The position numbers and the translations under genes are program-made. The notes below the pieces were generated by a model. The model saw only the letters and a program-made list of their open reading frames with translations. It did no database searches and was not told the DNA's origin. A stretch of 64,000 nucleotides of DNA from Candidatus Omnitrophota bacterium (lineage in GTDB: Bacteria > Omnitrophota > Gorgyraeia > Velamenicoccales > JABMQK01). The DNA is taken from contig JAQTSV010000001.1 of assembly GCA_028711115.1 (NCBI GenBank), positions 70,032 to 134,031 on the forward strand, read 5' to 3'. Shown one piece after another: positions 1-64,000 of the stretch (position 1 is the stretch's first letter; every line of letters starts with the position of its first letter).

Positions 1-1
1 G

Positions 2-490
2 AGTAATTCGCTGTATGCAGTCTGTTACCTGGATCTGGATAAATTCAAATCCTACAATGATAAATACGGTTTTGAGCACGGCGATGAAGTAATAAAAGAA
101 AGCGCGCGCATATTTATGAGGACATTAAAGGATCTGGGTAACCCAGATGATTTCATTGGCCATGTTGGCGGTGACGACTTTGTAATTATCACAACGCCGG
201 ATAAGGTGGATGCGATATGCCAGAAAATTATCAGTGAATTCGACAAAACCTCGCCTGTTTTTTATAACGCAGCGGACAGAAAGGCGGGTTTTATCTTCGC
301 TAAAGACCGCCAGGGCGTAGAAAGAAAAATACCTCTCCTGTCTATTTCAATCGGGGTTGTCTCCAACGAAAAAAGAAAAATAACTCACATGGCGGAAATT
401 GGTGAAATTGGTGCGGAATTAAAAAGCCAGGCAAAAAACCTGGGGCACTCCAATTACATCAAGGACCAGCGCCAAGAAAAGAAACCCTAA
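2..490 (+). CDS. GGDEF-domain diguanylate cyclase, C-terminal fragment (5' end outside window)
   Basis: Frame is open from the window edge to the stop at 488-490. Translation contains YLDLDKFKSYNDKYGFEHGDEVIK and IGHVGGDDFVII (GG[DE][DE]F active-site motif). Confidence 0.85.
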   Translation, partial: SNSLYAVCYLDLDKFKSYNDKYGFEHGDEVIKESARIFMRTLKDLGNPDDFIGHVGGDDFVIITTPDKVDAICQKIISEFDKTSPVFYNAADRKAGFIFAKDRQGVERKIPLLSISIGVVSNEKRKITHMAEIGEIGAELKSQAKNLGHSNYIKDQRQEKKP

Positions 491-546
491 ATATCTCACC
501 GGAAAAACTTCAGGCTTTCAGAAAGGACTTTTAGAGGAATAATTTA

Positions 547-627
547 TGCGCGGAGAGGGACTTGAACCCTCACGCCTTACGGCATACGCCCCTCAAACGT
601 ATGTGTCTGCCATTCCACCATCCGCGC
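547..627 (-). tRNA. tRNA-Leu (anticodon GAG), type II with long variable arm
   Basis: Reverse complement folds as a cloverleaf. Acceptor GCGCGGA/TCCGCGC; anticodon stem TACGT/GCGTA with loop TTGAGGG; T-arm GAGGG-TTCAAGT-CCCTC. No encoded CCA. Confidence 0.9.
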
Positions 628-653
628 GTAATTATCAAATATTTTATCGAAAT

Positions 654-728
654 TGGCTGCCCCGTGTGGACTCGAACCACAACAGCCAGATCCAGAGTCT
701 GGAGTCCTACCAATTAGACGACAGGGCA
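654..728 (-). tRNA. tRNA-Gln (anticodon CTG)
   Basis: Reverse complement is TGCCCTG..CCAGA-CTCTGGA-TCTGG..TGTGG-TTCGAGT-CCACA-CGGGGCA-G-CCA. Acceptor pairs over 7 bp and CCA is encoded. Confidence 0.9.
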
Positions 729-757
729 AATTATTGGCTAAATCAGAAAACTACAAA

Positions 758-922
758 CTACCAAAGGGCTCTCTGGAATTCCTTGTCGTACTTTGTCCAA
801 TTGTCCCAGTCTTTCTTAAGACCTTGCGCCGCTCCCTTTAGCGTCTCGCAACCCGCAAAAAATAACACCATTGCCAGCAATACAAAGCTCAAAGATGCCC
901 TCTTTGCATATTTTTTCATCAT
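758..922 (-). CDS. small putative lipoprotein (54 aa), below the ORF-track size cut-off
   Basis: Hand translation: MMKKYAKRASLSFVLLAMVLFFAGCETLKGAAQGLKKDWDNWTKYDKEFQRALW. It has a basic N-region, a hydrophobic core and a FFAGC lipobox. It starts 3 nt downstream of the gltX stop on the same strand. Confidence 0.5.
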   Translation of the reverse strand: MMKKYAKRASLSFVLLAMVLFFAGCETLKGAAQGLKKDWDNWTKYDKEFQRALW

Positions 923-925
923 CCC

Positions 926-2236
926 CTACTCTCCTTTTGCGGTGCTCAGCAATTTTATTGCCTGGTCTAAACGCTTACAAACTTTATCTTTTCCCAAAAG
1001 GGCAATTACCTCAAATATGCCCGGGCCGATAAGTAAACCCGTAACAGCCGCCCTCAAAGGATGAATAAGAACCTTACTTTTAATGTTTAACTTCTCTATA
1101 ATCTGCCTGAAAACATTCTCGACGCTGGAGTGGTCGAATTTATCCAGCGAGGCAAATTTATCCCGCAAGATAATAAATTCCTGCGTTAAATCTTTTTCTC
1201 TGAGCTTGGTTTCTGCCTCGGGGCTGAATGTTACATCTTCGGCAAAAAAGAAACCAGACCAATCCGCTATTTCGCATACGGTATTTACTCTTTCCTTAAA
1301 CAATTTTATCAAATCAATAAGCCAATTTCTATCAAAATTATCGTCTTTTATGTATCCTTTCTGTTTGAAAAGAGGCAGCACAATATCCAGAAGTTTTTCT
1401 GAATCCATATTTTTCAGGTAATAATTATTTATCCATTGAAATTTATCCAGATTAAATGCCGCAGCTGTGTGATTGACATCTTTTATGGAAAATTTCTTTA
1501 CGGATTCCTCTTTGGAAATTATTTCCTGGTTATCTCCGGGAGACCAGCCCAAAAGACTCAAATAATTCACCGTGGCTTCGGCTAAAAATCCCATATTTCT
1601 GTATTCGCTTATGGCTGTGGCGCCGGTGCGTTTGGACAACCTGCCGCCCTGACCGGATAGAATCATAGGGATATGCGCAAACGCCGGAAGCGCAAAACCC
1701 AGCGCCTCGTAAATAACTATCTGTTTTGGCGTATTGGAAATATGGTCGTCGCCTCTTATCACATGCGAAATCTTTAAATCCGCGTCATCCACCACGCAGG
1801 CAAAATTGTATGTGGGCGTTTTGTCGGACTTAATAAGCACCTGGTCTTTTATGGTAGCTGTATCGAACTGGATTTTTCCGTGGATCAAATCGTCAATCTC
1901 CACTATCTTCTGCGGCATCTTGAGAATAATCGCGCCGGAGCCGTCCTCGGCCTCGTAGGCCTTGCCTTGTTTTAATAATTTATCTGCCAAATCAGAATAT
2001 AAGGCAAACCTCTTACTCTGAAAATACAATTCGTCCCAGTCAAAGCCCAGCCATTTGAGGCTGTTTAAAATCTCGTCTAAATATTCCTGTTTGGAACGGG
2101 CTTTATCAGTATCTTCGATGCGCAGAATAAATTTTCCGTTATTTGCTCTGGCGAATAACCAGTTGAATAAACATGTGCGCGCGCCGCCGATATGTAAATT
2201 TCCTGTGGGCGAAGGTGCAAACCTTGTGCGGATCAT
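926..2236 (-). CDS. gltX: glutamate--tRNA ligase
   Basis: N-terminus is RFAPSPTGNLHIGGART (class I HIGH motif); a KMSKS-like LSKRTG is present. 436 aa. Confidence 0.95.
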   Translation of the reverse strand: MIRTRFAPSPTGNLHIGGARTCLFNWLFARANNGKFILRIEDTDKARSKQEYLDEILNSLKWLGFDWDELYFQSKRFALYSDLADKLLKQGKAYEAEDGSGAIILKMPQKIVEIDDLIHGKIQFDTATIKDQVLIKSDKTPTYNFACVVDDADLKISHVIRGDDHISNTPKQIVIYEALGFALPAFAHIPMILSGQGGRLSKRTGATAISEYRNMGFLAEATVNYLSLLGWSPGDNQEIISKEESVKKFSIKDVNHTAAAFNLDKFQWINNYYLKNMDSEKLLDIVLPLFKQKGYIKDDNFDRNWLIDLIKLFKERVNTVCEIADWSGFFFAEDVTFSPEAETKLREKDLTQEFIILRDKFASLDKFDHSSVENVFRQIIEKLNIKSKVLIHPLRAAVTGLLIGPGIFEVIALLGKDKVCKRLDQAIKLLSTAKGE

Positions 2237-2242
2237 TTCTGG

Positions 2243-4141
2243 CTAACTTCCTTTCTTTGTAAGATTGGTGATTTTCTTGGCAATCTGTTCCGGCAATAAT
2301 CCGTATAAGCCCAACAGCTCTTCTCTTTTACCAAATGTAATAAACTGGCAGGGAAGGCCGAAGTTATACAGCCTGAAAAATTTTCTCTTTGCCGAATCCC
2401 ATCTTTTAAAACTGCTTCTTTCCAAATATTCTAACACGGCGCTGCCAAAACCGCCTTCGATATTTCCTTCTTCTAAAGTAAAGATAAATTCATATTTATT
2501 GGCTAATTGTTCTATGGATAGCTCATCCAGAGGCTTTACGAACCTGGCATTAACCACCTGCGCATTTATATTTTCCCGTAATAACAATTCCCGTGCTTCC
2601 AAGGCAGTTTCCACCATGCTGCCCAGGGCCAATAAAACCACGTCCTTTCCTTCTGCGACGATTTCGGATTTTCCCAGCTCTATTGGGCTGGGCGTTTTTT
2701 CCGATTGCGCTGCTTTATGTTTGGGATATCTTATAGCCAGAGGGCCGTTATAGCTGGCTGCAAAATCAAGCATGAGCTTTAATTCCTCTTTATTCGACGG
2801 CGCCATAACCACCATATTGGGCAGGTTCCTTAAATAAACAATATCCATTATGCCGTGATGCGTGGGACCGTCTTGACCTACCAGCCCTGCCCTGTCTATA
2901 CAAAATACCACGCCTAAATTCTGCAGGCACACCTCTTCAATTATCTGATCAAAAGAGCGCTGCAAAAATGTTGAGTAGACTGCCACAAAAGGTCTGTAGC
3001 CGCCTTTTGCCAGGCCGCCGGCAAAGCCCACTGCATGCCCTTCGGCAATTCCCACGTCGAAAAATCGTTCGGGATATTTCGAGGCGAATAAATCAAGGCC
3101 TGTGCCCTGTGCCATGGCTGCAGTAATGCCTATGATTTTTGGATTGTCTCTGGCCAGTTTTGCCAGGTGCCGGCTAAACACATCGGTGTAGCTTTCTTCT
3201 GTCTCGGCAACCTCCCAATAATAATCTTTTATCTGCATATCGAATTTGGGTGTGCTGTGAAATCTGTCGGGAAATTTCTCTGCCGGCTCATAACCCTTGC
3301 CTTTTGTGGTAACCACATGAAATAAAATCGGCCCTTTTAAAGAAGTGATGTTCTTGAAATTTGATACCAATAATTCTATGTTGTGCCCGTCGAACGGGCC
3401 GAAATAGCGAAAACCCAATTCTTCAAAGAATATGCCCGGGACAATAAGCCCTTTGAGTATTTCCTCAAATCTTTCGGCCAACTTAGCCAAACGCGGCCCA
3501 ATGCGGGGAATGCGCAGCTTCATAAAATTTTCCACCGCTGCCTTTACACGGTTGTATACGGGCAGCGAAATAATTTTATTTACATAATTGCTGAGCGCGC
3601 CCACGCTGGGAGAAATAGACATTTCATTTGTGTTTAATATTACAATCAAATCCGCTTTTATGTGTCCTGCGTTATTCAATGCCTCAAAACACATCCCGCC
3701 GCTTAAAGAACCATCTCCGATAACAGCAACTATCTTTTCTGTGTGATGGCCTAAATCGCGCGCGGCAACCATCCCCAATGCCAAAGATACGCTGGTGGAG
3801 CTGTGGCCCGTGGTAAAAGGGTCGTATGCGGATTCTGTGGCGCAAGGAAAACCGCTTATGCCGCCGAATTGCCTGATTTTATCGAAATCCTTGTTTCTTC
3901 CGGTAAGAATTTTATGTGCATACGCCTGATGGCCTACGTCCCAGATAATTTTATCGCCGGGAGTATTGAGGCAGTAGTGCAAAGTTATGGCCAGTTCTAC
4001 CGCGCCCAGGCTGGAAGCCAGATGCCCGCCGCTTTTGGAAATGACAGATATAATTCTCTGGCGAATCTCCTGGGCCAATTCAGGAAGTTTCTCCAGAGGA
4101 ATATTTTTTAAATCCGCGGGGTTATTTATTTTCTCCAGCAT
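2243..4141 (-). CDS. dxs: 1-deoxy-D-xylulose-5-phosphate synthase
   Basis: 632 aa. Contains GHSSTS and the IGDGSLSGGM ThDP-binding motif, with full-length transketolase-like architecture. Confidence 0.95.
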   Translation of the reverse strand: MLEKINNPADLKNIPLEKLPELAQEIRQRIISVISKSGGHLASSLGAVELAITLHYCLNTPGDKIIWDVGHQAYAHKILTGRNKDFDKIRQFGGISGFPCATESAYDPFTTGHSSTSVSLALGMVAARDLGHHTEKIVAVIGDGSLSGGMCFEALNNAGHIKADLIVILNTNEMSISPSVGALSNYVNKIISLPVYNRVKAAVENFMKLRIPRIGPRLAKLAERFEEILKGLIVPGIFFEELGFRYFGPFDGHNIELLVSNFKNITSLKGPILFHVVTTKGKGYEPAEKFPDRFHSTPKFDMQIKDYYWEVAETEESYTDVFSRHLAKLARDNPKIIGITAAMAQGTGLDLFASKYPERFFDVGIAEGHAVGFAGGLAKGGYRPFVAVYSTFLQRSFDQIIEEVCLQNLGVVFCIDRAGLVGQDGPTHHGIMDIVYLRNLPNMVVMAPSNKEELKLMLDFAASYNGPLAIRYPKHKAAQSEKTPSPIELGKSEIVAEGKDVVLLALGSMVETALEARELLLRENINAQVVNARFVKPLDELSIEQLANKYEFIFTLEEGNIEGGFGSAVLEYLERSSFKRWDSAKRKFFRLYNFGLPCQFITFGKREELLGLYGLLPEQIAKKITNLTKKGS

Positions 4142-4358
4142 AATCTTTTTCTTTGAAAGGCTTAATTTTTACATTGCCGCTTTTGTCTTTTGAGCAAATC
4201 TGGATTTTTTTCTCTGCCTTATCCAATAAATCCAGGCACTGCCTGGAAAGAAGCATGCCTTCCTGGTATATCTTAATTGCCTTATCCAAAGAAATATTTC
4301 CTGCCTCTAATTCTTGCACAATACGCTCTAATTTATGCAATGTCTCTTCAAGCTTCAT
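4122..4358 (-). CDS. xseB: exodeoxyribonuclease VII small subunit
   Basis: 78 aa helical protein (LEETLHKLERIVQELEAGNISLDKAIKIYQEG). It overlaps and follows xseA. Confidence 0.85.
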   Translation of the reverse strand: MKLEETLHKLERIVQELEAGNISLDKAIKIYQEGMLLSRQCLDLLDKAEKKIQICSKDKSGNVKIKPFKEKDYAGENK

Positions 4359-5490
4359 GTCTTATTTCCTCCACCACACTGGAAAAACTGCCTTTATGTA
4401 ATTTTGTGTTTATGTGCTCGCCTGGCCGCAAGGATTTTGTGTCCTTTAATATTTGCCGGCCGGGAAGCTTGAGTGAAATACTGTATCCCCGATTTAAAAT
4501 GTCCAGTGGATTTAATGCCTGGAGTTTGGAAATTGCCAATTCGAATTGCTGTTTTTTTCCGATGAGAATATTTTCCAGCCCGCGCCTTAATGATTCGGTC
4601 AGATCATCCACTCTTTGCTGATACGCCGGTATAAAATCCCTCAGTCCGCGATTTAGTTGCTGGATAAAATATTTTATCTTTTCGCTGAGTTCTTTTTTCT
4701 GTGGGATAACCAGTTCTGCCGCCCGTGACGGCGTAGGTGCGCGCAGGTCGCTGACAAAATCAGCAATAGTAAAATCTGTTTCATGGCCTATTGCAGAAAT
4801 TATGGGGATTTTTGAATTATATATTGCGCGCGCCACAAGCTCTTCATTAAACGCCCATAAATCCTCGATGCTTCCTCCGCCGCGCGCCAGAATTATCACG
4901 TCAACATTTCCTTGAGAATTAAAATATTCTATGGCCTGGGCTATTTCTGCCTTGGCAGATTCACCCTGGACTTTGGCAGGATATATCAATACCTGGAAAT
5001 TCTCGAACCTTTTCTCTAAAATATGCAGCATATCTCTAATCACCGCACCTGTGGGAGAAGTGATTATGCCGATAATTCCGGGTAAAAATGGCAACGGCTT
5101 TTTATGCGCAGCATCAAACAGCCCTTCTCTGGTCAGGCGTTCCTTTAACTGCTCGAATGCCAGCTGCAGACTGCCTTTGCCCTTTGGCTCGACGGAATTT
5201 ATATATAACTGGTAACAGCCATCGCGTTCATAAACGCTTAATTTCGCAAATACCACTATCTGTAGGCCGTCTTTTAATTGAAATTTAATCCCGGCTGACT
5301 GCTGCTTGAATAATACGCATCTAATCTGGGAGAATTCATCTTTTAGGGTAAAATAGATGTGACCGCTGGATGGCCTGCGTAAATTGGAAACTTCTCCCTC
5401 GACCCAGACAAGGCCGAAGGTGTTTTCCAGAATGAGCTTAATGTCTTTGGTTAGCTCGCTGACTTTGAGGATGTGTTTTTCTGCAAGCAT
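4348..5490 (-). CDS. xseA: exodeoxyribonuclease VII large subunit
   Basis: N-terminal OB-fold signature VWVEGEVSNLRRPSSGHIYFTLKD, followed by a catalytic core and C-terminal coiled region. Start is uncertain because it overlaps the upstream PilZ gene by 40 nt. Confidence 0.9.
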   Translation of the reverse strand: MLAEKHILKVSELTKDIKLILENTFGLVWVEGEVSNLRRPSSGHIYFTLKDEFSQIRCVLFKQQSAGIKFQLKDGLQIVVFAKLSVYERDGCYQLYINSVEPKGKGSLQLAFEQLKERLTREGLFDAAHKKPLPFLPGIIGIITSPTGAVIRDMLHILEKRFENFQVLIYPAKVQGESAKAEIAQAIEYFNSQGNVDVIILARGGGSIEDLWAFNEELVARAIYNSKIPIISAIGHETDFTIADFVSDLRAPTPSRAAELVIPQKKELSEKIKYFIQQLNRGLRDFIPAYQQRVDDLTESLRRGLENILIGKKQQFELAISKLQALNPLDILNRGYSISLKLPGRQILKDTKSLRPGEHINTKLHKGSFSSVVEEIRHEA

Positions 5491-5843
5491 TCTGTAACAA
5501 CCCTTTCAATCAATAATTTATCTTCTGGTTTTAAACCGATAAATTCTATCCCTGTGTCAAAAGAATTGGGCAGGTCTTTGCCTACCTGGCCCCGGCGCAC
5601 AACCCAGACCACGGTGCCGTCGCAGGATATCTTTCGCTGTTCATTTGCCGAAGCCAACTCTATCTCCACCTCGACGGGATTAAACATGCCTACATCCTTG
5701 GGGAGGATAACGCATATACCGCCGCAACCGATGTTTTCTGTCTTTGTGCGAAATGCCTCGGCGCTACCCTTACTTCTGATTCTTACTGTACAAGGATAAT
5801 TTGCGCGCGGGAAGATACGTTTATCTACGCCTTGCCAGGTCAT
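5451..5843 (-). CDS. PilZ domain protein
   Basis: 130 aa. An N-terminal R-rich KRIFPRANYP motif (RxxxR-like) and TENIGCGGICV ([DN]xSxxG-like) are consistent with a c-di-GMP-binding PilZ fold. Confidence 0.7.
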   Translation of the reverse strand: MTWQGVDKRIFPRANYPCTVRIRSKGSAEAFRTKTENIGCGGICVILPKDVGMFNPVEVEIELASANEQRKISCDGTVVWVVRRGQVGKDLPNSFDTGIEFIGLKPEDKLLIERVVTECLQKNTSSKSAS

Positions 5844-5899
5844 ATGTTTCTCCTTTCGCTCAATTCAAAAATGAATACTAAAATATCTTTAATGTTTTA

Positions 5900-6682
5900 T
5901 TACAGCTTCTCGCTTACTCTTTCTATGGAAATGCCTTTGCCGGTTTTTTCATCAATCTCTACGATAACTCCCTGGAGTCTTATATCTTCCGTGCCCAATT
6001 CAAACCTGATAGGCATACCCGTAAGAAACCTTTCAATTATTTTTTCTTTTTTGCGTCCGATAACAGAATCAAAGGGGCCTGCCATACCCACGTCTGTAAT
6101 ATAGGCGGTGCCTTTGGGCAGGATTTTTTCGTCTGCTGTCTGCACATGTGTATGTGTGCCCAACACACAGGAAACTTCGCCGTCTAAAAACCAGCCCATG
6201 GCGATTTTCTCCGAAGTGGCTTCTGCGTGAAGGTCCACGACAATAATATTTGTCTCTTTTTTTAAGTCGGGCAGTATATTGCGCATTACCGCAAAGGGAG
6301 ATTCTGTTAAGGCGTCAATAAAAACGCGGCCCAACAAACACACAACTCCTACCGCGATGTTTGATTCTGTTTTATATACGTTATATCCTCTGCCCACAGA
6401 TGAACTCGGCAGATTCAAAGGCCTTAACAGCCGCGGATTTGACTTAAGCACTTCCAACACTTCTTCTCTGCGCCAGATGTGGTCCCCGGAAGTCAGGACA
6501 TCGCATCCGGAATTAAATAAATCATTGGCCACGCGCGAAGTTATACCTGTGCCGCCGGCAGAATTCTCTGCATTGGCGATAACAAAATCCACTGCCTTGT
6601 CCTTTTTTATTCTCGGCAATATCTGGCGCACAGCATCCCTGCCAGGCGAACCTACTACATCACCAATAAATAATATTTTCAT
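5900..6682 (-). CDS. ymdB: YmdB-family metallophosphoesterase (2',3'-cyclic-nucleotide phosphodiesterase-like)
   Basis: MKILFIGDVVGSPGR...NAENSAGG...GDH metallophosphoesterase motifs. Located immediately downstream of rny, as in Bacillus. Confidence 0.85.
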   Translation of the reverse strand: MKILFIGDVVGSPGRDAVRQILPRIKKDKAVDFVIANAENSAGGTGITSRVANDLFNSGCDVLTSGDHIWRREEVLEVLKSNPRLLRPLNLPSSSVGRGYNVYKTESNIAVGVVCLLGRVFIDALTESPFAVMRNILPDLKKETNIIVVDLHAEATSEKIAMGWFLDGEVSCVLGTHTHVQTADEKILPKGTAYITDVGMAGPFDSVIGRKKEKIIERFLTGMPIRFELGTEDIRLQGVIVEIDEKTGKGISIERVSEKL

Positions 6683-6768
6683 AATCTCTCTTTCGTTATA
6701 ACGTTGTGTATTTTTGTATTACAACGTTAACGCAAAAACCCTATAATCATATAAACGCTATAACGCGT

Positions 6769-8343
6769 TTATTTTGCGTATTCAATAGCCCTGGTCTCTC
6801 TGATTACCGTTACTTTGACCTGACCGGGATATTCCATTCCCTCTTCAATCTTTTTCTTTATCTCTCTTGCCAGGACAATGCTGTCTGCATCGGATATTTT
6901 ATCCGGCAGGACAATAACTCTTATTTCTCTTCCCGCCTGAATAGCAAATGCCTTATCCACGCCTTTGAATAATGTGGCTATGGATTCAAGTTTCTCCAAT
7001 CTCTTTATGTATGTCTCCAGAGTTTCTCGTCGGGCTCCTGGACGGGAAGCGCTTATGGCATCAGCGGCAATAGCTAATACGCCATAAAGGCTTGAAGATT
7101 CTGTCTCTTCATGGTGCGCACCGATGGCCTTAACCACAATTTCACTTTCGCCATATTTTTTGGCTAAGTCTGCGCCCAAAGAAGCGTGTGTGCCTTCTGT
7201 CTGCTGGTCTATAGCCTTACCGATATCGTGCAATATGCCTATGCGACGGCCTATCTTGGAATCCAGCCCCAGTTGTATAGCCAGCTCGCCCATAAGCAGC
7301 GATACCTCTTTGGAATGCTGTAAAACATTTTGTCCGTAACTGGTCCTGTATTTAAGCCTGCCAATTAATCTCACCAGCTCCGGATGCATATTATGCATGC
7401 CTACATCAAACAGCGCCTTTTCGCCTTCCTCTTTTATCTTGACTTCCATATCGCGTTTTGTCTTTTCTATTACCTCTTCAATGCGGCCGGGATGAATTCT
7501 GCCGTCGCTTATCAGACGCTCCAGGGCAATGCGGGCGATTTCTCTTCGCACAGTATCAAACCCCGACAAAGTCACGGCCTCCGGCGTATCATCAATAATC
7601 ACATCCACGCCCGTAGCCATTTCCAAAGCGCGGATATTGCGGCCTTCCCTGCCGATAATGCGGCCCTTCATCTCCTCGTTGGGAAGATTGACCACGCTCA
7701 CAGTTGTCTCTACCGTCTGCTCGACGGCGCAGCGTTGTATCGCGGTAGTCACAATCTCCCTAGCCTTTTTATCTGCATTATCTTTTACCTCGTCCTCCAT
7801 GCGCCTGATTAAAACAGCTTTTTCCTGGTTCAGTTCCTGTTCCAAACGGGAAAGTAAAAGTATCTTTGCCTCTTCAGGCGTCATAGATGAGATTTTTTGC
7901 AATCTCTCTTTTTCTTCCAGAACTAATTTTTCCAAATACTTCTCCTTGTTCCTCATTGATTCTTCTCTCTGGAATAAGGCCTTATTTCTGTCTTCCATCT
8001 CGCGTTCTTTTTTCTCTAAAAGGCCAACTCTTCTTTCCAGGTTCTCTTCTTTCTGCACCATACGCTTCTCAATGACGTTTAACTCTTCCTTGCGACCACG
8101 CGTATCTCTTTCAAATTCCTGCCGCATCTTAAACAGAGAATCCTTGGCCTCCAGCTGGGCATCTTTCCTCATTGCCTCAACTTTTTTATTGGCATCTTCC
8201 AAAATCTGCTTTGCCATCATCTTGGAATTCTCAAGATTTTTCTCTGCCAACACCCTTCTTACTACTCCTATAAAATATGCAACCAATGCTCCTATGAGCA
8301 TAAAAACTAATGCTATGGTAATGAAACTCAAACTGATTGTCAT
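6769..8343 (-). CDS. rny: ribonuclease Y
   Basis: N-terminal TM helix, long coiled coil, KH domain ([15 protein letters not shown]) and HD domain (ILHDIGK). Confidence 0.95.
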
Positions 8344-8423
8344 GACTTCCTCCTTAAAATAATACAGTCATCGTATGAAGTTATTTTGCTTAACCTGTGC
8401 TTCGTATTGACTGCTGCTGAAAA

Positions 8424-8987
8424 TTAAGCATGCAATACTTTGTCGACGGGGAAATCGTGAGACTCAAGGGACGGAATCCTGCCCAAGACCTGAAAATCAA
8501 AGGCAAGACCTATGGAAGGAATTTCTTTGGGTAGTGAATGTAAAAACCTGTCGTAATAGCCTAATCCTCTGCCTATACGATTACCGTGCAGATCAAAAGC
8601 AACTCCCGGCACAATAATCAGATCTATTTTATCCAAGGCTACATTGCGCATATGTTTTTTCTTGGGTTGGCGTATGCCGTAAGGCCCAAGCTCCAAATTA
8701 TATCCGCAATCAGAAATCAAAGATGGTATAAGTCTCTTATTACGACTATTAATCACAGGTAATGCTACTTTTTTACCCAAAGACATCGTCTTTTGTATCA
8801 TCCTGAAAGTCTCTACTTCACCGCCGAACGACAAATAAAAAAGAATCATCTTCGCCTTTATAAATTCCGGCAAAGAAAAAAGTTTGTTTTGGATTTTGAA
8901 ACTCCGTTTAAGCTGCTCTACCTCCTTCTGTTTTTTTAATCTCTTAAGCAACTGCGAGCGTATGTAGTTTTTTGTTCTTTTAATCAT
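8424..8987 (-). CDS. 5-formyltetrahydrofolate cyclo-ligase
   Basis: 187 aa. Carries the C-terminal family signature VPGVAFDLHGNRIGRGLGYYDRFL. Confidence 0.85.
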   Translation of the reverse strand: MIKRTKNYIRSQLLKRLKKQKEVEQLKRSFKIQNKLFSLPEFIKAKMILFYLSFGGEVETFRMIQKTMSLGKKVALPVINSRNKRLIPSLISDCGYNLELGPYGIRQPKKKHMRNVALDKIDLIIVPGVAFDLHGNRIGRGLGYYDRFLHSLPKEIPSIGLAFDFQVLGRIPSLESHDFPVDKVLHA

Positions 8988-9382
8988 TTGTTAGTCTGCT
9001 TTTTCTTGTAATCCTCAATGGCTGCGCGTAATGCCTCTTCGGCAAGCACCGAACAGTGCAATTTAATCTTCGGTAAACCCCCCAATGCCTCGACCACAGC
9101 CTTGTTGGAAACCTCTAATGCCTCGTCAATGGTTTTACCTTTCACCAAATCCGTAACCATGCTGGAAGTGGCAATGGCTGCGCCACAACCAAAAGTCTTA
9201 AATTTTGCATCAGTAATTCTTCCGTCTTTAACTTTAATATAAAGCCGCATTACATCGCCACATATGGGATTGCCGACATTGCCGATACCGTCGGCGTCGG
9301 GAATCTCGCCCACATTGTGCGGATGGCTAAAGTGCTCCAATACCTTCTGACTATACTGTATATTTTCCGGTGTCTCTGGCAT
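8984..9382 (-). CDS. Fe-S cluster assembly scaffold, NifU/IscU N-terminal type
   Basis: Conserved cysteines in GNPICGD, FGCGAAIA and LHCS. 132 aa. Confidence 0.9.
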   Translation of the reverse strand: MPETPENIQYSQKVLEHFSHPHNVGEIPDADGIGNVGNPICGDVMRLYIKVKDGRITDAKFKTFGCGAAIATSSMVTDLVKGKTIDEALEVSNKAVVEALGGLPKIKLHCSVLAEEALRAAIEDYKKKQTNK

Positions 9383-9466
9383 AATAATCTTTCTTAATTA
9401 AAATAACAAATATTGCCCTTTATGTCAATCTTTTGAATATCCGCATACCGGCCACAAGCAAACCAA

Positions 9467-10120
9467 TTAATTTTTTGCCGGCGCAATGTGCGGTTTTAAA
9501 GATTTTTTATAATCCCGCGTCTTGATTACGCTCTTTAAATCACCGGTTTTATTCTTCTGCGTCTTGGCCTTATAAATCAATATCCAGGCGCAATCTTTGG
9601 TTCTGTCCACTTCGCACTTGCCGTCTTTCTGGCCGCCGCAAGGGCCGTTTAAAATACCTTTGGCACAGCGTGTAACCGGGCAGATGCCTTCTGTCAATTC
9701 CAAAATGCAATCGCCGCAGGCTGAGCAGACTTCTGTAAAATTACCCTGGCTGTCCACGCTGGCAGCAAACAGCGTGTCATTACCGGAATAAACATCCAAA
9801 TTCATACGGTCGTTTTCTTTGAAACTCTGCGTGCCGGAACCGCAGGAAAAAACCAAAACCGCTTCGGCCTGGCTGAGCGCCTGCCTGTTTTTCGCCATGG
9901 CTGTCTTTACCTGGCTGGAGATACAGGCTGATTCGGGAACCACCCAGCCCGTAACAGACTTGCCGGCCTCTTCTAATTTTTTCTTCATCTCTAAAATCTC
10001 TTCTTCGCCGCCGGTCTTACAAGTCGTGGCACACTCGCCGCAACCCACCAAAAAAACCTTGCTTTTGCCTTTTAATAAATTCAGGATAAAATTAAAATCT
10101 TTTTGTTTTGTGAATATCAT
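9467..10120 (-). CDS. methylenetetrahydrofolate reductase C-terminal-domain (MetV-like) Cys-rich protein
   Basis: 217 aa, cysteine-rich. The GILNGPCGG motif and multiple CxxC pairs are typical of the MTHFR_C zinc/Fe-S domain. Confidence 0.65.
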   Translation of the reverse strand: MIFTKQKDFNFILNLLKGKSKVFLVGCGECATTCKTGGEEEILEMKKKLEEAGKSVTGWVVPESACISSQVKTAMAKNRQALSQAEAVLVFSCGSGTQSFKENDRMNLDVYSGNDTLFAASVDSQGNFTEVCSACGDCILELTEGICPVTRCAKGILNGPCGGQKDGKCEVDRTKDCAWILIYKAKTQKNKTGDLKSVIKTRDYKKSLKPHIAPAKN

Positions 10121-10122
10121 GA

Positions 10123-11469
10123 TTAGTCCTTTGCATCTGCCTTACTATTATAAAGCAAATTCAGTCTTTCTTTAATCTTTTTTTCATACCCGATATCCTG
10201 GGGTGTATAGAAGTATATTTTGCGCTTTGTGTATTTTTGGTCTACAAAATGCCCCGGATAATCATGCGCATATTTATAATCTTTGCCTCTGCCTAACTTT
10301 TCCGCGCCTTTATATGAGGCGTCCTTTAAATGCTTGGGCACTTCCTGCACGCGCTCGGTCTCTATTTCCTGTATTGCCTTCTCAATGCCTAAATACGCGG
10401 CATTTGACTTTGGCGCACAAGCAATATAAACCGTTGCCTGTGCCAGCGGAATGCGCGCCTCAGGCATTCCCACAAAATCAGCGACGGAGAAAGCAGCTTC
10501 GGCTAAAACTACCGCCATGGGATCAGCATTGCCCACATCTTCTGACGCGCAGATACAAATTCTGCGCGCAATAAAACGCGGGTCTTCGCCAGCGCTAAGC
10601 ATCTTTGCCAGCCAGTAGAGCGCAGCGTCGGGATCAGAGCCGCGCATGGATTTTATAAACGCGGAAATCGTATCGTAGTGTTCGTCTTCGTCGCGGTCAT
10701 AACGTAAAGCCTTTTTCTGTATTGATTCCTGGGCCACTTCCAAATCAAAATGGATAATTCCGTCTTTGGCGGGTTTTGTCGTCTCAATACCAATCTCCAA
10801 AGCATTCAATGCCCTGCGCGCATCGCCTTCGCAGCTACCCGCCAGAAATTCCAATGCCTTATCATCAAATTTTATTTTCAGTTTACCAAAACCTGATGCC
10901 TGATTTTTTAAACTATTTTGCAAAATTTCCTTAATATCTTCTTTCTTCAGCGGCTGTAGTTCAAAAACCAAAGAGCGCGAAAGTAAAGGCGAGGTAAGAT
11001 AAAAAAACGGATTGTGCACAGTCGCCCCGATTAAAATAAAGCTTCCTTCCTCCAGGCCAGGCATCAACACATCCTGCTGCGCTTTATTAAAACGGTGAAT
11101 CTCGTCGATAAAAATAATGGTGCGCTCGCCTGTGCTGGATTTTCTAAAATTGGCTTTTTCAATTACCTTTCTTAATTCCTCGACTCCGGATGCCACGGCA
11201 TTGATGCGTTCGAAATGTGCCTTGGTTTTATTGGCCACAATGTGGGCAATGGTAGTTTTGCCTGTGCCAGGCGGCCCGTATAATATTAGAGAAGAAATCC
11301 TGTCTGCCTCAATTGCACGGCGCAACAGCTTGCCTTTTCCTATAATATGCCTCTGGCCCACAAAATCTTCCAGTGTCTGTGGACGCATGCGCACAGAAAG
11401 AGGCGAATCCGTAATTTTTGTCTTCTCTTGCGTAAATAAATCCATAAAATCTGAGTTTGGAGGATACAA
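10123..11469 (-). CDS. rarA: replication-associated recombination protein A (AAA+ ATPase)
   Basis: Walker A LYGPPGTGKTT, Walker B IIFIDEIHRFNK, and a MgsA C-terminal region. Confidence 0.9.
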   Translation of the reverse strand: MYPPNSDFMDLFTQEKTKITDSPLSVRMRPQTLEDFVGQRHIIGKGKLLRRAIEADRISSLILYGPPGTGKTTIAHIVANKTKAHFERINAVASGVEELRKVIEKANFRKSSTGERTIIFIDEIHRFNKAQQDVLMPGLEEGSFILIGATVHNPFFYLTSPLLSRSLVFELQPLKKEDIKEILQNSLKNQASGFGKLKIKFDDKALEFLAGSCEGDARRALNALEIGIETTKPAKDGIIHFDLEVAQESIQKKALRYDRDEDEHYDTISAFIKSMRGSDPDAALYWLAKMLSAGEDPRFIARRICICASEDVGNADPMAVVLAEAAFSVADFVGMPEARIPLAQATVYIACAPKSNAAYLGIEKAIQEIETERVQEVPKHLKDASYKGAEKLGRGKDYKYAHDYPGHFVDQKYTKRKIYFYTPQDIGYEKKIKERLNLLYNSKADAKD

Positions 11470-11649
11470 CCGGAAAGAAAGGATAGAAATTACCTAAAAA
11501 ATTACACGCCGCGCGATAAATGCACGACTGACGGCAGCGTAAAACTTCCAAGTAATCTATAATAGAGGCCAGTTGAAGCGACCAGTAGTCTGTATATTCG
11601 AAACTGCCTATTATTTCTTTCTTTCATTGTGTATCCTTGAAAACAAACC

Positions 11650-11806
11650 AAAAAAAACCCCGCTTTGTGCCGTTGGTTTAGATGCTCTGAACCTGTTAGT
11701 TTTAGGTGGGTGCTCTATCCTATTAATCTCGATTAATAGAAATCCAAAGCTCCCGTTAATTTGTTGTTGGTTCAACAATCACCACGCGCCAACGGACACT
11801 GCAGGG
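11650..11806 (-). ncRNA. candidate structured RNA of unknown class (or rarA 5' leader) ending in a U8 tract
   Basis: Lies in a 407-bp ORF-free gap between pheT and rarA. On the minus strand, CCCTGCAGTGTCCGTTGG can pair with CCAACGGCACAAAGCGGGG just before TTTTTTTT. This stem encloses hairpins TTGTTG-AAC-CAACAA and CTATTAATC-GAG-GATTAATAG. No known family was recognised by eye. Confidence 0.3.
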
Positions 11807-11876
11807 CTTATGTAAGAACTCTCATATCTGAAACCAATTGTAGCACACAAAACCCTGCCATGCAAGAAACAAATTT

Positions 11877-13919
11877 TTAGCGTATCTGTACGGCTAATTC
11901 TTTGTTTAACCGCCTGGTAATGCGCTGCTGCAAATCGCCTGCCTCTTCGTCTTTTAACGTGCGGTCTGCCAGGGCAAATTCCAAAGAAATAGTCAGGCCG
12001 ATACAGCCGGCAGCAATCTGCTCGCCTTTATATTTATCGATTAATTTGACGGCCTTAAGATATTCTCCTGCCTCCTGCCTGATTACATCCACAATCTCTT
12101 CGTATTGGACGGAGCTCTTTACAATTAAACTCATATCCCTGATTATGGAAGGAAACACCGGTAGGGGCATAAATTTTTTCTTATCTTTCCTGCATTGGTA
12201 TAAATCTTTTATAAAAATCTCGGTGTAAAACACCGGAGAGGGATTTTTGATGCCGAAATTTGACAATACACGGTTATCTATCCGTCCCTGAATACCAACT
12301 TCTCTACCCTGACAAACAATTTTGGCTGCCTCGCCCTGGGAAAACAAATTATTGCCTTCGCTGGCTATAAATTTAACCTCGCCAAAGCCCATGCGGCTGA
12401 TAAAATTCTCGATATCGCCTTTCAGGGAAAAAATATCGAATTCTTTTTTTATCTGCCAGCTGTCCACAAGTTTTCCAGTAGCAATCAAACCCAAACAAAG
12501 ATCTTCGCTGTAATCGCCGGTAAAAACATGCCCCAGTTCAAATAATTTTAAGTCCGTATTTTTGTGGTTTAAATTATAGGCCAGGCAATTCAGGAGTCCT
12601 GCGACAAGCCCGGGCCTTAAGCATTCCTGCTCGCTGCTCAAGGGATTTTCCAATCTTACGGCATCTTGGCCTGAGCAACTGGACTCTATCATATCTTTAC
12701 TGATAAGGCTGTAATTTATGGTCTCGTTAAAACCCAGAGCGCATAAAAGTCCGCGCATCTCGGGCTTTAGCATTTCTACGGGAGAATTTTCTATTCTGGC
12801 AGAACGTATGGCCGGCGCAGTAGAGGCAATCTTATCGTAGCCGTAGATACGGCTGAGCTCTTCGCTTAAATCTTCCTCGATTTTAATATCGCGCCGCAGC
12901 GCAGGAATTCTTACCGACAAAATATCTTTGGTAAGTTTTTTGCAGGAAAATCCCAAAGAGGTAAAAATTTGTTTTATCTTGTCGGTGCTTATATCCAAAC
13001 AAAGAAAATTGTTTGCCTTGGCGCAATCAAACCTGATTTGCTGGCTTGGAGAGGATAATTTTTTGCCTTCTGTCTTTTCATCAACGAATTTTCCGCCGGC
13101 AATCTCACAGATTAAATCTATGGCCCTGTTTTGCGCCTGGATTACTCTTGCAAAATCCACCTGGCGCTCAAAACGATACGATGAATCCGTGGATACTCCC
13201 AATTGGCGCGAAGCCCGTCGGATAAGCAGAGGCTGGAAATAAGCGCTCTCCAGCAAAATATTTTTGGTTTGGGGACTTACTTCGCTGAGCTTATCCCCCA
13301 TAATTCCGGCAATGGCTATGGCTTTATTTTTATCGCTTATAACTAAGATATTTTCATCTAATTTTCTCTCCACGCCGTCGATATTGAGGATCTTCTCGCC
13401 TTTTTTTGCCCGGCGCACAACAATCTGTTCTGTAATCTTATTGTAATCAAAGGCATGCAAGGGCTGGCCGTATTCCAAAAGGCAGTAATTGGTAATATCT
13501 ACGATATTATTCACGGAGCGCATACCCAAAGACTCGACTCTCTGGCGCAACCACTGCGGAGACTGCCCGACTTTGACATCCACAATCAAACAGCCGCGGT
13601 AAAACGCGCAATCTTTTTTGTTTTGTATACTGATAAAATCGGATTTTAAATATTTTTTTGATTTGTTTGGCCGCGGTTTTACTTTAGGGCTGGGGATTTT
13701 TAATCTGGAATTCGTAATGGCTGCAGCTTCCTGGGCAATGCCCAAAATACTCAGGCAATCTGATCTATTGGCGGTAACTTCCGCCTCAAATACCACGTCA
13801 TTATTATCTTGATGCCAGGAGCCGACCTCAAGTCCGGCCATTGTAAGTTTCTCAGCCAAAACTTTCGGGCTTACTTTAATTTGAACGTAATCTTTTAACC
13901 AGTTATAGGAAAATTTCAT
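11877..13919 (-). CDS. pheT: phenylalanine--tRNA ligase beta subunit (short form, lacks the N-terminal tRNA-binding OB insert)
   Basis: MKFSYNWLKDYV start, B3/4, B5 and C-terminal FDX-ACB-like regions. 680 aa. Confidence 0.9.
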   Translation of the reverse strand: MKFSYNWLKDYVQIKVSPKVLAEKLTMAGLEVGSWHQDNNDVVFEAEVTANRSDCLSILGIAQEAAAITNSRLKIPSPKVKPRPNKSKKYLKSDFISIQNKKDCAFYRGCLIVDVKVGQSPQWLRQRVESLGMRSVNNIVDITNYCLLEYGQPLHAFDYNKITEQIVVRRAKKGEKILNIDGVERKLDENILVISDKNKAIAIAGIMGDKLSEVSPQTKNILLESAYFQPLLIRRASRQLGVSTDSSYRFERQVDFARVIQAQNRAIDLICEIAGGKFVDEKTEGKKLSSPSQQIRFDCAKANNFLCLDISTDKIKQIFTSLGFSCKKLTKDILSVRIPALRRDIKIEEDLSEELSRIYGYDKIASTAPAIRSARIENSPVEMLKPEMRGLLCALGFNETINYSLISKDMIESSCSGQDAVRLENPLSSEQECLRPGLVAGLLNCLAYNLNHKNTDLKLFELGHVFTGDYSEDLCLGLIATGKLVDSWQIKKEFDIFSLKGDIENFISRMGFGEVKFIASEGNNLFSQGEAAKIVCQGREVGIQGRIDNRVLSNFGIKNPSPVFYTEIFIKDLYQCRKDKKKFMPLPVFPSIIRDMSLIVKSSVQYEEIVDVIRQEAGEYLKAVKLIDKYKGEQIAAGCIGLTISLEFALADRTLKDEEAGDLQQRITRRLNKELAVQIR

Positions 13920-13929
13920 AAATGAGCTC

Positions 13930-14009
13930 CAAACTTATGGAACAAAGTGAACATAAGTTTGATGAGCGAATTTACCCCCCCTTCTTGCTTTCGCAAGAAA
14001 GCAGGGGGG
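13930..14009. repeat. two strong hairpins in the pheS-pheT spacer
   Basis: CAAACTTATG (13930-13939) pairs with CATAAGTTTG (13952-13961). A nested hairpin CCCCCCC-TTCTTGC-TTTC-GCAAGAA-AGCA-GGGGGG spans 13975-14009. Confidence 0.7.
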
Positions 14010-14018
14010 ATACGCTCA

Positions 14019-15107
14019 CTAAAATTGTTTTAAAAACCTCAAATCATTCTCAAAAAATATGCGGATGTCGTCGATGCCGTATTTTAACATGGTGATTCTT
14101 TCCACGCCCATGCCAAAGGCAAATCCGGTGAATTTACCGTCGGAATAACCCACTGCTTTAAAAACATTGGGATGAATCATACCGCAGCCTAAAATTTCCA
14201 GCCAGCCTTTTCCTTTGCACACAGAACAAGTTTTAGCCAAAGACTTTCCTTCTCCGCCGCAAATAATACAGGAAATATCCACTTCCGCGGAGGGCTCAGT
14301 AAAAGGGAAAAAGTGCGGCCGAAAACGCATCTTGGTATCGGCGCCGAACATTATTTTGCTGAATTCTTCCAAAACTCCTTTTAAGTCGGAAAATTTTACG
14401 TCCTTGTCCACGAGAAATCCTTCCACCTGATGAAACATAAACGAGTGCGAGGCATCAGTGGCATCCGGACGGTAAACCTTTCCCGGGACTATCGCTGCCA
14501 CCGGCGGTTTATATTTTTTCATTACCCTGATTTGCCCGGGCGAGGTGTGGCTGCGCAGCAATAAACGCTGGTTCGCCTTGGGCTTTTGTTGTTTTTTTTC
14601 TGTGTTATCAGTATCTTTTGCTGCAAATCCTGTATCCAGATAAAATGTATCGAAAGGATCGCAAGACGGATGATTTAAGGGTATGTTTAAGGCCTGAAAA
14701 TTGTTGTATTCGGTTTCTATTTCCGGGCCTTCAAATAATTTAAATCCCAGGGAGACAAAAATCCCGCAGATTTCATCCATCACCTGCGTAAGCGGATGTT
14801 TGTTGCCGATATCCTGAATTGTCCCGGGCAGCGTGATATCGACTGAGCGGGGCTTCTGAAAACTGGCCTGCCTGGAGAGAATGGCGCGGTGTGAATCTAT
14901 TAAATCCTTTAGTTGATTTTTTAAAGAGTTTATATCACGGCCTGCATCCGGCCGCTGCTCGGCGGCTAAGGAAGGGATCTGAGAGGTTAGTTCTGCTATT
15001 ACGCCTTTTCTGCCCAGGTATTTTACAGAAAACGCCTCCAGGGCTTCGAGGGAATTTATTTTATCTATATCAGAATCTATCTGCGCTTTAACAGACTTAA
15101 TATCCAT
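14019..15107 (-). CDS. pheS: phenylalanine--tRNA ligase alpha subunit
   Basis: Class II core motifs (FRPHFFPFTEPSAEVD, GFAFGMGVERI). Contains a Cys-rich insert, CIICGGEGKSLAKTCSVCKGKGW. Confidence 0.95.
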   Translation of the reverse strand: MDIKSVKAQIDSDIDKINSLEALEAFSVKYLGRKGVIAELTSQIPSLAAEQRPDAGRDINSLKNQLKDLIDSHRAILSRQASFQKPRSVDITLPGTIQDIGNKHPLTQVMDEICGIFVSLGFKLFEGPEIETEYNNFQALNIPLNHPSCDPFDTFYLDTGFAAKDTDNTEKKQQKPKANQRLLLRSHTSPGQIRVMKKYKPPVAAIVPGKVYRPDATDASHSFMFHQVEGFLVDKDVKFSDLKGVLEEFSKIMFGADTKMRFRPHFFPFTEPSAEVDISCIICGGEGKSLAKTCSVCKGKGWLEILGCGMIHPNVFKAVGYSDGKFTGFAFGMGVERITMLKYGIDDIRIFFENDLRFLKQF

Positions 15108-15619
15108 ATGAAAAAGAGTACGGCTAATAATGTAATGACATAATTTTTTTTGCCGCTATCCAGCGATTCCTCTATATCGTCTCCCGGGACTATTTTGCGT
15201 ATGGACACGGCGTGGATATCCAGGTCACCGCCGTGCTGTAAGCAGGCGCGGTGAAAAATGCCGTTAACCGCAACCACATCACCTTTGGATTTATAACCGC
15301 CGGTATAGAGTATATCTTTGACCAAATCCTTTTCTATCCAGATGCCAATGGCACCTTGCCCGTCATTAATATTTAACCAGCAGTATTGGCCGCGCGCCAT
15401 AATATCGCCGATGACCTCGCCTTCATAAGTTACATTTTTACCGTCGTACTGCTTGGCATTATTTATAAGCTCGGAGCTAGAAATTGTATCCGCAAATGCA
15501 TTACAAAGCGTAAAGTGCAAAGCGCAAAGCGCAAAACTAAAACTTAAAACACATAACTTTAAGTTTTGAGCTTTATGTCGTAGTTTTTCATTTTTCGCTT
15601 TAAGTTTTAAGCTGATCAT
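15077..15619 (-). CDS. hypothetical secreted/membrane-anchored protein, possible OB-fold (BOF/YgiW-like)
   Basis: N-terminal signal-like segment ends in NAFA and a C-terminal TM helix follows (ITLLAVLFFIWILSLL). The start overlaps the trkH stop (TAATG). The N-terminal 40 codons are encoded by a low-complexity palindromic repeat. Confidence 0.5.
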   Translation of the reverse strand: MISLKLKAKNEKLRHKAQNLKLCVLSFSFALCALHFTLCNAFADTISSSELINNAKQYDGKNVTYEGEVIGDIMARGQYCWLNINDGQGAIGIWIEKDLVKDILYTGGYKSKGDVVAVNGIFHRACLQHGGDLDIHAVSIRKIVPGDDIEESLDSGKKNYVITLLAVLFFIWILSLLKRR

Positions 15620-17121
15620 TATTTTCCCCTAATTGCCGCCACAAAAATTCCCGCTAAAACAAATACGGACATAAACTCCAAACGTCCTGCCCACATCTGG
15701 ATTATGTAGGTAAGTTTTAAAGCTGCAGGCATACCTATATTTGTGATGCCGCAGGACAACCCCACATTTGCGGCCGCAGAAGTGGATTCAAATAAAGAAT
15801 TCAGAAATGGATAGCCGAATAACATCCCCACAATCGCCCCTGCACCATACAATACTAAATAAGCCAGCGTGATTGTAAGCGCTGAACGCACTTGTTTGTC
15901 TTCCAAAAACACCTCTTTTATGTGATGAAGCTTCTTAATCACTATTGCCTTATCCGGAAGCATTATTTTTTTTAAATCCTGTTGCAGTGCTTTGTAAATA
16001 ATCCCCACGCGTAACATTTTTATAGCACCTGTGGTTGAACATGTTGCGCCGCCCAAGGCCATAGCGCATATTATTCCCACCAGAGCCAGGTCTCCCCATT
16101 CATTAATAAACTGCCTGGCATATACCGTCATGAAACCCGTGCCCGTATGGCCGGACACAAGCTGATAAAAACCCTTGCGGAATAAAACCAGTGCCTGGGG
16201 ATATGTGCTTAATTGATATAGTCCCACTGCAGTAATAAAAAATGTAATTGTGACTGTGATAAAAAGCGATTTTGTCTCGATGTTTCTGAATATCTCTTTG
16301 AAATTGCCTGTCCAGAGATGGTAATGCAATTTAAAATTTATAGCGCCTAAAATCATGATAATAATCGTGATAACTTCATAAGTCAGGCTGTGGTAGTAAA
16401 GTATACTTTGTGATTGGGGGGTAAATCCGCCGGTATCAAAAGCTGCCATAAACACACAGGCGCCGTGGAAAAACGAATTCACCGGCTTCATTCCGTTTAA
16501 TATGCCTGTCACGCCAAGGGCAAAGGTGCCTAAAATCAAATAAACAATGCTCACTAACCAGATAAACCTTGATGTGCTTATCACATTGGGTAATACTTTC
16601 TCGTCGCGAGCCTCACCCACATACATCTTGAATGCCCCGGCAAAACCCTTAACGAACAATGAGAGCGCAACGATTACGATTCCCTGGCCGCCGATAAACA
16701 TAATCAGGTGCCGCCAAATATTATGCGCATAAGATAAGTGGTCCAAATCCTGAACCAAGGCCAATCCTGTCGTGGCAAAACCGGACATCGCATCAAAACA
16801 GGCGTCAAGGTATGATTTCCAGTGCCCGCTTAAAAATAAAGGTATGGCTCCCAAAAGCGTGGCCACCAGCCACGACAAAGATACCACAATCATCCCCTGC
16901 ATCCAATTTAAATCTTTCCGAGTAAAGCATAGCGTGGTCAAAATCAGCCCGACGATATAGGTTAAAGCAATGCTGATTAAAAAATCCATTGTAGGATTTA
17001 TCTCTTTAAATGCCATACCTATAATAATCGGCACAACCATCGTAAGGGCCAAGCCCAAAATAATCCTGCCTAAATAATAACCGATTATTTTAAAATCTTC
17101 TGTTTGGGGTTTAAGAATCAT
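15619..17121 (-). CDS. trkH: TrkH/KtrB-family potassium uptake membrane subunit
   Basis: 500-aa polytopic membrane protein with repeated M1-P-M2 units and glycine-containing selectivity-filter-like segments. Adjacent to two TrkA genes. Confidence 0.85.
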   Translation of the reverse strand: MILKPQTEDFKIIGYYLGRIILGLALTMVVPIIIGMAFKEINPTMDFLISIALTYIVGLILTTLCFTRKDLNWMQGMIVVSLSWLVATLLGAIPLFLSGHWKSYLDACFDAMSGFATTGLALVQDLDHLSYAHNIWRHLIMFIGGQGIVIVALSLFVKGFAGAFKMYVGEARDEKVLPNVISTSRFIWLVSIVYLILGTFALGVTGILNGMKPVNSFFHGACVFMAAFDTGGFTPQSQSILYYHSLTYEVITIIIMILGAINFKLHYHLWTGNFKEIFRNIETKSLFITVTITFFITAVGLYQLSTYPQALVLFRKGFYQLVSGHTGTGFMTVYARQFINEWGDLALVGIICAMALGGATCSTTGAIKMLRVGIIYKALQQDLKKIMLPDKAIVIKKLHHIKEVFLEDKQVRSALTITLAYLVLYGAGAIVGMLFGYPFLNSLFESTSAAANVGLSCGITNIGMPAALKLTYIIQMWAGRLEFMSVFVLAGIFVAAIRGK

Positions 17122-17142
17122 ATTTATAGAAAATCTGCAGCA

Positions 17143-17250
17143 CTAAGACAGAGCTAAACATATTAAAAATGCCACTGCCATAATTGCAAAAGCGTATAGA
17201 ATCTCTGTGGCAATACCTAAGGCAGTATTCGATAGTGTTTTTATTTTCAT
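17143..17250 (-). CDS. possible 35-aa hydrophobic micro-protein between trkA and trkH
   Basis: Hand translation: MKIKTLSNTALGIATEILYAFAIMAVAFLICLALS, a single TM helix. It fills most of the 143-nt trkA-trkH gap. No convincing RBS was seen. Confidence 0.25.
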   Translation of the reverse strand: MKIKTLSNTALGIATEILYAFAIMAVAFLICLALS

Positions 17251-17264
17251 TTTATGGATATGTT

Positions 17265-17930
17265 CTAATCCAGTTTACCGACCAGTAAATTTAACAGCTG
17301 TGGTTCGTTGCCGACCAAAGTAAGGGCGATAATATCGTCGCCGGGTTTTAAAACTGTGTTGCCTTTGGGGATAATTACCTCTTCCCCTCTTAAAATGGAA
17401 ACCAGGGCTGAGTTTTCCGGGAATAAAATATCGTGCACGGTTTTATTTATTACGGGAGAGCTCTCGGGCAGGTCTACGCGCACAATGGCAAGCTTGCCGC
17501 GTTTGAAACTCATAAGATTCACCAGGTCTGACAAAGAAACTTCCTCTTCGATAATCTTGGCAATAATCTTGGTGGAATCTATGGGCACATCAATACCTAA
17601 TTCGGAGAATGCGCGTTCATTGTCGGGGTTATTGACCCTGCCTACGGTGCGTTCAATGTTAAATCTTTCTTTGGCCAACTGGCAGATAATGAGATTATCT
17701 TCGTCATCGCCGGTAACTGCCGTAACTACATTAGCCCGGCTTATGCCTGCGTCTTCCAAAGTCTTGGGGTCGCAGCCATCGCCGTTAATGACCAAGGCCT
17801 CTAAACCCTTGGCAATCTCTTCGCATAACACCTTGTCTCTCTCCACAACCACGACGGTATTTTTGCCTGCGCAAAGCCTTTTAGCTAAAAAATAACCTAC
17901 CTTGCCTGCACCAACAATTATAATATACAT
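17265..17930 (-). CDS. trkA: TrkA/KtrA-family K+ transport regulatory subunit (RCK N+C domains)
   Basis: Rossmann motif IIVGAGKVGYFLAKRL followed by a TrkA-C domain. 221 aa. Confidence 0.9.
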   Translation of the reverse strand: MYIIIVGAGKVGYFLAKRLCAGKNTVVVVERDKVLCEEIAKGLEALVINGDGCDPKTLEDAGISRANVVTAVTGDDEDNLIICQLAKERFNIERTVGRVNNPDNERAFSELGIDVPIDSTKIIAKIIEEEVSLSDLVNLMSFKRGKLAIVRVDLPESSPVINKTVHDILFPENSALVSILRGEEVIIPKGNTVLKPGDDIIALTLVGNEPQLLNLLVGKLD

Positions 17931-17946
17931 ATCGCACCTTCTAGTT

Positions 17947-18591
17947 TTAGAGCTTAAATTTTTCTTTTATCTTATCTAAGCTCGTTACCTTAACCACTGC
18001 CATTAATGTATCTTTTGGTTTTAAAACGGTATTTGTATCGGGAAGAATTACCCCATACACTCTTCTTATTGCCACAACCATTAATTCGCCGGGCATATTA
18101 ATATCCTGGATGGTCTTGCCTATCAAACTATCCTTTACCCCGATTTCCAAAACGCCCAGTTCTTTGCTTTCAATTAAGTAGCTGGAAAAACGGCTTTCAA
18201 TAATCTTGTCTCTGATCATGGCAGCAAAAAGAATGGTGCCGCTTATAACATCCATGCCCAAAGCCGTATAGATGTGCGCACGCTGTGGATCATATACACG
18301 CGCAATTACCTTGGGAATTTTAAATATCTTTTTGGCTACCTGGGCTGAGATGAGATTGGTGTTGTCGCCGTTTGTCACTGTGCAAAAGGCATCTGCCTTT
18401 TCCGCGCCTGCCTGTTTTAACAATTTTATGTCGAAACCATTGCCGACCAGGGTCAGGCCGTTGAAGGTATTGCCCAGGCGGTCAAAAGATGCGGGATTCT
18501 TGTCGATGACAACTACATTATGGCTTTCGCCGGATAATAACTTGGCGAGTTCTGAACCAACACGTCCACAACCAACAATAATTACATACAT
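17947..18591 (-). CDS. trkA: TrkA/KtrA-family K+ transport regulatory subunit, second paralogue
   Basis: IIVGCGRVGSELAKLL Rossmann motif followed by a TrkA-C domain. 214 aa. Confidence 0.9.
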   Translation of the reverse strand: MYVIIVGCGRVGSELAKLLSGESHNVVVIDKNPASFDRLGNTFNGLTLVGNGFDIKLLKQAGAEKADAFCTVTNGDNTNLISAQVAKKIFKIPKVIARVYDPQRAHIYTALGMDVISGTILFAAMIRDKIIESRFSSYLIESKELGVLEIGVKDSLIGKTIQDINMPGELMVVAIRRVYGVILPDTNTVLKPKDTLMAVVKVTSLDKIKEKFKL

Positions 18592-18658
18592 CTTTGCCTC
18601 TTTTTTTAATAAGCGCTGGCTTAGGCAATAAAATTCTGCGCCTAAGTTACAGGCTTAT

Positions 18659-19006
18659 TTATTTTTTGCAAAGTTCGACTATCTTCTTAAATACCTTGGG
18701 ATCCCTGGCGGCTAAATCTGCCAGCGCCTTACGATCCAAAGCTACTTTTGTATTTTTTAACTTGTGTATAAACTGGCTGTAGGTAGTTCCCAGCTCTCTG
18801 CAGGCTGCGTTGATACGGCTGATCCACAGCTGCCTGAACTCTCTCTTTTTTACGCGCCTGTCTCTATAGGCATATACCAAGTCGCGGGCCGTGGTTTCTT
18901 CTGCCAGTCTATACCAGCGGCGGGCAGCACCATAATGGCCCTTGGCCAATTTCATTACCTTCTTTTTTCTCGCACGTGTGCGTACACTATGTTTTACTCT
19001 AGCCAT
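18659..19006 (-). CDS. rplT: 50S ribosomal protein L20
   Basis: MARVKHSVRTRARKKKVMKLAKGHYG. 115 aa. Confidence 0.97.
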   Translation of the reverse strand: MARVKHSVRTRARKKKVMKLAKGHYGAARRWYRLAEETTARDLVYAYRDRRVKKREFRQLWISRINAACRELGTTYSQFIHKLKNTKVALDRKALADLAARDPKVFKKIVELCKK

Positions 19007-19190
19007 AAGGCAACAACCTCCTTACCTGTTTCATGTCTCGGGAATCGACTAATGCCGCGTGTCTTAAGTTTCGCTTACGCGTTTTGGATTTATGGCCCAG
19101 CAAATGGCCTTTATAAGCGCGCGTGCGTTTGATTTTACCCCTGCCTGTGAATTTAAAACGCTTTGCTACTGAACGATTTGTCTTTAACAT
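18999..19190 (-). CDS. rpmI: 50S ribosomal protein L35
   Basis: MLKTNRSVAKRFKFTGRGKIKR. 63 aa. GGAG lies 6 nt upstream of the ATG. Confidence 0.95.
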   Translation of the reverse strand: MLKTNRSVAKRFKFTGRGKIKRTRAYKGHLLGHKSKTRKRNLRHAALVDSRDMKQVRRLLPYG

Positions 19191-19224
19191 AACTTATCTC
19201 CGTTGTTCAATGAATGGTTAAATT

Positions 19225-19365
19225 CTAAATCCGAAATCCTAAATCCGAAACAAATTCGAAATCCGAATATAAAAATGTCTCAAGCTGTTTTTATTCTGGT
19301 AATTTGAATTTAGAAAATTAGAAAATTGTTTCGTATTTAGATATTCGATATTCGGATTTAAATTC
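19225..19365. repeat. AT-rich imperfect inverted repeat in the infC-rpmI spacer (possible L20-type operator or MITE-like element)
   Basis: Reiterated AAATCCGAAA words. AAATCCGAATAT (19259-19270) is the exact complement of ATATTCGGATTT (19348-19359). The flanking arms are imperfectly complementary over about 50 nt. Confidence 0.6.
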
Positions 19366-19398
19366 ATTTTAATTAAAATCCTCTTTAATTTAATATTA

Positions 19399-19914
19399 CT
19401 ATTTGTTGGGCGCAAACACCAAAGAAAGAATTCTGCCTTCATACGCAGGGGATTTTTCTATTATGCCTTTGCCTGCGCCGTGAGTGTCCTGAATAAATCT
19501 ATCAATGATACGCTGGCCCAGCTCTCGATGGCTCATCTCGCGACCGCGATAAAACAAGTTTACTTTAACCTTGTTGCCTTTATCCAGAAAAATATGCAGC
19601 TGTTTTAATTTTGTCTGATAGTCGTGGTCCTCGATATTGGGCTTTACGCGGATTTCTTTTATTTTAATCACCGTCTGATGTTTCTTTGCCTGGCGCTCCT
19701 TCTTCTCCTGCTCATACTTATATTTGGAAAAATCCATAATACGGCAGACAGGCGGCTGTGCCTGCGGAGCGACCTCGACTAAATCCAGTTCATTCTGACC
19801 AGCCAGTTCCAATCCTTTGCTTCTGGAAAGAATCCCCAGCTGTTCGCCTTCGGGCCCAATAACCCGTAACGATGAAGCGCGTATTTTGTCGTTTACTCTG
19901 ATAAATTTTTTAAT
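19399..19914 (-). CDS. infC: translation initiation factor IF-3, probable AUU start
   Basis: IKKFIRVNDKIRASSLRVIGPEGEQLGIL aligns with IF-3 N-termini. GGAGGTG lies 7 nt upstream of the ATT at 19914. The ATG-extended ORF in the track (to 19989) would overlap thrS by 37 nt. Confidence 0.8.
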   Translation of the reverse strand: MKKFIRVNDKIRASSLRVIGPEGEQLGILSRSKGLELAGQNELDLVEVAPQAQPPVCRIMDFSKYKYEQEKKERQAKKHQTVIKIKEIRVKPNIEDHDYQTKLKQLHIFLDKGNKVKVNLFYRGREMSHRELGQRIIDRFIQDTHGAGKGIIEKSPAYEGRILSLVFAPNK

Positions 19915-19952
19915 GGTGGCACCTCCATCTTTGCGAGGAGAATAGGAACGAA

Positions 19953-21719
19953 TCAGCCTTTGAGCAACGCTAATTCGTGCCCCTGGCACTCCTCTTTTAA
20001 TTTCTGAATGAAATTAAACAGTTCTATCTGGCCCTGGTCTCCCACAGAACGCTTGCGCACAGATATAGAGCTGGCCTTGAATTCCCTTTCGCCAATCACA
20101 ATGACATAAGGAATCTTCTGTAATTCTGCTTCGCGGATTTTTTTATCCAGTGTTTCGCTGCGCAAATCAATAGAAATGCGCAGATTATTTTTCTCCAGCG
20201 TTTCTTTTATTTCCTTGGCATAGGCAAAGAAGGCGTCTTTTACCGGGAGAATCAAAACCTGGACCGGAGATAACCAAAACGGCAGAGCACCTGCATAATG
20301 CTCAAGCAGAGTGCCGATGAAACGTTCGATGCTGCCCAGAATCACCCTGTGCAGCATTATCGGCCGGTAGGTTTTCCCGTCGGAGCCGATATATTCCAGC
20401 TTAAACCTCTCCGGCAGAGTGAAGTCGCACTGTATGGTCGCGCACTGCCACTCTCTCTTTAAGGCATCTTTTAATTTTATGTCGACCTTTGGCCCGTAAA
20501 ACGCACCTTCACCGGGATTAATTTTATAATGCAGATTTTTTTCTTTTAATACTCCCTCCAAAGCAGCCTGCGCCTTTTCCCAGTCCGCATCCGAACCTAT
20601 GGATTTTGCCGGGCGCGTGCTTAATTCAATGCTGAAATCATCAAAGCCGAAAAATTTCATGGTATCAAATACAAAATCCAAGACTCCTTTTATCTCGTAT
20701 TTTAATTGTTCGGGCAGGCAGAAAATATGCGCGTCGTCCTGGGTAAAGCCACGCACGCGCAGCAAACCGTGCAAAACACCGCTCTTTTCATAACGGTAAA
20801 CCGTGCCCAGCTCAAAATAACGTATGGGCAAATCTTTGTAGCTGCGCGTCTGCGATTTATAAATCAGCATATGGCCCGGGCAATTCATCGGTTTTAACAC
20901 ATATTCTTTGTCTTCCACCTGCATGGTAAACATATTTTCGCGGTAATAATCGTAGTGGCCGGATGTAATCCAGAGGTCCTGTTTCATAATATGCGGCGTA
21001 ACCACAAGCTGATAGCCGCGCTTTGCGTGCTCTTTCTTTTCGTAGTCTTCGATTATGCTGCGCAGTATCGCACCTTTGGGATGATAAAATATCAAACCCG
21101 TGCCAGCCTGCTCATAGTAGATATCAAAATATTTTAATTCTTTGCCTAATTTGCGGTGGTCGCGTTTTACCGCCTCTTCTATGCGTTTTAGGTGTTCGTC
21201 TAATTCCTGCTTGGTAAAAAACGCGGTGCCGTAAATACGCTGCAACATGGGATTTGTCTCTGTGCCGCGCCAATAAGCGCCGGCCACGGATAAAAGTTTA
21301 AACGCCTTGATTTGACCCGTGGAATCAATGTGCGGGCCTTTGCATAAATCTACAAATTTGTCTCCGGTTTTATATACGGAGATTGTCCCGTCGGTCAATT
21401 CGTTTAACAATTCCAGCTTATAATTCTCGCCCGCATTCTTAAATAATTCCTGGGCCTGGGCCTTGGGAATTTGTTCCTGCACAAAAGGCTCGTTTCTTGC
21501 AATTATCTCGCGCATCTTGGCTTCGATTTTGGTTAAATCCTCGGGAGAAAATAAATCTTTTTTGCCTTGCGCGTCGGCGGGTTTATCAAAATCATAATAA
21601 AATCCGTCTTCGATAGAAGGGCCTATGCCCAATTTTACATTCGGCCACAGTTCCTTCACTGCCTCGGCCATCACATGGCTACAGCTGTGCCTTAAGGTAT
21701 CTAAATTTAATTCTGCCAT
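19953..21719 (-). CDS. thrS: threonine--tRNA ligase (lacks N-terminal TGS domain)
   Basis: Starts directly in the editing domain (LRHSCSHVMAEAVKELWP), followed by the class II core and anticodon-binding domain. 588 aa. Confidence 0.95.
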   Translation of the reverse strand: MAELNLDTLRHSCSHVMAEAVKELWPNVKLGIGPSIEDGFYYDFDKPADAQGKKDLFSPEDLTKIEAKMREIIARNEPFVQEQIPKAQAQELFKNAGENYKLELLNELTDGTISVYKTGDKFVDLCKGPHIDSTGQIKAFKLLSVAGAYWRGTETNPMLQRIYGTAFFTKQELDEHLKRIEEAVKRDHRKLGKELKYFDIYYEQAGTGLIFYHPKGAILRSIIEDYEKKEHAKRGYQLVVTPHIMKQDLWITSGHYDYYRENMFTMQVEDKEYVLKPMNCPGHMLIYKSQTRSYKDLPIRYFELGTVYRYEKSGVLHGLLRVRGFTQDDAHIFCLPEQLKYEIKGVLDFVFDTMKFFGFDDFSIELSTRPAKSIGSDADWEKAQAALEGVLKEKNLHYKINPGEGAFYGPKVDIKLKDALKREWQCATIQCDFTLPERFKLEYIGSDGKTYRPIMLHRVILGSIERFIGTLLEHYAGALPFWLSPVQVLILPVKDAFFAYAKEIKETLEKNNLRISIDLRSETLDKKIREAELQKIPYVIVIGEREFKASSISVRKRSVGDQGQIELFNFIQKLKEECQGHELALLKG

Positions 21720-21739
21720 TTTTTTATCCTTTTATTTAC

Positions 21740-21817
21740 TGGTGGGCCCAAGAGGACTCGAACCTCTGACCTCTTCCATGTCAAGGAAGCGCTCTAACCA
21801 GGCTGAGCTATGAGCCC
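21740..21817 (-). tRNA. tRNA-Val (anticodon GAC)
   Basis: Reverse complement is GGGCTCA-TA-GCTC..GAGC-G-CTTCC-TTGACAT-GGAAG..AGAGG-TTCGAGT-CCTCT-TGGGCCC-A-CCA. Confidence 0.92.
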
Positions 21818-21834
21818 ATCAAAAAAATTTTACA

Positions 21835-21917
21835 TGGGCAAGGAGGGAGTCGGACCCTCACAGCCCGAAGGCCAATGGATTTTAAGTCCATCGTGTATGC
21901 CATTCCACCACTTGCCC
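21835..21917 (-). tRNA. tRNA-Leu (anticodon TAA), type II; unusual T-loop TCCGACT
   Basis: Reverse complement is GGGCAAG..ATGGA-CTTAAAA-TCCAT, a long variable arm, then GAGGG-TCCGACT-CCCTC-CTTGCCC-A. T-loop position 55 is C instead of the near-universal U. Confidence 0.85.
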
Positions 21918-21987
21918 AATGAACACACAATTTTTTACAGAACGCTTCATTCTCCGTCGGGACGGAGCCATTACAACAATCTAATTA

Positions 21988-22062
21988 TGGAGGCGGCAAG
22001 CGGATTTGAACCGCTGAATAATGGTTTTGCAGACCACTGCCTTACCACTTGGCTATGCCGCC
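21988..22062 (-). tRNA. tRNA-Cys (anticodon GCA)
   Basis: Reverse complement is GGCGGCA..GTGGT-CTGCAAA-ACCAT..AGCGG-TTCAAAT-CCGCT-TGCCGCC-T-CCA. Confidence 0.92.
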
Positions 22063-22067
22063 AGAAT

Positions 22068-22613
22068 TTATTTCAATAATTTTTCAATAAATCTGGTTAT
22101 TGTCTGGACTTCTTCCAGACAACCCAATCCCACGTCGCCGCAGGCAAGCTTTCCTTTGCGCGGGCCGATAAATTCCATTCCCAGTTTTTTCAGCTTTCCG
22201 ATATTTTGCTGCACCACGGGATTATTATACATGTTTTCATTCATCGCCGGAGCAATCACGACCTTTGATTTTGTAGCCGCGACTACACAGGTCAGCAAAT
22301 CATCGTATATGCCGCTGGCCAGCTTACCTATAATATTAGCTGTGGCCGGCGCGATTAAAACCGCGGCTGCTTTTTTGGCCAGCTCAATATGCTCGACGTC
22401 AAAATCCACGTCCAGATCAAACATCTCCGAATAAACTTTCCTTTTGGCGAGCGTCTGCAGCGTAAGCGCGCTTATAAATTCCTTGGCCTCTTTAGTCATA
22501 ATGACTTCTACGGAAAAACCCGCATCTTGCAAGGCGCGGATTAAATCACAGGCCTTGTAAGCGGCAATACTACCTGTCACACCCAAAAGAATATTTTTGT
22601 TTTTTGCAGGCAT
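22068..22613 (-). CDS. coaC: phosphopantothenoylcysteine decarboxylase-type flavoprotein (CoaC domain only)
   Basis: NILLGVTGSIAAYKACDLIRAL flavoprotein signature. At 181 aa there is no CoaB half. Confidence 0.8.
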   Translation of the reverse strand: MPAKNKNILLGVTGSIAAYKACDLIRALQDAGFSVEVIMTKEAKEFISALTLQTLAKRKVYSEMFDLDVDFDVEHIELAKKAAAVLIAPATANIIGKLASGIYDDLLTCVVAATKSKVVIAPAMNENMYNNPVVQQNIGKLKKLGMEFIGPRKGKLACGDVGLGCLEEVQTITRFIEKLLK

Positions 22614-22620
22614 CTACAGA

Positions 22621-22818
22621 TTAACTTTTTTTCATCCTCACCTTGTTTTCGGAAATTTCCCGCAAGGCAACAGTGGTGTTTTTGACATTTGAATCTGCCT
22701 CCACTAGTTTGGGCGAACCTTCTGCTACCTCTAACGCCCTCTTGGAAGCCACGATTACAAGTTTATACAGACTATTCTCTGCTTTATCCAGCAGCATTTC
22801 AATTGGTATGTAGGACAT
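22621..22818 (-). CDS. rpoZ: DNA-directed RNA polymerase subunit omega
   Basis: 65 aa. Contains NSLYKLVIVASKRALEV. Canonical gmk-rpoZ neighbourhood. Confidence 0.85.
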   Translation of the reverse strand: MSYIPIEMLLDKAENSLYKLVIVASKRALEVAEGSPKLVEADSNVKNTTVALREISENKVRMKKS

Positions 22819-23410
22819 TTTCCAACCCCTTTGCGATTATAATCGATTCTAATTCTTTGACTGCCTGGGATATATCGTCGTTTACGATAATATAATCATA
22901 TTTTTTGGCGAAAGAGAGTTCTGTCTTGACAAAGGCCAGGCGCTTGCGCATCTCCTCTTTGTCTTCTCTCGCGCGTATCCTGGTCCTTTGTATGAGCTCT
23001 TTCTCCGTGGGAGGAACCACAAAGATAAACACGGATCTATCGGGAAATTTCTTTTTTATCTCCTGCGCGCCTTTTACATCAAGGCATAATAAAATGTCTC
23101 TGTTATTTTTAAGCGAATCATAAACTAATTTTTTGGGCGTGCCGTATAAATTACCGAATACCTCTTTCCATTCCACAAACGCCCCTCGTTTTATCCTTTT
23201 CAAAAATTCATCTTTAGAAATAAAATTATAATCCCTGTGGTTCTTCTCGCCTTTTTTCAATGAACGCGTGGTGCAGGAAACAGAGCGGGCAAGGTTTATG
23301 TGCTTTTTCGCCAACAATTCCTGGCAGAGCGTAGTCTTTCCCGAGCCGGACGGCCCGGACACCACCCAGATTAACGCCTTCCTTTTTCTGGAGACAACCT
23401 TATTCCACAT
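22799..23410 (-). CDS. gmk: guanylate kinase
   Basis: P-loop VSGPSGSGKTT and a TTR motif. Confidence 0.92.
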   Translation of the reverse strand: MWNKVVSRKRKALIWVVSGPSGSGKTTLCQELLAKKHINLARSVSCTTRSLKKGEKNHRDYNFISKDEFLKRIKRGAFVEWKEVFGNLYGTPKKLVYDSLKNNRDILLCLDVKGAQEIKKKFPDRSVFIFVVPPTEKELIQRTRIRAREDKEEMRKRLAFVKTELSFAKKYDYIIVNDDISQAVKELESIIIAKGLENVLHTN

Positions 23411-24224
23411 TTTGCAACTGCTCCCTCAGCTTCTCTATCTCGTCTTTTATAACCACGCTGTGGAAAGAAACCTGCGCATCCCTGAATTTCGCGCTCAGCG
23501 TATTTATTTCCCTCTGCATCTCCTGAGTGATAAAATCCAGTATTTTTCCCAGAGGGCCGCTTTGCGAAAGTGTCGCCTTAAATGTCTTCACGTGAAATTC
23601 CAGGCGCACAATCTCTTCCTCGATATTATAATTTTTCAGGAACTCCTTGAGCTCCTCGCTATCCAGCTTGGTTTTTTGTTCCTCAATTATCTTCACAAGT
23701 TTTACCTTGATTAATTTTAATTTCTGGTTGATTTTTCTGGTGCGATTCAGCGAATCTGCATAAATAATCTTACCTTCTTTTTTGCGCAACAACACAAGGT
23801 CTTCTATGGAGCTGTGCAATGCTTTGTTAAACAACGAGAGAAATTTTCTATTGGAATATTCGTTCACGCTTCTAAAACAAATTACGTCTGGCAAAGCGAG
23901 TATATCACCCAGATTTATGTCCTGTTCCATATTCAGCGAACGGCTTATGTCTTGTATGAGCCGCGAGTATTTGAACAAAAGGTGTTTGTTCAAAACCGGC
24001 TCTCTCTCCGACGATTCAGGGCTGGACAACTGAAAGGTTATCCTGCCTCTGTGCAAAAATCTGGACAGTTCTTTTTTTATTCTTGCCTCCAGGCTGAAAA
24101 AACCGTTGGGCAGAGTAAATACATAATCTAAAAATTTATGATTGACGGACTTAACGCTCACCAGATATTTTTTACCTTTATAAAAAAAAGTGCTCGTGCC
24201 GAAACCGGTCATGCCTCTAATCAT
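23400..24224 (-). CDS. YicC-family stress-induced protein
   Basis: MIRGMTGFG start, a C-terminal DUF1732-like EIEKLREQLQNVE, and the yicC-gmk neighbourhood. Confidence 0.85.
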   Translation of the reverse strand: MIRGMTGFGTSTFFYKGKKYLVSVKSVNHKFLDYVFTLPNGFFSLEARIKKELSRFLHRGRITFQLSSPESSEREPVLNKHLLFKYSRLIQDISRSLNMEQDINLGDILALPDVICFRSVNEYSNRKFLSLFNKALHSSIEDLVLLRKKEGKIIYADSLNRTRKINQKLKLIKVKLVKIIEEQKTKLDSEELKEFLKNYNIEEEIVRLEFHVKTFKATLSQSGPLGKILDFITQEMQREINTLSAKFRDAQVSFHSVVIKDEIEKLREQLQNVE

Positions 24225-24733
24225 TTCCAGCCTCTCCTCTTTATCTGGCTCTCTGTGATTTCTTTTGAAGGATACAAATCTACGATAATTTCTTCCGGTG
24301 CAAACCAGAGCTTGATTTCCTCTTCGGCCTCCTGCGGGTTGGCAGAACAGTGCATTACGTTTTCATATAATCCTCGGGTGGTAATTCTGCCGTAGGAACC
24401 GCGGATGCTCGTCGAATCAGCCATCTCCGGATTGGTTGCGCCGGCTAATTCTCTTACCTTTTTTATCGCTCCCGGCCCCCAATACACCAATGCCATAACT
24501 TTTTTTCTGTTGTGCAGCTCGCCGGTAATGTATTTAATTATGTCTTCGAAGAAAGGTTCGTTTTTCAGATGTTTGTAGTGCTGTGTGGCTAATTCCCGGG
24601 ATACGCGCACCATTTTGGCGGCCACAATTTCCAGTTTTGTCTCGGCAAGCCGCGTTAAAATATTTCCGGTAAGCGATTTTACCAACCCGTCCGGTTTTAT
24701 CAATATAAGCGTAGCTTCACTACTATTAACCAT
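24221..24733 (-). CDS. ndk: nucleoside-diphosphate kinase (with C-terminal extension)
   Basis: TLILIKPDG, an NVMHCSA active-site His region, and IRGSYG. Confidence 0.85.
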   Translation of the reverse strand: MVNSSEATLILIKPDGLVKSLTGNILTRLAETKLEIVAAKMVRVSRELATQHYKHLKNEPFFEDIIKYITGELHNRKKVMALVYWGPGAIKKVRELAGATNPEMADSTSIRGSYGRITTRGLYENVMHCSANPQEAEEEIKLWFAPEEIIVDLYPSKEITESQIKRRGWK

Positions 24734-24786
24734 ATATCGTCTCCTTTAATTCCAAAGCGCAAGGCCTTCGCCTTTTATAAATTTAT

Positions 24787-25680
24787 CTATGATTTCTTTT
24801 TGAGTATATTCACAATGCGGTCCAAATCCTGCAAAGAATAATACTCGATTAATATCTTGCCGCGTTTTTTATGTGCGATGACGCGCACCTTTGTGCCCAA
24901 AGCAACCTGAAGTGTCTTCTCCAGATCTGCCACATAAGGATCAATCGCTTTGGCTGTTGTGCTTTTACGTTTTCTCTGTGGCAGACTCGCATTGACTAAA
25001 TTCTCTAACTCTCTGACAGACAACGAGTTAGATATTGCCATCTGGCATAATTTGCGTTGCTTCTGCACATCGTCTGTAGCTAAAATTACTTTTGCATGGC
25101 CGAGTGAGATTTCGCCTTTTGCCAAATGCTGCTGAATATCTGCGGGCAATTTAAGCAGCCGCAAAATATTTGAGACTGTGGCTTTGTCTTTTCCTAAGGC
25201 CTTGGCAATGTCGTCCTGGCTTAAATTAAATTTATCGATGAGCTGCTGAAATGCGCGCGCCTCTTCTATTGGGTTCAACTCTTCCCTCTGGATATTTTCC
25301 ACCAAGGAAATAATCAGCGCATCTTCATCTTTGACATCTTTTACGATGACAGGAACTTTTTCCAATGCCAGCGCCTGAGCCGCCCGGAAACGCCTCTCTC
25401 CGGCGATGATTTCAAAACCGGATTCGGATTTTCGCACCAGAATTGGCTGCAACAATCCTTTTTCTTTAATCGATGCAACCAGCTCTTTTAATTTTTGGTC
25501 ATCAAAATCTTTGCGCGGCTGGAATTTTCCTGCCTTAAGTTTTCCGATCTCTAAATAAGCCACCTCTCCCTTTTTGGCGGATTCGCTTTCTTTAAAAAGC
25601 GGCACAGCGGTTTTATAAACCTGCGCCTGCTTTTCGCCAATCAGTGCAGCCAGACCTTTACCCAATGCTTTCTTCTCCAT
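24787..25680 (-). CDS. parB: chromosome partitioning protein ParB/Spo0J
   Basis: IIAGERRFRAA ParB box and an HTH (LSQDDIAKALGKDKATVSNILRLLKLP). Confidence 0.95.
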   Translation of the reverse strand: MEKKALGKGLAALIGEKQAQVYKTAVPLFKESESAKKGEVAYLEIGKLKAGKFQPRKDFDDQKLKELVASIKEKGLLQPILVRKSESGFEIIAGERRFRAAQALALEKVPVIVKDVKDEDALIISLVENIQREELNPIEEARAFQQLIDKFNLSQDDIAKALGKDKATVSNILRLLKLPADIQQHLAKGEISLGHAKVILATDDVQKQRKLCQMAISNSLSVRELENLVNASLPQRKRKSTTAKAIDPYVADLEKTLQVALGTKVRVIAHKKRGKILIEYYSLQDLDRIVNILKKKS

Positions 25681-25720
25681 TCAAACTCTCCTTATAAATA
25701 TCCGGACTTTAAAAATATTT

Positions 25721-26515
25721 TCAGCTTACGCCTGCCAAGCCAGAAGGCTGTTTGCCGATATTATCCAGTATTTCTTTGGCCAACTCGTCGTATTTTAATG
25801 CGCCTATCGACGAGCGGTCATAGAGATATATGGGCTTGCCAAATCCCGGCGCCTCTGACAATCGTATGCTGCGCGGGATTATGGTACGGAATACCTTTTC
25901 TTTGAAAAATGCCCGCGTCTCATTGATGACTTCGGCGGTGAGGTTTGTCCTGAAATCCGCCATGGTCAAAAGCACGCCCTCGATTTCTAATTTGGGATTA
26001 AATTTTTCCTTGACTAAATTTATTGTCCTTAATAACTGCCCCAGTCCTTCCAAGGCAAAGTATTCGCACTGCACCGGGATAATCACAGAGTTGGCAGCCA
26101 CCAGCGCATTCAAAGTCAATAATCCTAACGACGGAGGCGCATCAATTATAAGGTAATCATAATTCTGCCTGACTGTTTCGATTACTGTCAACAACCTTCT
26201 TTCTCTGTTGTCAATGTTAGCCAGTTCCAGCTCTGCGCCAATCAGATGTATATCCGCTGGTATTATCTGAAGTTTTTCGTCGTAAGTCTTTAATAATAAA
26301 GAGTTTGCGTCAACAGAATTAATCAGAACATCGTAAATGGTGCCCTGCAAATTATCTTTGTCTATACCTAAACCGCTTGTGCTGTTGCCTTGGGGATCTA
26401 AATCAATGAGTAAGATTCTGTTGCCCTGCAGAGATAAATATACGGAAAGATTAATGGCTGTGGTGGTCTTTCCTGTCCCGCCTTTTTGATTACAAATCGC
26501 GATTACTTTTGCCAT
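25721..26515 (-). CDS. parA: chromosome partitioning ATPase ParA/Soj
   Basis: Deviant Walker A NQKGGTGKTT. 264 aa. Confidence 0.95.
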   Translation of the reverse strand: MAKVIAICNQKGGTGKTTTAINLSVYLSLQGNRILLIDLDPQGNSTSGLGIDKDNLQGTIYDVLINSVDANSLLLKTYDEKLQIIPADIHLIGAELELANIDNRERRLLTVIETVRQNYDYLIIDAPPSLGLLTLNALVAANSVIIPVQCEYFALEGLGQLLRTINLVKEKFNPKLEIEGVLLTMADFRTNLTAEVINETRAFFKEKVFRTIIPRSIRLSEAPGFGKPIYLYDRSSIGALKYDELAKEILDNIGKQPSGLAGVS

Positions 26516-26523
26516 GCTTGCTT

Positions 26524-26541
26524 AGTTTCCACGTGGAAACT
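26524..26541. promoter_or_regulatory. parS-like palindrome, copy 1
   Basis: AGTTTCCACGTGGAAACT is a perfect 18-bp palindrome around CACGTG. It resembles the canonical parS TGTTTCACGTGAAACA with a variant half-site. It lies 9 nt upstream of the parA start. Confidence 0.6.
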
Positions 26542-26570
26542 GGACTTACCGCTCCTTGTGTATTTATGAA

Positions 26571-26596
26571 ATTCAGTTTCCACGTGGAAACTGAAT
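26571..26596. promoter_or_regulatory. parS-like palindrome, copy 2 (extended)
   Basis: ATTCAGTTTCCACGTGGAAACTGAAT is a perfect 26-bp palindrome containing the same 18-bp core. Confidence 0.6.
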
Positions 26597-26631
26597 TTCT
26601 ACAGCTATTTTAACCACAAGCTCTGCTTTCG

Positions 26632-26817
26632 TCAAGAGTTTTTCCTCTTCAGGGACACACGGATCTTTGCGGGCCTGCTCCCCCCCATTCCGAACAAACC
26701 CATCTTGGGCTCTGAAAGCACCTGGACTTCTATTTCTTTGCGAGAAACTTTCAATGTCCCCAGGGCTTTTTTTATGGCCTCTGATACTGTTTTTGCTTCT
26801 ATTTCTAATGGTTCCAT
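26632..26817 (-). CDS. Jag_N-domain-only protein (truncated KhpB/Jag homologue)
   Basis: 61 aa. EAKTVSEAIKKALGTLKVSRKEIEVQVLSEPKMGLFGMGGSRPAKIRV matches the Jag N-terminal domain. It sits in the conserved position after yidC, but the KH and R3H domains are absent. Confidence 0.7.
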   Translation of the reverse strand: MEPLEIEAKTVSEAIKKALGTLKVSRKEIEVQVLSEPKMGLFGMGGSRPAKIRVSLKRKNS

Positions 26818-26818
26818 T

Positions 26819-28405
26819 TTATGCTTTTTGTACTCTGGGTATAAACATCCAAACCTGAAAAACCAGCATTAGTATACTATTCACCGCCCAGTACAATACC
26901 AATCCCGACGGCATATGGTAGAATATTACGCCAAAGAATACAGCCATAAACAAACCCATCATCTTTTGTTGCCGCGCAGCTTCTGTGCTGGCTGACTGGC
27001 TCTTTCCGCTGGTTAGCTTTTGCTGTATGAACATAGTAATTATCATTATTATGGGTAAAAGATTTAAGTCACTGCCTATCACAGGGATGGCCTTGGGAAG
27101 CACCGCCAGCCTGTCTGGTTCTGATAGGTCCTTTATCCATAAAAATCCAGCGCCTTTTAATTCTATAAAGCGCATAAGCAATTGGTACAGCGCCACGAAA
27201 ATAGGCATCTGCAGCAATAAAGGCAGACACCCCCCCAGGGGGTTAATCTTCTTTTCCTTATATAGCTCCATAATCTCTTTATGCATCTTTTGCGGGCTGT
27301 CTTTATATTTAACCTTTAATTCCTCTATTAAAGGTTGCAATTCCTGCATCCTCTTCATAGAAGAAAAACTCTTTATGCTCAAAGGCGACATCAGCACAAA
27401 CACAAGCACGCTGAACAAAATGATGGTCAGCCCCCAGTTTTTGCTTACTTTGTGCAGGATTTTAAGGGCGCCTAAGAGAATATGGGATACTGAATCGAAC
27501 ATGCCAAAATTGATTATGTTTTCGGCATTGTCTCCTAGTTTTGCAATAAGATCCGGCTCCTGTGGTCCCAAATAAATCTTATAGGTATGTTTGATTGTCT
27601 GGCCTGGCTGTAACTCAAAAGTTGGCGATTCCAAAATATAGCTTGTGATGTTGTTGTGAGTGTCTTTTGTAAGTTGACCGGCTTCTTGCAATGGTTTTAT
27701 AATAGTGCAAAAATATCTGTCGCGGATGCCTATCCATTGTATTTTTTCATCCACAGTTTTGGGATTGAATCTCAAGAAATTATTTCTTAACGTTTTGTTG
27801 GGCAGCGAGACAGAGAGGTCTATGTATCTTGCATCCATAGAATTCTGCTTCAGAATTTCATCTTTAATAGAGCCTACATTGAAACCATATTTAACATATC
27901 TGTTTGTGTTGGAAGAATTTACGAACTCAACAGTCATCTCGACAATATATTTATCTTTTGTAAAACGATACTCTTTTTTGATGCCCAGCCCGGTATTTTT
28001 ATCGTCATAACTCATTGTTGCGCCATCGGTTAAATCTGACTTGGTAAAATCTTTTTTCTGCCAGTCAATCAAAAGGCCGATGTTTTTCTGAGGCAAAATT
28101 GTATTGTAACTCTTGATATTGCAATTAGTTATGGCTGAACCGCGCAGGTTTATATCCAATCCTAAATCCGCATTCTGCACATTTTTCAGCACTTGTTTTT
28201 CAGTATCTATAGCTGCCACTACTGGTTCGGCCTGGGAGGACGCGACTTCTGCTTTGGTTTCATAAGATACTGAGGTAGCAGGGGATTGTTGGGTTAATTC
28301 TGGCTGTGGTATGGGCTGCTGAGGCATAAAGCGGGGCACAATGCTAGAATATACCATAAGTATAACGATAGAGATAAAAATAGCTAGGAACAGACGTTTT
28401 TCCAT
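26819..28405 (-). CDS. yidC: membrane protein insertase YidC
   Basis: N-terminal TM helix, large periplasmic domain, and a C-terminal 5-TM Oxa1 core (GCLPLLLQMPIFVALY). Confidence 0.95.
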   Translation of the reverse strand: MEKRLFLAIFISIVILMVYSSIVPRFMPQQPIPQPELTQQSPATSVSYETKAEVASSQAEPVVAAIDTEKQVLKNVQNADLGLDINLRGSAITNCNIKSYNTILPQKNIGLLIDWQKKDFTKSDLTDGATMSYDDKNTGLGIKKEYRFTKDKYIVEMTVEFVNSSNTNRYVKYGFNVGSIKDEILKQNSMDARYIDLSVSLPNKTLRNNFLRFNPKTVDEKIQWIGIRDRYFCTIIKPLQEAGQLTKDTHNNITSYILESPTFELQPGQTIKHTYKIYLGPQEPDLIAKLGDNAENIINFGMFDSVSHILLGALKILHKVSKNWGLTIILFSVLVFVLMSPLSIKSFSSMKRMQELQPLIEELKVKYKDSPQKMHKEIMELYKEKKINPLGGCLPLLLQMPIFVALYQLLMRFIELKGAGFLWIKDLSEPDRLAVLPKAIPVIGSDLNLLPIIMIITMFIQQKLTSGKSQSASTEAARQQKMMGLFMAVFFGVIFYHMPSGLVLYWAVNSILMLVFQVWMFIPRVQKA

Positions 28406-28410
28406 ATGAA

Positions 28411-28626
28411 TTATTTAGTAACCGGGTCAAAGCCGCCGCGAGAAAAGGGGTGGCAGCGTATTATCCTGGTGAAGCCTTTGGACATGCCGCGCAAGAGCCC
28501 ATATTGACTGATGGCCTCCTGGCAATACTGGGAACAAGAGGGGTGGAATCTACAATTTCTGCCCAAAAATGGAGATATGTAGATTTGGTACGCTGTAATA
28601 ATTTTGATTACAATCTTACTAATCAC
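28411..28626 (-). CDS. yidD: membrane protein insertion efficiency factor YidD
   Basis: 71 aa. Contains CRFHPSCSQY. Confidence 0.9.
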   Translation of the reverse strand: MISKIVIKIITAYQIYISPFLGRNCRFHPSCSQYCQEAISQYGLLRGMSKGFTRIIRCHPFSRGGFDPVTK

Positions 28627-28645
28627 GTTGTGGTGGATATATCCT

Positions 28646-28783
28646 TTAGATGGTAAGCCGGTGTCTGCCTTTTTGGCGCCTGCGTTTTAACACGAGCCGA
28701 CCTTTCGCCGTGAGCATTCTCCGACGGAAACCATGTTTACGTTTACCTACGATATGCGTGGGTGTATTTATATGTTTTTTCAT
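28646..28783 (-). CDS. rpmH: 50S ribosomal protein L34 (below ORF-track cut-off)
   Basis: Hand translation: [45 protein letters not shown]. Canonical position opposite dnaA. Confidence 0.9.
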
Positions 28784-29100
28784 AGTTCAGCAATTATAAC
28801 ATACAAAAGTTGATAGTCAAGCAAAATTGCGCTGCCTACAGCCACAATCGAGAAGCGCAACCGGCTTGCCGGAGTTTTAGTCGGAACTTAACTATCTTAT
28901 AATGCACAAGTTTTTGTTTTATGAAATTTTGCTTGCAAAATAATTCTTCTTTGTTATAATGTGTGAACCTGTAACCAAATTATATTAAAAAATTATTTCC
29001 CGAAAAAAATTTTACAGCGTCAGGTTTTTATTGTATAATCTATATCTGTGGAAAAGCTGTTAATACTGTGGAAATCCCGACAGAACTGGTCAGATAAATC
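28784..29100. other. rpmH-dnaA divergent intergenic region: dnaA promoter region and candidate oriC segment
   Basis: Point of complete gene-strand inversion. Two same-orientation DnaA-box-like 9-mers, TGTGGAAAA (29047-29055) and TGTGGAAAT (29067-29075), lie 20 bp apart. -10-like TATAAT elements occur in gttataatg and tgtataatc. Confidence 0.55.
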
Positions 29101-30435
29101 ATGGACATAACAAAAATTTGGTCTAGCGCGCAAGACGCCATTAAGACGCGTATAGGCGACATTGCTTTCAATACCTGGTTTGGGCCAGTCAAAATAAAAT
29201 CGGATAAAACCAATAACCTTACGCTTGAGCTACCGGATAATTTTTTCAAAGAGTGGTTTACTGATCATTATTTAGAGCTTACCAGCGCCGTGGTAAAGGA
29301 GCTGGCTGGCCAAGACGTGGTCATTGACCTAATCGTCAATCCTGCCATCATCAAAAAAGACCGCAAGGATAAACTGCAGGTATTTGAGTCGCGCATCAAA
29401 GAGCCACGACCCGACGATATCAAACTGAACCCCAAATATACTTTTGAAAATTTTGTAGTAGGGCCGTCCAATCGTTTTACGCATGCGGCGTCTTTGGCCG
29501 TAGCAGAAAGCCCGGCGAAAAACTATAATCCTTTATTTATATACGGCGGGGTGGGGCTGGGTAAGACCCACCTTATGCAGGCCATATGCCATTTTGTGAA
29601 AAAACGTTCGCCGCAGGTAAACATTGCGTATCTTACTTCTGAAAGATTCACCAACGAACTCATCAATGCCATCCAGCATCATTCCATGGAAAATTTCCGC
29701 AAGCAATACCGCAGCATGGATATTTTATTGCTCGATGACATACATTTTATCGCCGGCAAAGAGGCCACGCAGGAAGAATTTTTCCATACATTCAATTCGC
29801 TTTATGATGCACACAAACAAATCATAATTTCCAGCGACAGGCCGCCCAAAGAAATAAACAAGCTGGAAGAAAGGCTGATTTCACGGTTCAGCTGGGGATT
29901 AATTACGGATGTGCAGCCGCCGGATCTAGAAACGCGCATCGCCATTCTTAAAAAGAAGGTGGAAAACGAGAAAACTAAAATTCCCGACGATGTGATCCAT
30001 TTTCTAGCGGAGTCTATCAAGAATAATATCCGGGAATTGGAGGGAGCGCTGGTGCGGCTGGTGGCTTATTCTGTTTTGGAAGGCAAAAATATCAACCTGA
30101 CCCTAGCACGTGATATTTTAAAAGATACGTTGCGCGAAACAGTGAAGAATATCAACATAGACACCATTCAGAAAAAGGTGGCGAATTTTTATAACCTTAA
30201 TGTTAATGACTTCAAGGCCAAAAAACGCAACAAAAACATCGTCATCGCCAGGCAGATCGCCATGTATCTGGCGCGGGAGTTAACCAACTTGTCGCTGCCG
30301 GAAATCGGGCAGAGTTTTGGCGGAAAAGATCACACCACCGTATTACATTCGTACAATAAAATTAAGAATTGTATTGAAACTGATGTAAAATTTAAGGAAT
30401 TATTAAACCGTGTTCTTTTTGAAGTTAAAAATTAA
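29101..30435 (+). CDS. dnaA: chromosomal replication initiator DnaA
   Basis: Walker A GGVGLGKTHL and a C-terminal DNA-binding signature GGKDHTTVLH. Confidence 0.97.
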   Translation: MDITKIWSSAQDAIKTRIGDIAFNTWFGPVKIKSDKTNNLTLELPDNFFKEWFTDHYLELTSAVVKELAGQDVVIDLIVNPAIIKKDRKDKLQVFESRIKEPRPDDIKLNPKYTFENFVVGPSNRFTHAASLAVAESPAKNYNPLFIYGGVGLGKTHLMQAICHFVKKRSPQVNIAYLTSERFTNELINAIQHHSMENFRKQYRSMDILLLDDIHFIAGKEATQEEFFHTFNSLYDAHKQIIISSDRPPKEINKLEERLISRFSWGLITDVQPPDLETRIAILKKKVENEKTKIPDDVIHFLAESIKNNIRELEGALVRLVAYSVLEGKNINLTLARDILKDTLRETVKNINIDTIQKKVANFYNLNVNDFKAKKRNKNIVIARQIAMYLARELTNLSLPEIGQSFGGKDHTTVLHSYNKIKNCIETDVKFKELLNRVLFEVKN

Positions 30436-30582
30436 GCACAGCTTATAAATAACATATCCACAGGTTATTGTTTAAAAAAGGCTTTAATTATTAAGTATTT
30501 ATATAATTTTTCAACAGAAACAAAACCACCTAATACTATTACTATTGTATTTAATTATTATAAGTAATAATGGAGGAATTAT
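30436..30582. other. dnaA-dnaN spacer: AT-rich candidate DNA-unwinding segment with one DnaA box
   Basis: ATATCCACA (30454-30462) matches TTATCCACA at 8 of 9 positions and is followed by about 110 bp of very AT-rich sequence. Confidence 0.45.
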
Positions 30583-31692
30583 ATGAAGGTACAAATTAAA
30601 AAAGAAATACTACAAAAAGGAATTCAAATAGTACAAAACATCATTACACCAAAAAGTATCTTACCAATACTTTCTAATCTGTTGGTTGAGACACAAAAAA
30701 ACAAACTAAAACTAACCTCGACGGACCTAGACATAGGAATATCGGTATTATTAGAGGCGGAAATACAAGAACAGGGCGCGATTACCATACCCGCCAAAAG
30801 ATTAAGCGACATTATAAAAGAGCTCCCTGATGGCGAGGTAGAGGTTGTGGTCAAGAAGAATAATGTTGTGTATATCCGGTTAGGAAGCTGTGAATTCAAG
30901 TTAATGGGGCTGCCCAAAGAGGAATTCCCTAAATTGCCGGAATTTAAGGATAAAGAGGTGATTGAGCTGGATCAGGTGGTGCTAAAAGAAATGTTGCAGT
31001 TAACCTCCTTTGCGATTTCCCATGAAGAAACCCGTTATGTTCTGAATGGTTTATTGTTGGATCTCAAAAAACATCAGCACAAGGAAAAGTTCGTGCTGAA
31101 ATTGGTGGCCACAGATGGCCGGCGCCTGGCGCTTACAGAGAAAGAGCTGGATGTAGCCGCCAACAAGGAAATCAAAATAATTATTCCGCAGAAAACCATT
31201 ACAGAGCTCCAGCGTAATTTAAAAGACGACGGAAAAATATTGATAATTATTACACCTAACCAGGTATTTTTTGAACTGGACCATACTATAATAATTTCCC
31301 GGTTGATAGAAGGAGAATTTCCGGATTATACGCGCGTCATACCTCAGGCCGTGGAGACAAAAATCAAGGCAGACAGGCAGCAGTTGTTGCAGGCTGTGCG
31401 GCGGGCGAGTTTATTGTCCACGCCGGAATCTCTGGCAGTGCGTATGGAATTATCGGCGAACAAACTGGTAATTATAAAAACCACGCCGGAGATAGGCGAG
31501 TCGCGCGAAGAAATTGCCGTGGATTATAAAGGCAAAGATTTAGTTATAGGATTTAATCCGGTGTATCTTATCGACGTATTACGCAGCCTCTCGGGCGCAT
31601 TTGTGGAATTGGAGTTAAGCGAAGCGGAAAAACCCGGCGTCATCCGCACGGAAGAATATCTTTATTTGATTCAGCCCATGCGTTTGGTATAA
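30583..31692 (+). CDS. dnaN: DNA polymerase III beta sliding clamp
   Basis: 369 aa, three-domain clamp architecture, canonical dnaA-dnaN order. Confidence 0.95.
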   Translation: MKVQIKKEILQKGIQIVQNIITPKSILPILSNLLVETQKNKLKLTSTDLDIGISVLLEAEIQEQGAITIPAKRLSDIIKELPDGEVEVVVKKNNVVYIRLGSCEFKLMGLPKEEFPKLPEFKDKEVIELDQVVLKEMLQLTSFAISHEETRYVLNGLLLDLKKHQHKEKFVLKLVATDGRRLALTEKELDVAANKEIKIIIPQKTITELQRNLKDDGKILIIITPNQVFFELDHTIIISRLIEGEFPDYTRVIPQAVETKIKADRQQLLQAVRRASLLSTPESLAVRMELSANKLVIIKTTPEIGESREEIAVDYKGKDLVIGFNPVYLIDVLRSLSGAFVELELSEAEKPGVIRTEEYLYLIQPMRLV

Positions 31693-31695
31693 TAA

Positions 31696-34477
<2,782 letters not shown>

Positions 34478-34715
34478 AAATAAGTTTTGATTTTGCGCCC
34501 AACATACAATCATAACGTTTTTATCCGCCTTCGTTAAAACTTCGGCGAGATTTTTCTGAAACTTTAACAAAGGAGAACTTCGGCGGATGTCACCGATGAA
34601 CAAGCCCAAAGCAAGTCGGCGGATAACCCCGCCTTTTGCATTCTGCAAGAATGTGGCGGGGTAAATAAAGGTACCACGGGTTTGCCCGTGATGTTCCATT
34701 TTAAGCGAGGAGAAG

Positions 34716-37163
34716 ATGTATACACAGAATGAAAGAATAGTCCCCATTGGTATTGAAGAGGAAATGAAGAGTTCTTATATCTCTTACGCCATGAGCGTAA
34801 TTGTAGGCAGGGCATTGCCGGATATAAGAGACGGTCTAAAGCCTGTGCACCGCCGGATACTTTATGCCATGCATGAACTAAATCTCGAGCACAGCAATCC
34901 CTATAAAAAGTCTGCGCGTATCGTCGGTGAGGTTTTGGGTAAATACCATCCGCACGGCGACGTCGCTGTTTATGATGCTTTGGTGAGAATGGTGCAGGAT
35001 TTTTCTTTGCGTTATCCTCTGATAGACGGCCAGGGAAACTTCGGTTCCGTTGATGGCGATGCGCCGGCAGCCATGCGTTATACAGAGGCGCGCCTGGCCC
35101 GCGTCAGCGACGAGATGCTGCGCGATATCGAAAAAGAAACGGTAAATTTCAGCCCCAATTTCGATGCCTCATTAAATGAACCGGTATTACTGCCCGCAGT
35201 GTTGCCAAATTTGCTGGTCAATGGTTCCGGCGGTATTGCCGTGGGTATGGCCACCAATATCCCGCCGCATAATTTATCCGAAGTTATAGACGGCATCGTA
35301 TATTTAATTGATAATCCGGAAGCGCAGACCAAAGACCTGATGCATTATATAAAAGGCCCGGATTTTCCCACCGGCGGAATTATCTGCGGCAGGACAGGAA
35401 TCAAAGAGGCCTTTGATACAGGTAAAGGCAAGATAATGCTGCGCGCCAAGGTGAATATTGAGCATCAGAAGTCCGGCAAAGACTGGATAGTGGTTACGGA
35501 AATTCCTTATCAGGTAAATAAAGCCAATCTCATAGAGACCATTGCCAATTTAGTCACGGACAAAAAGATCGACGGCATTACCGATATCCGCGATGAATCC
35601 GACAAAGACGGTATGCGCATTGTCCTGGAATTGCGCCGTGAAGTCGAACCGCAGATAGTCTTGAACTTCCTGTATAAACATACGCAGCTGGAAGTTACCT
35701 ACGGGATAATCACGCTGGCCCTGGTGAATGGCCGGCCGCGCATATTGAGCCTTAAAGAAGTAATGCAGTATTATATCGAGCACCGCAAAGATATTATCCG
35801 TCGCAGGACACGTTTTGATTTAGACCGCGCCCAGAAACGCGCGCATATTCTGGAAGGATTAAAGATTGCCTTAAAGCATCTAGACCAGATTATAAAGACC
35901 ATCCGTTCCTCTAAAAATGCCGTGGAGGCCAAAGATGCGCTGGTCAAGAAATTTGATTTAAGCCCGGAGCAGGCGCAGGCAATTCTAGAAATGCAATTAC
36001 AGCGGCTAACTGCTTTGGAGCGCGATAAAATAGAAGCCGAATACCTGGATTTGATAAAAAAGATTGAATTATATAAATCCATTTTGGCATCGGAGAAAAA
36101 GATAGAAGGCATTATCAAGGAAGAGCTGGCAGAGCTCAAAAAGAAATACGGCGACGAAAGAAAAACGGAAATCATCGGCGAGGTGGAAGATATCGAAATC
36201 GAGGATTTAATCGCCGAGGAAGATATGGTGGTTACTATAAGCAGCGGCGGTTATATCAAACGTCTTTCTGTGAGCGCCTACCGCAAACAGCGGCGCGGCG
36301 GCAAAGGCGTTACCGCCATGGAGACCAAAGAAGAGGATTTTGTAAAACATCTGTTTGTGGCCTCCACAAAAGATTATCTTTTGATTTTCAGCAACCAGGG
36401 AAGAGTCTACTGGCTTAAGGTTTATGAGATTCCCGCGGCAGGACGCCAGGCAAAAGGCAAGGCCATTGTAAATATTTTGGCTATGGGCCAGGGTGAAGAT
36501 ATAAGTTCTGTTATTGCCGTCAAAGAATTTACCGAAGGCAAATTTCTGGTGATGTGCACAAAACAGGGTTTGGTTAAAAAGACAGACCTCCCGGCATTCA
36601 GCAATCCGCGTAAAGGCGGGATTATCGGCATAACCCTGGAGAAAGACGACGCCCTGATTAACACCGCCTTGACCGACGGAGACCAGGAGATTCTTTTGGC
36701 TGCGCGTTCCGGCAAATCCGTAAGATTTAAGGAGAAACAAGTGCGCGATATGGGCCGCCAGGCAAAAGGCGTGCGCGGAATATCGCTGGCCAAAAAAGAC
36801 GAAGTTATCGGTATGGCCATTGTGTCTACCTCAATGAATAAAAGCCCGACTACTTTATTAACCGTAACCGCCGGCGGTTTTGCCAAGAGGACGTCTCTGG
36901 CAGATTACCGCATACAATCGCGCGGCGGCAAAGGCATTATCAACATAAAGACCACCAAGAAAAACGGCGAGGCCATCGGCGTAATGGTCATAGAGCCGCA
37001 GGATGAAATTATGGTGGTTACGCAAAAAGGAATGATTGTGCGCTGCGCAGTCAAGGATATCCGCCAGACTGGCAGAAACACCCAAGGCGTGCGCCTGATA
37101 AATTTAGATAAAGCCGATGCCGCGGCATCCGTGGCAAGAGTTGTGGCCAAGGACGAAGAATAA
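34716..37163 (+). CDS. gyrA: DNA gyrase subunit A
   Basis: Active-site region [16 protein letters not shown], and C-terminal beta-pinwheel repeats. Confidence 0.97.
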
Positions 37164-37173
37164 ATTTGCATAA

Positions 37174-37288
37174 GCCCCCATCGTCTAGCCTGGTCTAGGA
37201 CACGAGCTTTTTCCCGCCGTCGTCCCGCCGCAGGCGGGACTTTGGCGGGATCCCGCAAAGCACGAAGTGCGCATGCGGGACAAGCTTG
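37174..37288 (+). pseudogene. interrupted partial copy of tRNA-Glu (5' 38 nt + 69-nt insert + 8 nt of anticodon loop/stem)
   Basis: 37173-37211 is identical (39/39) to 37536-37574 of the intact tRNA-Glu. After the insert, CAAGCTTG (37281-37288) continues the tRNA sequence. No variable loop, T-arm or acceptor 3' strand follows. Confidence 0.85.
37212..37280 (+). repeat. GC-rich double-hairpin element X1 (inserted in anticodon loop of the partial tRNA-Glu copy)
   Basis: Layout: TCCCGCC-GTCG-[TCCCGCC GCA GGCGGGA]-CTTT-GGCGGGA-[TCCCGC..18 nt..GCGGGA]. Termini TCCCGC / GCGGGA are inverted repeats. Confidence 0.8.
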
Positions 37289-37294
37289 AGATAA

Positions 37295-37561
37295 ATGTAT
37301 TACGTATATGTTTTGAAAAATAATGAAGGTAAGCATTATATAGGTAGTTGCGTAGATTTAGAAACGAGATTAAAAAAACACAATCAGAATAGCGTTAGGT
37401 CCACAAAGCACAAAGGTCCTTTTAAAGTAGTTCATAAAGAAAAATTTGATAGCAGGACTGAAGCGCGGCAGCGAGAGAATCAGCTCAAGAACTATAAAGG
37501 CGGCAGAGCATTTAGGAAACTTATAGAAGAGTTGCAGCCCCCATCGTCTAGCCTGGTCTAG
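37295..37561 (+). CDS. small GIY-YIG (URI-domain) nuclease family protein
   Basis: 88 aa. MYYVYVLKNNEGKHYIGSCVDLETRLKKHN...EARQRENQLKNYKGG carries the GIY/YIG motifs and the conserved Arg/Glu/Asn pattern of COG2827-type proteins. The last 8 codons and the TAG stop lie inside tRNA-Glu. Confidence 0.85.
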   Translation: MYYVYVLKNNEGKHYIGSCVDLETRLKKHNQNSVRSTKHKGPFKVVHKEKFDSRTEARQRENQLKNYKGGRAFRKLIEELQPPSSSLV

Positions 37562-37611
37562 GACACGAGCTTTTCAAGCTTGCGACACCGGTTCGAATCC
37601 GGTTGGGGGCG
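37537..37611 (+). tRNA. tRNA-Glu (anticodon TTC), intact
   Basis: GCCCCCA-TC-GTC..GAC-A-CGAGC-TTTTCAA-GCTTG-CGAC-ACCGG-TTCGAAT-CCGGT-TGGGGGC-G. No encoded CCA. Confidence 0.92.
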
Positions 37612-37617
37612 AAATGT

Positions 37618-37721
37618 AACGGTTCTCCCGCATGTGTCCGCCACTACTACAATGGCGGACTTTTGCGGGATCTCGCCACCTGTAGTTCTAATTATTGTGG
37701 CGGGAGAATCCGGTTGGGGCG
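37618..37721 (+). repeat. second T-arm/acceptor-3'-strand copy of tRNA-Glu, split in the T-loop by element X2 (37626-37705)
   Basis: AACGGTTC | X2 | GAATCCGGTTGGGGCG compares with tRNA CACCGGTTCGAATCCGGTTGGGGGCG. X2 layout: TCCCGCA-TGTG-[TCCGCC..11 nt..GGCGGA]-CTTT-TGCGGGA-[TCTCGCCAC..17 nt..GTGGCGGGA]. Its layout is homologous to X1. Confidence 0.8.
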
Positions 37722-37742
37722 TTTTTAATTTAAGGAGGGATT

Positions 37743-38144
37743 ATGCAGGAACGCAGAAAATATCCCCGTTTTGATGTGGCGGCCAGGGTTGATTTCAAAA
37801 AGATAAACCAGAACAACAATTCCCAGGGTGCGTTTGTAAAAAATGTCAGCGCCGAAGGTTTTTGCTTTGCCTGCCAGGAGGCGTTTAGTCCCGGCGATGT
37901 ATTAGAGGTCAACATAATAGAGAAGAGTATTGACAGCGAGCCCATCTGCGTCAAGGGCGAGGTGGTCTGGTCTTACAAAGACCCGGCAGCCAAAGACAGC
38001 AAAGAAAAGTATTCTTTCCTTATAGGAATAAAAGTTTTAGGTATCCGCAAAACCGACGAGGCGAGGTTCGTTATGCTGTATTGCGAAAGAATGCTTGCCG
38101 AGTTAAAGAGTTTTTTACGCATATCGCACAACCCCATCGCCTAA
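37743..38144 (+). CDS. PilZ domain protein
   Basis: QERRKYPRFDV (RxxxR) and VKNVSAEGFCF (DxSxxG-like). 133 aa. AGGAGGG RBS upstream. Confidence 0.8.
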   Translation: MQERRKYPRFDVAARVDFKKINQNNNSQGAFVKNVSAEGFCFACQEAFSPGDVLEVNIIEKSIDSEPICVKGEVVWSYKDPAAKDSKEKYSFLIGIKVLGIRKTDEARFVMLYCERMLAELKSFLRISHNPIA

Positions 38145-38202
38145 TCCGGCGAATACCCGTTAATAATATATTTTACGAGGAGAAAACACCGGAAATAATT
38201 AT

Positions 38203-39744
38203 TTGATTCTTAGCGTCGGATGTGATATTGTTACTAATATGAAACAAAACTACGACAAAACAAAAGTACTTTTAATTTATCCGCAAATTCCCAACACATT
38301 TTGGAGCTTTTGCTATGCGCTTAAATTTGTGCGCAAGAAAGCGTCTTTCCCGCCCTTGGGATTATTGACGGTGGCAGCGCTTTTGCCTGAGGAATGGGAA
38401 AAGAAGTTGGTGGATATGAATGTGGTCAAGCTAGTTGACAGCGATCTGGCCTGGGCAGATTATGTTTTTATCAGCGGTATGATTGTGCAAAGAGACGCCA
38501 TAAAGAAAGTGCTGGAGCGTTGCCGTCATTTTAATTGTAAGATTGTGGCTGGTGGTCCTATCTTTACCAGCTGTCCCAATGATTTTATAAAAGATGTGGA
38601 CCATTTGGTGCTTAATGAAGGCGAAGTTACCATCCCGCTTTTTTTGGCAGACCTTAAAAAAGGCGGGGCGGAAAAAATTTATACCTCTGAGCAGAAACCC
38701 GAGATAACCCAGACGCCCATACCTCTCTGGCACCTGATTAATTTTAAGGATTATGCCACCATGTCTATCCAGTATTCCAGAGGTTGTCCTTTTGATTGCG
38801 AATTTTGCGATATCACTATTATGAACGGCAGAGTGCCCCGCACAAAAACCAAAGAGCAGCTGTTAAGAGAAGTGGATGCATTGTATAAATCCGGCTGGCG
38901 GGGAGGGGTATTTATTGTAGACGATAATTTTATCGGGAACAAAAAAGACGTAAAAGCAATTATGCCTTCTTTGATCGCCTGGATGCACAAAAGACGGTAT
39001 CCTTTTGCATTTTTAACCGAGGCCTCGGTCAATTTAGCCGACGACCCGGAACTTATGCAGATGATGGTGGACGCGGGTTTTAATAAAGTATTCGTGGGCC
39101 TGGAAACACCTATTGCCGAAAGCCTGGCCGAGTGCAACAAATTTTTAAACAGCAAAAAAGACCTGGCCGCGTCGGTAAAGGCCATACAGAATGCCGGCCT
39201 GGAGGTAATGGCGGGATTTATCGTAGGTTTTGACAGCGACCCGCTTTCTGTATTTGAGCGCCAGATTGAGTTTATCCAAAAGATAGGCGTGGTTACGGCC
39301 ATGGTCGGCCTGCTCGGTGCTTTACCCGGCACGAAATTGCATAAGCGCCTGAAGACACAGGGCCGCCTGTTAGAAAACTGGAGCGGCAACAATACCGACT
39401 GCTCGATGAACTTTGTCCCCAAGATGGACCTTGTCAAATTGAAAGAGGGCTATAAAAAAATCGTAACGACTATTTATTCCCCGGCAAAATATTACGAGCG
39501 CGTAATTACATTTATCAAAGAATTCAAGCCCAAGCGCTCGGTTTTTAAGTATCGCCTCAGCAAAGACCAGCTCCTGGCGTTTTTGCGCTCGCTGTGGTCT
39601 CTGGGCGTGGTCTGGAAATTCAGAAGATTCTACTGGAAGTTATTATTGGTAAGTCTATTCAGATATCCCCGGGCTTTTCCTCAGGCGGTAATCTTTGCAA
39701 TTTACGGATACCATTTTCAGAAACTCAGCGAGGAACTGACATAA
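38203..39744 (+). CDS. B12-binding-domain radical SAM protein
   Basis: N-terminal cobalamin-binding-like domain, a radical-SAM cluster motif CPFDCEFC, and a C-terminal DUF4070-like region. Start is uncertain; an alternative ATG lies at 38239. Confidence 0.8.
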   Translation: MILSVGCDIVTNMKQNYDKTKVLLIYPQIPNTFWSFCYALKFVRKKASFPPLGLLTVAALLPEEWEKKLVDMNVVKLVDSDLAWADYVFISGMIVQRDAIKKVLERCRHFNCKIVAGGPIFTSCPNDFIKDVDHLVLNEGEVTIPLFLADLKKGGAEKIYTSEQKPEITQTPIPLWHLINFKDYATMSIQYSRGCPFDCEFCDITIMNGRVPRTKTKEQLLREVDALYKSGWRGGVFIVDDNFIGNKKDVKAIMPSLIAWMHKRRYPFAFLTEASVNLADDPELMQMMVDAGFNKVFVGLETPIAESLAECNKFLNSKKDLAASVKAIQNAGLEVMAGFIVGFDSDPLSVFERQIEFIQKIGVVTAMVGLLGALPGTKLHKRLKTQGRLLENWSGNNTDCSMNFVPKMDLVKLKEGYKKIVTTIYSPAKYYERVITFIKEFKPKRSVFKYRLSKDQLLAFLRSLWSLGVVWKFRRFYWKLLLVSLFRYPRAFPQAVIFAIYGYHFQKLSEELT

Positions 39745-39745
39745 T

Positions 39746-40648
39746 ATGAAAGATAACCATTGCGCTAACATAAGAAAAATTCTTATTGTAATTTTGTTTT
39801 TGAACTGGCTGGTGGCCATACTAAAAATCGTCTTTGGTTATCTGGTCAAAAGCCAGAGTATGACTGCCGACGGATACCACTCTTTTTCTGATGGCGCATC
39901 CAATATTATCGGTCTGATTGGAATCTGGTATGCCTCTTTTCCGCGCGACCGCGACCATCCCTACGGCCATAAAAAATACGAGACGTTTGCTTCCGTGGGC
40001 ATAGCGCTGTTGTTATTTATAGTGTGCGTGAACATATTAAGAGAAGGTTTTGATAGATTCCTCAGCCCTGTTTTGCCGTCAATCAACCTGGTGAGCTTTG
40101 CGGTGATGGCGGTTACGATGATAATCAATTTTTTGGTGATGCGCTACGAACATAAGAGAGGTCTGGAATTAAACAGCGATATCTTGGTTTCCGATTCCCT
40201 GCATACACGCGCGGACATGTTGACTTCTCTTTCGGTTATCGCGGCGTTTATCTTTATAAAAATGGGTTATCCCATATTTGATACGATCTTTGCCGTAGTT
40301 ATTGTATTCTTCATCGGTCATGCGGGATTTGAAATCCTGCACAGCAGTTCCCAGGTGCTCTGCGATCAGGCGGTGCTGGAGCCGGAAACAGTTAAAAAAA
40401 TCACAATGTCCATAGAAGGGGTTGCCCAGTGCCACAAGATAAGGACGCGCGGCAGAAAAGACGATATGTATATCGATTTACACGTATTATTGGCCGACAA
40501 TACAACTTTAAAGAAAGCCCATCAGATAAGTTATGCCATCGAAAATAAAATCAAACACGAGATTCCCGGCGTATCCGATGTGGTTGTGCACATAGAGCCG
40601 TTAAGCAGCCAGAGTTCTCCAGAGAACCAGCCCGGTCAGCCCGCTTAA
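39746..40648 (+). CDS. cation diffusion facilitator family transporter
   Basis: Six TM segments with HSFSDG and an HxxxD-like motif, plus a C-terminal cytoplasmic domain. 300 aa. Confidence 0.85.
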   Translation: MKDNHCANIRKILIVILFLNWLVAILKIVFGYLVKSQSMTADGYHSFSDGASNIIGLIGIWYASFPRDRDHPYGHKKYETFASVGIALLLFIVCVNILREGFDRFLSPVLPSINLVSFAVMAVTMIINFLVMRYEHKRGLELNSDILVSDSLHTRADMLTSLSVIAAFIFIKMGYPIFDTIFAVVIVFFIGHAGFEILHSSSQVLCDQAVLEPETVKKITMSIEGVAQCHKIRTRGRKDDMYIDLHVLLADNTTLKKAHQISYAIENKIKHEIPGVSDVVVHIEPLSSQSSPENQPGQPA

Positions 40649-40745
40649 TTAAAAAATAATTTTTATTATTGCTAAGGTGTTTTTGCTTGCCATAGCCCGC
40701 TTTCTTTGTTATATTTAATTCAATTGTTAAACAGAAACCTGCGAT

Positions 40746-41258
40746 ATGAAAAAATATTTTACAAAATTATTATTGGTATTTTTTGTGATGATTACAATGT
40801 GCGGCTGTTCTATATTGAGTAATATCACAAGAAATATTATGGGTAATTCCATAAGCGTTCTTAAACGGGACAGGCCCAATGCCAAAAGCCGGGTTTTTGA
40901 CTGTGAAATCCGCACCTGTTTTAAAAAAATCGTGGCCATCCTGGATTTTGGGATAATAGACAATCAAATCCTTGCGCTGGACAAGCGGAATTTCACTATT
41001 TTGGTTCTGGTATCGCGTCCGACAGAGGAGAAGTCCGACGATATCCCGTTTAATATAAGTAATACCGACGTGGGCATATTTCTTACGCAGGAAAGCCCCG
41101 GCAGGACAAAAGTCGAGATTAGTTCTTTAAGTTCTTTGTTCGCAGAATATACATCCGATAAAATTTTCCAGGAACTACAGCCAACGCTACCGCAAACAGC
41201 ACAACTAGAACAGTCAATGCCAGAGCCTGCGGCAGAGCCAGAACAAGAGGCAGAATAA
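40746..41258 (+). CDS. hypothetical putative lipoprotein
   Basis: MKKYFTKLLLVFFVMITMCGCS signal/lipobox-like N-terminus and an acidic P/E/A-rich C-terminus. No recognisable family. Confidence 0.5.
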   Translation: MKKYFTKLLLVFFVMITMCGCSILSNITRNIMGNSISVLKRDRPNAKSRVFDCEIRTCFKKIVAILDFGIIDNQILALDKRNFTILVLVSRPTEEKSDDIPFNISNTDVGIFLTQESPGRTKVEISSLSSLFAEYTSDKIFQELQPTLPQTAQLEQSMPEPAAEPEQEAE

Positions 41259-41259
41259 T

Positions 41260-43068
41260 ATGTGCGGTATTGTAGGATATATAGGAAATAAAGACAGCCT
41301 ATCAGTTTTACTGGAAGGTCTGCGCCGGCTGGAATACCGCGGTTATGATTCCTCCGGAGTGGCTTTGTTGGAAAAGGGAAACATCCGCATTGTAAAAACT
41401 CCCGGAAAAATAAAAGACCTGGATTCGCTCCTGCGTAAAGAAAAAATCTCTCAAAGTGTAATAGGCATTGCCCATACGCGCTGGGCAACGCACGGCGCGC
41501 CCACAAAATTAAATGCGCATCCGCACACGGATTGCCGCAATAATTTTTCCATAGTGCACAACGGCATTATCGAAAATTTCGCCAGTCTAAAAAAAGAGCT
41601 TGTCAAACAAGGCCATAAATTTATCTCGGAGACTGACACAGAAGTCGTCGCCCACTTAATAGAAAAATACTACAAAGGCGATTTGAAGAAAGCGTTTTTA
41701 CAGGCGCTGGCCAGGTTAAAAGGCAGTTTTGCCATTGTTTTATTGTCCAAAAAACACCCGGATAGGTTATTGTTTGCGCGGCAGGGAAGCCCTTTAATCG
41801 TGGGCGTGGGAAAAAATGAAAATTTTCTCGCATCCGATGTGCCGGCGATTTTATCGCACACAAACCGCGTAATTTATGTAAAAGACGCACAAGCTGGCGA
41901 AATCAGAAAAAATAAAGTCAGTTTATTCGATATAAAAGGAAGGCCGCAGCCGGTAAAAATAGAAAAAGTTTTATGGGATCTGGAAAGCGCGCAAAAATCC
42001 GGTTACGCGCATTTTATGTTAAAGGAAATCCACGAGCAGCCTCAAGTTTTAAAACACCTGTCCTGCGCGGGAATAAAATTTGACAAGAAATTAATCTCCA
42101 TATTAAAAAATACCAAGCAGATTTTTATTGTTGCCTGCGGAACGGCATACCACTCCGGAATGGTGGGAAAATACGCGATTGAAGAGATGACGAAAATTCC
42201 CGTGGCAGTGGATTTATCCAGCGAATTCCGTTACCGCTCGCCGATTATCGATAATCAGTCGGTTCTAATCGCCATAAGCCAGTCAGGTGAGACCGCGGAT
42301 ACTCTGGCCGCGGTGCGCGAGGCAAAAAATAAAGACGCAAAAATTATTTCCATATGCAATGCCGTGGGTTCGTCGCTAGTTCGCGAATCGGATTTTGTGT
42401 TATACACTCACGCCGGCCCGGAAATAGGCGTTGCCTCAACCAAGGCATACACCGCGCAATTAATGGTTTTATATTTGTTGGCTCTAAATATCGCCAAGGT
42501 AAAAAAGACTTTACCGAAATCTGTAATTTCCCGCTATGCGAATATACTTTGCGATACGCATAATCAGGCGCGCACAATTTTAAAAAATTCCACTCGCCAC
42601 ATTTCTGAAATTGCCGGCCGCCACCATAATTTCGGAAGTTTCTTATTTCTGGGAAGAAACGTAAATTATCCCTCGGCTCTGGAAGGCGCTTTGAAATTAA
42701 AGGAAATTTCCTATATCCCCGCGGAAGGTTATGCCGCAGGAGAAATGAAACACGGCCCGATTGCCTTAATCGATGAATACCGCGCGGTTGTCTGCATTGC
42801 CACAGAATCAAAAATTTACGAGAAGATGATTTCTAATATCCAGGAGATAGAGGCGCGCAAAGGGAAAATCGTAATTATCGCAACATATGGTAATGCCGAC
42901 ATAAAAAGACACTCCAAAGAAGTGATTTTTATTCCCAAAGTAGAGGAATTATTTTCTCCCATTTTAGTTGCGCTGCCTCTGCAGTTATTTGCCTACTACG
43001 TAGCAGCCAAACGCGGCTGCGACATTGACCAACCCAGAAATTTAGCCAAATCCGTAACCGTAGAGTAG
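41260..43068 (+). CDS. glmS: glutamine--fructose-6-phosphate aminotransferase
   Basis: MCGIVGY N-terminal nucleophile, two SIS domains, and a C-terminal KSVTVE. Confidence 0.97.
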   Translation: MCGIVGYIGNKDSLSVLLEGLRRLEYRGYDSSGVALLEKGNIRIVKTPGKIKDLDSLLRKEKISQSVIGIAHTRWATHGAPTKLNAHPHTDCRNNFSIVHNGIIENFASLKKELVKQGHKFISETDTEVVAHLIEKYYKGDLKKAFLQALARLKGSFAIVLLSKKHPDRLLFARQGSPLIVGVGKNENFLASDVPAILSHTNRVIYVKDAQAGEIRKNKVSLFDIKGRPQPVKIEKVLWDLESAQKSGYAHFMLKEIHEQPQVLKHLSCAGIKFDKKLISILKNTKQIFIVACGTAYHSGMVGKYAIEEMTKIPVAVDLSSEFRYRSPIIDNQSVLIAISQSGETADTLAAVREAKNKDAKIISICNAVGSSLVRESDFVLYTHAGPEIGVASTKAYTAQLMVLYLLALNIAKVKKTLPKSVISRYANILCDTHNQARTILKNSTRHISEIAGRHHNFGSFLFLGRNVNYPSALEGALKLKEISYIPAEGYAAGEMKHGPIALIDEYRAVVCIATESKIYEKMISNIQEIEARKGKIVIIATYGNADIKRHSKEVIFIPKVEELFSPILVALPLQLFAYYVAAKRGCDIDQPRNLAKSVTVE

Positions 43069-43091
43069 CCAAATTTTCGCAAAAATTAAAC

Positions 43092-43166
43092 TTGACTTTC
43101 ATCTTAACAAATGTTAATCTTTATTTAGTAAGTTAACATATGTTAACTTACGCATATTAAGTTAAC
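43092..43166 (+). promoter_or_regulatory. sigma70-like promoter plus GTTAAC-palindrome operator array of the HTH/Doc operon
   Basis: TTGACT (43092-43097), a 17-nt spacer, then TAATCT (43115-43120) preceded by TG. A perfect 24-bp palindrome GTAAGTTAACATATGTTAACTTAC spans 43128-43151, with a further TTAAGTTAAC half-site at 43157-43166. Confidence 0.65.
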
Positions 43167-43177
43167 GAGGATAATAT

Positions 43178-43435
43178 ATGGGAAACAAAGGCTTTATGAC
43201 AACTAAAGAACTTGCCAATGTGCTGGGGATTAGCCGCATTGCTGTGTTTAACAGGATTAAAAAAGGCCAGATAAAGGCCACAAAAATCGGCGGGACATAT
43301 CTTATTCCCCTAGAGGCAGTGCCTTATATTTTAGGCAGAGCCCTAAACGAAACCCAGAGGCGTAAGATCGATGAGGCAGTGGCTAAGACCGTCAAAGAAT
43401 ACGGCGAGACGCTTCGCCTATTAGGCAACGAATAA
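43178..43435 (+). CDS. excisionase-family HTH DNA-binding protein, probable antitoxin
   Basis: TTKELANVLGISRIAVFNRIKKGQIKATKIGGTYLIP. 85 aa. Ends 5 nt upstream of the Doc-type gene. Confidence 0.75.
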   Translation: MGNKGFMTTKELANVLGISRIAVFNRIKKGQIKATKIGGTYLIPLEAVPYILGRALNETQRRKIDEAVAKTVKEYGETLRLLGNE

Positions 43436-43440
43436 AACAA

Positions 43441-43857
43441 ATGAAATGCGTAACACTTAGAGATGTAGAGTACCTCTCTTTTTCCTTGGCAAAGAAATTA
43501 ATGAGTTTTAACGAGCCCATACCGGATTTTTCTACGCGTTTTCCCAATGCCTTGGAAAGCTGCCTCGCTGTTCCTTTTCAGGTGCTCTCGCAAGGGCCGC
43601 TATACAAAGGATTGATTTCCAAGGCAGCGGTTCTTTTTTACCTGATGATTAAGAATCATCCTTTTCAGAACGGCAACAAAAGAATAGCCATGACCACTCT
43701 GTTTGTATTTTTGTACTTCAACAAAAAATGGCTTAAAGTGGATACCAAAGAGTTGTATAATTTTGCTATGTGGGTGGCGCAGAGCAATTCAAAATTTAAA
43801 GATGAAACCGTAAAAGCCACCGAGAAATTCCTCAAGGCTTATTTAGTGAGTGCGTAG
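43441..43857 (+). CDS. Fic/Doc (death-on-curing) family toxin
   Basis: Core motif HPFQNGNKRIAMT (HxFx[DN][GA]NKR). 138 aa. Confidence 0.85.
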   Translation: MKCVTLRDVEYLSFSLAKKLMSFNEPIPDFSTRFPNALESCLAVPFQVLSQGPLYKGLISKAAVLFYLMIKNHPFQNGNKRIAMTTLFVFLYFNKKWLKVDTKELYNFAMWVAQSNSKFKDETVKATEKFLKAYLVSA

Positions 43858-44529
43858 ATGTTATACATTGTCGCAACCCCAATAGGAAATTTAGCCGACA
43901 TTACTTTGCGCGCGCTGGAAGTTTTAAAAAGCTGTGATCTAATCGCCTGCGAAGACACGCGCCAGACTCAAAAATTGTTAAATCACTACGAAATCGCTAA
44001 ACCTTTAACCAGTTATTATGAACACAATAAATTATCCAAAGGTGAATATTTAATTAAATTGTTAAAGGAAGGAAAAAATATAGCGCTGGTTTCGGATAGC
44101 GGAACTCCGGCAATAAGCGATCCGGGTTTTCACATCGTAAAACTCGCTTTGGAAAACGACATCGCAGTTTCGCCGATTCCCGGACCGTCGGCAATGGCAG
44201 CGGCATTGAGCGTTTGCGGAATTCCTGCCAACCGGTTTATTTTCGAGGGATTTTTACCCATAAAACCCGGGCCGCGCAAGAAAATATTAAGCCAATTATT
44301 GAGCCAGGAAAAAACTATTATTTTATACGAGTCGCCATACAGATTCTTGAGGCTCTTGGATGAAATTAGGGAAGTTTCGCCTGACGCAGAAATTACAGTC
44401 TGCCGCGAAATCACCAAAAAGTTCGAAGAAATAAAAAAAGGTGCTGTAGATTCCATAATCACTTATTATAAAGCCAACAAAATCCAGGCCACAAAAGGCG
44501 AATTCGTCGTCGTACTTAACCACAAATAG
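43858..44529 (+). CDS. rsmI: 16S rRNA (cytidine1402-2'-O)-methyltransferase
   Basis: MLYIVATPIGNLADITLRALEVLKSCDLIACEDTR; tetrapyrrole-methylase fold. Confidence 0.92.
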   Translation: MLYIVATPIGNLADITLRALEVLKSCDLIACEDTRQTQKLLNHYEIAKPLTSYYEHNKLSKGEYLIKLLKEGKNIALVSDSGTPAISDPGFHIVKLALENDIAVSPIPGPSAMAAALSVCGIPANRFIFEGFLPIKPGPRKKILSQLLSQEKTIILYESPYRFLRLLDEIREVSPDAEITVCREITKKFEEIKKGAVDSIITYYKANKIQATKGEFVVVLNHK

Positions 44530-44539
44530 CAAAACAACT

Positions 44540-46450
44540 GTGATTACCCTAAATAATCTTTCCAAAAAATATGGCGCAAGAATCCTTTTCAATAATTTCT
44601 CCTTGACTATTAATTCCAAAGAAAAAATCGGGCTGGTCGGGCCAAATGGCGCGGGAAAATCCACACTTTTTCAGATAATTCTGGGAAAAACTGAGCCATC
44701 CACTGGCGCCGTCCAGATAAATAGAGGAATATTTATAGGTTACCTGCCGCAGGAATCAAGCTTTCATTCCGAACGTACGGTTTTATCTGAATTAACCGAA
44801 GGCTACGACGTAATCTCAAACCTCAAAAAAGAAAAAGAAGAGCTGGAGTCAAAAAACGAAGCCGGCTCAAAACGTTACGGCGATGTTTTGCACGAATTGG
44901 AAAGTTTGGATTATTTCAATTTAGAGCACAAGGCGAAAAAGATTTTATCAGGCCTGGGATTTAAAGAGCGCGATTTCAATCGTCCTATAAAAGAGTTAAG
45001 CGGCGGCTGGCAGATGCGCACGTTATTGGCAAAACTTCTGGTTTTTAATTATGATTTGCTGCTTTTGGATGAACCTACAAATTATCTGGATTTGAATGCC
45101 GCTTTATGGCTTAAAGATTATCTGGCAGGATTTAAAGGCGCATTTGTTATGATCTCCCATGACAAGGCGTTTCTCGACGAGGTGGTCAATTATACGTTAA
45201 TTCTGGAAAACAGTTCTGTGTTCAAAGTCGAAGGAAATTATGAACACTACGAAAGGATAAAAGAAGAAAAGCGTACATATCTCATTAAACAATTTAAGGA
45301 GCAGGAGAAAAAGCGCAAGCAACTCCAGGATTTTATTTATAGATTTCATGCCCAGCCGAACAAAGCCGCGTCAGTGCGAGCCAAGCGCACGGCGATTGAG
45401 AAGATGGGAAATATTATTGTCCCGCCTGATGTGCGCGAAAGCATCCGCGATTTTCATTTTCCCACAGCGCGCCGGAGCGGTTATCGGGTTATAAATTTAG
45501 AAAATATTTCAAAGTCTTACGGCGAAACCCAGGTTTACAAAGATTTTGATTTTGAGATAATCCAGGGCGAAAAAGCAGTGTTGGCCGGAGAAAACGGCGC
45601 GGGAAAATCCACACTTTTAAAGATACTCGCCGGGGTTATCCCGATTGATTCGGGAAATCGCGTTGCCGGCCACAATGTGGACATCGGATATTTTTCTCAG
45701 ACGCGTATGGATGTGTTAAATCCCGACAACACTGTCTTAAATGAGGCATACGCTGCCTCATCCGGCACAATGTCGCAGGAGGCAATGCGCACAATTTTAG
45801 GCGCGTTTTTATTCAGCGGTGACGATGTGGACAAAAAAGTAAGTATTCTTTCCGGAGGCGAAAAAAGCCGTTTGATTTTGGCAAAACTTTTGATTAATCC
45901 GCCTAATTTTTTACTTTTAGATGAGCCTACGACACACTTAGATGTCGACGCTGTGGAGGCATTGGTCAGAGCGCTCAAGGATTATAACGGCACACTTGTA
46001 TGCATAAGCCACGATATATATTTTGTGAGGTCGGTGGCAAATGTGGTGTTTGAGGTAAAAGATGGAAATGTCCGGAAATTTCCCGGAAACTTCGATTATT
46101 ATCTTGAAAAAAGAAAAGAAAAAAGTTATATTCCGCATAAAGCGATTAAAGTAAAACCGGAAGCCGCCTCACAATCCGATGCAAAGGAAAATTTGAAAGA
46201 AGAAGAAAAAAGGCGAAAGGCGCACAACGCCGGAATCGAAGAAGAGATTAAGAAACTCCAAAAAGAAAGAGATAAGCTTAATTTAGAGCACTATTCCAAG
46301 TCCCGCGCCGTGGCAACTCCGCGCAGTTACCGCGATAACCAGATGCTGGAAGAATACATCCTGCGCATCCAGGACATCGAAAAACGAATTCCCGAGATTA
46401 ACGAGGAAATCAAACAGCTGCGCAAGCAGAAGCATAAAATAGTTGCTTAA
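44540..46450 (+). CDS. ABC-F family ATPase (Uup/EttA-like) with C-terminal coiled coil
   Basis: Two ABC cassettes (GPNGAGKST/LSGGWQ and GENGAGKST/LSGGEK). No TM domain. GTG start. Confidence 0.92.
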   Translation: MITLNNLSKKYGARILFNNFSLTINSKEKIGLVGPNGAGKSTLFQIILGKTEPSTGAVQINRGIFIGYLPQESSFHSERTVLSELTEGYDVISNLKKEKEELESKNEAGSKRYGDVLHELESLDYFNLEHKAKKILSGLGFKERDFNRPIKELSGGWQMRTLLAKLLVFNYDLLLLDEPTNYLDLNAALWLKDYLAGFKGAFVMISHDKAFLDEVVNYTLILENSSVFKVEGNYEHYERIKEEKRTYLIKQFKEQEKKRKQLQDFIYRFHAQPNKAASVRAKRTAIEKMGNIIVPPDVRESIRDFHFPTARRSGYRVINLENISKSYGETQVYKDFDFEIIQGEKAVLAGENGAGKSTLLKILAGVIPIDSGNRVAGHNVDIGYFSQTRMDVLNPDNTVLNEAYAASSGTMSQEAMRTILGAFLFSGDDVDKKVSILSGGEKSRLILAKLLINPPNFLLLDEPTTHLDVDAVEALVRALKDYNGTLVCISHDIYFVRSVANVVFEVKDGNVRKFPGNFDYYLEKRKEKSYIPHKAIKVKPEAASQSDAKENLKEEEKRRKAHNAGIEEEIKKLQKERDKLNLEHYSKSRAVATPRSYRDNQMLEEYILRIQDIEKRIPEINEEIKQLRKQKHKIVA

Positions 46451-46622
46451 TTTGTTTCGGATTTTTAATTGACCGCGTTTGGCTTAAGGAGTATTATTGA
46501 GGAAACAAAACCGATTGACACGCTCGTAATTCTATGATAATTTATAGACGTAATAAATATACAATTGGGATGTTGGTGGTGAGTTCTGAAGGGCTAAATC
46601 CTCCACGTTTAAAAAAGTAAAA

Positions 46623-46649
46623 CCTTCGCAAAAGAAAGCGAGGGTTTTT
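46623..46649 (+). terminator. intrinsic-terminator-like hairpin abutting the methyltransferase start
   Basis: CCTTCGC-AAAAGAAA-GCGAGGG followed by TTTTT. Confidence 0.5.
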
Positions 46650-47537
46650 ATGTTTATGGAAAGGTTAGAAATGCCACATACCGCAACAACAATCACACCA
46701 GTTAAGCATAAAACAGCTGATAGGTTCACAAAAATAATATCTAGTATTAAGGAAAGCCCATTTTTTGAAGAGTCAGAAAAGAATATCTATTTATACAAGC
46801 AAGACTGCTTAAATATCCTTTCGCAAATCCCAGAAAATTCCATTGATATGATTTTCGCAGATCCGCCTTATTTTCTCTCCAATGGCGGAATAACCTGTCA
46901 TGCAGGAAGAATGGTTTCTGTAAATAAAGGTAATTGGGATAAATCTCAAGGCGTTGAAGAAAATCATGAATTTAATAAAAAATGGCTTGCGGCTTGTCAA
47001 AGAGTCTTAACTGAACATGGCACAATTTGGGTATCAGGCACCTCGCATATTATTTTTTCTGTGGGTTTTGCTATGCAACAACTGGGATTTAAGATTTTAA
47101 ATGACATTTCCTGGTTTAAAATAAACCCGCCACCAAATTTAAGCTGTCGGTATTTTACTCATTCAACAGAGACTATTATTTGGGCAGCAAAGAGTAAAAA
47201 TAGTCATCACCACTTTAATTATTCTTTAATGAAAGAGATGGGTGGTGGTAAGCAAATGAAAAGCCTTTGGGAAATATATCCTCCTAAAAATGGGGAGAAA
47301 ACCTACGGAAAACACCCTACCCAAAAACCACTCGCATTGCTTAATCGAATTATCCTTGCCTCGACAGGACGCTCGGATATTGTCCTTGATCCTTTCAGTG
47401 GAAGCGGCACAACCGGAGTTTCCGCCTTTTCCCAAGGCAGGAAATATATAGGTATTGAGCTTGAGAAACAATACCTGGATGTTTCTATTAAAAGGTTAAA
47501 GGATACTTTTAGGGAACATGAAAAAAAGAATTGCTAA
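46650..47537 (+). CDS. beta-class DNA methyltransferase (N6-adenine or N4-cytosine)
   Basis: Motif IV IFADPPY precedes motif I DPFSGSGTT (beta permutation), and HPTQKP is present. The true start may be the ATG at 46671, which has a better RBS. Confidence 0.9.
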   Translation: MFMERLEMPHTATTITPVKHKTADRFTKIISSIKESPFFEESEKNIYLYKQDCLNILSQIPENSIDMIFADPPYFLSNGGITCHAGRMVSVNKGNWDKSQGVEENHEFNKKWLAACQRVLTEHGTIWVSGTSHIIFSVGFAMQQLGFKILNDISWFKINPPPNLSCRYFTHSTETIIWAAKSKNSHHHFNYSLMKEMGGGKQMKSLWEIYPPKNGEKTYGKHPTQKPLALLNRIILASTGRSDIVLDPFSGSGTTGVSAFSQGRKYIGIELEKQYLDVSIKRLKDTFREHEKKNC

Positions 47538-48063
47538 GAAAAATATCTATAACCATTCGATAGATCTCACCAGCCTAACCATAAAAAACCAGCCTAGGGA
47601 AGAATTTAGAGAATCTCTTGAGCAAATAAAATATCGCGGATATGAGGTTGAACAAATAAGCGATGGCAGGAAAATTGTTATCACTAAGCCTGGAGGGAAA
47701 TTCATATTTGGAGTTGTCAAAAGAGAAGATTTTATGGTTTGGGTTTACGATCCAAAAGATGGTACGCTATGGTTAATCTCCCATAAAAACATTTTTCAAG
47801 ATTTAGAAGAGAAAGCAAAAGTTAATAAAGAAGACACTATAAAAATCATTGATGCTTTAGGAAAAGTTTTCAATGGGGAAGATCCAGATGATATCTTAAA
47901 GCAAGATGCTATCAATAACCCCTGTGGCGAAATGCCGGAAGTATTATTAAAAGCTTATAAATGGATTTGGGGCCAAGAAGATTGTAACTATCCCAATGGT
48001 GAAGGAAGAAGTATGTCATGGCAAGCGATAAGCGATCTTAAGAAAAGAATAGAGTCAGAATAA
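47518..48063 (+). CDS. hypothetical protein in the R-M operon (possible nuclease subunit or specificity partner)
   Basis: 181 aa. Overlaps the MTase end by 20 nt and is coupled to the next ORF by TAATG. No family recognised by eye. Confidence 0.5.
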   Translation: MKKRIAKKNIYNHSIDLTSLTIKNQPREEFRESLEQIKYRGYEVEQISDGRKIVITKPGGKFIFGVVKREDFMVWVYDPKDGTLWLISHKNIFQDLEEKAKVNKEDTIKIIDALGKVFNGEDPDDILKQDAINNPCGEMPEVLLKAYKWIWGQEDCNYPNGEGRSMSWQAISDLKKRIESE

Positions 48064-48587
48064 TGATAAAAGGAAAAACAGGAAGCCTCAAACCCATAAT
48101 AAACGGCTTAAGGTTTGAATCAAGAACAACTCTTAAGAACGTAATTTCTGCCATTCAAGGCTATGAAGTTAAGGATGATGTAGTTTATTTTAAAGGCAAT
48201 AAAGTAGCAGAGCTATATCAAAAGAATAAATTATACAAAAATCTGCTTGAGCCTCAAGGCGTGGATTACAAAAAGATAATTTCAAAGAGATTATTACCGG
48301 ATGACGCGATTTTAATACTAAAGGATGAGATTCTTTTTATAATAGAGATTAAATTTCAAGAGGTTTCGGGTTCTGTTGATGAAAAATTGCAGACATGCGA
48401 TTTCAAAAATCAACAGTATACAAAACTGCTAGCGCCTTTGAACATATCCGTCAAATATACCTACATCCTCAATGATTGGTTTAAAAAAGACGAATACAAA
48501 GACGTTCTTTCCTTTATTAAATCGGTGGGCTGCTATTATTTTTTTGATGAATTACCGTTCGATTTTTTAGGCTTACCTAAACCATAA
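48063..48587 (+). CDS. PD-(D/E)XK-type nuclease, candidate type II restriction endonuclease
   Basis: LLPDDAILILKDEILFIIEIKFQ gives a PD...(17 aa)...EIK catalytic pattern. 174 aa. Translationally coupled within the methyltransferase operon. Confidence 0.6.
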   Translation: MIKGKTGSLKPIINGLRFESRTTLKNVISAIQGYEVKDDVVYFKGNKVAELYQKNKLYKNLLEPQGVDYKKIISKRLLPDDAILILKDEILFIIEIKFQEVSGSVDEKLQTCDFKNQQYTKLLAPLNISVKYTYILNDWFKKDEYKDVLSFIKSVGCYYFFDELPFDFLGLPKP

Positions 48588-48620
48588 AATAATATTCTGG
48601 TTGTTTTTAAATAAGAGATT

Positions 48621-49265
48621 ATGGCAAAGAGTTCTAAAGTTCAAAAAACTCGGGATAGCTCTGCAGAAGCTTTAAAGACAGTTTACTATGTCATTATTGC
48701 TATAGCAATCACCGAAGCTTTAAGTAGAGTTTTGCTAAAAAATGGAACTTTCTTAGGCTGGAGAGAAATATTTATGATTAATAACCAATCAGCATTTTGG
48801 TTATTCTTTGCTTTTTTATGTACAATTTGTAGATTTATCCATGGCGCATCTATTCATCTAGATGTAATAAGAAAAGAACGCTATAAACCGCTTATTGATT
48901 GCATAGGTTTTTATTTACAAGCCATATTTTTTTATCTTATGGCTGTAACTTTACAAGAGCCTAGCAAATTTTCATTTTCATTTATTTTGATGCTTGTTTG
49001 CGATACAGGATGGTTATTAATTCTACGCGATATATTCAAATATATACCATTGAACAACAAAGTATGTAAGCAGTGGCTAAAAAGCAATAAATGGCTTATC
49101 GCAATATTTATTCTATTGTATTTATTTTCTCATTCCATGTTTCAGTATCATTGTTCTTTAGCTTTATTAACTTTGTCATGGTCAATATGTATTTCTATCG
49201 CCGCAATCATCGCGACCTTTTTTGATTATCGGACAAATAAAAACTTTTATTTCCCAGAACAATAA
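48621..49265 (+). CDS. hypothetical polytopic membrane protein
   Basis: 214 aa with about 5-6 hydrophobic helices (YYVIIAIAITEAL, FWLFFAFLCTI, IGFYLQAIFFYLMAV, FSFILMLVCDTGWLLIL, LIAIFILLYLF, ICISIAAIIATFF). No family recognised. Confidence 0.55.
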   Translation: MAKSSKVQKTRDSSAEALKTVYYVIIAIAITEALSRVLLKNGTFLGWREIFMINNQSAFWLFFAFLCTICRFIHGASIHLDVIRKERYKPLIDCIGFYLQAIFFYLMAVTLQEPSKFSFSFILMLVCDTGWLLILRDIFKYIPLNNKVCKQWLKSNKWLIAIFILLYLFSHSMFQYHCSLALLTLSWSICISIAAIIATFFDYRTNKNFYFPEQ

Positions 49266-49281
49266 TTATATTTTATAAAGA

Positions 49282-49638
49282 ATGAGTAGAAAATTGAAGA
49301 TATATATAGCAGGCCCTTATTCAGACAAATCAAAGAAGCAAAGACAAAAGAACACCGAATATGTTGTTGATGTTGGTATTAAAATATTCTTAAAAGGGCA
49401 TTTTCCTTACATTCCTCATTTGACACATTTCGTTGATTTACAAGCCAAAAAGACCAAAATCAATATTGGATGGAAAGACTATATGAGTTGGCACGATGTT
49501 TGGTTAACTACTTGCGATGCGTTTCTTTATCTAGGGAGCTCAAAAGGAGCTGATCGAGAGTTAAAAAAAGCAAAGAAATTAGGAAAGAAAATTTTTTATT
49601 CTCTTGATGAAATCTATTGTGCTAAGAAAAATAGCTAA
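49282..49638 (+). CDS. DUF4406 / nucleoside 2-deoxyribosyltransferase-like protein
   Basis: KIYIAGPYS N-terminal strand-loop, and WHDVWLTTCDAFLYLGSSKGADRELKKAKKLGKKIF at the C-terminus, match the DUF4406 pattern. 118 aa. Confidence 0.65.
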   Translation: MSRKLKIYIAGPYSDKSKKQRQKNTEYVVDVGIKIFLKGHFPYIPHLTHFVDLQAKKTKINIGWKDYMSWHDVWLTTCDAFLYLGSSKGADRELKKAKKLGKKIFYSLDEIYCAKKNS

Positions 49639-49901
49639 TCGTTCCTAGATATTTCTAGATAAATAGTTATAGAGAAGAAGCATCCGGGAGATTTTTCCAG
49701 ATTGAATTTGAGGGCGTAACAGAAGTAAGAACGGTTAAAAGTCCCAACCTCTTCTCCAATAACGTGTTATGAATGACGAACAAGAGATTAATAAGAGGCG
49801 TCAGCCACGTAAATCCTAGGGTTTTATAAATATAATAAAAGGGGTGGATTGCTGCGAGCGAATTAGTTTTTACCCCCAATTTTCCCAAAGAAAGCGCAAC
49901 C

Positions 49902-49978
49902 TTGATATTCTCAAAAGCATATGTTATACTTTACGAAGCCACGGGGGATTTGGATAAATCTTTAGTTCCGTGGTTTTT
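49902..49978 (+). promoter_or_regulatory. sigma70-like promoter followed immediately by a terminator-like leader hairpin
   Basis: TTGATA (49902-49907), a 17-nt spacer, then TATACT (49925-49930). CCACGG..CCGTGG (49939-49973) has an inner GATTT/AAATC stem and is followed by TTTTT (49974-49978). This lies 36 nt before the ATG at 50014. Confidence 0.5.
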
Positions 49979-50013
49979 GTTTTAATAAAGGTAAATACCA
50001 AAAGGAGAATAAG

Positions 50014-52494
50014 ATGAGAATGAGGAATGTAGGTTTACTTGCGATTTGCGCCCTCACTTTTGCATTTTTATTTTTTAATTTTTCCGATGCCTATGCTATA
50101 ACACTCCATGTCCCTGAAGAATATGCAACTATCCAATCGGCCATCAACGCCGCGGTCAACGGCGACGAGGTTCTGGTAAATGACGGAACATATCAGGAGG
50201 CGATAAATTTTCTGGGCAAGGCGATTACGGTTACAAGCGTTAACGGCCCGCAGGTTACGATTATTGACGGCAACGGAACTATTCCTGTTTTAGTTACCTT
50301 TGAATTAGACGAAACCCAGAATGCAATATTAGACGGATTTACGGTTCAGAAGGCTTATTACTTCGGAATTAAATGCGATAATTTTTCCGCCCCCACCATC
50401 AGAAATAATATAATAACCTGGAATAGATACAATGGTCTTGACTGCGCCGGTGTCGGTAGCTACGGACATTCTTCGCCCACTATAACTCATAACATTATAG
50501 CCAATAACTATACTGCCAGCATTCTGTGTGAGCAGAATTCCTCGCCTCTTATTACGAATAACACTATTTTTGGAAATGGGAGCATTGTTTGTGAAGGTGC
50601 CAGCAATCCTGCAATTAGCGATAATACTCTTATTGGCAACGGTATTTCATGTCATTCCTCCGCCACCATTACAAATAATATTATTACCGGAAGCGACACA
50701 GCTATTAACGTAGGGGATGCTTCTGATATAACTATAATCAGGAATATTATTACCGGAAACGGGAACTATGGCATTTACTGTTACAATACCCCTTCAATTA
50801 CTATTACCGACAACATCATTACCAGCAATGGTTATTACGGTATTTGGATATCTTCTCCTTCTGCGGTTATTTCTATTTCACATAACGATGTCTGGAATAA
50901 TGGAGGAGATACAAATGGTGATGGCATAGCAGAATGGAACTATCACGGAAATGCGCAGCCGGGGACAGGAGACATATCCCAGAACCCTCTGTTTGAAGGA
51001 GTAGCTGTGTCTATCCCGCAGGATTATCCTACTATTCAGGAAGGAATTATTGCCTGCAGCGCATTCAGATTAGCAACAGGGTCTCCCTGCATAGGAGCTG
51101 CCAGCGACGGCAACAATATAGGAAGGTATTCCCAGCAAACAGAATATGGCACTGCCGGAGATTTTATAATCAATGTTTCTCCTGGCACATACGTGGAAAA
51201 CTTAAGCTTATCTGCCTTTGTAAAATTAATAGGAGCAGGTGCCTCGTCTACAATAATCGACGGCAATAATAATGGAAAGTCAGCAGTGAAAATTATTGTT
51301 GGCAGGGCAGAAGGAGTTATCCGCGGTTTTACGATTAGGAATGGAAACTACGGCATTTCTTCTTTCAGCTCTTTTTTCAGAATCGCCGATAACATTATTA
51401 CCCAGAATACAGACAATGGTATCAAAGCTGACAGTGGTGCGGGTTCTCACGATACTTGTTATCTTACGATTGCCAATAATTCCATCTCTGCAAATGGAAT
51501 GAGTGGTATTCAGTGTTTCTGGGCTTCCAGTGCAAGAATTTTCAATAATATTATTTTTGGGAACAGCCTCGACGGTATTGATTGTCATAATTGGTCCAGA
51601 CCAGCGAACAAAATTATGAATAATGTCATTTTGGGAAATGGCAGGCACGGCGTTTCCTGCTATTACAGATCCGAACCCACCGTTATCAATAACATCATTA
51701 CAGGCAATTCAGAATATGGGGTTTATGATTATGATTCAGATTCTACTTATGATCCAGAAATTACATATAACGACATCTGGAACAATGCAGAAGGCAGCTA
51801 CGGTGGCTATGCCGGGCCCGGGAATAATGATATATCGCTGGACCCGCTTTTTGTAAATGCCGGGGCAGGTAATTATCGTTTATCACAAAATTCACCAGCC
51901 ATCAATGCCGGAGACCCCGATCCTATATATAATGACCTTGACGGTTCACGCAATGATATGGGTGCTTATGGCGGCCCTTATGCAACTCCTGTTTCTATAA
52001 ATATCACCTCTCCCCAGGAAGGAGAGATTATGCCTACTCTGACCCCTACCATTATCTGGAATACTTCTGGTATAGGCGCGAATGCAAATTTAAGGCTTGT
52101 TATAAGACACCCAAATCTACTCAGAAATTACTCAAAAAGATCCGGTATTAAAAATACCCTATTGGCTATTGCCGGACTTTTTGATACAGAACCAGCCTAT
52201 GCCCAGGAAGTAATGCCGCTATCGATAACAGATTTAGACGTGATAATCCCGAATACAGGCACTTATACTATACCGGCAGGCATATTGTCATCCAGTTTTA
52301 GATACACATTAGAATTAGCCAGCCAGGAAGAGCCCGGAGTAAAAGACATTGTTCATTTCAGAGTTTCAGCTTCCGGTCGCTTTAACCCACTGGATTACAA
52401 AACAATATCAGATGTAAACTCTGTAGCCACTAAATCCGTAAGCAATAAAGCAGTAGATACAACAGAGATAAAATTAGATACAAAGAAGAAGTAG
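50014..52494 (+). CDS. secreted right-handed parallel beta-helix repeat protein
   Basis: Signal peptide MRMRNVGLLAICALTFAFLFFNFSDAYA. Dozens of PbH1-type repeats (NNIITGN, NIITGNG, NNIIFGN, NNVILGN). 826 aa. Confidence 0.85.
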   Translation: MRMRNVGLLAICALTFAFLFFNFSDAYAITLHVPEEYATIQSAINAAVNGDEVLVNDGTYQEAINFLGKAITVTSVNGPQVTIIDGNGTIPVLVTFELDETQNAILDGFTVQKAYYFGIKCDNFSAPTIRNNIITWNRYNGLDCAGVGSYGHSSPTITHNIIANNYTASILCEQNSSPLITNNTIFGNGSIVCEGASNPAISDNTLIGNGISCHSSATITNNIITGSDTAINVGDASDITIIRNIITGNGNYGIYCYNTPSITITDNIITSNGYYGIWISSPSAVISISHNDVWNNGGDTNGDGIAEWNYHGNAQPGTGDISQNPLFEGVAVSIPQDYPTIQEGIIACSAFRLATGSPCIGAASDGNNIGRYSQQTEYGTAGDFIINVSPGTYVENLSLSAFVKLIGAGASSTIIDGNNNGKSAVKIIVGRAEGVIRGFTIRNGNYGISSFSSFFRIADNIITQNTDNGIKADSGAGSHDTCYLTIANNSISANGMSGIQCFWASSARIFNNIIFGNSLDGIDCHNWSRPANKIMNNVILGNGRHGVSCYYRSEPTVINNIITGNSEYGVYDYDSDSTYDPEITYNDIWNNAEGSYGGYAGPGNNDISLDPLFVNAGAGNYRLSQNSPAINAGDPDPIYNDLDGSRNDMGAYGGPYATPVSINITSPQEGEIMPTLTPTIIWNTSGIGANANLRLVIRHPNLLRNYSKRSGIKNTLLAIAGLFDTEPAYAQEVMPLSITDLDVIIPNTGTYTIPAGILSSSFRYTLELASQEEPGVKDIVHFRVSASGRFNPLDYKTISDVNSVATKSVSNKAVDTTEIKLDTKKK

Positions 52495-52615
52495 GCAATT
52501 CGGTTTCTGCCACAAAATACGGTATATTTCCTTCCTGATTTTTATGAGATTCTTCGGCACATTGCCTCAGAGAGCAAAGTAAATCTTTGTTAGATTCTTC
52601 GCTTCCGCTCAGAAT

Positions 52616-52649
52616 CAAGCAAGATTTTCATTGATAAAAATCTTGCTTG
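52616..52649. repeat. perfect 13-bp inverted repeat overlapping the pyrR promoter -35
   Basis: CAAGCAAGATTTT (52616-52628) pairs with AAAATCTTGCTTG (52637-52649). There is no T-run after it. Confidence 0.6.
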
Positions 52650-52675
52650 ACATTCCCAGGCTTTGATGTTATAGT
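52647..52675 (+). promoter_or_regulatory. sigma70-like promoter of the pyr operon
   Basis: TTGACA (52647-52652), a 17-nt spacer, then TATAGT (52670-52675) preceded by TG. Confidence 0.6.
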
Positions 52676-52688
52676 TTTAGCAACATAA

Positions 52689-52723
52689 ATCCTTTAAGCC
52701 GGTTCAGAGAAACCGGTAAGGAT
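52689..52723 (+). promoter_or_regulatory. PyrR-binding anti-antiterminator-type hairpin
   Basis: AUCCUU-UAAG-CCGGUU-CAGAGA-AACCGG-U-AAGGAU. The terminal hexaloop fits CNGNGA and there is a purine-rich internal bulge, as in described PyrR binding loops. Confidence 0.65.
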
Positions 52724-52761
52724 AAAATAAAATGAAGATAAAATCGATAAAACAAAATTTA

Positions 52762-52788
52762 CCCGCTATTCCAAGCGGGATTTTTTTT
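52762..52788 (+). terminator. attenuator/intrinsic terminator in the pyr leader
   Basis: CCCGC-TATTCCAA-GCGGG followed by ATTTTTTTT, 16 nt before the pyrR GTG start. Confidence 0.7.
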
Positions 52789-52803
52789 AACTAGAGGTGT
52801 ATC

Positions 52804-53379
52804 GTGGCAAGAAAACGCAGTAAAGTAATCTTAAGAGAAAAAGAGAAAATCCTGGATAAGGCCGGCATAGAAAAAATAATAAAGCGCCTGGCCCATGAGA
52901 TTATCGAAAAAAACAAAGGCACGGAGCAATTGGCCATAATCGGCATTATGACGCGCGGAGCGCATCTTGCCAAAAGGCTGGCAAATGCGATTATGGAAAT
53001 AGACGGCAAGCAGCCGCCGCTGGGTACGCTGGACATAACATTTTACCGCGACGATTTAAGTGTCATAGCAGAGCAGCCGGTGGTAAAAAAGACAGATCTT
53101 ATGTTTGACATTACCGATAAAAAAGTTATTCTCGTCGACGACGTTTTATATACGGGAAGGACAATAAGGGCGGCGCTAACACAGCTTCTGGATTTCGGCA
53201 GGCCGCAATTTATTCAACTGGCAGTATTAATTGACCGCGGTTTTCGGGAACTTCCCATAAGGGCTGATTTTGTGGGCAAAAATATCCCCACATCGCAAAA
53301 AGAAATTGTAGAAGTTAGATTAGAAGAGACCGACGGAACCGACGAAGTGGTAATTATGGAAAAGGAAAATAACCAATAG
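52804..53379 (+). CDS. pyrR: bifunctional pyr operon regulator / uracil phosphoribosyltransferase PyrR
   Basis: PRTase motif VILVDDVLYTGRTIRAA. 191 aa. GTG start. Confidence 0.92.
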   Translation: MARKRSKVILREKEKILDKAGIEKIIKRLAHEIIEKNKGTEQLAIIGIMTRGAHLAKRLANAIMEIDGKQPPLGTLDITFYRDDLSVIAEQPVVKKTDLMFDITDKKVILVDDVLYTGRTIRAALTQLLDFGRPQFIQLAVLIDRGFRELPIRADFVGKNIPTSQKEIVEVRLEETDGTDEVVIMEKENNQ

Positions 53380-53388
53380 AGGAGCCTG

Positions 53389-54348
53389 ATGGCTACCAAT
53401 CCCAGCAATAAAACCAAATGGAATAAAAAAGACCTCTTAGGTTTAGAGGAATTGACCAAAGAAGAAATAGAGCTTGTTTTAGACACAGCCGATTCCTTCA
53501 AGGAAGTTTTGACGCGCGAGGTAAAAAAGGTTCCTACGCTAAGAGGAAAAACCGTAGTTCTTTTATTTCTGGAGCCGTCCACGCGCACGCGCACCTCTTT
53601 TGAGCTGGCGGCAAAAAGATTATCCGCAGACACAATAAGCATCGCCGGAAATTCATCCTCAATAGTCAAGGGCGAAAGCCTGACAGACACGGCAAAAAAT
53701 ATCGAGGCCATGAATGTGGACGTAATTGTATTGCGGCACATGGCCGAAGGCAGCGCCTATATGCTTTCCAAACAGGTGGATGCAGCTGTGATAAACGCCG
53801 GAGACGGCTGCCACGAACATCCCACACAGGCGCTTTTGGATATTATGACCATACGGGAGAGAAAACAGAATATACAGGACTTAAAAATTGCAATCGTCGG
53901 AGACATCGCGCATTCAAGGGTGGCGCGTTCAAATATCTGGGGATTAAAAAAGCTGGGCGCACACGTAATAGTCTGCGGTCCGGCAACATTAATGCCCAAA
54001 GATGTGGAAGAACTGGGAGTGGAAGTCTCTTACGATATTAACGACGCCATAAAAGACGCAGATGTGATTAATGTATTGCGGCTGCAGATGGAGCGCCAGA
54101 AAGAACATCTGTTTCCTTCCATACGCGAATATATCAGGTTGTTCGGAATAGATAAGGAAAGATTAACGCATGCCAAAAAAGACGTTTTAATTTTGCACCC
54201 CGGCCCGGTAAACCGCGGCATTGAATTGAGTGCAGACGTGGCAGATTCACCGTACGCGCTTATTTTAAACCAGGTGACCAACGGCATAGCCGTGCGCATG
54301 GCGGTTTTATATTTACTGGGTGTGCAGAAAGGCGAAAAACAAAAATGA
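53389..54348 (+). CDS. pyrB: aspartate carbamoyltransferase catalytic subunit
   Basis: [11 protein letters not shown] and HPTQALLD motifs. Confidence 0.95.
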
Positions 54349-55619
54349 GCCTTTTAATTCAGAACGGTTTGGTGGTTGATCCTGCGACCAATAAAGCCCA
54401 GATCCAGGATATCTTGATTGAAAAATCCGGTATCGCAAAGCTGGCTAAAAATATCAAAGCCGACAATAAGACCATTGATGCCACAGGAAAAATTATTCTG
54501 CCCGGACTTATTGATTTGCATACGCATTTAAGAGTTCCCGGTAGAGAAGACGAAGAGACAATACTTAGCGGTTCTTTGGCTGCGGTAAAAGGCGGTTTCA
54601 CCACCATAATGTGCATGCCCAATACAAATCCGGTCATTGATAATGCCTCAGTGGTGGATTTGATAAAGAAAGAAAACGCCAAGGCAGGTTTAATAGATAT
54701 TATCCCGGTGGGCGCAATTACCAAAGGACAATTAGGCTGTGAATTTTCAGAACTGGCAGAATTAAAAGAGGCGGGCTGCCTGGCCATATCCGAGGATGGT
54801 AAATCCGTGGAAAATACACATCTTATGCGCCGGGCTTTGGAATATGCCAGGATGCTGGGATTATTGGTAATCTCACATTGCGAAGATAAGAATTTAAGTA
54901 ACAGCGGCCTGATGCACGAAGACATTGTCTCCACAAAACTGGGGTTAAAAGGTATCCCCGATATTGCCGAGACAATAATCGTCGGCCGCGACATAGAATT
55001 AGCACGTTTTACAAAGGCAAAATTACACCTGGCGCATATAAGCACAGGCCGCGCCCTGGAATTAATCAAGCGCGCCAAAGATGACAGCGTGGATGTGACT
55101 GCGGAAACCTGCCCGCATTACATCGCTTTAAATGACGAGGCAGTCTCCACATTCAATACCAACACAAAAATCAATCCGCCTTTACGCACAGAAAAAGACC
55201 GGCAGCAGATTTTAAAAGCCCTGCAAAGCGGAATTATCGATTGTATCTCCACGGATCACGCGCCGCATAACCAGGCAGAAAAAGAATTGGAATATAACCT
55301 GGCGCCATTCGGCACAATTGGTCTGGAGACGGCGTTGAGCGTGGTAATAACCGAGTTATTGGAGAATAAACTTATCGACTGGCTTCAGTTGGCTAAGCTT
55401 ATGAGCCTTAATCCCGCCAAAAGATTAGGATTAAAAGACAAAGGTTTCATCGCAGAAGGCCTGGAGGCCAATCTTGTAATTATCGACCCGCAGGCAGAAT
55501 GGCTGGTTAAAGAAGGCGATTTTGTCTCCAAGTCCAAGAATTCAGTTTTTATAGGAAAGAAACTAAAGGGTTGTGTGGATTACACAATTTCCAAAGGCAG
55601 GATAGTGTTTAAAAGATGA
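54345..55619 (+). CDS. pyrC: dihydroorotase
   Basis: [14 protein letters not shown] metal-binding motif and STDHAPH. 424 aa. Confidence 0.93.
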
Positions 55620-56068
55620 AATTCCTCGCAAGCCGCGAATTAGGCAGGCTCGCCAAGTGGCTGCGCATATTAGGATTTGACACCGTATATTTTCGTGACA
55701 ACAATAAAGGCTCGCTTATAATTACCGCCTTACGGGAAGATAGAATAATTCTGACACGCAATAAAGTTCTGGTAAACGATAAATCCCTAAAAATACTGTT
55801 TATAGAAAGCGAAAATATAAAACAACAGCTAAAATAGATAAAATCGCAGCTGAATGTAGAATTTCATGTAAATGAGATGTTTACCAGATGCGTTTTGTGC
55901 AATAAAATTTTATCAGAAGTTTCCAGAGACAAGATAAAAGATAAAGTTCCCGAATATGTGTTCCAGGCGCAGGATAAATTCCTGCGTTGCGATGAGTGTG
56001 GCCGCGTTTACTGGCAGGGCACGCACTGGGATAACGCAGCCGCAACCTTACAGGAAATAATACAATGA
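55616..56068 (+). pseudogene. Mut7-C (DUF82) PIN-like RNase plus zinc-ribbon gene interrupted by one in-frame TAG (55835-55837)
   Basis: ORFs 55616-55837 and 55877-56068 are in the same frame, and the 39 nt between them contain no further stop. The joined product is about 150 aa, with an N-terminal LGRLAKWLRILGFD and a C-terminal RCVLCN...CDECGRVYWQGTHW zinc ribbon. Confidence 0.6.
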
Positions 56069-57306
56069 AATTTATAGCCGACTTTCACATTCACTCCAAA
56101 TACAGCCGCGCCACTTCGCGCGATATGGATGTGGAACACTTGGCTGAATGGGCAAAATTAAAAGGCATAAATCTTATGGGCACTGGTGATTTTACCCACC
56201 ATCTCTGGCTGGAAGAATTAAAATCAAAATTAGAACCAAAAGGTAACGGAATATTTATCTACAAGGACGTAAATTTTATCCTGACCACCGAAATAAGCAG
56301 TATTTATTCCAAAAAAGGCAAGACCTACAGGATTCATAATATGGTGTTTGCGCCATCCTTTGAAGTTGTAGACAAGATAAACAATGCTTTATCCCGACGG
56401 GGAAATCTGGCCAGCGACGGAAGGCCCATACTTGGCGTGGATGCGGCAGACCTGGCGCAGATTATTTTTGACATCGATGAAAACTGTATGCTTGTGCCGG
56501 GGCATATCTGGACGCCGTGGTTTAGTTTGTTTGGTTCAATGTCCGGATTTGACAGAATCGAAGATTGTTTTGAAAAACACACGCCGAAAATTTTCGCGCT
56601 GGAAACCGGATTATCGTCGGACCCGGCAATGAACTGGCGGCTTTCCAAATTGGACAGGTTTACTCTGATTTCCAATTCTGACAGCCATTCTCCGGCTAAA
56701 ATCGGCAGAGAGGCAAATGTGTTTGACTGTGAAATGGATTATTCTACCATAAGAGATGTGTTACGGAAAAAAGACAAGACAAAATTTCTTTATACAATTG
56801 AATTTTTCCCGGAGGAAGGAAAATACCATTTTGACGGCCACAGGCTCTGTAATATTTGTTTTTCGCCGAAAGAATCCCGCGACAATAAAAATCGCTGCCC
56901 CAAATGCGGCAGGCCTTTGACTATCGGTGTAATGAACAGAGTCGAGCAGTTGGCTGACAGGCCCGAAGGCACTGTGCCGTCCAATGCCATACCTTTTAAA
57001 AATCTTATACCTTTGGATGAAATTATTGCCGAGGCAAAAGGAGTAGGCAAGAGCTCTCTGGGAGTAGAGAGGGAATATCGCAGCGTGATTTCCAAATTCG
57101 GCAATGAATTCGAAATTTTATTAAACGCCGAAGAAAAAGATTTAAGAGCCAATCTGTCCGAGCGCATAGCCGAAGGCGTATTACGCGTAAAGCAGGGCAA
57201 AGTGGATATCCGCCCCGGTTTCGACGGAGAATACGGCAAGATAAATATTTTCGGCGAAGAGGAATTTAAAAAAGAAAAAAACCAGGCCCAGCTGGATTTA
57301 TTTTGA
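56065..57306 (+). CDS. endonuclease Q family protein (PHP domain + zinc ribbon; TIGR00375-type)
   Basis: ADFHIHSKYSRATS PHP motif and a CPKCGRPLTIGV zinc ribbon. 413 aa. Confidence 0.75.
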   Translation: MKFIADFHIHSKYSRATSRDMDVEHLAEWAKLKGINLMGTGDFTHHLWLEELKSKLEPKGNGIFIYKDVNFILTTEISSIYSKKGKTYRIHNMVFAPSFEVVDKINNALSRRGNLASDGRPILGVDAADLAQIIFDIDENCMLVPGHIWTPWFSLFGSMSGFDRIEDCFEKHTPKIFALETGLSSDPAMNWRLSKLDRFTLISNSDSHSPAKIGREANVFDCEMDYSTIRDVLRKKDKTKFLYTIEFFPEEGKYHFDGHRLCNICFSPKESRDNKNRCPKCGRPLTIGVMNRVEQLADRPEGTVPSNAIPFKNLIPLDEIIAEAKGVGKSSLGVEREYRSVISKFGNEFEILLNAEEKDLRANLSERIAEGVLRVKQGKVDIRPGFDGEYGKINIFGEEEFKKEKNQAQLDLF

Positions 57307-57320
57307 GGGAAATATAAACT

Positions 57321-57797
57321 ATGAGATCCGCAATAATCTATTATTCTTATTCGGGCAACACCAGGAAAGTCGCACAGGAATTAAAGAAATACCTGGAGAA
57401 GCAGGGTTCTGTGGAGCTGGCAGAACTAAAGCCGCTGGATGAATCAGATAATTTTTTTGTGCAGAGCAAAAGGGCATTATTCGGCAAAGAGGCGATAATA
57501 GAAAATACCCAGTTTGACCTTACGGGATTTGATGTGATTTGTCTGGGTACGCCTGTGTGGGCATTCGGGCCTAGTCCGGCGATGAATACATTCCTTAAGA
57601 AATGTTTTGGTTTGAAAAATAAAACCGTGGTTATTTTTACCACTTACGGCAGCGGCACGGGAAATAATAAATGCATCCGCAAAATTCAAAAAACATTACA
57701 GCCGCAAGGCGTAAAACAATTTCGTTCTTTCAGCGTGCAGCAATCCAAGGTAAAGGATAATAATTTTATTTTGAATATTTTAGCCAAAGTTCTGTAA
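57321..57797 (+). CDS. flavodoxin family protein
   Basis: SAIIYYSYSGNTRKVA FMN-binding N-terminus. 158 aa. Confidence 0.8.
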   Translation: MRSAIIYYSYSGNTRKVAQELKKYLEKQGSVELAELKPLDESDNFFVQSKRALFGKEAIIENTQFDLTGFDVICLGTPVWAFGPSPAMNTFLKKCFGLKNKTVVIFTTYGSGTGNNKCIRKIQKTLQPQGVKQFRSFSVQQSKVKDNNFILNILAKVL

Positions 57798-57803
57798 AAT
57801 TTT

Positions 57804-57875
57804 GCGCCTGTAGCGTAACGGATAGCGCACTAGCCTCCGGAGCTAGGTGTGGCAGTTCGATTCTGCCCGGGCGCA
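57804..57875 (+). tRNA. tRNA-Arg (anticodon CCG)
   Basis: GCGCCTG-TA-GCGT..GCGC-A-CTAGC-CTCCGGA-GCTAG-GTGT-GGCAG-TTCGATT-CTGCC-CGGGCGC-A. Confidence 0.9.
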
Positions 57876-57884
57876 TAAATTAAA

Positions 57885-57946
57885 ACAGGTTTCCGCCGTA
57901 GGCGGATCCGCCTAATCTTTGTGGCGGACGATTCCTGTCAGGCGCA
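57885..57946 (+). repeat. second T-arm/acceptor-3'-strand unit after tRNA-Arg, split in the T-loop by double-hairpin element X3 (57892-57928)
   Basis: ACAGG-TT | [TCCGCC GTA GGCGGA][TCCGCC TAATCTTTGT GGCGGA] | CGATT-CCTGT-CAGGCGC-A. Same layout as the unit after tRNA-Glu. Confidence 0.75.
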
Positions 57947-57959
57947 TAAAAGTAGGTTG

Positions 57960-58017
57960 TCCCGACTCGTATGATGTTCAAAAATTCTCTTCGACAATTT
58001 TTGAACACTCGTCGGGA
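57960..58017 (+). repeat. long imperfect hairpin upstream of the TIGR00725-family gene
   Basis: Outer stem TCCCGAC (57960-57966) / GTCGGGA (58011-58017). Inner perfect 11-bp stem GTTCAAAAATT / AATTTTTGAAC. Confidence 0.65.
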
Positions 58018-58044
58018 TTATGCTGTATAAAAGGAAATATTAAG

Positions 58045-58509
58045 GTGCATAAACAAAAATTATTAATCGCTGTAATCGGCGGGCATAAGTGCAATAAAAA
58101 GACGGAAAAAATCGCTAAAGGATTAGGCAGAGAAATCGCCAATCTTGGCGCGATTTTAGTCTGCGGCGGATTGGGCGGAGTAATGCAGGCCGCGGCAAAA
58201 GGCGCAAAAGAATTTGGCGGCATAACCGTTGGGATTTTGCCCACCGACAATAAAAATGACGCCAATCCATATATCGATATTCCTATTGCCACAGGCCTGG
58301 GTTACACAAGAAATACATTGGTTACCACAGCAGCTGACATAATTATTGCTTTGCCGGGAGAATACGGCACGCTTTCAGAGATGGGTTTTGCTTTGAATGC
58401 AAAAAAGACAGTCATAAGCTTAGGCAGTTGGAAAATAAAAGGCGCAGTCAGATTTAAATCTGTCAAGCAGGCCATAGAATTTATAAAAAGGAGATTTTTA
58501 AATGCCTGA
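58045..58509 (+). CDS. TIGR00725-family (LOG/SLOG-like, lysine-decarboxylase-like fold) protein
   Basis: LIAVIGG...[17 protein letters not shown]...[12 protein letters not shown]. The probable GTG start at 58045 follows AAGGAAAT. The longer track ORF (from 57919) would read through the repeat element. Confidence 0.75.
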
Positions 58510-59878
58510 GAGAAAAATTATCCTAAGTGAAAGGGAAATTCCCAAGCAGTGGTACAATTTGGTCGCTGATTTGCCCAATCCCATGCATCCGCCGCTTACG
58601 CCCGATGGGAAACCCGTGACGCCGGACATGTTGTCACCGGTATTTCCCATGAATCTGATAGAGCAGGAGGCAAGCACAAAGCGCTGGATTGATATACCGG
58701 AGGAAATTTTGGAAATTCTCTGCCGCTGGAGGCCCACACCTTTACGCCGGGCAACTTATTTGGAAAAATATTTAAACACGCCGGCGAGGATTTATTATAA
58801 AGATGAAAGTTTAAGCCCTGCAGGAAGCCATAAGCCAAACACCGCCGTGGCACAGGCCTGGTATAACAAAGAATTCGGAATAAAAAAACTCACCACAGAA
58901 ACCGGCGCAGGACAGTGGGGCAGTGCCTTGGCATTTGCCTGTCAGTTACTGGGATTGGAGTGCAAAGTTTATATGGTGAGGATTAGTTTTGACCAGAAGC
59001 CGTTCCGTAAAATTCTTATGCGTATCTGGGGCGCTGAATGTATAGCCAGCCCCAGTAACCAGACAAAGTGCGGTCGGGAAATTTTACAGAAGATGCCTGA
59101 CACGCCGGGAAGCCTTGGTATAGCAATTTCCGAGGCTGTGGAAGAGGCAGTGGCGGATAAATCCGGCAGGACACGATATTCCCTCGGCAGCGTTTTAAAC
59201 CACGTTTTATTACACCAGACAATTATGGGCTTGGAGGCAAAGAAACAGTTAAAAATCGCCGGCGAAAAAAATCCCGACGTTATTATCGGCTGCGCCGGAG
59301 GAGGAAGTAATTTCGCAGGCCTGGCGTTTCCTTTTATGATTAATAAAATAAACGGAGAAAAAATAGACATAATCCCGGTAGAGCCCACAGCCTGTCCGTC
59401 CTTAACGCGCGGGCCATTTGCTTATGATTTCGGTGACATTGCCTGCCAGACGCCATTATTGGCAATGTATACATTGGGTCATGCTTTTGTGCCGCCGCCC
59501 ATTCATGCCGGCGGATTAAGATATCACGGCATGGCGCCATTGGTCAGCGAGGCGGTAAGAAGCGGGTTAGCTGCACCCAGGGCAGTGGATCAGATAAAAT
59601 GTTATGAGTCAGCATTAATCTGGTCAAAGACCGAAGGCAGTATATGTGCGCCTGAGACCAGCCATGCTATAGCCTGCGTGATAGAGGAAGCCCAGAAGGC
59701 AAAACAAGAAGGCAAAGAAAAAGTCATTCTGTTTAATTATAGCGGGCACGGGCTTCTGGACTTGGGCGGTTATGAGAAATTTCTCGACGGAAAACTTACT
59801 GATTATGTTCTTCCCGAGGAAGAATTACAAAAATCATTAAACAATATTAAAAATTTACCGAAACCAAAAATAAAATAA
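58502..59878 (+). CDS. TrpB2-type tryptophan synthase beta-like PLP enzyme
   Basis: 458 aa. N-terminal [13 protein letters not shown] extension, [14 protein letters not shown]-lysine region, and GGGSNFAG. Confidence 0.85.
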
Positions 59879-59956
59879 CTTCAGGGGTTTTCTTTCAACG
59901 GCGAAAGAAGGACCTCCGGACAACGCGGATAATTCCATAACACAACAGGAGGGTTT

Positions 59957-62900
59957 ATGCCAAGACGTAGCGACATTAAAAAAGTTCTGATTATCGGTTC
60001 AGGGCCGATTATTATCGGCCAGGCATGCGAGTTTGACTATTCGGGTACTCAGGCCTGCAAGGCATTGAAGGAGGAAGGTTACGAAATTATTCTGGTCAAT
60101 TCTAATCCCGCAACCATTATGACCGATCCTGAGATGGCTGATAAGACTTATATTGAGCCGCTTACGCCCGAGAGCCTGGAAAAGATAATCGAGAAGGAAA
60201 GACCGGACAGTCTGCTGCCTAATTTAGGCGGACAGACCGGTCTTAATTTAGCCTCAGCCCTCCATAAAAACGGCGTGTTAAAAAAATATAATGTAGAGAT
60301 TATCGGCGTTAAGGCCGATGCCATTGAACGCGGCGAGGACAGAATTGTTTTTAAAGAGACAATGAATATGCTGGGTATCCCGGTACCAAAGTCAGAGCCC
60401 TGCCATTCTGTGGAAGAGGCAGAGCAGATTGCGGAAAAACTTAAATATCCCGTCGTGCTCAGGCCGGCCTATACATTGGGAGGGACCGGCGGAGGCGTGG
60501 CTTATAACGTGGAAGAACTAAGGACAATTGTCACCAGAGGACTCAACGCCAGCATTGTTCACCAGGTTCTGGTTGAGGAATCTGTATTGGGCTGGGAAGA
60601 ATTGGAATTAGAAGTTGTCAGAGACGACAAAAATAAAAAGATTACAGTTTGTTTTATTGAGAATATCGATGCTATGGGCGTGCACACCGGCGATAGTTTC
60701 TGCGTTGCACCCATGCTGACTGTGCCGGAGAAATTGCAAAAACGAATGCAGGAATTGTCTTATAAAATAGTGGATGCCATAGGAGTTGTGGGCGGGACAA
60801 ATATTCAGTTTGCACACAATTTGGAGGACGATAGACTTGTGGTTATAGAAATCAATCCGCGGACTTCGCGTTCTTCCGCACTTGCCTCCAAAGCCACGGG
60901 TTTTCCTATTGCGCGGATTTCCACAAAGCTCGCAGCCGGCATAACCATGGATGAAATTCCATATTGGCGCAAAGGGACTCTGGAAAAATATGAACCCAGC
61001 GGAGATTATGTGGTAATCAAATTCGCGCGTTGGGCATTTGAGAAATTCCCTCAGGCCCAGGATATCATCGGCACGCAGATGAAGGCAGTGGGCGAGGTAA
61101 TGAGCATCGGAAAGAGTTTTAAAGAGGCTTTTCAGAAGTCCATACGTTCGCTGGAGATAAACAGGTATGGTTTGGGCGTAGATAAATTTAAGCAGCTCAC
61201 GCTGCCGCAGATAAAAGAAAAATTATTCTTTCCGTCGAGCGAACGCATATTTTTAATGTATGAAGCCCTGCGCCAGGGAATGGCCGTGGAGGAGCTTTAT
61301 CAGATGACCCACATCGGCAGATGGTTTATAAACGAGATGAAAGAGATTGTGGGGTTCGAACAGGAACTGCTTAAGTTTAAATGGAATGAACTGAGCGACG
61401 AAAAATTAGCCAAGGCAAAGGAATTCGGTTTTGCCGACAGATATCTTGCTGGTTTGTTCGGCGTAAAGGAAAAAGAGGCCAGAAAACGAAGAATTTCAGC
61501 CGGCAAAAATGGCAGGTTTGATGCCGTTCCTGTGAGCGGCGTAGAAAATGCCGCATATTATTATTCCACTTATATCGGCGAAGATAAAGTGCCGGTGTCG
61601 TCTAATAAAAAAGTTTTAATTTTAGGCGGCGGCCCCAACAGAATCGGACAGGGCATAGAATTTGACTATACCTGCGTCCACGCAGCCTTTGCCTTGCGCG
61701 ACGAAGGACTTGAGTCAATTATGATTAACTGTAACCCCGAGACAGTTTCCACAGATTATGATACTTCTGATAAACTTTATTTTGAGCCTCTGACAGTGGA
61801 AGATGTGCTTACGATTTACGAAAAAGAAAAACCCGAGGGAGTTATTGTGCAATTCGGAGGCCAGACTCCTTTAAATATCGCCCAGGAATTGAAAGATAAT
61901 GGCGTAAAGATTTTAGGCACAAGCCCTGAGAGCATCCGTTTTGCCGAAGACAGGGAAAGTTTCAGGCAGAAAATGATTGAGCTAAACATCCCCCAGCCGG
62001 AAGGCGCTACAGCGCGTTCTCTGGAAGAAGCCATAGCCATTGCCAAAAAAATCGGCTATCCTTTGATTGTGCGGCCATCTTTTGTGCTCGGCGGACGCGG
62101 TATGGAAATTATATACGAGGAAAGTCTCTTGGAAAAATATGCCAGAGAGGCGATACAGGTAAGCCCGGAATACCCCATGCTTATTGACAGATTTCTTGAG
62201 GAAGCCATTGAGACCGAGGTGGATGCGCTTTGCGACGGCAAAGAAGTTTTCATCGCTGCCGTTATGGAACATATCGAATTAGCAGGAATTCACTCCGGGG
62301 ATTCTGCCTGTGCAATTCCCACAAGGACAATAAAGGCAGAACACCTTAAAACAATCGAAGAATACACGGAAAAAATCGCCAAGACATTAAAAGTGGTGGG
62401 GCTTATGAATATTCAATATGCCATCTGCGACGACAAGGTTTATATTTTAGAGGCCAACCCCAGGGCTTCGCGTACAGTGCCTTTGGTTTCCAAGGTTACG
62501 GGGATTTCCATAGCCAGAATAGCCACGCATGTAATGTTAGGCAAGAAATTAACAGACTTCCCGGAACTTAAAAAACATAAACTGCCTTATTTCGCAGTGA
62601 AGGAAGCGGTGTTTCCTTTTAATATGTTTCCCGAGGTGGATCCTTTGCTGGGCCCTGAAATGAGGGCCACCGGAGAAGTCATGGGTATAGCCGATACCTT
62701 CGGTCTGGCCTTCTATAAGGCGCAAGGAGCTGCGGGTTCCAAGCTGCCCACGGAAGGAAATATTTTACTTACCGTGACCGACAGGGATAAACCAAAGCTT
62801 ATTGCCCTTGCCAAAAGAATCAAAAAACTCGGTTTCAATATTTATGCCACAGAAGGCACCAGCCGTTTCTTAAGCGAAAACGGCATAGCCAATACGATAA

Positions 62901-63202
62901 TAAATAAATTGATGGAAGGCAGGCCCGATATTGCGGATGCAATCAAGAATAAAGAACTCAATCTTATTGTAAATTCGCCCAGCGGCGGCCCCAGCAAGCA
63001 CGACGATAGCTACATTCGCATAATGGCCATACAATATAAAATCCCTTACATTACAACTATGGCAGCAGCCGCAGCCACCATCGAAGGCATAGAAGCGGTG
63101 AAGAAAGAAAAAGATTTACCGAAATCCCTGCAGGATTATTATAAAGAGGGATTAAAAATCACGCCGCGCAAGCCGCGGGTTGCAGTCAGCGCTAAAAAAT
63201 AA
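59957..63202 (+). CDS. carB: carbamoyl-phosphate synthase large subunit
   Basis: 1081 aa, duplicated ATP-grasp halves, and a C-terminal MGS-like domain. Confidence 0.97.
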   Translation: MPRRSDIKKVLIIGSGPIIIGQACEFDYSGTQACKALKEEGYEIILVNSNPATIMTDPEMADKTYIEPLTPESLEKIIEKERPDSLLPNLGGQTGLNLASALHKNGVLKKYNVEIIGVKADAIERGEDRIVFKETMNMLGIPVPKSEPCHSVEEAEQIAEKLKYPVVLRPAYTLGGTGGGVAYNVEELRTIVTRGLNASIVHQVLVEESVLGWEELELEVVRDDKNKKITVCFIENIDAMGVHTGDSFCVAPMLTVPEKLQKRMQELSYKIVDAIGVVGGTNIQFAHNLEDDRLVVIEINPRTSRSSALASKATGFPIARISTKLAAGITMDEIPYWRKGTLEKYEPSGDYVVIKFARWAFEKFPQAQDIIGTQMKAVGEVMSIGKSFKEAFQKSIRSLEINRYGLGVDKFKQLTLPQIKEKLFFPSSERIFLMYEALRQGMAVEELYQMTHIGRWFINEMKEIVGFEQELLKFKWNELSDEKLAKAKEFGFADRYLAGLFGVKEKEARKRRISAGKNGRFDAVPVSGVENAAYYYSTYIGEDKVPVSSNKKVLILGGGPNRIGQGIEFDYTCVHAAFALRDEGLESIMINCNPETVSTDYDTSDKLYFEPLTVEDVLTIYEKEKPEGVIVQFGGQTPLNIAQELKDNGVKILGTSPESIRFAEDRESFRQKMIELNIPQPEGATARSLEEAIAIAKKIGYPLIVRPSFVLGGRGMEIIYEESLLEKYAREAIQVSPEYPMLIDRFLEEAIETEVDALCDGKEVFIAAVMEHIELAGIHSGDSACAIPTRTIKAEHLKTIEEYTEKIAKTLKVVGLMNIQYAICDDKVYILEANPRASRTVPLVSKVTGISIARIATHVMLGKKLTDFPELKKHKLPYFAVKEAVFPFNMFPEVDPLLGPEMRATGEVMGIADTFGLAFYKAQGAAGSKLPTEGNILLTVTDRDKPKLIALAKRIKKLGFNIYATEGTSRFLSENGIANTIINKLMEGRPDIADAIKNKELNLIVNSPSGGPSKHDDSYIRIMAIQYKIPYITTMAAAAATIEGIEAVKKEKDLPKSLQDYYKEGLKITPRKPRVAVSAKK

Positions 63203-63214
63203 GAGAGCCAAACA

Positions 63215-64000
63215 GTGCCAGAGCTTCCGGAAGTTGAAACCATAAAAAGGCAGCTGGAAAAATCAATAAAAGGTAAAATTATAACCGGCGTTATTGTAAA
63301 CAACGCCAAGGTTATCAAAGAGCCTTCTTTGGATTTATTTAAGAAAAGAATCAAAGGCGCAAAAATAGAAAATATTTTAAGAAAAGGCAAGGCCTTAATC
63401 TTTGAGTTATCTTCGGGAAAATCACTGGTGGTTCATTTAAGGATGACCGGCCAGCTTGTTTATCCGGGAAACGGCAAAAAGAGCAGGATTAGTTTTAAGC
63501 TATCCGATAACAGATTTTTGGATTATAATGATAGAAGGATTTTGGGTGAATTGCGCCTTTTGGATGACTGGCGCAATCTGAAATTTATCCGGGAATTAGG
63601 CCCTGAGCCATATGATTTGACAGAGGAAGAATTCAGCATTATGCTTTCTCAGAAAAAGACAAAGATAAAACCGTTGCTTATGGATCAGACATTTATTTCT
63701 GGCATAGGCAATCTTTATGCTGCAGAGGCATTGTTTAAAGCAAGGATAAATCCGCAAAGACATGCCTCTAGTCTTTCAGAGAAAGAAAGTAAAAAATTAT
63801 TCATCAGTATCAAAGAAATTTTAGACGCAGCTACTAAACACAGAGGCTCTTCTGTGGACCAGTATGTTACAGCGTCGGGAGAAAAAGGCGACTATGCGCG
63901 TTTTCACAAAGTCTATGATAGGTTAGGCGAACCTTGCTATGTCTGCAAATCTCCTATAAAAAGAGTTTCCCTGGGTGGTAGGGGGACATATTTTTGCGCG
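63215..64000 (+). CDS. mutM: formamidopyrimidine-DNA glycosylase (3' end outside window)
   Basis: A GTG start gives (M)PELPEVETIKRQL, the catalytic N-terminal Pro-Glu signature. A C-terminal zinc-finger CxxC (CYVCKSPI) is seen before the window edge. Absent from the ORF track because no stop lies in the window. Confidence 0.88.
   Translation, partial: MPELPEVETIKRQLEKSIKGKIITGVIVNNAKVIKEPSLDLFKKRIKGAKIENILRKGKALIFELSSGKSLVVHLRMTGQLVYPGNGKKSRISFKLSDNRFLDYNDRRILGELRLLDDWRNLKFIRELGPEPYDLTEEEFSIMLSQKKTKIKPLLMDQTFISGIGNLYAAEALFKARINPQRHASSLSEKESKKLFISIKEILDAATKHRGSSVDQYVTASGEKGDYARFHKVYDRLGEPCYVCKSPIKRVSLGGRGTYFCA

Follow-up and report, generated by a model that had tools for sequence, protein, structure and literature searches.

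The closest precedent for the locus analyzed here is SegB of the T-even phages, a GIY-YIG nuclease that cleaves tRNA-gene regions, is enriched beside tRNAs of many isotypes and drives segmental tandem amplification through microhomology between the tRNA 5' region and the segB 3' end (PMC2330249; PMC13096335). As with SegB, the gene of interest codes for a GIY-YIG nuclease and lies amid tRNA genes, and both the junction at which the ORF runs into a tRNA and the tandem arrays at two related loci (L038, L064) resemble a SegB-type outcome. SegB is a phage protein of about 220 aa with DNA-binding modules, whereas the protein considered here is an 88-aa UPF0213/Slx1-like catalytic domain encoded in a cellular chromosome; moreover, SegB loci are not described as nested in split tRNAs or as carrying hairpin-interrupted tRNA pieces. 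The islands and prophages that integrases place in tRNA genes differ in other respects. They measure 5-100 kb, against about 0.3-0.4 kb for the present unit, which has no tyrosine or serine recombinase and in which both 5' and 3' parts of the tRNA are duplicated, the spare copies bearing GC hairpins.

For the protein itself, the best matches in sequence and fold are UPF0213/YhbQ and Slx1. Slx1, which has Slx4 as a partner and contains a RING/PHD domain, cuts branched and stem-loop DNA, an activity that would fit a structure-directed action at hairpins or cloverleaf DNA; to our knowledge, UPF0213 proteins have no established function, and neither UPF0213 nor Slx1 has been linked to tRNA genes or to mobility. 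Among hairpin systems, REP doublets of bacteria flank the RAYT transposase gene; in the mtDNA of Allomyces, a GIY-YIG ORF is inserted where atp6 ends, along with a duplicate of the gene's terminal part. The DHEs of fungal mitochondria, the GC clusters of yeast and the RHEs of sponges are GC-rich single or double hairpins with compensatory changes, apparently mobile scattered modules that are tolerated only at non-essential positions (PMC2800124). The modules described below are likewise short GC-rich hairpins with compensatory changes; unlike the organelle elements and the REP/RAYT systems, they are not found genome-wide (two copies in 64 kb), and no HUH/RAYT transposase accompanies them.

The window, i.e. 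the whole stretch of 64,000 nucleotides analyzed from a Candidatus Omnitrophota contig, contains the locus between gyrA (815-aa ORF, 34716-37163), the ancestral neighbor of tRNA-Glu in this clade, and a PilZ-domain gene (37743-38144; PF07238, E 7e-11), with a radical SAM gene and a cation-efflux gene as further neighbors; all features with coordinates given here lie on the + strand. An intact tRNA-Glu(UUC) gene, presumably functional and without hairpin insert, occupies 37537-37611, as an earlier note on this DNA had proposed, and was called both by ARAGORN and by Rfam (59.5 bits versus a gathering score of 29). The same note had reported a 39-nt repeat of its beginning, which we recovered at 39/39 identity (37173-37211 and 37536-37574): one flanking base followed by tRNA nt 1-38. 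This outer 5' piece, equivalent to canonical positions 1-35 and identical to the intact gene, breaks off after GCTTTT, between anticodon bases 35 and 36, where a 69-nt insert of 71% GC is found (double-hairpin element 1, 37212-37280). As had been noted, the tRNA sequence then resumes for 8 nt, CAAGCTTG (37281-37288, read directly; canonical 36-43), and AGATAA, the 6 nt that follow, resemble the variable region only weakly. The GIY-YIG gene follows (37295-37561), its final 25 nt, TAG included, being tRNA nt 1-25; the earlier description of an 88-aa ORF stopping within the tRNA is correct, except that the overlap amounts to seven full codons plus the third base of a Gln codon instead of eight codons. 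On the other side of the intact tRNA, after a gap of six nt (previously given as seven), stands the outer 3' piece, a diverged copy split in its T-loop by 80 nt, as first described. Its first part, AACGGTTC (37618-37625, read directly; canonical 49-56), comprises the 5' strand of the T stem plus TTC and has one substitution, double-hairpin element 2 (37626-37705) lies at T-loop position 56/57, and the second part, GAATCCGGTTGGGGCG (37706-37721; canonical 57-73), lacks one G and forms a 14/14 repeat with 37595-37608. Joined, AACGGTTC and GAATCCGGTTGGGGCG restore tRNA 49-73 except for the substitution and the lost G. The locus is better read as an outer disrupted tRNA-Glu (1-48 ... 49-73) enclosing the ORF and the intact tRNA, and not simply as the 363-bp unit delimited by the direct repeat. 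Inside the unit, the GIY-YIG gene is the sole ORF of at least 40 aa with a family match; an ORF and family search revealed no tyrosine or serine recombinase within the tRNA-repeat unit or near the locus, and the window holds no further copy of the ORF or of the inserts.

The 88-aa product matches PF01541 with an E value of 1e-16 and 61 bits (cutoff 22.6), which places it in the GIY-YIG superfamily. The Pfam domain covers residues 1-67 of 88, and no DNA-binding domain of the I-TevI/Seg type is joined to the nuclease. Residues Y15, G17, R25, H29, N30 and E61 are invariant among 21 homologues, and 17 of these 21 end in a tail encoded by the 5' part of tRNA-Glu, in one of two frames. Profile comparison with the PDB retrieved 1ZG2 (E 3.6e-15), 1YWL (7.8e-10) and SLX1 (5e-4); the AF2 model (pLDDT 81.8) consists of one compact domain and a disordered tail, for which Foldseek ranked 1ZG2 and 1YWL on top and Slx1 next (7WME, 6SEH and 7CQ4 among the Slx1 entries). 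In size and layout, it conforms to the small single-domain UPF0213/YhbQ-like proteins (COG2827; ~80-110 aa, BH0048/EF2693-like). By sequence and predicted fold, the protein is a stand-alone UPF0213/YhbQ/Slx1-like GIY-YIG nuclease domain and, because it belongs to this branch and carries no DNA-binding domain, a classical sequence-specific homing activity is not assured. The family comprises 4,765 clusters at 50% identity (E≤1e-10), nearly all of 80-130 aa, and a dN/dS of 0.07-0.18 indicates purifying selection on the ORF. Similarity to SegB was not detected in phage records. A phage origin was considered and discarded: 9 weak matches in 50,697 phage records and 7 weak IMG/VR loci describe a gene that is neither phage-borne nor SegB-like.

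The same architecture, that is a 5' piece with double hairpin, an ORF of ~85 aa, an intact tRNA-Glu(UUC) and one or more 3' pieces with a T-loop hairpin, recurs in at least 12 independent Omnitrophota assemblies (L001, L003/L005, L004/L006, L007-L014, L020), which excludes the assembly artefact that the earlier note had wished to see checked. In L003, the resumed outer copy extends to about position 48, and equivalent outer 3' pieces are present in L001, L003, L012, L112, L141 and L146. The outer 5' piece always has the tRNA variant of its own genome (L001, L004/L006, L011, L013 and others). These comparisons show spare pieces and resident tRNA evolving in concert; the pieces track the resident gene, as expected of duplications and not of independently diverged tRNA genes, the alternative raised beforehand. 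Some genomes also contain foreign-allele pieces (L012, L112). In L012, outer GACCCTG and CAGGGTC pair mutually while the inner tRNA has GACCCCA/TGGGGTC, and outer pieces are likewise discordant with the inner tRNA in L007, L009 and L112. A complete genome with the element is that of Candidatus Velamenicoccus archaeovorus (L011).

At the orthologous site, several states were seen. Of 80 related metagenome loci, 77 have tRNA-Glu(UUC) directly after the gyrA stop; about 45 of these sites are clean and empty and about 14 occupied, empty sites being defined by gyrA and the tRNA only, i.e. by one syntenic end. The relatives with empty sites that the earlier note had asked for therefore exist, and one of them (L093) has a nearly identical tRNA. 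An empty site with both flanks conserved was not found: the PilZ/radical-SAM flank is shared by L001 alone, which carries the element. Two loci have kept the 5' piece and hairpin and lost the ORF (L134, L135), a third retains merely the last 26 codons (L100), and the presence of the ORF is patchy among the nearest gyrA relatives. As empty, ORF-bearing and ORF-less or truncated loci coexist, we conclude that presence/absence and decay occur at one orthologous site, which is the polymorphism with degenerate copies typical of a homing gene. No position of tRNA-Glu separates occupied from empty loci, i.e. no 'immune' substitution was seen.

Such a site could in principle have a purely local history, with tandem duplication of tRNA-Glu followed by decay around a resident, vertically inherited small gene, and no mobility. 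The conservation of the site next to gyrA in several species would agree with this, as would the identity of the 5' piece with the resident tRNA, which gene conversion between tandem copies would yield. The patchy distribution and the foreign-allele pieces of L012 and L112 speak against it, as do the same arrangement at unrelated tRNAs and in other phyla, the near-identical units at two different tRNA genes of one genome (L073/L074, below) and the hairpin motifs common to several loci. We consider this history highly improbable.

Across phyla, 55 of 80 genome loci of homologous small GIY-YIG genes adjoin a tRNA on the same strand, located either -45 to +60 nt from the stop or 3-160 nt ahead of the start, and about 16 isoacceptor identities are represented. 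The expectation that such genes would overwhelmingly be tRNA-adjacent, with tRNA-derived flanks, is thus borne out. Exact partial tRNA copies bracket the ORF in 47 loci, and in the spare copy a GC-rich hairpin interrupts or takes the place of one arm or loop. Of 111 fragments, 52 have a GC hairpin adjoining the internal break, versus 2.9% of random positions. Tandem arrays were found at L038, L064, L021 and L043. In one MAG, two loci at tRNA-Leu (L073) and tRNA-Pro (L074) have in common a 345-bp unit of 97% identity that begins directly after the discriminator base. Together with L069 they form a Patescibacteria variant with 18-bp inverted ends and a 4-nt CCGA duplicate. The cassette in the window has no terminal inverted repeats; its hairpin modules, two copies in 64 kb, are internally palindromic. 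Junctions vary among lineages, be it between ORF and tRNA, at the piece ends or at the hairpin sites.

This distribution also bears on the idea that the tRNA pieces are att-type scars of lost integrase-mediated tRNA-Glu islands, the GIY-YIG ORF and hairpins being unrelated later arrivals in a hotspot. The 3' pieces (49-73) and the anticodon-loop break do coincide with classical integrase sublocations (Williams 2002, cited in PMC9897764), ORF-less loci have tandem 3' pieces downstream of the tRNA, a region with a Bro-like ORF is bounded by tRNA-Glu fragments in L003/L005, and toxin-antitoxin-like genes lie at the L100 site. Nevertheless, no integrase is present in or near the window locus, the units are 100-400 bp long, and 5' pieces upstream of the tRNA are unlike the leftovers of 3'-targeting integrases. 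Coincidence, moreover, is inadequate to explain the set of ORF, partial copies and hairpins at about 16 tRNA identities in many phyla, and we hold the scar reading to be improbable.

The two inserts had been described as related, and indeed have a 20-nt stretch in common at 90% identity; they can now be specified as members of one conserved double-hairpin family with compensatory changes, and not arbitrary insertions. Both fold into two neighboring hairpins. Element 1 (hairpin 1, 37212-37250; hairpin 2, 37251-37280) has basal stems TCCCGCC/GGCGGGA and TCCCGCA/TGCGGGA and a folding energy of -48.9 kcal/mol (z -6.0); element 2 (hairpin 1, 37626-37670; hairpin 2, 37671-37705) folds at -44.6 kcal/mol (z -8.1). 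The GC-rich module is built from the inverted motif YCCCGNN/NNCGGGR and sits in a loop of each redundant piece. Its double-hairpin signature occurs twice in the 64-kb window, with none elsewhere there and a chance expectation of 0. Across the family, 98.4% of cells are paired and 8 of 14 pairs have changed on both sides, a covariation that 0 of 500 shuffles reached. Hairpin motifs fall into a YCCCGNN type, a CCTGCCTGCCGGCAGGCAGG type and CCCCCACAC inverted ends. The modules are almost confined to redundant tRNA pieces, at loop positions 13/14, 35/36 and 56/57, and the insertion point of element 2, GGTTC^RAATCC, recurs in L003, L036, L038, L064 and L019; in many loci, the hairpin replaces tRNA nucleotides or an arm of similar size instead of interrupting the piece. 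Modules also exist without a nearby ORF (L112, L141, L146) and once outside a tRNA (L095), so their link to the nuclease could be indirect and is, at present, circumstantial.

The anticodon-loop and T-loop positions recall tRNA introns (bacterial group I; archaeal bulge-helix-bulge, including 56/57). Unlike these, the inserts of 57-80 nt occur only in incomplete copies and never in a working tRNA, and have no group I core. We therefore rejected an intron of either type, for which Rfam gave no match: searches at E≤10 on the locus, and at the gathering threshold in 16 related loci, returned tRNAs only, with no intron, ribozyme or sRNA family among the matches. A functional module at the RNA level is another possibility, in which the hairpin-bearing, tRNA-like pieces would act in a gyrA-ORF-tRNA transcript as decoys or as signals for processing or stability, and the protein would serve the host in a function tied to tRNA or nucleic-acid structure (for instance repair where a tRNA gene is heavily transcribed, or a role in defence or of toxin/antitoxin type). 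Several observations are in line with this: all 55 adjoining tRNAs share the orientation of the ORF, which in the window has no visible promoter or Shine-Dalgarno of its own and stops inside the tRNA, a promoter/terminator scan of the + strand of the locus giving nothing above shuffled background; a hairpin of similar size in place of a tRNA arm would keep the outline of a cloverleaf; compensatory changes are present in the stems; and the ORF has persisted at the site across species under purifying selection. Conversely, the two strands of the hairpins have equal folding stability and equal G-U content and, given this lack of an RNA-strand bias, a strand-specific structured RNA is not favored. 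Most spare pieces, with half of the tRNA missing, cannot adopt its fold; no match to an Rfam family was found, and the ORF and pieces are absent altogether from most close relatives. The ORF-less or truncated remnants, the tandem arrays and the near-identical copies at different tRNAs of one genome also speak against it. We judge such a module unlikely.

The reading we favor, and consider probable from the comparative sequence data, is that the locus is one copy of a miniature selfish cassette, homing-type or transposon-like, that has tRNA genes as its targets and restores them through partial duplication. The comparisons above support the proposal of a small integrase-less GIY-YIG element that carries, or duplicates, part of the tRNA and so preserves a working gene. 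The ~85-aa nuclease would be its only gene and, in this Omnitrophota clade, the element would reside at the tRNA-Glu(UUC) gene following gyrA. The nuclease would break tRNA-gene DNA, its target probably recognized as DNA secondary structure (hairpin or cloverleaf loops) and not as a long sequence. Repair of the break by copying an occupied allele or another element copy, with the tRNA as homology, would install the ORF and leave the partial duplication; since insertion supplies a second copy of the tRNA, whole or limited to what is missing, the tRNA would stay functional. The repeats, recombining unequally, could then give rise to tandem arrays or to precise deletion of the element. The hairpin modules may be DNA-level palindromes, either cis-sites of the nuclease or non-autonomous passengers surviving only in dispensable copies, and the ORF, co-oriented and without a visible promoter of its own, is probably co-transcribed with the tRNA. 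Persistence of the element at one site in species whose synonymous divergence is saturated could also point to a domesticated function. With regard to insertion chemistry, no single scheme was retained: a long target-site duplication by staggered nicks, Campbell-type integration of a circle with a tRNA copy that bears a hairpin, and a composite built from two hairpin modules were considered, and each fits some loci, but none accounts for every junction.

A further step, which we put forward tentatively and regard as rather doubtful, is that the Slx1-like protein and the palindromic hairpins together constitute structure-guided mobile DNA of a new class. In that case, the nuclease would recognize the hairpin or cloverleaf shape of single-stranded or extruded DNA of the tRNA gene or module and cut in loops 13/14, 35/36 and 56/57, copy-repair installing the cassette and swapping a tRNA arm for an element hairpin. 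If so, one 85-aa enzyme could parasitize any bacterial tRNA gene without a sequence-reading domain or an integrase, and a compact nuclease that locates tRNA genes by the shape of their DNA would deserve interest for its mechanism and possibly for practical use.

The earlier note had suspected that such an element was undescribed. In the searchable literature, we found no description of small GIY-YIG/UPF0213 genes nested in bacterial tRNA genes, absence elsewhere being unproven, nor, by full-text search, of hairpin-interrupted tRNA fragments; the association of GIY-YIG homing genes with tRNA genes, on the other hand, is already known in phages through SegB (PMC2330249; PMC13096335). Should the favored reading be true, it would explain thousands of 'hypothetical GIY-YIG/UPF0213' genes, extend the SegB-tRNA story to bacterial chromosomes in many phyla, including Patescibacteria, Bacteroidota and Omnitrophota, and give the UPF0213/YhbQ family its first testable activity and substrate. 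With their specialization on tRNA genes, these would be the smallest nuclease-only selfish elements known from cellular genomes, and would lie behind many of the partial tRNA genes, tandem repeats linked to tRNAs and contig breaks seen in metagenome-assembled genomes. Carriers include cultured hosts, for example Zunongwangia pacifica (L051).

The tRNA-Glu(UUC) locus between gyrA and the PilZ gene, read on the forward strand, is built as the earlier note had described it. Downstream of the gyrA stop (37163), an outer 5' piece comprising one flanking base and nucleotides 1-38 of tRNA-Glu (37173-37211) is identical to 37536-37574. It is broken between anticodon positions 35 and 36 by insert 1 (37212-37280; 69 nt, 71% GC), resumes as CAAGCTTG (tRNA positions 36-43; 37281-37288) and is followed, six bases later, by the 88-codon GIY-YIG ORF (37295-37561; Pfam GIY-YIG, E 1e-16), whose TAG stop falls within the D arm of the intact tRNA-Glu(UUC) (37537-37611; ARAGORN; Rfam, 59.5 bits). 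Six bases 3' of this gene and before 37626, sequence reading places the first part of an outer 3' piece, AACGGTTC, which is split at T-loop position 56/57 by insert 2 (37626-37705; 80 nt) and continues as GAATCCGGTTGGGGCG to 37721. We read the outer pieces jointly as one tRNA-Glu (1-48 ... 49-73) interrupted three times, by a module at 35/36, by the ORF with a complete tRNA at ~48/49 and by a module at 56/57. Each insert consists of two adjacent hairpins (fold z-scores of -6.0 and -8.1), and no further copy of the ORF or of the module signature (0 matches expected) was found elsewhere in the 64-kb window. In GyrB, encoded upstream (31976-34477), a low-complexity insertion of ~90 residues at 33700-34100 is highly charged and rich in Lys, Glu and Asp.

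The locus is neither an artefact nor an isolated case, because close homologues of the ORF (55-76% identity) and the same plan occur in other Omnitrophota assemblies. In all Omnitrophota loci read (L001, L003/L005, L004/L006, L007-L014 and L020), the order begins with a 5' piece of tRNA-Glu whose anticodon and/or D loop holds a double hairpin and continues with the ORF and an intact tRNA-Glu, often also with one to three 3' pieces, or longer partial copies, bearing hairpins. The C-terminus reads ...PSSSL[VAD] or ...P-IV in 17 of 21 homologues, which is the tRNA-Glu 5' end in two different frames. The ORF is under purifying selection (dN/dS 0.07-0.18, with synonymous sites near or beyond saturation). 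Despite this divergence, the 5' piece is identical to the tRNA-Glu of its own genome, lineage-specific variants of the D loop (GGTCT vs GGACT) and anticodon stem (CACGAGC/GCTTG vs CAAGAGC/GCTCT vs CATAAGC) included; the pieces are therefore duplications homogenised with the working gene, not drifting pseudogenes or independently diverged tRNA genes.

Scanning metagenome contigs with the gyrA C-terminus gave 80 related loci, 77 of which carry tRNA-Glu(UUC) after gyrA, so that this adjacency is ancestral. Clean empty sites number ~45, with the tRNA 7-70 nt past the gyrA stop and neither fragments nor hairpins; in one of them, L093, the tRNA differs from the window's by a single base. About 14 loci are occupied: a GIY-YIG ORF separates gyrA from the tRNA, and a 5' piece bearing a hairpin is present every time. 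In another ~15 the ORF is absent and a 3' piece split by a hairpin follows the tRNA (e.g. L112, L141, L146, L098). Decay is visible at L134 and L135, where the ORF is gone and the 5' piece with its hairpin is kept (L134 retaining only an ORF-tail-like stretch), and at L100, where only the last 26 GIY-YIG codons are left. Occupied loci are scattered among the gyrA-based nearest relatives. In L012, the outer 5' and 3' acceptor strands are complementary to each other (GACCCTG/CAGGGTC), unlike those of the inner tRNA (GACCCCA/TGGGGTC), and similar discordance occurs in L007, L009 and L112, which means that another lineage supplied either the pieces or the inner gene. Together, the empty, occupied and decayed states form the pattern of invasion, decay and loss expected of a homing-type selfish gene. 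The same site in L100 (3180-3720) holds, in place of the GIY-YIG N-terminal part, a small two-gene module that, on visual inspection of its translations, resembles an AbrB/MazE-type antitoxin plus a toxin. More module-bearing tRNA-Glu fragments lie as far as 2 kb downstream from the main cassette in L003 (4553-6270) and L005 (3553-5270), on both sides of a Bro-N/KilAC-like ORF, so other cargo also accumulates at the tRNA-Glu site.

A protein-alignment scan of species-representative genomes confirmed at least 517 of at least 600 candidate stretches. The best 80 loci, from Omnitrophota, Patescibacteria, Bacteroidota, Planctomycetota, Chlorobiota, Gammaproteobacteria and others, extend the association with tRNA genes raised in the earlier note: a same-strand tRNA, of ~16 identities overall, adjoins the ORF in 55 of them (tRNA start -45 to +60 nt from the ORF stop, or tRNA end 3-160 nt before the ORF start), on the stop side in 40, before the start in 18 and on both in 3. 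Judged roughly by the usual density of tRNA genes, such adjacency is expected for well under 1% of random genes. Exact partial copies of the adjoining tRNA bracket the ORF in 47 of these 80 loci, the 5' part lying upstream if the tRNA is downstream and the 3' part downstream if it is upstream. In the 14 loci read, a short hairpin rich in GC, with the sequence (T)CC(C)GCC-loop-GGCGG(G)A or a related one, is inserted into, or takes the place of, the D loop, anticodon arm or T loop of the redundant copy; the working tRNA is free of such a hairpin in every case. By a strict automatic count, such a hairpin abuts the internal break in 52 of 111 fragments, compared with 2.9% of random positions. Omnitrophota, Bacteroidales (L038), Patescibacteria (L019) and unclassified MAGs (L036, L064) share the T-loop site GGTTC^RAATCC; the 35/36 site is used in tRNA-Glu and tRNA-Ser (L016).

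Tandem arrays also occur. In L038 (2897-4765), five ~360-bp units lie in tandem after tRNA-Arg(CCU); every unit combines a GIY-YIG ORF with a tRNA 3' piece whose T loop is interrupted by a 63-nt hairpin, and some ORFs carry frameshifts or truncations. In one patescibacterial MAG, a 345-bp unit with 97% identity starts directly after the discriminator base of both tRNA-Leu (L073, 2949-3293) and tRNA-Pro (L074, 2949-3293), so it moved recently between different tRNA genes. Purely local duplication fits fewer observations than a mobile cassette. This Patescibacteria variant (also L069, 2800-3290, an ORF-less mini copy and then a full copy) has 18-bp inverted ends, CCCCCACACTAACTTTCA and TGAAAGTTAGTGTGGGGG, followed by a 4-nt CCGA duplicate of the last 4 nt of tRNA-Pro, which with a partial left end makes a terminal hairpin. 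Runs of N interrupt tandem ORF/tRNA-fragment arrays (L006 3503-3602, L021 3590-3689, L043 3396-3494) and the ORF lies within ~200 nt of a contig end in 14 of the best 80 genome loci; such repeats evidently break or collapse short-read assemblies.

We collected 27 Omnitrophota-type double-hairpin modules from D, anticodon and T loops. Each consists of a pair of hairpins, about 29-45 nt long and closed at the base by a 7-bp stem, YCCCGNN/NNCGGGR, and the module centre, GGCGGGA directly followed by TCCCGCC, is itself a palindrome. In an alignment anchored at hairpin ends, and thereby biased toward structure, 98.4% of cells are paired and 8 of 14 pairs change on both sides (31 cells); none of 500 shuffles approached the observed pairing and no slid register came close. 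Compensatory changes at positions 1, 6 and 7, from CG to either AU or UA, are visible in the raw sequences. Both strands fold equally well (mean difference -0.56 +/- 3.9 kcal/mol) with equal G-U content (5.9% vs 5.7%), which points to DNA-level palindromes, acting as a cruciform/hairpin or a dimeric binding site, rather than strand-specific RNA. A reading of the locus as an RNA-level module fits fewer observations than a selfish cassette. An Rfam search of the window locus and related loci returned no match to the modules. The module signature lies at tRNA-Glu loci in all fetched loci except L095. There, the one copy seen away from any tRNA context lies between gyrB and gyrA (395-497), and just after it comes a diverged duplicate, ~38 nt long, of the gyrB 3' end, a hint that modules may insert or travel with duplication of the target's end.

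Other hairpins occur in the same role. A perfect 20-bp palindrome, CCTGCCTGCCGGCAGGCAGG, absent from the window, lies at L051 2949-2968 (Zunongwangia pacifica), L053 2952-2971, L003 3219-3238/L005 2219-2238 and L136 ~601-616, with a variant at L069 ~3284-3303. It takes the hairpin's place in the spare tRNA copy by small GIY-YIG genes of Bacteroidota and Chlorobiota, and is found near the cassette of one Omnitrophota genome and, as a variant, in Patescibacteria; it looks like a second hairpin class common to several phyla. In a second T-loop insert subfamily (L001 4388-4468 and 4566-4646; L008, L010, L020, L006, L141, L146), the second hairpin, (T/C)AATTC(C)GGC...GCCGTCATTAA, is long, and its ~10-bp inner stem varies between genomes by compensatory substitutions; the subfamily is present both with and without a nearby ORF.

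In profile searches with the window protein, the UPF0213 structures 1ZG2 (E 3.6e-15) and 1YWL ranked first, followed by an SLX1 homologue and, weakly, I-TevI. AlphaFold predicts one compact beta-beta-alpha-beta-alpha-alpha domain (pLDDT 81.8) with a disordered tRNA-encoded tail; the nearest solved folds to this model are 1ZG2, 1YWL, Slx1-Slx4 complexes on branched DNA and UvrC-N. The protein has no DNA-binding domain, and among its relatives the best characterised is a structure-specific nuclease. The family comprises 4,765 clusters (50% identity, E<=1e-10), nearly all of 80-130 aa, and is rare in phages. Many predicted members of 100-130 aa have the conserved MYYVY start at residue 20-55; their long N-termini are probably gene calls stretched upstream through the hairpin/tRNA-fragment region, not real domains.

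The nearest precedent is SegB of phages T4/T6. This free-standing GIY-YIG nuclease cleaves the DNA of tRNA genes, is over-represented next to tRNAs of many isotypes and brings about segmental amplification by way of microhomology of the tRNA 5' region with the segB 3' end (PMC2330249; PMC13096335). The GC-rich double hairpins resemble mitochondrial repetitive hairpin elements (PMC2800124). Integrase islands regenerate their tRNA by partial duplication (PMC9897764), the same logic as here, and a reading of the loci as integrase scars fits fewer observations than a selfish cassette. In the full-text literature searched, whose coverage is incomplete, we found no description of the combination, namely a cellular integrase-less cassette with a ~85-aa UPF0213/Slx1-like nuclease, nested in split tRNA genes, with conserved hairpins replacing tRNA arms and a spread over many phyla. 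We class it with the homing-type nuclease elements at tRNA genes.

The earlier note's proposal that insertions preserved a functional tRNA is supported, with refinements, by recurrence, empty and occupied sites and tRNA duplication. A selfish cassette, mobile or recently so, whose insertion into tRNA genes is offset by tRNA duplication, is well supported. The nuclease would break tRNA-gene DNA, plausibly at loop-coding positions of hairpin- or cloverleaf-form DNA; repair would copy an occupied allele via tRNA homology, and recombination among the repeats could yield arrays or precise loss. The hairpins may be cis-sites of the enzyme, or small passengers limited to dispensable tRNA copies. There is a low but real probability that the mechanism is new and guided by structure. 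Comparison of occupied with empty sites revealed no protective substitutions in the tRNA of occupied loci. Junction positions vary among lineages, and hairpin-bearing 3' pieces also occur without the ORF.

Follow-up and report, generated by a model that had tools for sequence, protein, structure and literature searches.

The DNA analysed here, a stretch of 64,000 nt of a Candidatus Omnitrophota contig that we call the window, contains an intact tRNA-Glu gene bracketed by two truncated fragments of tRNA-Glu, each of them interrupted by a short G+C-rich insert (Table 1). The upstream fragment ends at nt 46 of the gene, and the downstream fragment begins at about nt 53 and has one G missing. Positions 37536-37574 repeat the upstream stub as a 39-nt exact direct repeat, and the downstream stub shares a 14-nt exact repeat with 37595-37608. 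An 88-aa GIY-YIG ORF is located between the upstream insert, X1, and the intact tRNA-Glu and runs into that tRNA, with its ATG 14 nt past X1 and its stop codon 25 nt inside the live gene. Together with the insert of the downstream fragment, X2, and a shorter one, X3, in a tRNA-Arg fragment, the window holds three copies of the element described below. The partial tRNA duplication, the GIY-YIG gene and the tight spacing of insert, stub end and ORF start were absent from the original prediction, which concerned the inserts.

Table 1. Features of the tRNA-Glu and tRNA-Arg loci in the window.
Feature	Position	Strand	Remarks
Upstream stub of tRNA-Glu(UUC)	37174..37211	+	Gene nt 1-38 (canonical 1-35), identical to live copy
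X1 double-hairpin element	37212..37280	.	Folds; covariance model; orthologous copies in L045 and L047
Inner 8-nt continuation of the stub (CAAGCTTG)	37281..37288	+	tRNA-Glu gene nt 39-46; tRNA homology stops at 37288
GIY-YIG nuclease ORF	37295..37561	+	88 aa, UPF0213 type, catalytic domain only
Intact live tRNA-Glu(UUC)	37537..37611	+	ARAGORN; Rfam tRNA 59.5 bits
AT-rich filler, 8 nt (AAATGTAA)	37612..37619	+	Separates live tRNA-Glu from downstream stub
Downstream stub, inner 6 nt (CGGTTC)	37620..37625	+	T-stem/T-loop up to C56
X2 double-hairpin element	37626..37705	.	Folds; covariance model; in Logan contigs L002-L004
Downstream stub, outer part: tRNA-Glu 3' end (GAATCCGGTTGGGGCG)	37706..37721	+	One G fewer than live copy
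Intact tRNA-Arg(CCG)	57803..57876	+	ARAGORN; Rfam
Inner 7 nt of diverged tRNA-Arg 3' stub	57885..57891	+	ACAGGTT: T-stem 5' strand plus T54 and T55
X3 short double hairpin in stub T-loop	57892..57928	.	TCCGCC-GTA-GGCGGA followed by TCCGCC-TAATCTTTGT-GGCGGA
Outer part of tRNA-Arg stub (CGATTCCTGTCAGGCGCA)	57929..57946	+	T-stem CCTGT

X1 (69 nt) and X2 (80 nt) each consist of two adjacent hairpins. In X1, hairpin A (37212-37250) is built on a TCCCGCC/GGCGGGA stem with an inner extension stem, and hairpin B (37251-37280) on TCCCGCA/TGCGGGA; in X2, hairpin A (37626-37670) has the stem TCCCGCA/TGCGGGA plus an inner stem, and hairpin B (37671-37705) the stem TCTCGCCAC/GTGGCGGGA. Both inserts start with TCCCGC, end with GCGGGA and share ...GGACTTT(T/G)GCGGGATC(C/T)CGC, and their sequences and coordinates are exactly as originally reported. 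The RNA fold of X1 reaches -48.9 kcal/mol (z = -6.0; 0/200 shuffles equally good) and its DNA fold -29.5 kcal/mol (z = -5.6); the RNA fold of X2 reaches -44.6 kcal/mol (z = -8.1), with z = -7.6 for DNA. The original prediction of two hairpins enclosed by a closing helix is right as to the hairpins, but the closing helix is the anticodon stem or T-stem of the tRNA, and the predicted junction fold is a three-way junction of the tRNA stem and the two hairpins. A covariance model built without X2 recovers X2 at 27.7 bits (E = 7e-4 in the 64-kb window), in agreement with the claim of two homologous, structured inserts placed precisely in loops; X1 scores 46 bits (E = 1.6e-7), a value that is partly circular. 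The same scan of the 64-kb window gives no significant match beyond X1 and X2, and a hairpin in the gyrB-gyrA spacer (34627-34661, CCCCGCC..GGCGGGG) was excluded from the family at a model E of about 8. Hairpin B of X1 and hairpin A of X2 share TCCCGCA stems, and the two remaining hairpins are of the TCCCGCC type, a distribution that had suggested site-specific recombination between X1 and X2. We reject this idea: at both elements the tRNA sequence continues directly from one flank to the other, an unlikely by-product of such recombination.

The two insertion sites are exact. X1 follows nt 1-38 of the tRNA-Glu gene, precedes nt 39-46 and is thus placed between anticodon bases 2 and 3 (canonical 35/36), and X2 lies between CGGTTC and GAATCCGGTTGGGG in the T-loop, between C56 and G57 (56/57). 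Such positions, with contiguous tRNA sequence left upon deletion, would be expected of intervening sequences cut from tRNA precursors, either as a new intron class or through RNase III-type excision with religation, and removal by an unknown route was among the options first put forward. One copy, at 6470-6523 of locus L048, does interrupt an otherwise complete tRNA-like gene that has no intact copy on its contig. However, in silico removal of the inserts followed by ARAGORN yields a junction-spanning tRNA for this copy only, 1 of 31, and for none of X1, X2 and X3: the other 30 hosts are truncated stubs that would give no tRNA even if spliced, so that deletion restores contiguous flanks, as had been claimed, but not a tRNA, and the inserts are not introns. 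An intact copy of the same tRNA is moreover found within 8-360 nt of the stubs, and the element also occurs outside RNA genes. The junctions show no bulge-helix-bulge (no 3-nt bulges flanking a 4-bp helix), and Rfam searches of 37100-37800, at the gathering threshold and at E <= 10, return only the live tRNA and noise (for example Pyrobaculum sRNA 204, 18 bits), without any intron or ribozyme match, which agrees with the earlier exclusion of group I and II introns. Excision from a precursor is therefore a very improbable account of these inserts.

X3 occupies the T-loop of a tRNA-Arg stub next to the intact tRNA-Arg gene. Its DNA fold is stable (z = -4.4) and its covariance-model score only marginal (12.8 bits, E = 0.64), and X3 is assigned to the family by its context and architecture. 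The T-stem of the stub pairs CCTGT with ACAGG across X3, whereas the stem of the live tRNA-Arg is GGCAG/CTGCC. Stub and live copy likewise differ in the acceptor stem at locus L052; they can thus be different alleles, which fits repair from a non-identical template.

Beyond the window, exact-core scans and the covariance model, the check that had been proposed for further copies, raise the family to 31 copies, spread over loci of Omnitrophota and Patescibacteria/CPR both inside and outside tRNA loops, with copy counts outside the window resting on about 10 kb around each locus. Model R1 was built from alignment A3, in three rows of which the inner extension stem of hairpin A was removed by hand, and is therefore only a search tool. 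The relatives carry two to five copies per 8-20-kb locus: the 20-kb CPR contig JAGVPA010000037.1 (L008) has two identical copies, and one Uhrbacteria MAG has four over three contigs. Matches to a 20-nt core in G+C-rich genomes (Bradyrhizobium and others) were set aside as chance matches in coding sequence without hairpin arms, as was a single match to the core in a viral contig. Chance similarity, or chimeric assembly of repeated tRNA sequence in MAGs, is a practically negligible explanation for the family as a whole. The contigs do come from metagenome assemblies, and short-read Logan contigs break in the repeated tRNA 5' half; but X2 is identical, flanks included, in three independent Logan assemblies, hence not an assembly artefact, and 12 or more contigs, drawn from different studies, share the architecture. 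Against chance stand fold z-scores of -6 to -8 and covariance-model E-values that reach 1e-14.

Elements range from 37 to 85 nt, with a canonical form of 54 nt in which hairpin 2 is an imperfect reverse complement of hairpin 1 (perfect in L049), so the element is near-palindromic and scores on both strands. The stem TCCCGCC/GGCGGGA is present in 32 of 56 hairpins, and two-sided compensatory variants include CCCCGCC/GGCGGGG (7) and TCCCGCA/TGCGGGA (4) as well as TCCCGCT/AGCGGGA, TCCCACC/GGTGGGA and TCCCGAC/GTCGGGA. In an alignment fitted to the model and including both strands, 99.3% of cells are paired and 5 of 13 pairs show changes on both sides, which 0/500 shuffles reach; the arms thus covary with pairing kept, as the original prediction held. 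The loops vary freely, with indels even between orthologous sites.

This conservation raises the question of whether the hairpins are kept by selection as an RNA or DNA structure, for example as a 5' stem-loop that regulates or stabilises the GIY-YIG mRNA, or as an insulator through which leftover tRNA fragments escape processing, charging or recombination. The folds are of high stability, an interval of 12-18 nt separates the end of the element from the GIY-YIG ATG downstream in 9 of 10 loci, the stems persist where the GIY-YIG proteins are only 60-75% identical between loci, and every stub that still has a stem-loop carries an element. Yet 3 of 8 GIY-YIG contexts have no element upstream, and many elements have no gene downstream (X2, X3, downstream stubs and the CPR intergenic copies, of which X3 and the last have no GIY-YIG nearby). 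Nearly identical 54-nt copies in unrelated contexts of two phyla are, in addition, a signature of spread, and it is the stem sequence itself, rather than pairing alone, that is conserved, which points to a trans-acting DNA-binding or RNA-binding partner. We thus consider a purely structural role improbable.

The distribution of copies speaks for mobility of some kind. The elements lie in the loops of tRNA stubs and also in intergenic repeats and one ORF, where the 54-nt form stands solo without duplicated flank. One CPR repeat is filled in L008, L016 and L020 vs empty in L018, an orthologous Thr-Tyr-Thr tRNA cluster differs in content among L019, L059 and L061, and the live tRNA adjoining each stub represents an empty site. 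A miniature non-autonomous palindromic element is accordingly the best of the three options offered at the outset, given the additional copies in relatives and in another phylum. The flanks of all 31 copies are contiguous target sequence without target-site duplication, and a search around the copies gave no conserved flanking motif, so no known transposition chemistry is indicated. Left flanks are variable (…CTTTT, …GGTTC, …ATATC, …GTCGAA, …TCCTT), and the fixed target of IS200/IS605 or REP/RAYT systems is therefore not found here; IS91-type targeting, suggested by GTTC beside X2 and CTTG beside X1, fails at other sites. In the local neighbourhoods, no transposase, recombinase or reverse transcriptase adjoins any copy.

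Within tRNA genes, all three loops are occupied. The element sits at 35/36 of tRNA-Glu in 7 Omnitrophota loci, in the T-loop of tRNA-Glu (56/57) in the window and L054, and in the D-arm of tRNA-Glu in L054. It occupies 30/31 of tRNA-Thr(GGU) in the upstream stub of L019 and the downstream stub of L059, 35/36 of tRNA-Thr(UGU), 34/35 of tRNA-Tyr in L019 and L061, the D-loop of tRNA-Ser twice in L057 and once in L058, and the T-loop of tRNA-Arg through X3. In 10 of 11 independent events the inner stub is only 2-16 nt long (P ~1e-4 under uniform breakpoints). This length, like the 12-18 nt spacer to the GIY-YIG ATG, couples the element to the breakpoint and favours the model proposed below. Selection against long direct repeats is another possible cause of short inner stubs. 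L052 has overlapping stubs on both sides, each with an element at 35/36, and neither simple tandem duplication nor a cassette entering the old gene explains this locus alone.

The GIY-YIG ORF of the window matches Pfam PF01541 (E = 1e-16, domain at residues 1-67), and among solved structures it is closest to the stand-alone UPF0213 proteins 1zg2 ('UPF0213 protein BH0048', E = 1.4e-8) and 1ywl. It scores 29.7 bits against the NCBIfam group I intron endonuclease model, for which the cut-off is 56. The ORFs of this kind encode 80-92 aa, the catalytic domain alone, with no C-terminal sequence-specific DNA-binding domain. In 13 of 13 loci the GIY-YIG stop codon falls between 38 nt inside the tRNA and 6 nt before tRNA base 1, and the tRNAs joined in this way are those for Glu, Thr, Tyr and two Ser. 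The context is of the homing type: a GIY-YIG gene beside a tRNA, flanking tRNA stubs, and patchy presence at the orthologous Thr-Tyr-Thr cluster.

This anatomy could also be read as the product of very small integrative cassettes that enter tRNA loops with a replacement tRNA segment, the element being their end or att-like site. One kind of cassette would comprise the element, a short tRNA tail, the GIY-YIG gene and a tRNA 5' part, and its mirror form a tRNA 3' part, filler, a short tail and the element; integration would rely on recombination of the site-specific or Campbell type, perhaps with a folded hairpin as the site, as in integron attC or CTX-phage attP. The window, L052, L054, L019, L059 and L061 can be written exactly in this way, the element sits at the classic integrase sublocations (anticodon loop and T-loop), and the inner tail of 2-16 nt would simply be cassette part. 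In L054, two tandem 113-nt mirror-kind units (start-to-start 113 nt) and an extra tRNA 3' fragment without element, 1.9 kb away, bracket foreign genes in an island-like manner. However, genes for integrases or other recombinases are absent from all units and from beside them, and the GIY-YIG gene is the sole ORF; the inner tail of X3 pairs with the outer, supposedly host-derived part of the stub rather than with the live tRNA-Arg; the acceptor stems of L052 fail to sort as predicted; the duplication in L057 takes in 33-40 nt upstream of the tRNA; and the 54-nt element also occurs solo, in intergenic repeats and in an ORF. We find this reading unlikely overall, and the att-site remnants of the original prediction survive in it as a minority view.

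We are confident of the existence of a conserved family of double-hairpin elements that reside in dead tRNA stubs beside rebuilt genes. To account for it, we propose that a sequence-conserved double-hairpin DNA element, a 'palindrome of two palindromes' represented in the window by X1, X2 and X3, is mobile and non-autonomous and strikes tRNA loops, with the struck gene rebuilt by break repair. We put the probability of this statement as a whole at slightly better than even (roughly 0.55), and hold the repair cycle within it more tentatively, at somewhat below even odds. From the arrangement of the loci we infer how the element moves, that a break occurs beside it, that repair is one-ended, and whatever part the GIY-YIG protein may play. 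The element would strongly favour the D-loop, anticodon loop and T-loop of tRNA genes. Insertion would kill the tRNA copy, and the loci that persist would be those in which the tRNA was rebuilt next to the struck copy. A break would occur a few bp (typically 6-16) to one side of the element, and an intact tRNA would then be copied from a sister, ectopic or foreign template, with one end resolved through tRNA homology and the other joined without homology. What remains would be a stub in which the element separates the outer part of the tRNA from a short inner tail, lying upstream if the 5' end was kept and downstream if the 3' end was kept. The repair template may often bear a stand-alone UPF0213 GIY-YIG gene fused to tRNA +1, which would be co-copied with the tRNA in a homing-like manner, as with phage SegB in tRNA clusters. 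In the window, an older tRNA-Glu would have been struck at the anticodon and in the T-loop, so that its ends now bracket the GIY-YIG gene and the live tRNA-Glu, and an older tRNA-Arg would have been struck in the T-loop. A cell struck in the only copy of an essential tRNA gene should not survive before that gene is rebuilt, and the model therefore needs a transient second copy, which we assume to be provided by a sister chromosome, polyploidy or incoming DNA.

A bolder version of this proposal, which we regard as possible but doubtful, joins the double hairpin and the UPF0213 GIY-YIG protein into a homing system of two parts that targets tRNA genes. The element in a tRNA loop is predicted to be the structure recognised by the bare nuclease, which would cut about one helical turn beside it; survival would then be possible only via a tRNA rebuilt from a template with the nuclease gene fused to tRNA +1.

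The closest named analogues appear to be mitochondrial double-hairpin elements (DHEs) and SegB-type homing. DHEs are described from Allomyces mitochondria (Paquin, Laforest and Lang 2000, as cited in PMC2800124), GC clusters from yeast mitochondria (PMC4478555) and repetitive hairpin elements from sponges (PMC2800124). The family resembles them in being short (~26-85 nt) G+C-rich inserts in an A+T-richer genome, with two adjacent stem-loops of conserved stems and variable loops, dispersed over intergenic regions, RNA genes and ORFs, usually without clear target-site duplication and without an encoded enzyme. Their hairpin units merge and split, for which the split hairpins of L019 offer a parallel. 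The likeness is one of description and architecture, and the hosts here are, unlike those of DHEs, free-living or episymbiotic bacteria (Omnitrophota, Patescibacteria). Yeast GC42 lacks the TCCCGCC/GGCGGGA stems (sequence in PMC4478555), and the preference for three tRNA loops, the partial tRNA duplication and the UPF0213 GIY-YIG link do not appear in PMC2800124 or PMC4478555.

The homing endonuclease SegB of phages T4/T6, a GIY-YIG enzyme, cuts within a cluster of tRNA genes, and recombination at the double-strand break leads to their tandem amplification (PMC13096335). Here, too, the GIY-YIG gene abuts tRNA genes, and double-strand breaks in tRNA DNA followed by recombinational repair could, by analogy, give rise to the tandem and partial tRNA duplications. 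Free-standing endonuclease ORFs of fungal mitochondria are said to duplicate the end of the invaded gene, as Paquin et al. reportedly described in PNAS in 1994. As with such endonucleases, the replacement segment would keep the invaded gene functional and the displaced piece would become a pseudogene fragment. In contrast to SegB or I-TevI, the bare 80-92-aa UPF0213 catalytic domain has no DNA-binding domain, its cleavage activity is putative, and displaced fragments in SegB systems have no hairpin element.

Bacteria possess palindromic repeats of their own, such as REP/BIME with RAYT transposases, IS200/IS605-derived PATEs, Rickettsia palindromic elements (RPEs) and Correia/NEMIS MITEs. Like these, the present elements are short, multi-copy, hairpin-forming and non-autonomous; the copy in L049 may sit in frame, as RPEs do in genes, and terminal inverted repeats are shared with MITEs. 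Unlike MITEs, they have no target-site duplication; unlike IS200/IS605, no conserved 5' flanking tetra- or pentanucleotide; and unlike REP, no GTAG-type head. No RAYT or TnpA was found in the local neighbourhoods of the copies, and we know of no bacterial palindromic repeat family for which tRNA loop-specific targeting with stub formation has been described. Tyrosine-integrase islands reportedly favour the anticodon-loop and T-loop sublocations (Williams is said to have noted this in 2002). The family shares with tRNA-targeting integrative elements these sublocations, the regenerated tRNA and a displaced partial copy as direct repeat. Its units, however, measure 100-400 bp vs kilobases for islands, a structured palindrome stands exactly at the junction, and the displaced pieces are 5' as well as 3'. 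Between the tRNA repeats there is no tyrosine or serine recombinase, only the GIY-YIG gene and live tRNA, or 8-23 nt of filler. Integron attC R''/R' sites (RYYYAAC / GTTRRRY) are likewise absent from the element ends, which read TCCCGCC and GGCGGGA, and no IntI integrase occurs among the called neighbours in the local neighbourhoods. A literature search on GIY-YIG, tRNA and palindromic elements in bacteria or CPR returned no description of such an arrangement.

Few bacterial genes are as conserved, or as seldom interrupted, as those for tRNAs. The tRNA genes of two phyla of ultra-small, poorly understood bacteria nonetheless bear repeated scars, each consisting of a dead gene end that carries the same structured palindrome and adjoins both a rebuilt, live gene and the gene of a tiny nuclease. 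If the proposed model is true, the family would provide the double-hairpin elements and GC clusters of mitochondria, which have long lacked an explanation, with a counterpart in bacteria, organisms in which mechanism and enzymes may prove easier to follow. It would also help to approach the function of UPF0213 GIY-YIG proteins and suggest a route for DNA between distant genomes that uses tRNA homology only. The loci would, in addition, call for care in annotation, since the stubs are passed over by tRNA finders and the nuclease ORF is prolonged into the tRNA by gene callers. Should the two-part homing version hold, it would provide the first biological role for the widespread UPF0213/YhbQ-like family, within a mobile element that spreads across phyla by tRNA homology alone.

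The region between gyrA and a PilZ gene contains an intact tRNA-Glu flanked on either side by a truncated copy, or stub, of the same gene, each interrupted by a double-hairpin element (X1 upstream, X2 downstream; see table). Folding gives two adjacent hairpins for each, with closing pairs TCCCGC/GCGGGA, and in neither case did any shuffle match the native energy (z = -6.0 as RNA and -5.6 as DNA for X1; -8.1 and -7.6 for X2). The X2 region is base-for-base identical in three independent Logan assemblies. This layout, the fold scores and the Logan copies therefore bear out the description of X1 and X2 in the original prediction, coordinates included. The prediction rightly placed the inserts in tRNA sequence, though the hosts are truncated stubs around a complete tRNA-Glu and not complete tRNA genes themselves; it also overlooked the nuclease gene lying between the two stubs, a small UPF0213-type GIY-YIG ORF.

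Coordinates of the features discussed (L-numbers are loci from other Omnitrophota or Patescibacteria/CPR)
Locus	Feature	Position	Remark
Window	6S RNA gene	11653-11810 (-)	Rfam, 67 bits
Window	GC-skew sign change	about 27000-28000	adjoins rpmH-yidD-yidC / dnaA-dnaN-gyrB-gyrA cluster
Window	Lone CCCCGCC...GGCGGGG hairpin	34627-34661	gyrB-gyrA spacer
Window	gyrA stop	37163	left edge of region
Window	tRNA-Glu(UUC) upstream stub	37174-37211	gene nt 1-38
Window	X1 double-hairpin element	37212-37280	
Window	tRNA-Glu gene nt 39-46, CAAGCTTG	37281-37288	then 6 nt
Window	GIY-YIG ORF	37295-37561	88 aa
Window	Intact tRNA-Glu	37537-37611	overlaps last 25 nt of GIY-YIG ORF
Window	AAATGTAA		between intact tRNA-Glu and CGGTTC
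Window	CGGTTC, stub sequence		directly 5' of X2
Window	X2 double-hairpin element	37626-37705	
Window	Downstream tRNA-Glu stub end, GAATCCGGTTGGGGCG	37706-37721	
Window	PilZ gene	37743	right edge of region
Window	tRNA-Arg 3' stub	57885-57946	
Window	X3	about 57891-57928	
L008	54-nt element in CPR repeat	228-281; 4974-5027	
L016	54-nt element in CPR repeat	6560-6613	
L018	CPR repeat lacking the element	about 4290-4335	
L019	tRNA-Tyr downstream stub	4474-4549	
L020	54-nt element in CPR repeat	3641-3694	
L045	Hairpin with X3-like TCCGCC stem	about 10330-10351	
L048	Element in 'tRNA-Ser(UGA)'	6470-6523	
L049	Palindromic 54-nt copy	410-463	
L052	Inteins in gyrB and gyrA	2314-9874	
L054	Hairpin with X3-like TCCGCC stem	about 9345-9359	
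L054	Two tandem 113-nt units after tRNA-Glu	10312-10537	start-to-start spacing 113 nt; element at 56/57 in each
L054	Distal tRNA-Glu fragments	12131-12268	1.9 kb downstream
L057	GC-rich insert or degenerate hairpin	about 6560-6680	
L061	GC-rich insert or degenerate hairpin	about 6715-6755; 4550-4620	

The locus lies ~10 kb from dnaA, and the skew switch beside the dnaA cluster marks the replication origin region. The lone hairpin in the gyrB-gyrA spacer resembles one arm of the family; it is not significant as a member under the covariance model (E of about 8) and may be a terminator. L052, from a relative of the window organism, carries inteins in both gyrase genes (Pfam Intein_splicing and LAGLIDADG_3, with a faint match only to HNH_3); the window gyrB and gyrA contain none.

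When the 64 kb were scanned with R1, the covariance model of the element family, X1 and X2 were the only significant matches and X3 a marginal one. X3 is a 37-nt double hairpin, TCCGCC-GTA-GGCGGA followed by TCCGCC-TAATCTTTGT-GGCGGA, inserted between T55 and C56 (T-loop) of a divergent tRNA-Arg 3' stub that starts 8 nt 3' of an intact tRNA-Arg(CCG). The T-stem of this stub, ACAGG/CCTGT, spans X3 and is unlike that of the live gene, GGCAG/CTGCC; X3 therefore entered contiguous tRNA sequence, and the live copy is a different allele. Hairpins with X3-like stems also occur in two other loci, L045 and L054.

In 28 elements, 32 of the 56 hairpins close with the stem TCCCGCC/GGCGGGA, and its variants are compensatory on both strands of the stem: CCCCGCC/GGCGGGG (7 hairpins), TCCCGCA/TGCGGGA (4), and TCCCGCT/AGCGGGA, TCCCACC/GGTGGGA and TCCCGAC/GTCGGGA (1 each). 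This agrees with the earlier observation that the arms differ while pairing is kept. In an alignment fitted to the model, with both strands included, 99.3% of cells are paired and 5 of 13 pairs show two-sided changes; no shuffled or slid control of this alignment came near the observed pairing. Loops have neither a fixed length nor a fixed sequence, and this holds for orthologous copies too. Such retention of stems beside free loops argues that the pairing, as DNA or RNA, and likewise much of the stem sequence, is under selection.

Scanning GTDB representative genomes with the 20-nt core common to X1 and X2 returned chiefly chance matches in GC-rich genomes, together with seven true copies in two CPR genomes. 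Metagenomes added the orthologous Omnitrophota loci L045 and L047 and further CPR copies. The canonical CPR form has 54 nt, TCCCGCC-GTCGTAGGACTTT-GGCGGGA followed by TCCCGCC-AAAAGCCACTGTC-GGCGGGA, and can also fold as one long hairpin because its two hairpins are imperfect reverse complements of each other. Near-identical 54-nt copies also lie outside tRNAs, at the same point in four copies of a CPR intergenic repeat (AATCCTT|TAATC..AATC..GGTTCAGACA), often just 5' of a start codon; L018 has the repeat without the element. The repeat itself may be a promoter, a 5' UTR or a repeat of another kind. The perfectly palindromic copy in L049 sits inside a DUF559-like (Vsr-type endonuclease) reading frame, where it is perhaps tolerated as an 18-codon insertion since two of its three frames are open.

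A second ascertainment, independent of the element, started from the genomic contexts of GIY-YIG homologues (local neighbourhoods of about 10 kb per locus). The theme of stub, element and live tRNA is common to every locus so obtained, and a GC-rich hairpin, usually of the TCCCGCC family, is inserted in each stub that retains a stem-loop. In the Omnitrophota loci L052, L054, L055 and L056, an element at 35/36 (canonical tRNA numbering) interrupts an upstream stub of tRNA-Glu, and GIY-YIG and an intact tRNA-Glu follow. L052 also has a stub on the downstream side (nt 22-76), again with an element at 35/36. In L054 the upstream stub bears elements in the D-arm and anticodon, the tandem units each comprise filler, T-arm, element and tRNA 3' end, and a degenerate remnant is also present; the distal fragments are an X-less tRNA-Glu 3' piece and another anticodon-arm piece with element. 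Units and fragments bracket a DinD/Bro-like gene and an HTH gene, island-like. The Patescibacteria loci L019, L057, L058, L059 and L061 contain stubs of tRNA-Thr(GGU), Thr(UGU), Tyr, Ser(UGA) and Ser(CGA), whose elements occupy 30/31, 35/36, 34/35 or the D-loop; these stubs lie on one side of the live gene or the other, and GIY-YIG accompanies some of them. In the L019 tRNA-Tyr downstream stub the two hairpins stand apart, one in the D-loop and one in the anticodon loop, each of them inverted; its L061 orthologue has them side by side. Single hairpin units may be able to move or to split off on their own. L057 and L061 also hold GC-rich inserts other than the TCCCGCC type, which occupy the T-loop in a tRNA-Ser stub and 35/36 in a tRNA-Thr(UGU) stub, and a tRNA-Thr(GGU) stub has a degenerate single hairpin in its D-arm. 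The TCCCGCC family may not be alone in this behaviour. A purely functional hairpin, serving as an mRNA 5' stabiliser or insulator, is contradicted by GIY-YIG genes lacking the element, by elements lacking the gene, and by near-identical copies across unrelated contexts and phyla.

Removal of an intervening sequence had also been considered. Deleting the element in silico gave an ARAGORN tRNA across the junction in 1 of 31 copies; all other hosts are stubs with an intact same tRNA adjoining. Folding of the junctions, a check suggested at the outset, revealed no bulge-helix-bulge, and an Rfam search of the inserts found no match. On these grounds we reject an intron identity. The sole restored case, in L048, is an odd 77-nt 'tRNA-Ser(UGA)' with a short variable arm and no intact copy on its 11.7-kb contig; this is a special case, or else a dispensable tRNA not yet rebuilt.

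The position of the element is tied to the rearrangement. Upstream of the live gene the stubs keep the 5' end and downstream of it the 3' end, and the stub tail past the element, on the side facing the live gene, measures 2-16 nt in 10 of 11 independent events (31 nt in the exception; P of about 1e-4 when breakpoints are simulated as uniform). Short stubs might instead arise because long direct repeats are selected against. Where GIY-YIG follows the stub, the element lies 12-18 nt from its ATG in 9 of 10 loci, which represent three independent tRNA contexts. At 13 of 13 loci (the window and 12 related), the ORF has no stop of its own: it runs 10-38 nt into the tRNA or ends 3-6 nt short of it. 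Processing of the tRNA by RNase P would then yield a non-stop mRNA, and gene callers count the tail read from the tRNA as protein.

We propose a cycle in which the element inserts into a tRNA loop and a nearby break is repaired by copying an intact tRNA, with homology at one end only and the other end joined without homology, so that the stub left behind would consist of the outer portion of the tRNA, the element and a short tail. Were the template a tRNA with GIY-YIG fused to it, repair would bring in the nuclease gene as well, in effect a form of homing. Exactly two products are expected of one-ended, synthesis-dependent repair that uses a heterologous donor: in one the order is stub(1-p), few nt, GIY-YIG, tRNA, and in the other tRNA, few nt of donor flank, stub(q-76). 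Such repair would also account for cases in which stub and live copy are different alleles. This cycle is consistent with the stub positions and spacings. Small integrative cassettes using the element as an att-like site can reproduce the same anatomy, at positions that coincide with classic integrase sublocations, but local neighbourhoods contain no recombinase, and the allele patterns of X3 and L052 and the duplication upstream of the tRNA in L057 fit poorly. For the repair cycle there is a precedent in SegB, a GIY-YIG enzyme whose double-strand break inside a tRNA cluster of a phage drives tandem amplification of tRNAs through recombination (PMC13096335). The window GIY-YIG is a bare UPF0213 catalytic domain (PDB 1zg2, 1ywl) and, if involved, would probably recognise structure over sequence; the cruciform-prone element is, speculatively, its obvious candidate substrate. 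No enzyme mobilising the element was found within neighbourhoods of about 10 kb.

Among named kinds, the mitochondrial group of double-hairpin elements, GC-clusters and repetitive hairpin elements comes closest; it shares the architecture, conserved stems, variable loops and obscure mobilisation mechanism (PMC2800124, PMC4478555). Unlike MITEs, the element has no target-site duplication; it differs from IS200/IS605 derivatives in having no fixed target motif and from integron attC sites in having no core sites. Full-text searches of the literature yielded no account of either such elements or GIY-YIG-linked tRNA stubs from bacteria. From sequence comparison, we rate the family as a putative bacterial double-hairpin element that targets tRNA loops and is coupled to tRNA rebuilding and a UPF0213 nuclease gene. 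Relative to the mitochondrial kind, its bacterial hosts, its tRNA-loop targeting and its tie to tRNA rebuilding and that nuclease gene appear to be new.

Follow-up and report, generated by a model that had tools for sequence, protein, structure and literature searches.

An intact tRNA-Arg(CCG) gene in the 64,000-nucleotide stretch of DNA analysed here, referred to as the window, is followed after a short spacer by what resembles the T arm and acceptor strand of a second tRNA, broken open in its T loop by two hairpins. This arrangement raises the question of whether the additional arm is the scar of an integrated element, a working part of the tRNA transcript, or the remnant of a former gene. 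The window was therefore compared with loci from other genomes, designated by L numbers, which come from metagenome bins except for the closed genome L036 and the single-cell assemblies L109 and L123.

The additional T arm and its origin

The order of spacer, split T arm, double hairpin and acceptor strand described in the initial annotation of this region proved exact to the base (Table 1), and the extra T stem, ACAGG/CCTGT, is indeed a perfect 5-bp helix that differs from the GGCAG/CTGCC stem of the resident gene. The insert is predicted to fold into two hairpins, and the bases on either side of it, TT and CGATT, together give exactly the resident T loop TTCGATT. Furthermore, the CAGGCGC of relic 1 is perfectly complementary to the tRNA-Arg 5' strand GCGCCTG. 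When the first 47 nt of the resident gene are joined to relic 1 minus its 37-nt insert, a 72-nt tRNA-Arg(CCG) is obtained in which the acceptor stem is entirely Watson-Crick paired, while the resident gene has a T6.G67 wobble.

Table 1. Positions of the features at the tRNA-Arg(CCG) and tRNA-Glu loci of the window
Feature	Position	Strand	Remarks
Resident intact tRNA-Arg(CCG)	57804-57875	+	ARAGORN; Rfam 62.7 bits
T arm GGCAG/CTGCC and CGGGCGCA	57851-57875	+	Putative replacement 3' module of resident tRNA-Arg
Putative 34-nt patch in resident tRNA-Arg			GGCAGTTCGATTCTGCCCGGGCGCATAAATTAAA
Spacer TAAATTAAA	57876-57884	+	Read as trailer arriving with the replacement module
Relic 1, T-stem 5' strand ACAGG	57885-57889	+	Identical to T stem of L136 resident tRNA
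Relic 1, T-loop bases T54 T55 (TT)	57890-57891	+	
X-type double-hairpin insert, 37 nt, short TCCGCC/GGCGGA variant	57892-57928	.	Between T55 and C56
Hairpin 1 of Arg insert, TCCGCC-GTA-GGCGGA	57892-57906		
Hairpin 2 of Arg insert, TCCGCC-TAATCTTTGT-GGCGGA	57907-57928		
Relic 1, T-loop part CGATT	57929-57933	+	
Relic 1, T-stem 3' strand CCTGT	57934-57938	+	
Relic 1, acceptor 3' strand and discriminator CAGGCGCA	57939-57946	+	
Relic 2, GTAGG TT (g), T-stem 5' strand and T-loop start	57952-57959	+	Aligns with GCAGG TTT 3' of L136 tRNA
Hairpin TCCCGAC..GTCGGGA with inner hairpin, truncated Y-family copy	57960-58017	.	Sequence alignments
5' relic of tRNA-Glu(TTC), positions 1-35	37174-37211	+	38/38 identical to resident gene
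X element, 69 nt, first hairpin nested	37212-37280	.	Anticodon loop of 5' Glu relic, TTTT/X/CAA
5' Glu relic, remaining anticodon loop and anticodon-stem 3' strand CAAGCTTG	37281-37288	+	
GIY-YIG nuclease gene, 88 aa	37295-37561	+	PF01541; 3' end overlaps tRNA-Glu
Resident intact tRNA-Glu(TTC)	37537-37611	+	ARAGORN; Rfam
3' relic of tRNA-Glu, AACGG TTC	37618-37625	+	
X element, 80 nt	37626-37705	.	T loop of 3' Glu relic; model R1 27.5 bits, E 7e-7
3' Glu relic continued, GAAT CCGGT TGGGGCG	37706-37721	+	One G shorter than resident

In the sister genome L136, the resident tRNA-Arg(CCG) has both the ACAGG/CCTGT stem and the strand CAGGCGCA. This identifies the second T arm as part of a different tRNA-Arg allele, in line with the origin from a different tRNA that had been considered, and not as the product of decay and re-pairing. 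From 57939 onward the window is colinear with L136 from the 3' end of its resident tRNA (75 of 98 positions identical), and this colinearity takes in the fragment that follows, G(T/C)AGGTT with its hairpin. That fragment, at 57952-58017, is a second, older relic layer at the Arg locus, and its GTAGG equals the T stem of the L134 resident tRNA. The spacer TAAATTAAA likewise resembles native trailers, namely TAACATAAA behind the L136 tRNA and TAAAAG behind relic 1.

The state of the locus varies among the flavodoxin - tRNA-Arg(CCG) - LDcluster4 orthologues: L134/L135 are empty, L136 holds one relic, L130/L132 hold two relics behind a resident gene with a new acceptor stem, and L137 holds 5' fragments only. 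What is the resident allele in one genome turns up as a relic in another. The same kind of swap is seen for tRNA-Val(GAC), where the relic in L029/L047 equals the window's resident allele, and for tRNA-Gln, where it is reciprocal between L091 and L109. In addition, the resident tRNA-Arg of the window is a mosaic, with an L136-like acceptor and D arm and an L130-like anticodon arm; together with the T6.G67 wobble, this fits a patch from a diverged allele. In the L130 orthologue of the relic, the same insertion site is occupied by nested TCCGCC/TCCCGCC hairpins. As a separate matter, the deposited 196-aa LDcluster4 ORF begins within the Arg relic.

Together, these observations make it probable that 57885-57946 represents the dead T arm, 3' acceptor strand and discriminator of an earlier tRNA-Arg(CCG) allele at this locus, split by a 37-bp double-hairpin repeat.

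The parallel that had been drawn with a unit behind tRNA-Glu is real: AAATGT is followed by AACGG TTC, the insert at 37626-37705, and GAAT CCGGT TGGGGCG. The Glu and Arg loci are alike in kind, the former having a 5' relic and a GIY-YIG gene in addition. An X-split 5' tRNA-Glu relic is similarly arranged in L004, L006, L008, L009 and L036, and homologues of the GIY-YIG gene were found in Omnitrophota only. The 5' tRNA-Glu copy (37174-37211), the adjacent GIY-YIG gene and the third Arg fragment (57952-58017) do not appear in the initial annotation.

A double-hairpin repeat in tRNA loops and elsewhere

The layout is that of a family, as had been anticipated, with the same architecture seen in dozens of Omnitrophota assemblies and across 14 isoacceptor types. 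The double hairpin that splits the arm had been recognized as such, but its nature as a dispersed repeat, also present far from tRNAs and in protein genes, had been overlooked. This repeat, X, has the form TCC(C)GCn..nGC(G)GGA, twice, and occurs in at least ~48 Omnitrophota assemblies; a search pattern devoid of any tRNA sequence matched at least 120 stretches, mostly from Omnitrophota. X copies are 37-94 bp in size, end in TCCC/GGGA, and consist of two hairpins with 6-7-bp stems (TCC(C)GCn/nGC(G)GGA) that abut without a spacer, a description that also applies to the Arg insert. A covariation test on 60 aligned X copies carries almost no information, as six of the seven pairs in each stem are fixed by the search pattern and only the seventh varies (CG, UA, AU, GC).

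The stems of the Arg insert, TCCGCC/GGCGGA, are one C:G pair below the common X form. This TCCGCC form is nested in TCCCGC hairpins in the window's X2 (Glu), in L130 and in L014. TCCGCC-N3-12-GGCGGA occurs three times in the 64-kb window against 0.05 expected from shuffles, and all three matches fall within the two tRNA-linked units; a further TCCGCC..GGCGGA hairpin, at 46862-46889, was rejected as a copy of the repeat, since it reads as the coding sequence for the DPPY motif of a DNA methyltransferase. Scored with R1, a covariance model derived from X copies of other genomes, 37223-37280 reached 40.5 bits (E 9e-11), while the Arg insert, with 9.7 bits and an E of 0.16, was below significance and ranked third in the window, behind both Glu copies. 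Its very short loops (3 and 10 nt versus ~17) lower its score, and it is assigned to X mainly by its architecture, its insertion site and its L130 orthologue.

Among the matches listed, 35 of 100 low-GC copies have an intact tRNA gene no more than 200 nt away, and these copies occupy the loops of partial tRNA copies beside an intact gene of the same isoacceptor. In a strict test for a split T arm in the flanks, 17 of 99 copies pass, compared with 0.29% of all positions. In the best flank pairs, the tRNA coordinates run contiguously across X in T, anticodon and D loops, the D-loop junction lying between gene positions 13 and 14. The flanks of X follow the logo TTN/NAA, with T at -2 in 73 and A at +2 in 78 of 100 copies. 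At the Arg locus, the junction GGTT/X/CGATT restores a 7-nt T loop and fits TT(N)/(N)AA without target duplication, and the junction TT/CGATT is also present in L079 and L130. Models involving a target-site duplication were discarded, given that the tRNA coordinates are contiguous across the insert in well-matched cases, and X is not a MITE, since inverted termini are present and a target-site duplication is absent. A tRNA intron was likewise ruled out: the copy lacks positions 1-48, an intact gene lies 9 nt upstream, and the 37-nt insert has no match to an Rfam intron or ribozyme.

Other X copies are intergenic and far from tRNAs, and long open frames span 12 of 92 copies, the length being divisible by 3 in 10 of these 12. 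The in-frame copies (~10) sit in housekeeping genes, with EPSP synthase, TatD and GlgC domains. Identical units stand in tandem in L008, L033, L111 and L124. A second insert family, Y, uses the same T-loop site in L004, L089, L109 and L136. When ORFs of at least 100 aa were clustered over ~100 X-bearing loci, neither a transposase nor any other mobilising enzyme turned up close to X. The recurrent clusters were the GIY-YIG gene at the Glu locus and an unannotated cluster in 8 loci; other recognised recurrent ORF families look housekeeping or syntenic, with Pfam results covering two clusters only. The mobility of X is deduced from its distribution, as no within-species insertion polymorphism was seen. 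Nothing specific was found in the literature on Omnitrophota hairpin repeats or on palindromic elements in tRNA T loops.

Alternative explanations and a possible course of events

An unlikely alternative is that a nuclease drives the process: an endonuclease, for which the GIY-YIG protein is a candidate, would cut tRNA loops, and repair from a donor would copy the tRNA module and hairpins as one cassette. In the window and at least nine other genomes, the GIY-YIG gene is indeed flanked by a split 5' relic on one side and the intact tRNA-Glu on the other. Moreover, the 5' relic equals the resident gene within each genome even though the tRNA differs between genomes, which suggests ongoing conversion, and the boundary GTAACGGTTC of the 3' Glu relic, which recurs in L004 and L102, is common to units behind Glu(TTC) and Glu(CTC) of different genomes. 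However, the Arg locus and most other units have no GIY-YIG gene nearby, the GIY-YIG family is tied to tRNA-Glu only and is putative in both nuclease activity and target, and the X copies in ORFs and intergenic DNA require no tRNA homology.

It is rather improbable that the unit is a functional RNA within the tRNA transcript, whether as an alternative or back-up 3' module, as a processing or decoy substrate for RNase P/Z, or as a competitor for the 5' acceptor strand. Such a role would be in keeping with the perfect T stem and with a relic acceptor strand that pairs with the 5' strand better than the resident one does. Indeed, the minimum-energy fold of 57803-57960 joins the 5' end to the relic strand (z = -2.4). 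Relic 1 is also well conserved between the window and L130, with 3 differences in ~31 positions, compared with 72% identity for the neighbouring flavodoxin; this could reflect constraint, or a shared origin younger than assumed. Yet the unit is missing at the orthologous L134/L135 and L137 loci, and other relics are visibly decaying, including the window's Glu copy, where one nucleotide is deleted and the stem contains a mismatch, and L130, with GCAGG/CCCGC, so that the selection on structure considered in the initial annotation is not supported. Furthermore, the inserts at this one site vary in length between 20 and 121 nt and represent two or more sequence families with no relation to each other, and a known RNA family is ruled out, since an Rfam search at the gathering threshold and with E up to 10 returns only tRNA.

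The chances are still poorer for an attachment-site scar, in which an integrase-driven island in tRNA-Arg would have supplied a new 3' end and then been mostly lost, leaving the hairpins as a remnant of its end. Integration into a tRNA gene classically leaves a displaced 3' copy of another allele behind the intact gene (PMC9897764), and the foreign 3' strand is here the resident one. Against this, the gap between tRNA and copy is just 9 nt, there is no integrase nearby, and the hairpins lie within the T loop of the displaced copy and not between the repeats. The neighbours of tRNA-Arg, flavodoxin and an LDcluster4 protein, are moreover the same as at the empty-site orthologues, and an integrase att duplication was rejected on this ground and on that of the 9-nt gap. 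A T-loop crossover by an integrase, with the new 3' half carried by the element, was rejected for Arg: it would produce mismatched stems, but GGCAG/CTGCC and ACAGG/CCTGT are each internally paired yet different. The start points of the relics are variable (~44 to 53, and ~21 in L006/L095), which suggests illegitimate junctions, and X also interrupts 5' relics, D loops and anticodon loops and occurs in ORFs that are remote from tRNAs. Viral contigs, when scanned, gave two single-strand matches only, taken as chance, and a viral origin was dismissed as well. The earlier idea of an att-type sequence delivered by an element is not supported: the copy is the native older end and the resident 3' module the newcomer, with no integrase or element body between them.

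Finally, that the unit consists of ordinary intrinsic terminators with tRNA-like flanks by chance, as GC-rich hairpins immediately 3' of a tRNA gene might suggest, is hardly credible, given that neither hairpin is followed by a T tract on the + strand (TCCGCC.. and CGATTCC follow instead), that the flanks rebuild a perfect tRNA, that, by rough estimate, an exact split T loop would coincide at this spot with a 5-bp stem and an acceptor match of 8 nt with a chance below 1e-6, and that the architecture recurs in dozens of genomes. The sole candidate in a terminator scan of the + strand was the central palindrome, followed by ATCTTTGTGG. The terminator or processing site considered at the outset is not supported, the T tract being missing and Rfam giving no match.

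For the reading as a relic split by a selfish repeat, the following course of events can be envisaged from sequence comparison. Abundant in Omnitrophota, X behaves as a selfish, non-autonomous element would and inserts precisely, with no duplication of its target, at TT(N)/(N)AA, a site to which the T-loop DNA of every tRNA gene (GTTCRAA) is suited, as are some anticodon and D loops. Such an insertion would kill the tRNA gene, and in surviving lineages an intact 3' module would be restored directly upstream of the broken T arm. At the Arg locus, this module would extend from the anticodon arm onward and include the T arm GGCAG/CTGCC, CGGGCGCA and the 9-nt trailer, with recombination with an intact diverged allele as its presumed source. 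Repeated cycles would produce stacks or tandem arrays of relics, of which the Arg locus would display two layers. We infer both the order of events and the recombination step; X insertion may have preceded the duplication, or it may have struck an already redundant copy. No function is proposed for the Arg relic, which is at most a burden on pre-tRNA folding.

A wider generalization is offered tentatively, and is more doubtful than the reading of the Arg unit itself. Omnitrophota, and perhaps neighbouring candidate phyla, might harbour active, undescribed, loop-seeking palindromic elements that home to tRNA T, anticodon and D loops, their hosts surviving by a recombinational ratchet that adds fresh 3' or 5' modules, often from diverged alleles; fast tRNA turnover, mosaicism and layered relics would result, and the GIY-YIG/tRNA-Glu cassette would be an autonomous relative. 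tRNA genes are usually regarded as among the most stable sequences of a genome. The Arg(CCG) locus nevertheless varies over five related genomes, being empty, singly or doubly stacked, with alleles swapped, and this variation points to a selfish repeat that drives tRNA allele replacement and generates mosaic tRNAs, an unreported source of turnover. The target of X, TT/AA in hairpin loops, is clear and computable, making a search for the mobilising enzyme tractable. In practical terms, tRNA relics confuse annotation and probably break short-read assemblies at tRNA loci.

Comparison with known systems

Among bacterial repeats, the Rickettsia palindromic elements (RPE), reportedly described by Ogata et al. 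in 2000 as short palindromic selfish repeats of one lineage, are a close behavioural parallel. RPEs are ~100-150 bp long, form a single long hairpin, lie in frame in housekeeping genes and also in RNA genes, and encode no transposase. X is similarly short, palindromic, limited to one lineage, tolerated in frame and devoid of a transposase, the likeness being behavioural only (in-frame insertions). It differs in its size of 37-94 bp and in having two hairpins with 7-bp stems in place of one long hairpin, and we know of no tRNA-loop preference or tRNA relic stacks for RPEs.

REP/REPIN sequences, said to be mobilised by RAYT transposases (reportedly the work of Bertels and Rainey in 2011), provide a second parallel. 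REPINs are extragenic, consist of an inverted palindromic doublet, and carry a conserved GTAG-type cleavage tetranucleotide. X shares with them the inverted palindromic doublet, the lack of target duplication, non-autonomy and high numbers per genome. Unlike REPINs, it has no GTAG-type tetranucleotide, its ends being TCCC/GGGA, and it also occurs in ORFs, which span 12/92 copies, and in tRNA relics; X was accordingly not classed as REP/REPIN.

Free-standing GIY-YIG homing genes, such as phage seg/mob and the Allomyces atp6 insertion, duplicate part of their target gene. The Glu locus is comparable in that the gene lies inside a broken copy and is followed by an intact replacement copy. This likeness is confined to tRNA-Glu and does not extend to the Arg unit, and the homing activity is putative.

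Integrative elements leave tRNA gene fragments as attL/attR duplications (PMC9897764). The Arg unit is similar to such fragments in being a partial 3' copy of another allele beside an intact gene with a foreign 3' end. In contrast to att fragments, the tRNA units have no element body or integrase, a spacer of 4-30 nt, variable starts and 5' relics as well, and a hairpin repeat fills every relic loop.

A further parallel is provided by the double-hairpin elements (DHE) in mitochondria of chytrids and fission yeasts (Paquin et al. 2000, via PMC10085805). DHEs are described there as GC-rich units of tens of bp with two adjacent hairpins, found in intergenic regions and RNA genes, and as thought to be mobile by an enzyme that is not known (PMC10085805). 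X resembles them as a GC-rich two-hairpin unit that is dispersed, including in RNA genes. It differs in its bacterial, chromosomal setting, DHEs being elements of eukaryotic organelles, and a link between DHEs and split tRNA arms or gene patching is not reported there. X, which resembles both RPEs and the mitochondrial double-hairpin elements, can be viewed as a bacterial counterpart to known selfish repeats.

The Arg relic is a former functional gene end

The unit behind the intact, or resident, tRNA-Arg(CCG) gene (57885-57946) has exactly the layout described in the initial annotation, namely a partial tRNA copy, here called a relic, whose T loop is split by hairpins. Its stem, ACAGG/CCTGT, is perfectly paired, and joining the two loop halves gives TT + CGATT, the T loop of the resident. 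When the 5' 47 nt of the resident were spliced to the relic minus its 37-nt insert and run through ARAGORN, the product was a 72-nt tRNA-Arg(CCG) with an acceptor stem of Watson-Crick pairs throughout, including the position at which the resident has a T6.G67 wobble. Because the splice yields a good tRNA-Arg(CCG), the Arg unit is a real tRNA 3' third and not a chance likeness. The hairpin motif TCCGCC..GGCGGA was counted three times in the window against an expectation of 0.05, all three within two tRNA-linked units.

Syntenic loci in other Omnitrophota (numbered with L) were reached via four flavodoxin homologues of 65-72% identity, and share the gene order flavodoxin - tRNA-Arg(CCG) - LDcluster4. 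From 57939 on, the window is colinear with L136 from the 3' acceptor strand of its resident on (75/98 identical), and the alignment continues through the next fragment and its hairpin. Hence the gene end to which the window relic is orthologous remains functional in a sister genome, and the earlier proposal of an origin from a different tRNA holds in that ACAGG/CCTGT is the resident allele of L136. Relative to L136, the window has gained a 37-nt copy of X, a short palindromic double-hairpin repeat, in the T loop, and a 34-nt patch before the old T stem, GGCAG TTCGATT CTGCC CGGGCGCA TAAATTAAA. The window resident has a mosaic sequence, matching L136 exactly in the acceptor 5' strand and D arm and the L130 resident exactly in the anticodon arm. 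A third layer (57952-58017), missed by the initial annotation, has its orthologue in the 'GCAGG TTT + Y element' that follows the L136 tRNA, Y being a second, unrelated insert family.

The Arg locus thus exists empty, singly stacked and doubly stacked, and alleles move between resident and relic status. Similarly, the tRNA-Val(GAC) relic of L029/L047 is the allele resident in the window at the same place before thrS, and two tRNA-Gln alleles are swapped reciprocally between resident and relic in L091 and L109.

Features of the tRNA-Arg and tRNA-Glu units in the window and of syntenic Arg loci
Locus	Feature	Position	Remark
Window, Arg	Resident tRNA-Arg(CCG)	57804-57875	ARAGORN and Rfam
Window, Arg	Spacer TAAATTAAA	57876-57884	
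Window, Arg	ACAGG TT	57885-57891	Relic T-stem 5' strand and T-loop start
Window, Arg	Hairpin TCCGCC-GTA-GGCGGA	57892-57906	
Window, Arg	Hairpin TCCGCC-TAATCTTTGT-GGCGGA	57907-57928	
Window, Arg	CGATT CCTGT CAGGCGCA	57929-57946	Rest of relic T loop, T-stem 3' strand, acceptor strand
Window, Arg	GTAGG TT (third layer)	57952-57958	T stem as in L134 allele
Window, Arg	Hairpin TCCCGAC..GTCGGGA	57960-58017	Behind GTAGG TT
Window, Glu	5' copy of tRNA-Glu positions 1-35	37174-37211	38/38 identical to resident; missed by initial annotation
Window, Glu	Double hairpin, 69 nt	37212-37280	Directly behind 5' copy, splitting anticodon loop
Window, Glu	Rest of anticodon loop and stem, CAAGCTTG		Behind the 69-nt double hairpin
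Window, Glu	GIY-YIG nuclease gene, 88 aa	37295-37561	Between 5' relic and intact tRNA-Glu; 3' end runs into tRNA
Window, Glu	tRNA-Glu 3' unit	37618-37721	
L134/L135	T stem GTAGG/CCTAC		Empty, without relic
L136	Resident T arm ACAGG/CCTGT + CAGGCGCA		Window relic allele; then TAACATAAA, GCAGG TTT, Y element
L137	Resident GCAGG/CCTGC		Without 3' relic; repeated 5' fragments upstream
L130/L132	Resident		New acceptor stem GCCCCCG
L130/L132	First relic, GGCCG TTC - 20-nt hairpin - GAAT CGGCC CAGGCGCA		Behind resident
L130/L132	Second relic, GCAGG TT - 121 nt nested TCCGCC/TCCCGCC hairpins - CGATT CCCGC CAGGCGCA TAAAAG		Behind first relic

In the deposited annotation, a 196-aa LDcluster4/TIGR00725-type protein (57919-58509) has its start codon, a TTG, within the tRNA relic at 57919. 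Starting instead from the in-frame GTG at 58045, which AAGGAA precedes, would give a protein of 154 aa, in line with the 153-163 aa of the orthologues, so that the annotated start is probably wrong. Two short-read Logan contigs of the same organism, L002 and L003, with an identical flavodoxin, both stop about 49 nt past the flavodoxin stop, inside tRNA-Arg; the duplicated tRNA ends may have caused these assembly breaks.

The X repeat inside and outside tRNA relics

X was sought in one genome per species with the pattern TCCCRC-N8-38-GYGGGATCCCGC-N8-38-GCGGGA, which holds no tRNA sequence. At least 120 stretches matched; those listed include about 48 Omnitrophota-labelled assemblies (counted from record titles), among them the closed Ca. 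Velamenicoccus archaeovorus genome and two assemblies from single cells, as well as a few candidate-phyla bins. The high-GC actinobacterial matches look like chance. X is mostly 54-66 nt long, each half forming a 7-bp stem, with CG, UA, AU or GC as the seventh pair, and a loop of ~17 nt, and the halves are approximately reverse complements of one another. Its flanks follow TTN-X-NAA: of 100 copies among the matches listed, 73 have T at -2 and 78 have A at +2.

A covariance model trained on 60 copies, all from other genomes, gave 40.5 and 27.5 bits to the two Glu inserts of the window; next among the window loci came the Arg insert (9.7 bits, E 0.16), with a score that is not significant by itself. 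The short TCCGCC form of the Arg insert probably belongs to the X family, because it occupies the same T-loop junction, because it is nested inside TCCCGC hairpins in the window Glu unit and in L014, and because the orthologous L130 relic carries both TCCGCC and TCCCGCC forms. A TCCGCC..GGCGGA hairpin at 46862-46889 was rejected as a false positive; by reading of its sequence, it codes for the DPPY motif in a DNA methyltransferase gene.

Among the matches listed, 35 of 100 low-GC copies have an intact tRNA gene no more than 200 nt away; by our own estimate, such zones amount to some 1-2% of a genome of such size. A strict split-T-arm test, requiring a 7-nt TTCRANN loop and at least 4/5 stem pairs, was passed by the flanks of 17 of 99 listed copies; taken over every position in these loci, the pass rate is 0.29%. 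Wherever both flanks match the neighbouring tRNA well, they are contiguous in tRNA coordinates, with neither duplication nor loss of tRNA sequence: X is a precise insertion, found in the T loop, the D loop (gene positions 13/14) and the anticodon loop (tRNA positions 35/36, by reading of sequences). The split copy is always partial, and an intact gene for the same isoacceptor stands 4-30 nt away, 3' relics being downstream of it and 5' relics upstream; tandem identical units occur in L008, L033, L111 and L124. With split copies at 14 isoacceptor types among the matches listed, the family part of the 'genome-wide family' first suggested is borne out. The ~100-nt Y inserts use the same T-loop site (L004 3050-3145, L089, L109, L136 2085-2210) and consist of a TCCCGx..xCGGGA hairpin, TTAATTC, a second hairpin and then CATTAA.

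About two thirds of the listed copies lie away from tRNAs. Long open frames span 12 of 92 listed copies, and in 10 of these 12 the length is divisible by three. Copies in frame within housekeeping genes are those of L010, L024, L031, L053, L067, L093, L114, L116, L122 and L125. Hosts identified by Pfam are EPSP synthase, TatD and a GlgC-type nucleotidyl transferase, each with 19-21 added residues within the Pfam domain (X-encoded residues read, for example, ..GGIPP.. or ..GRDPA..); reading of translations adds SMC, a GlyRS-like protein and a macro-domain protein. The TatD insertion occupies an identical site in four genomes. Away from tRNAs, too, X behaves like selfish DNA. No transposase recurs among the ORFs of at least 100 aa in about 100 X-bearing loci, and X was absent from the viral contigs scanned, two one-strand matches being taken as chance.

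Stacking of relics and alternative readings

We propose that X inserts into loop DNA with TT(N) before and (N)AA behind the insertion point, which every T loop would fit, and that recombination with an intact allele, often a diverged one, then repairs the gene, which would put a new module and short trailer directly upstream of the broken arm. A plausible route would be misaligned recombination of the broken gene's 'T-stem-TT-hairpin' junction with the same junction type in a relic already downstream of an intact copy. One layer would be added per cycle, which would explain the tandem arrays. Alternatively, X may merely land in tRNA copies already redundant.

At least nine other Omnitrophota genomes keep the order gyrA - split 5' copy - GIY-YIG - tRNA-Glu, and 5' relic and resident gene have remained identical. 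Both observations make a nuclease-driven homing cassette attractive for tRNA-Glu; however, such a cassette has no link to the Arg locus, and is unlikely to account for the units. A functional RNA would fit the good pairing of the Arg relic and a predicted fold that pairs the 5' end with the relic strand. Yet orthologous loci lack the unit, decay is seen in other relics, and the inserts come from unrelated families; we regard this reading as quite improbable, and the selection on structure initially suggested is not upheld. An integrase att scar, the 'att-type sequence' of the initial annotation, would account for the foreign 3' end of the resident, but leaves unexplained why the hairpins sit within the loop, why the spacer has 9 nt, and how 5' relics, D-loop cases and X copies in ORFs arise; it is very improbable. 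Plain terminators, also considered initially, are excluded, as no T tract follows the hairpins and their flanks rebuild a good tRNA-Arg(CCG).

X also splits the D loop of tRNA-Glu 5' relics (GTCT-X-AGCC; L008 2320-2395, L111 2441-2614, L101, L107, L048 and L068), these copies sometimes being arrayed in tandem, with the GIY-YIG gene on one side and intact tRNA-Glu on the other. The gyrA gene that precedes the Glu locus carries a LAGLIDADG intein in L006 and L007 (each 1-2374; Pfam) and, from reading of the ORF, an intein-like insertion in L111. An MJ0043_C-type gene (L130/L131/L133 1-1344) has a weak LAGLIDADG match in L130. Selfish elements seem frequent around these loci.

Other window features and known systems

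The 17 nt at 8669-8685, GGCGTATGCCGTAAGGC, match the variable arm of tRNA-Leu(GAG) exactly (BLAST E-value 2e-4) and lie inside a CTTGGG..CCCAAG hairpin, ~8 kb from that gene. Upstream of gyrA, at 34626-34662, the hairpin ACCCCGCC-TTTTGCATTCTGCAAGAATGT-GGCGGGGT could represent a further repeat family; L121 has a closely similar loop, TTGCATTCTGCAAGAATG, next to a tRNA-Asp relic. A 6S RNA gene (11653-11810, - strand, Rfam 67.2 bits) confirms the bacterial context.

The searchable literature yielded no description of the X family or of an association between X and layered tRNA relics. X and the relics fall within known kinds, palindromic selfish repeats and tRNA gene fragments, and are not a new category. 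Insertion without target duplication is a feature of, among others, the HUH/Y1 (IS200/RAYT-like) and IS110-like families. In-frame insertion in housekeeping protein genes is the behaviour reported for Rickettsia palindromic elements, which X resembles in this respect. Structurally, the closest described things to X are the mitochondrial double-hairpin elements (PMC10085805).
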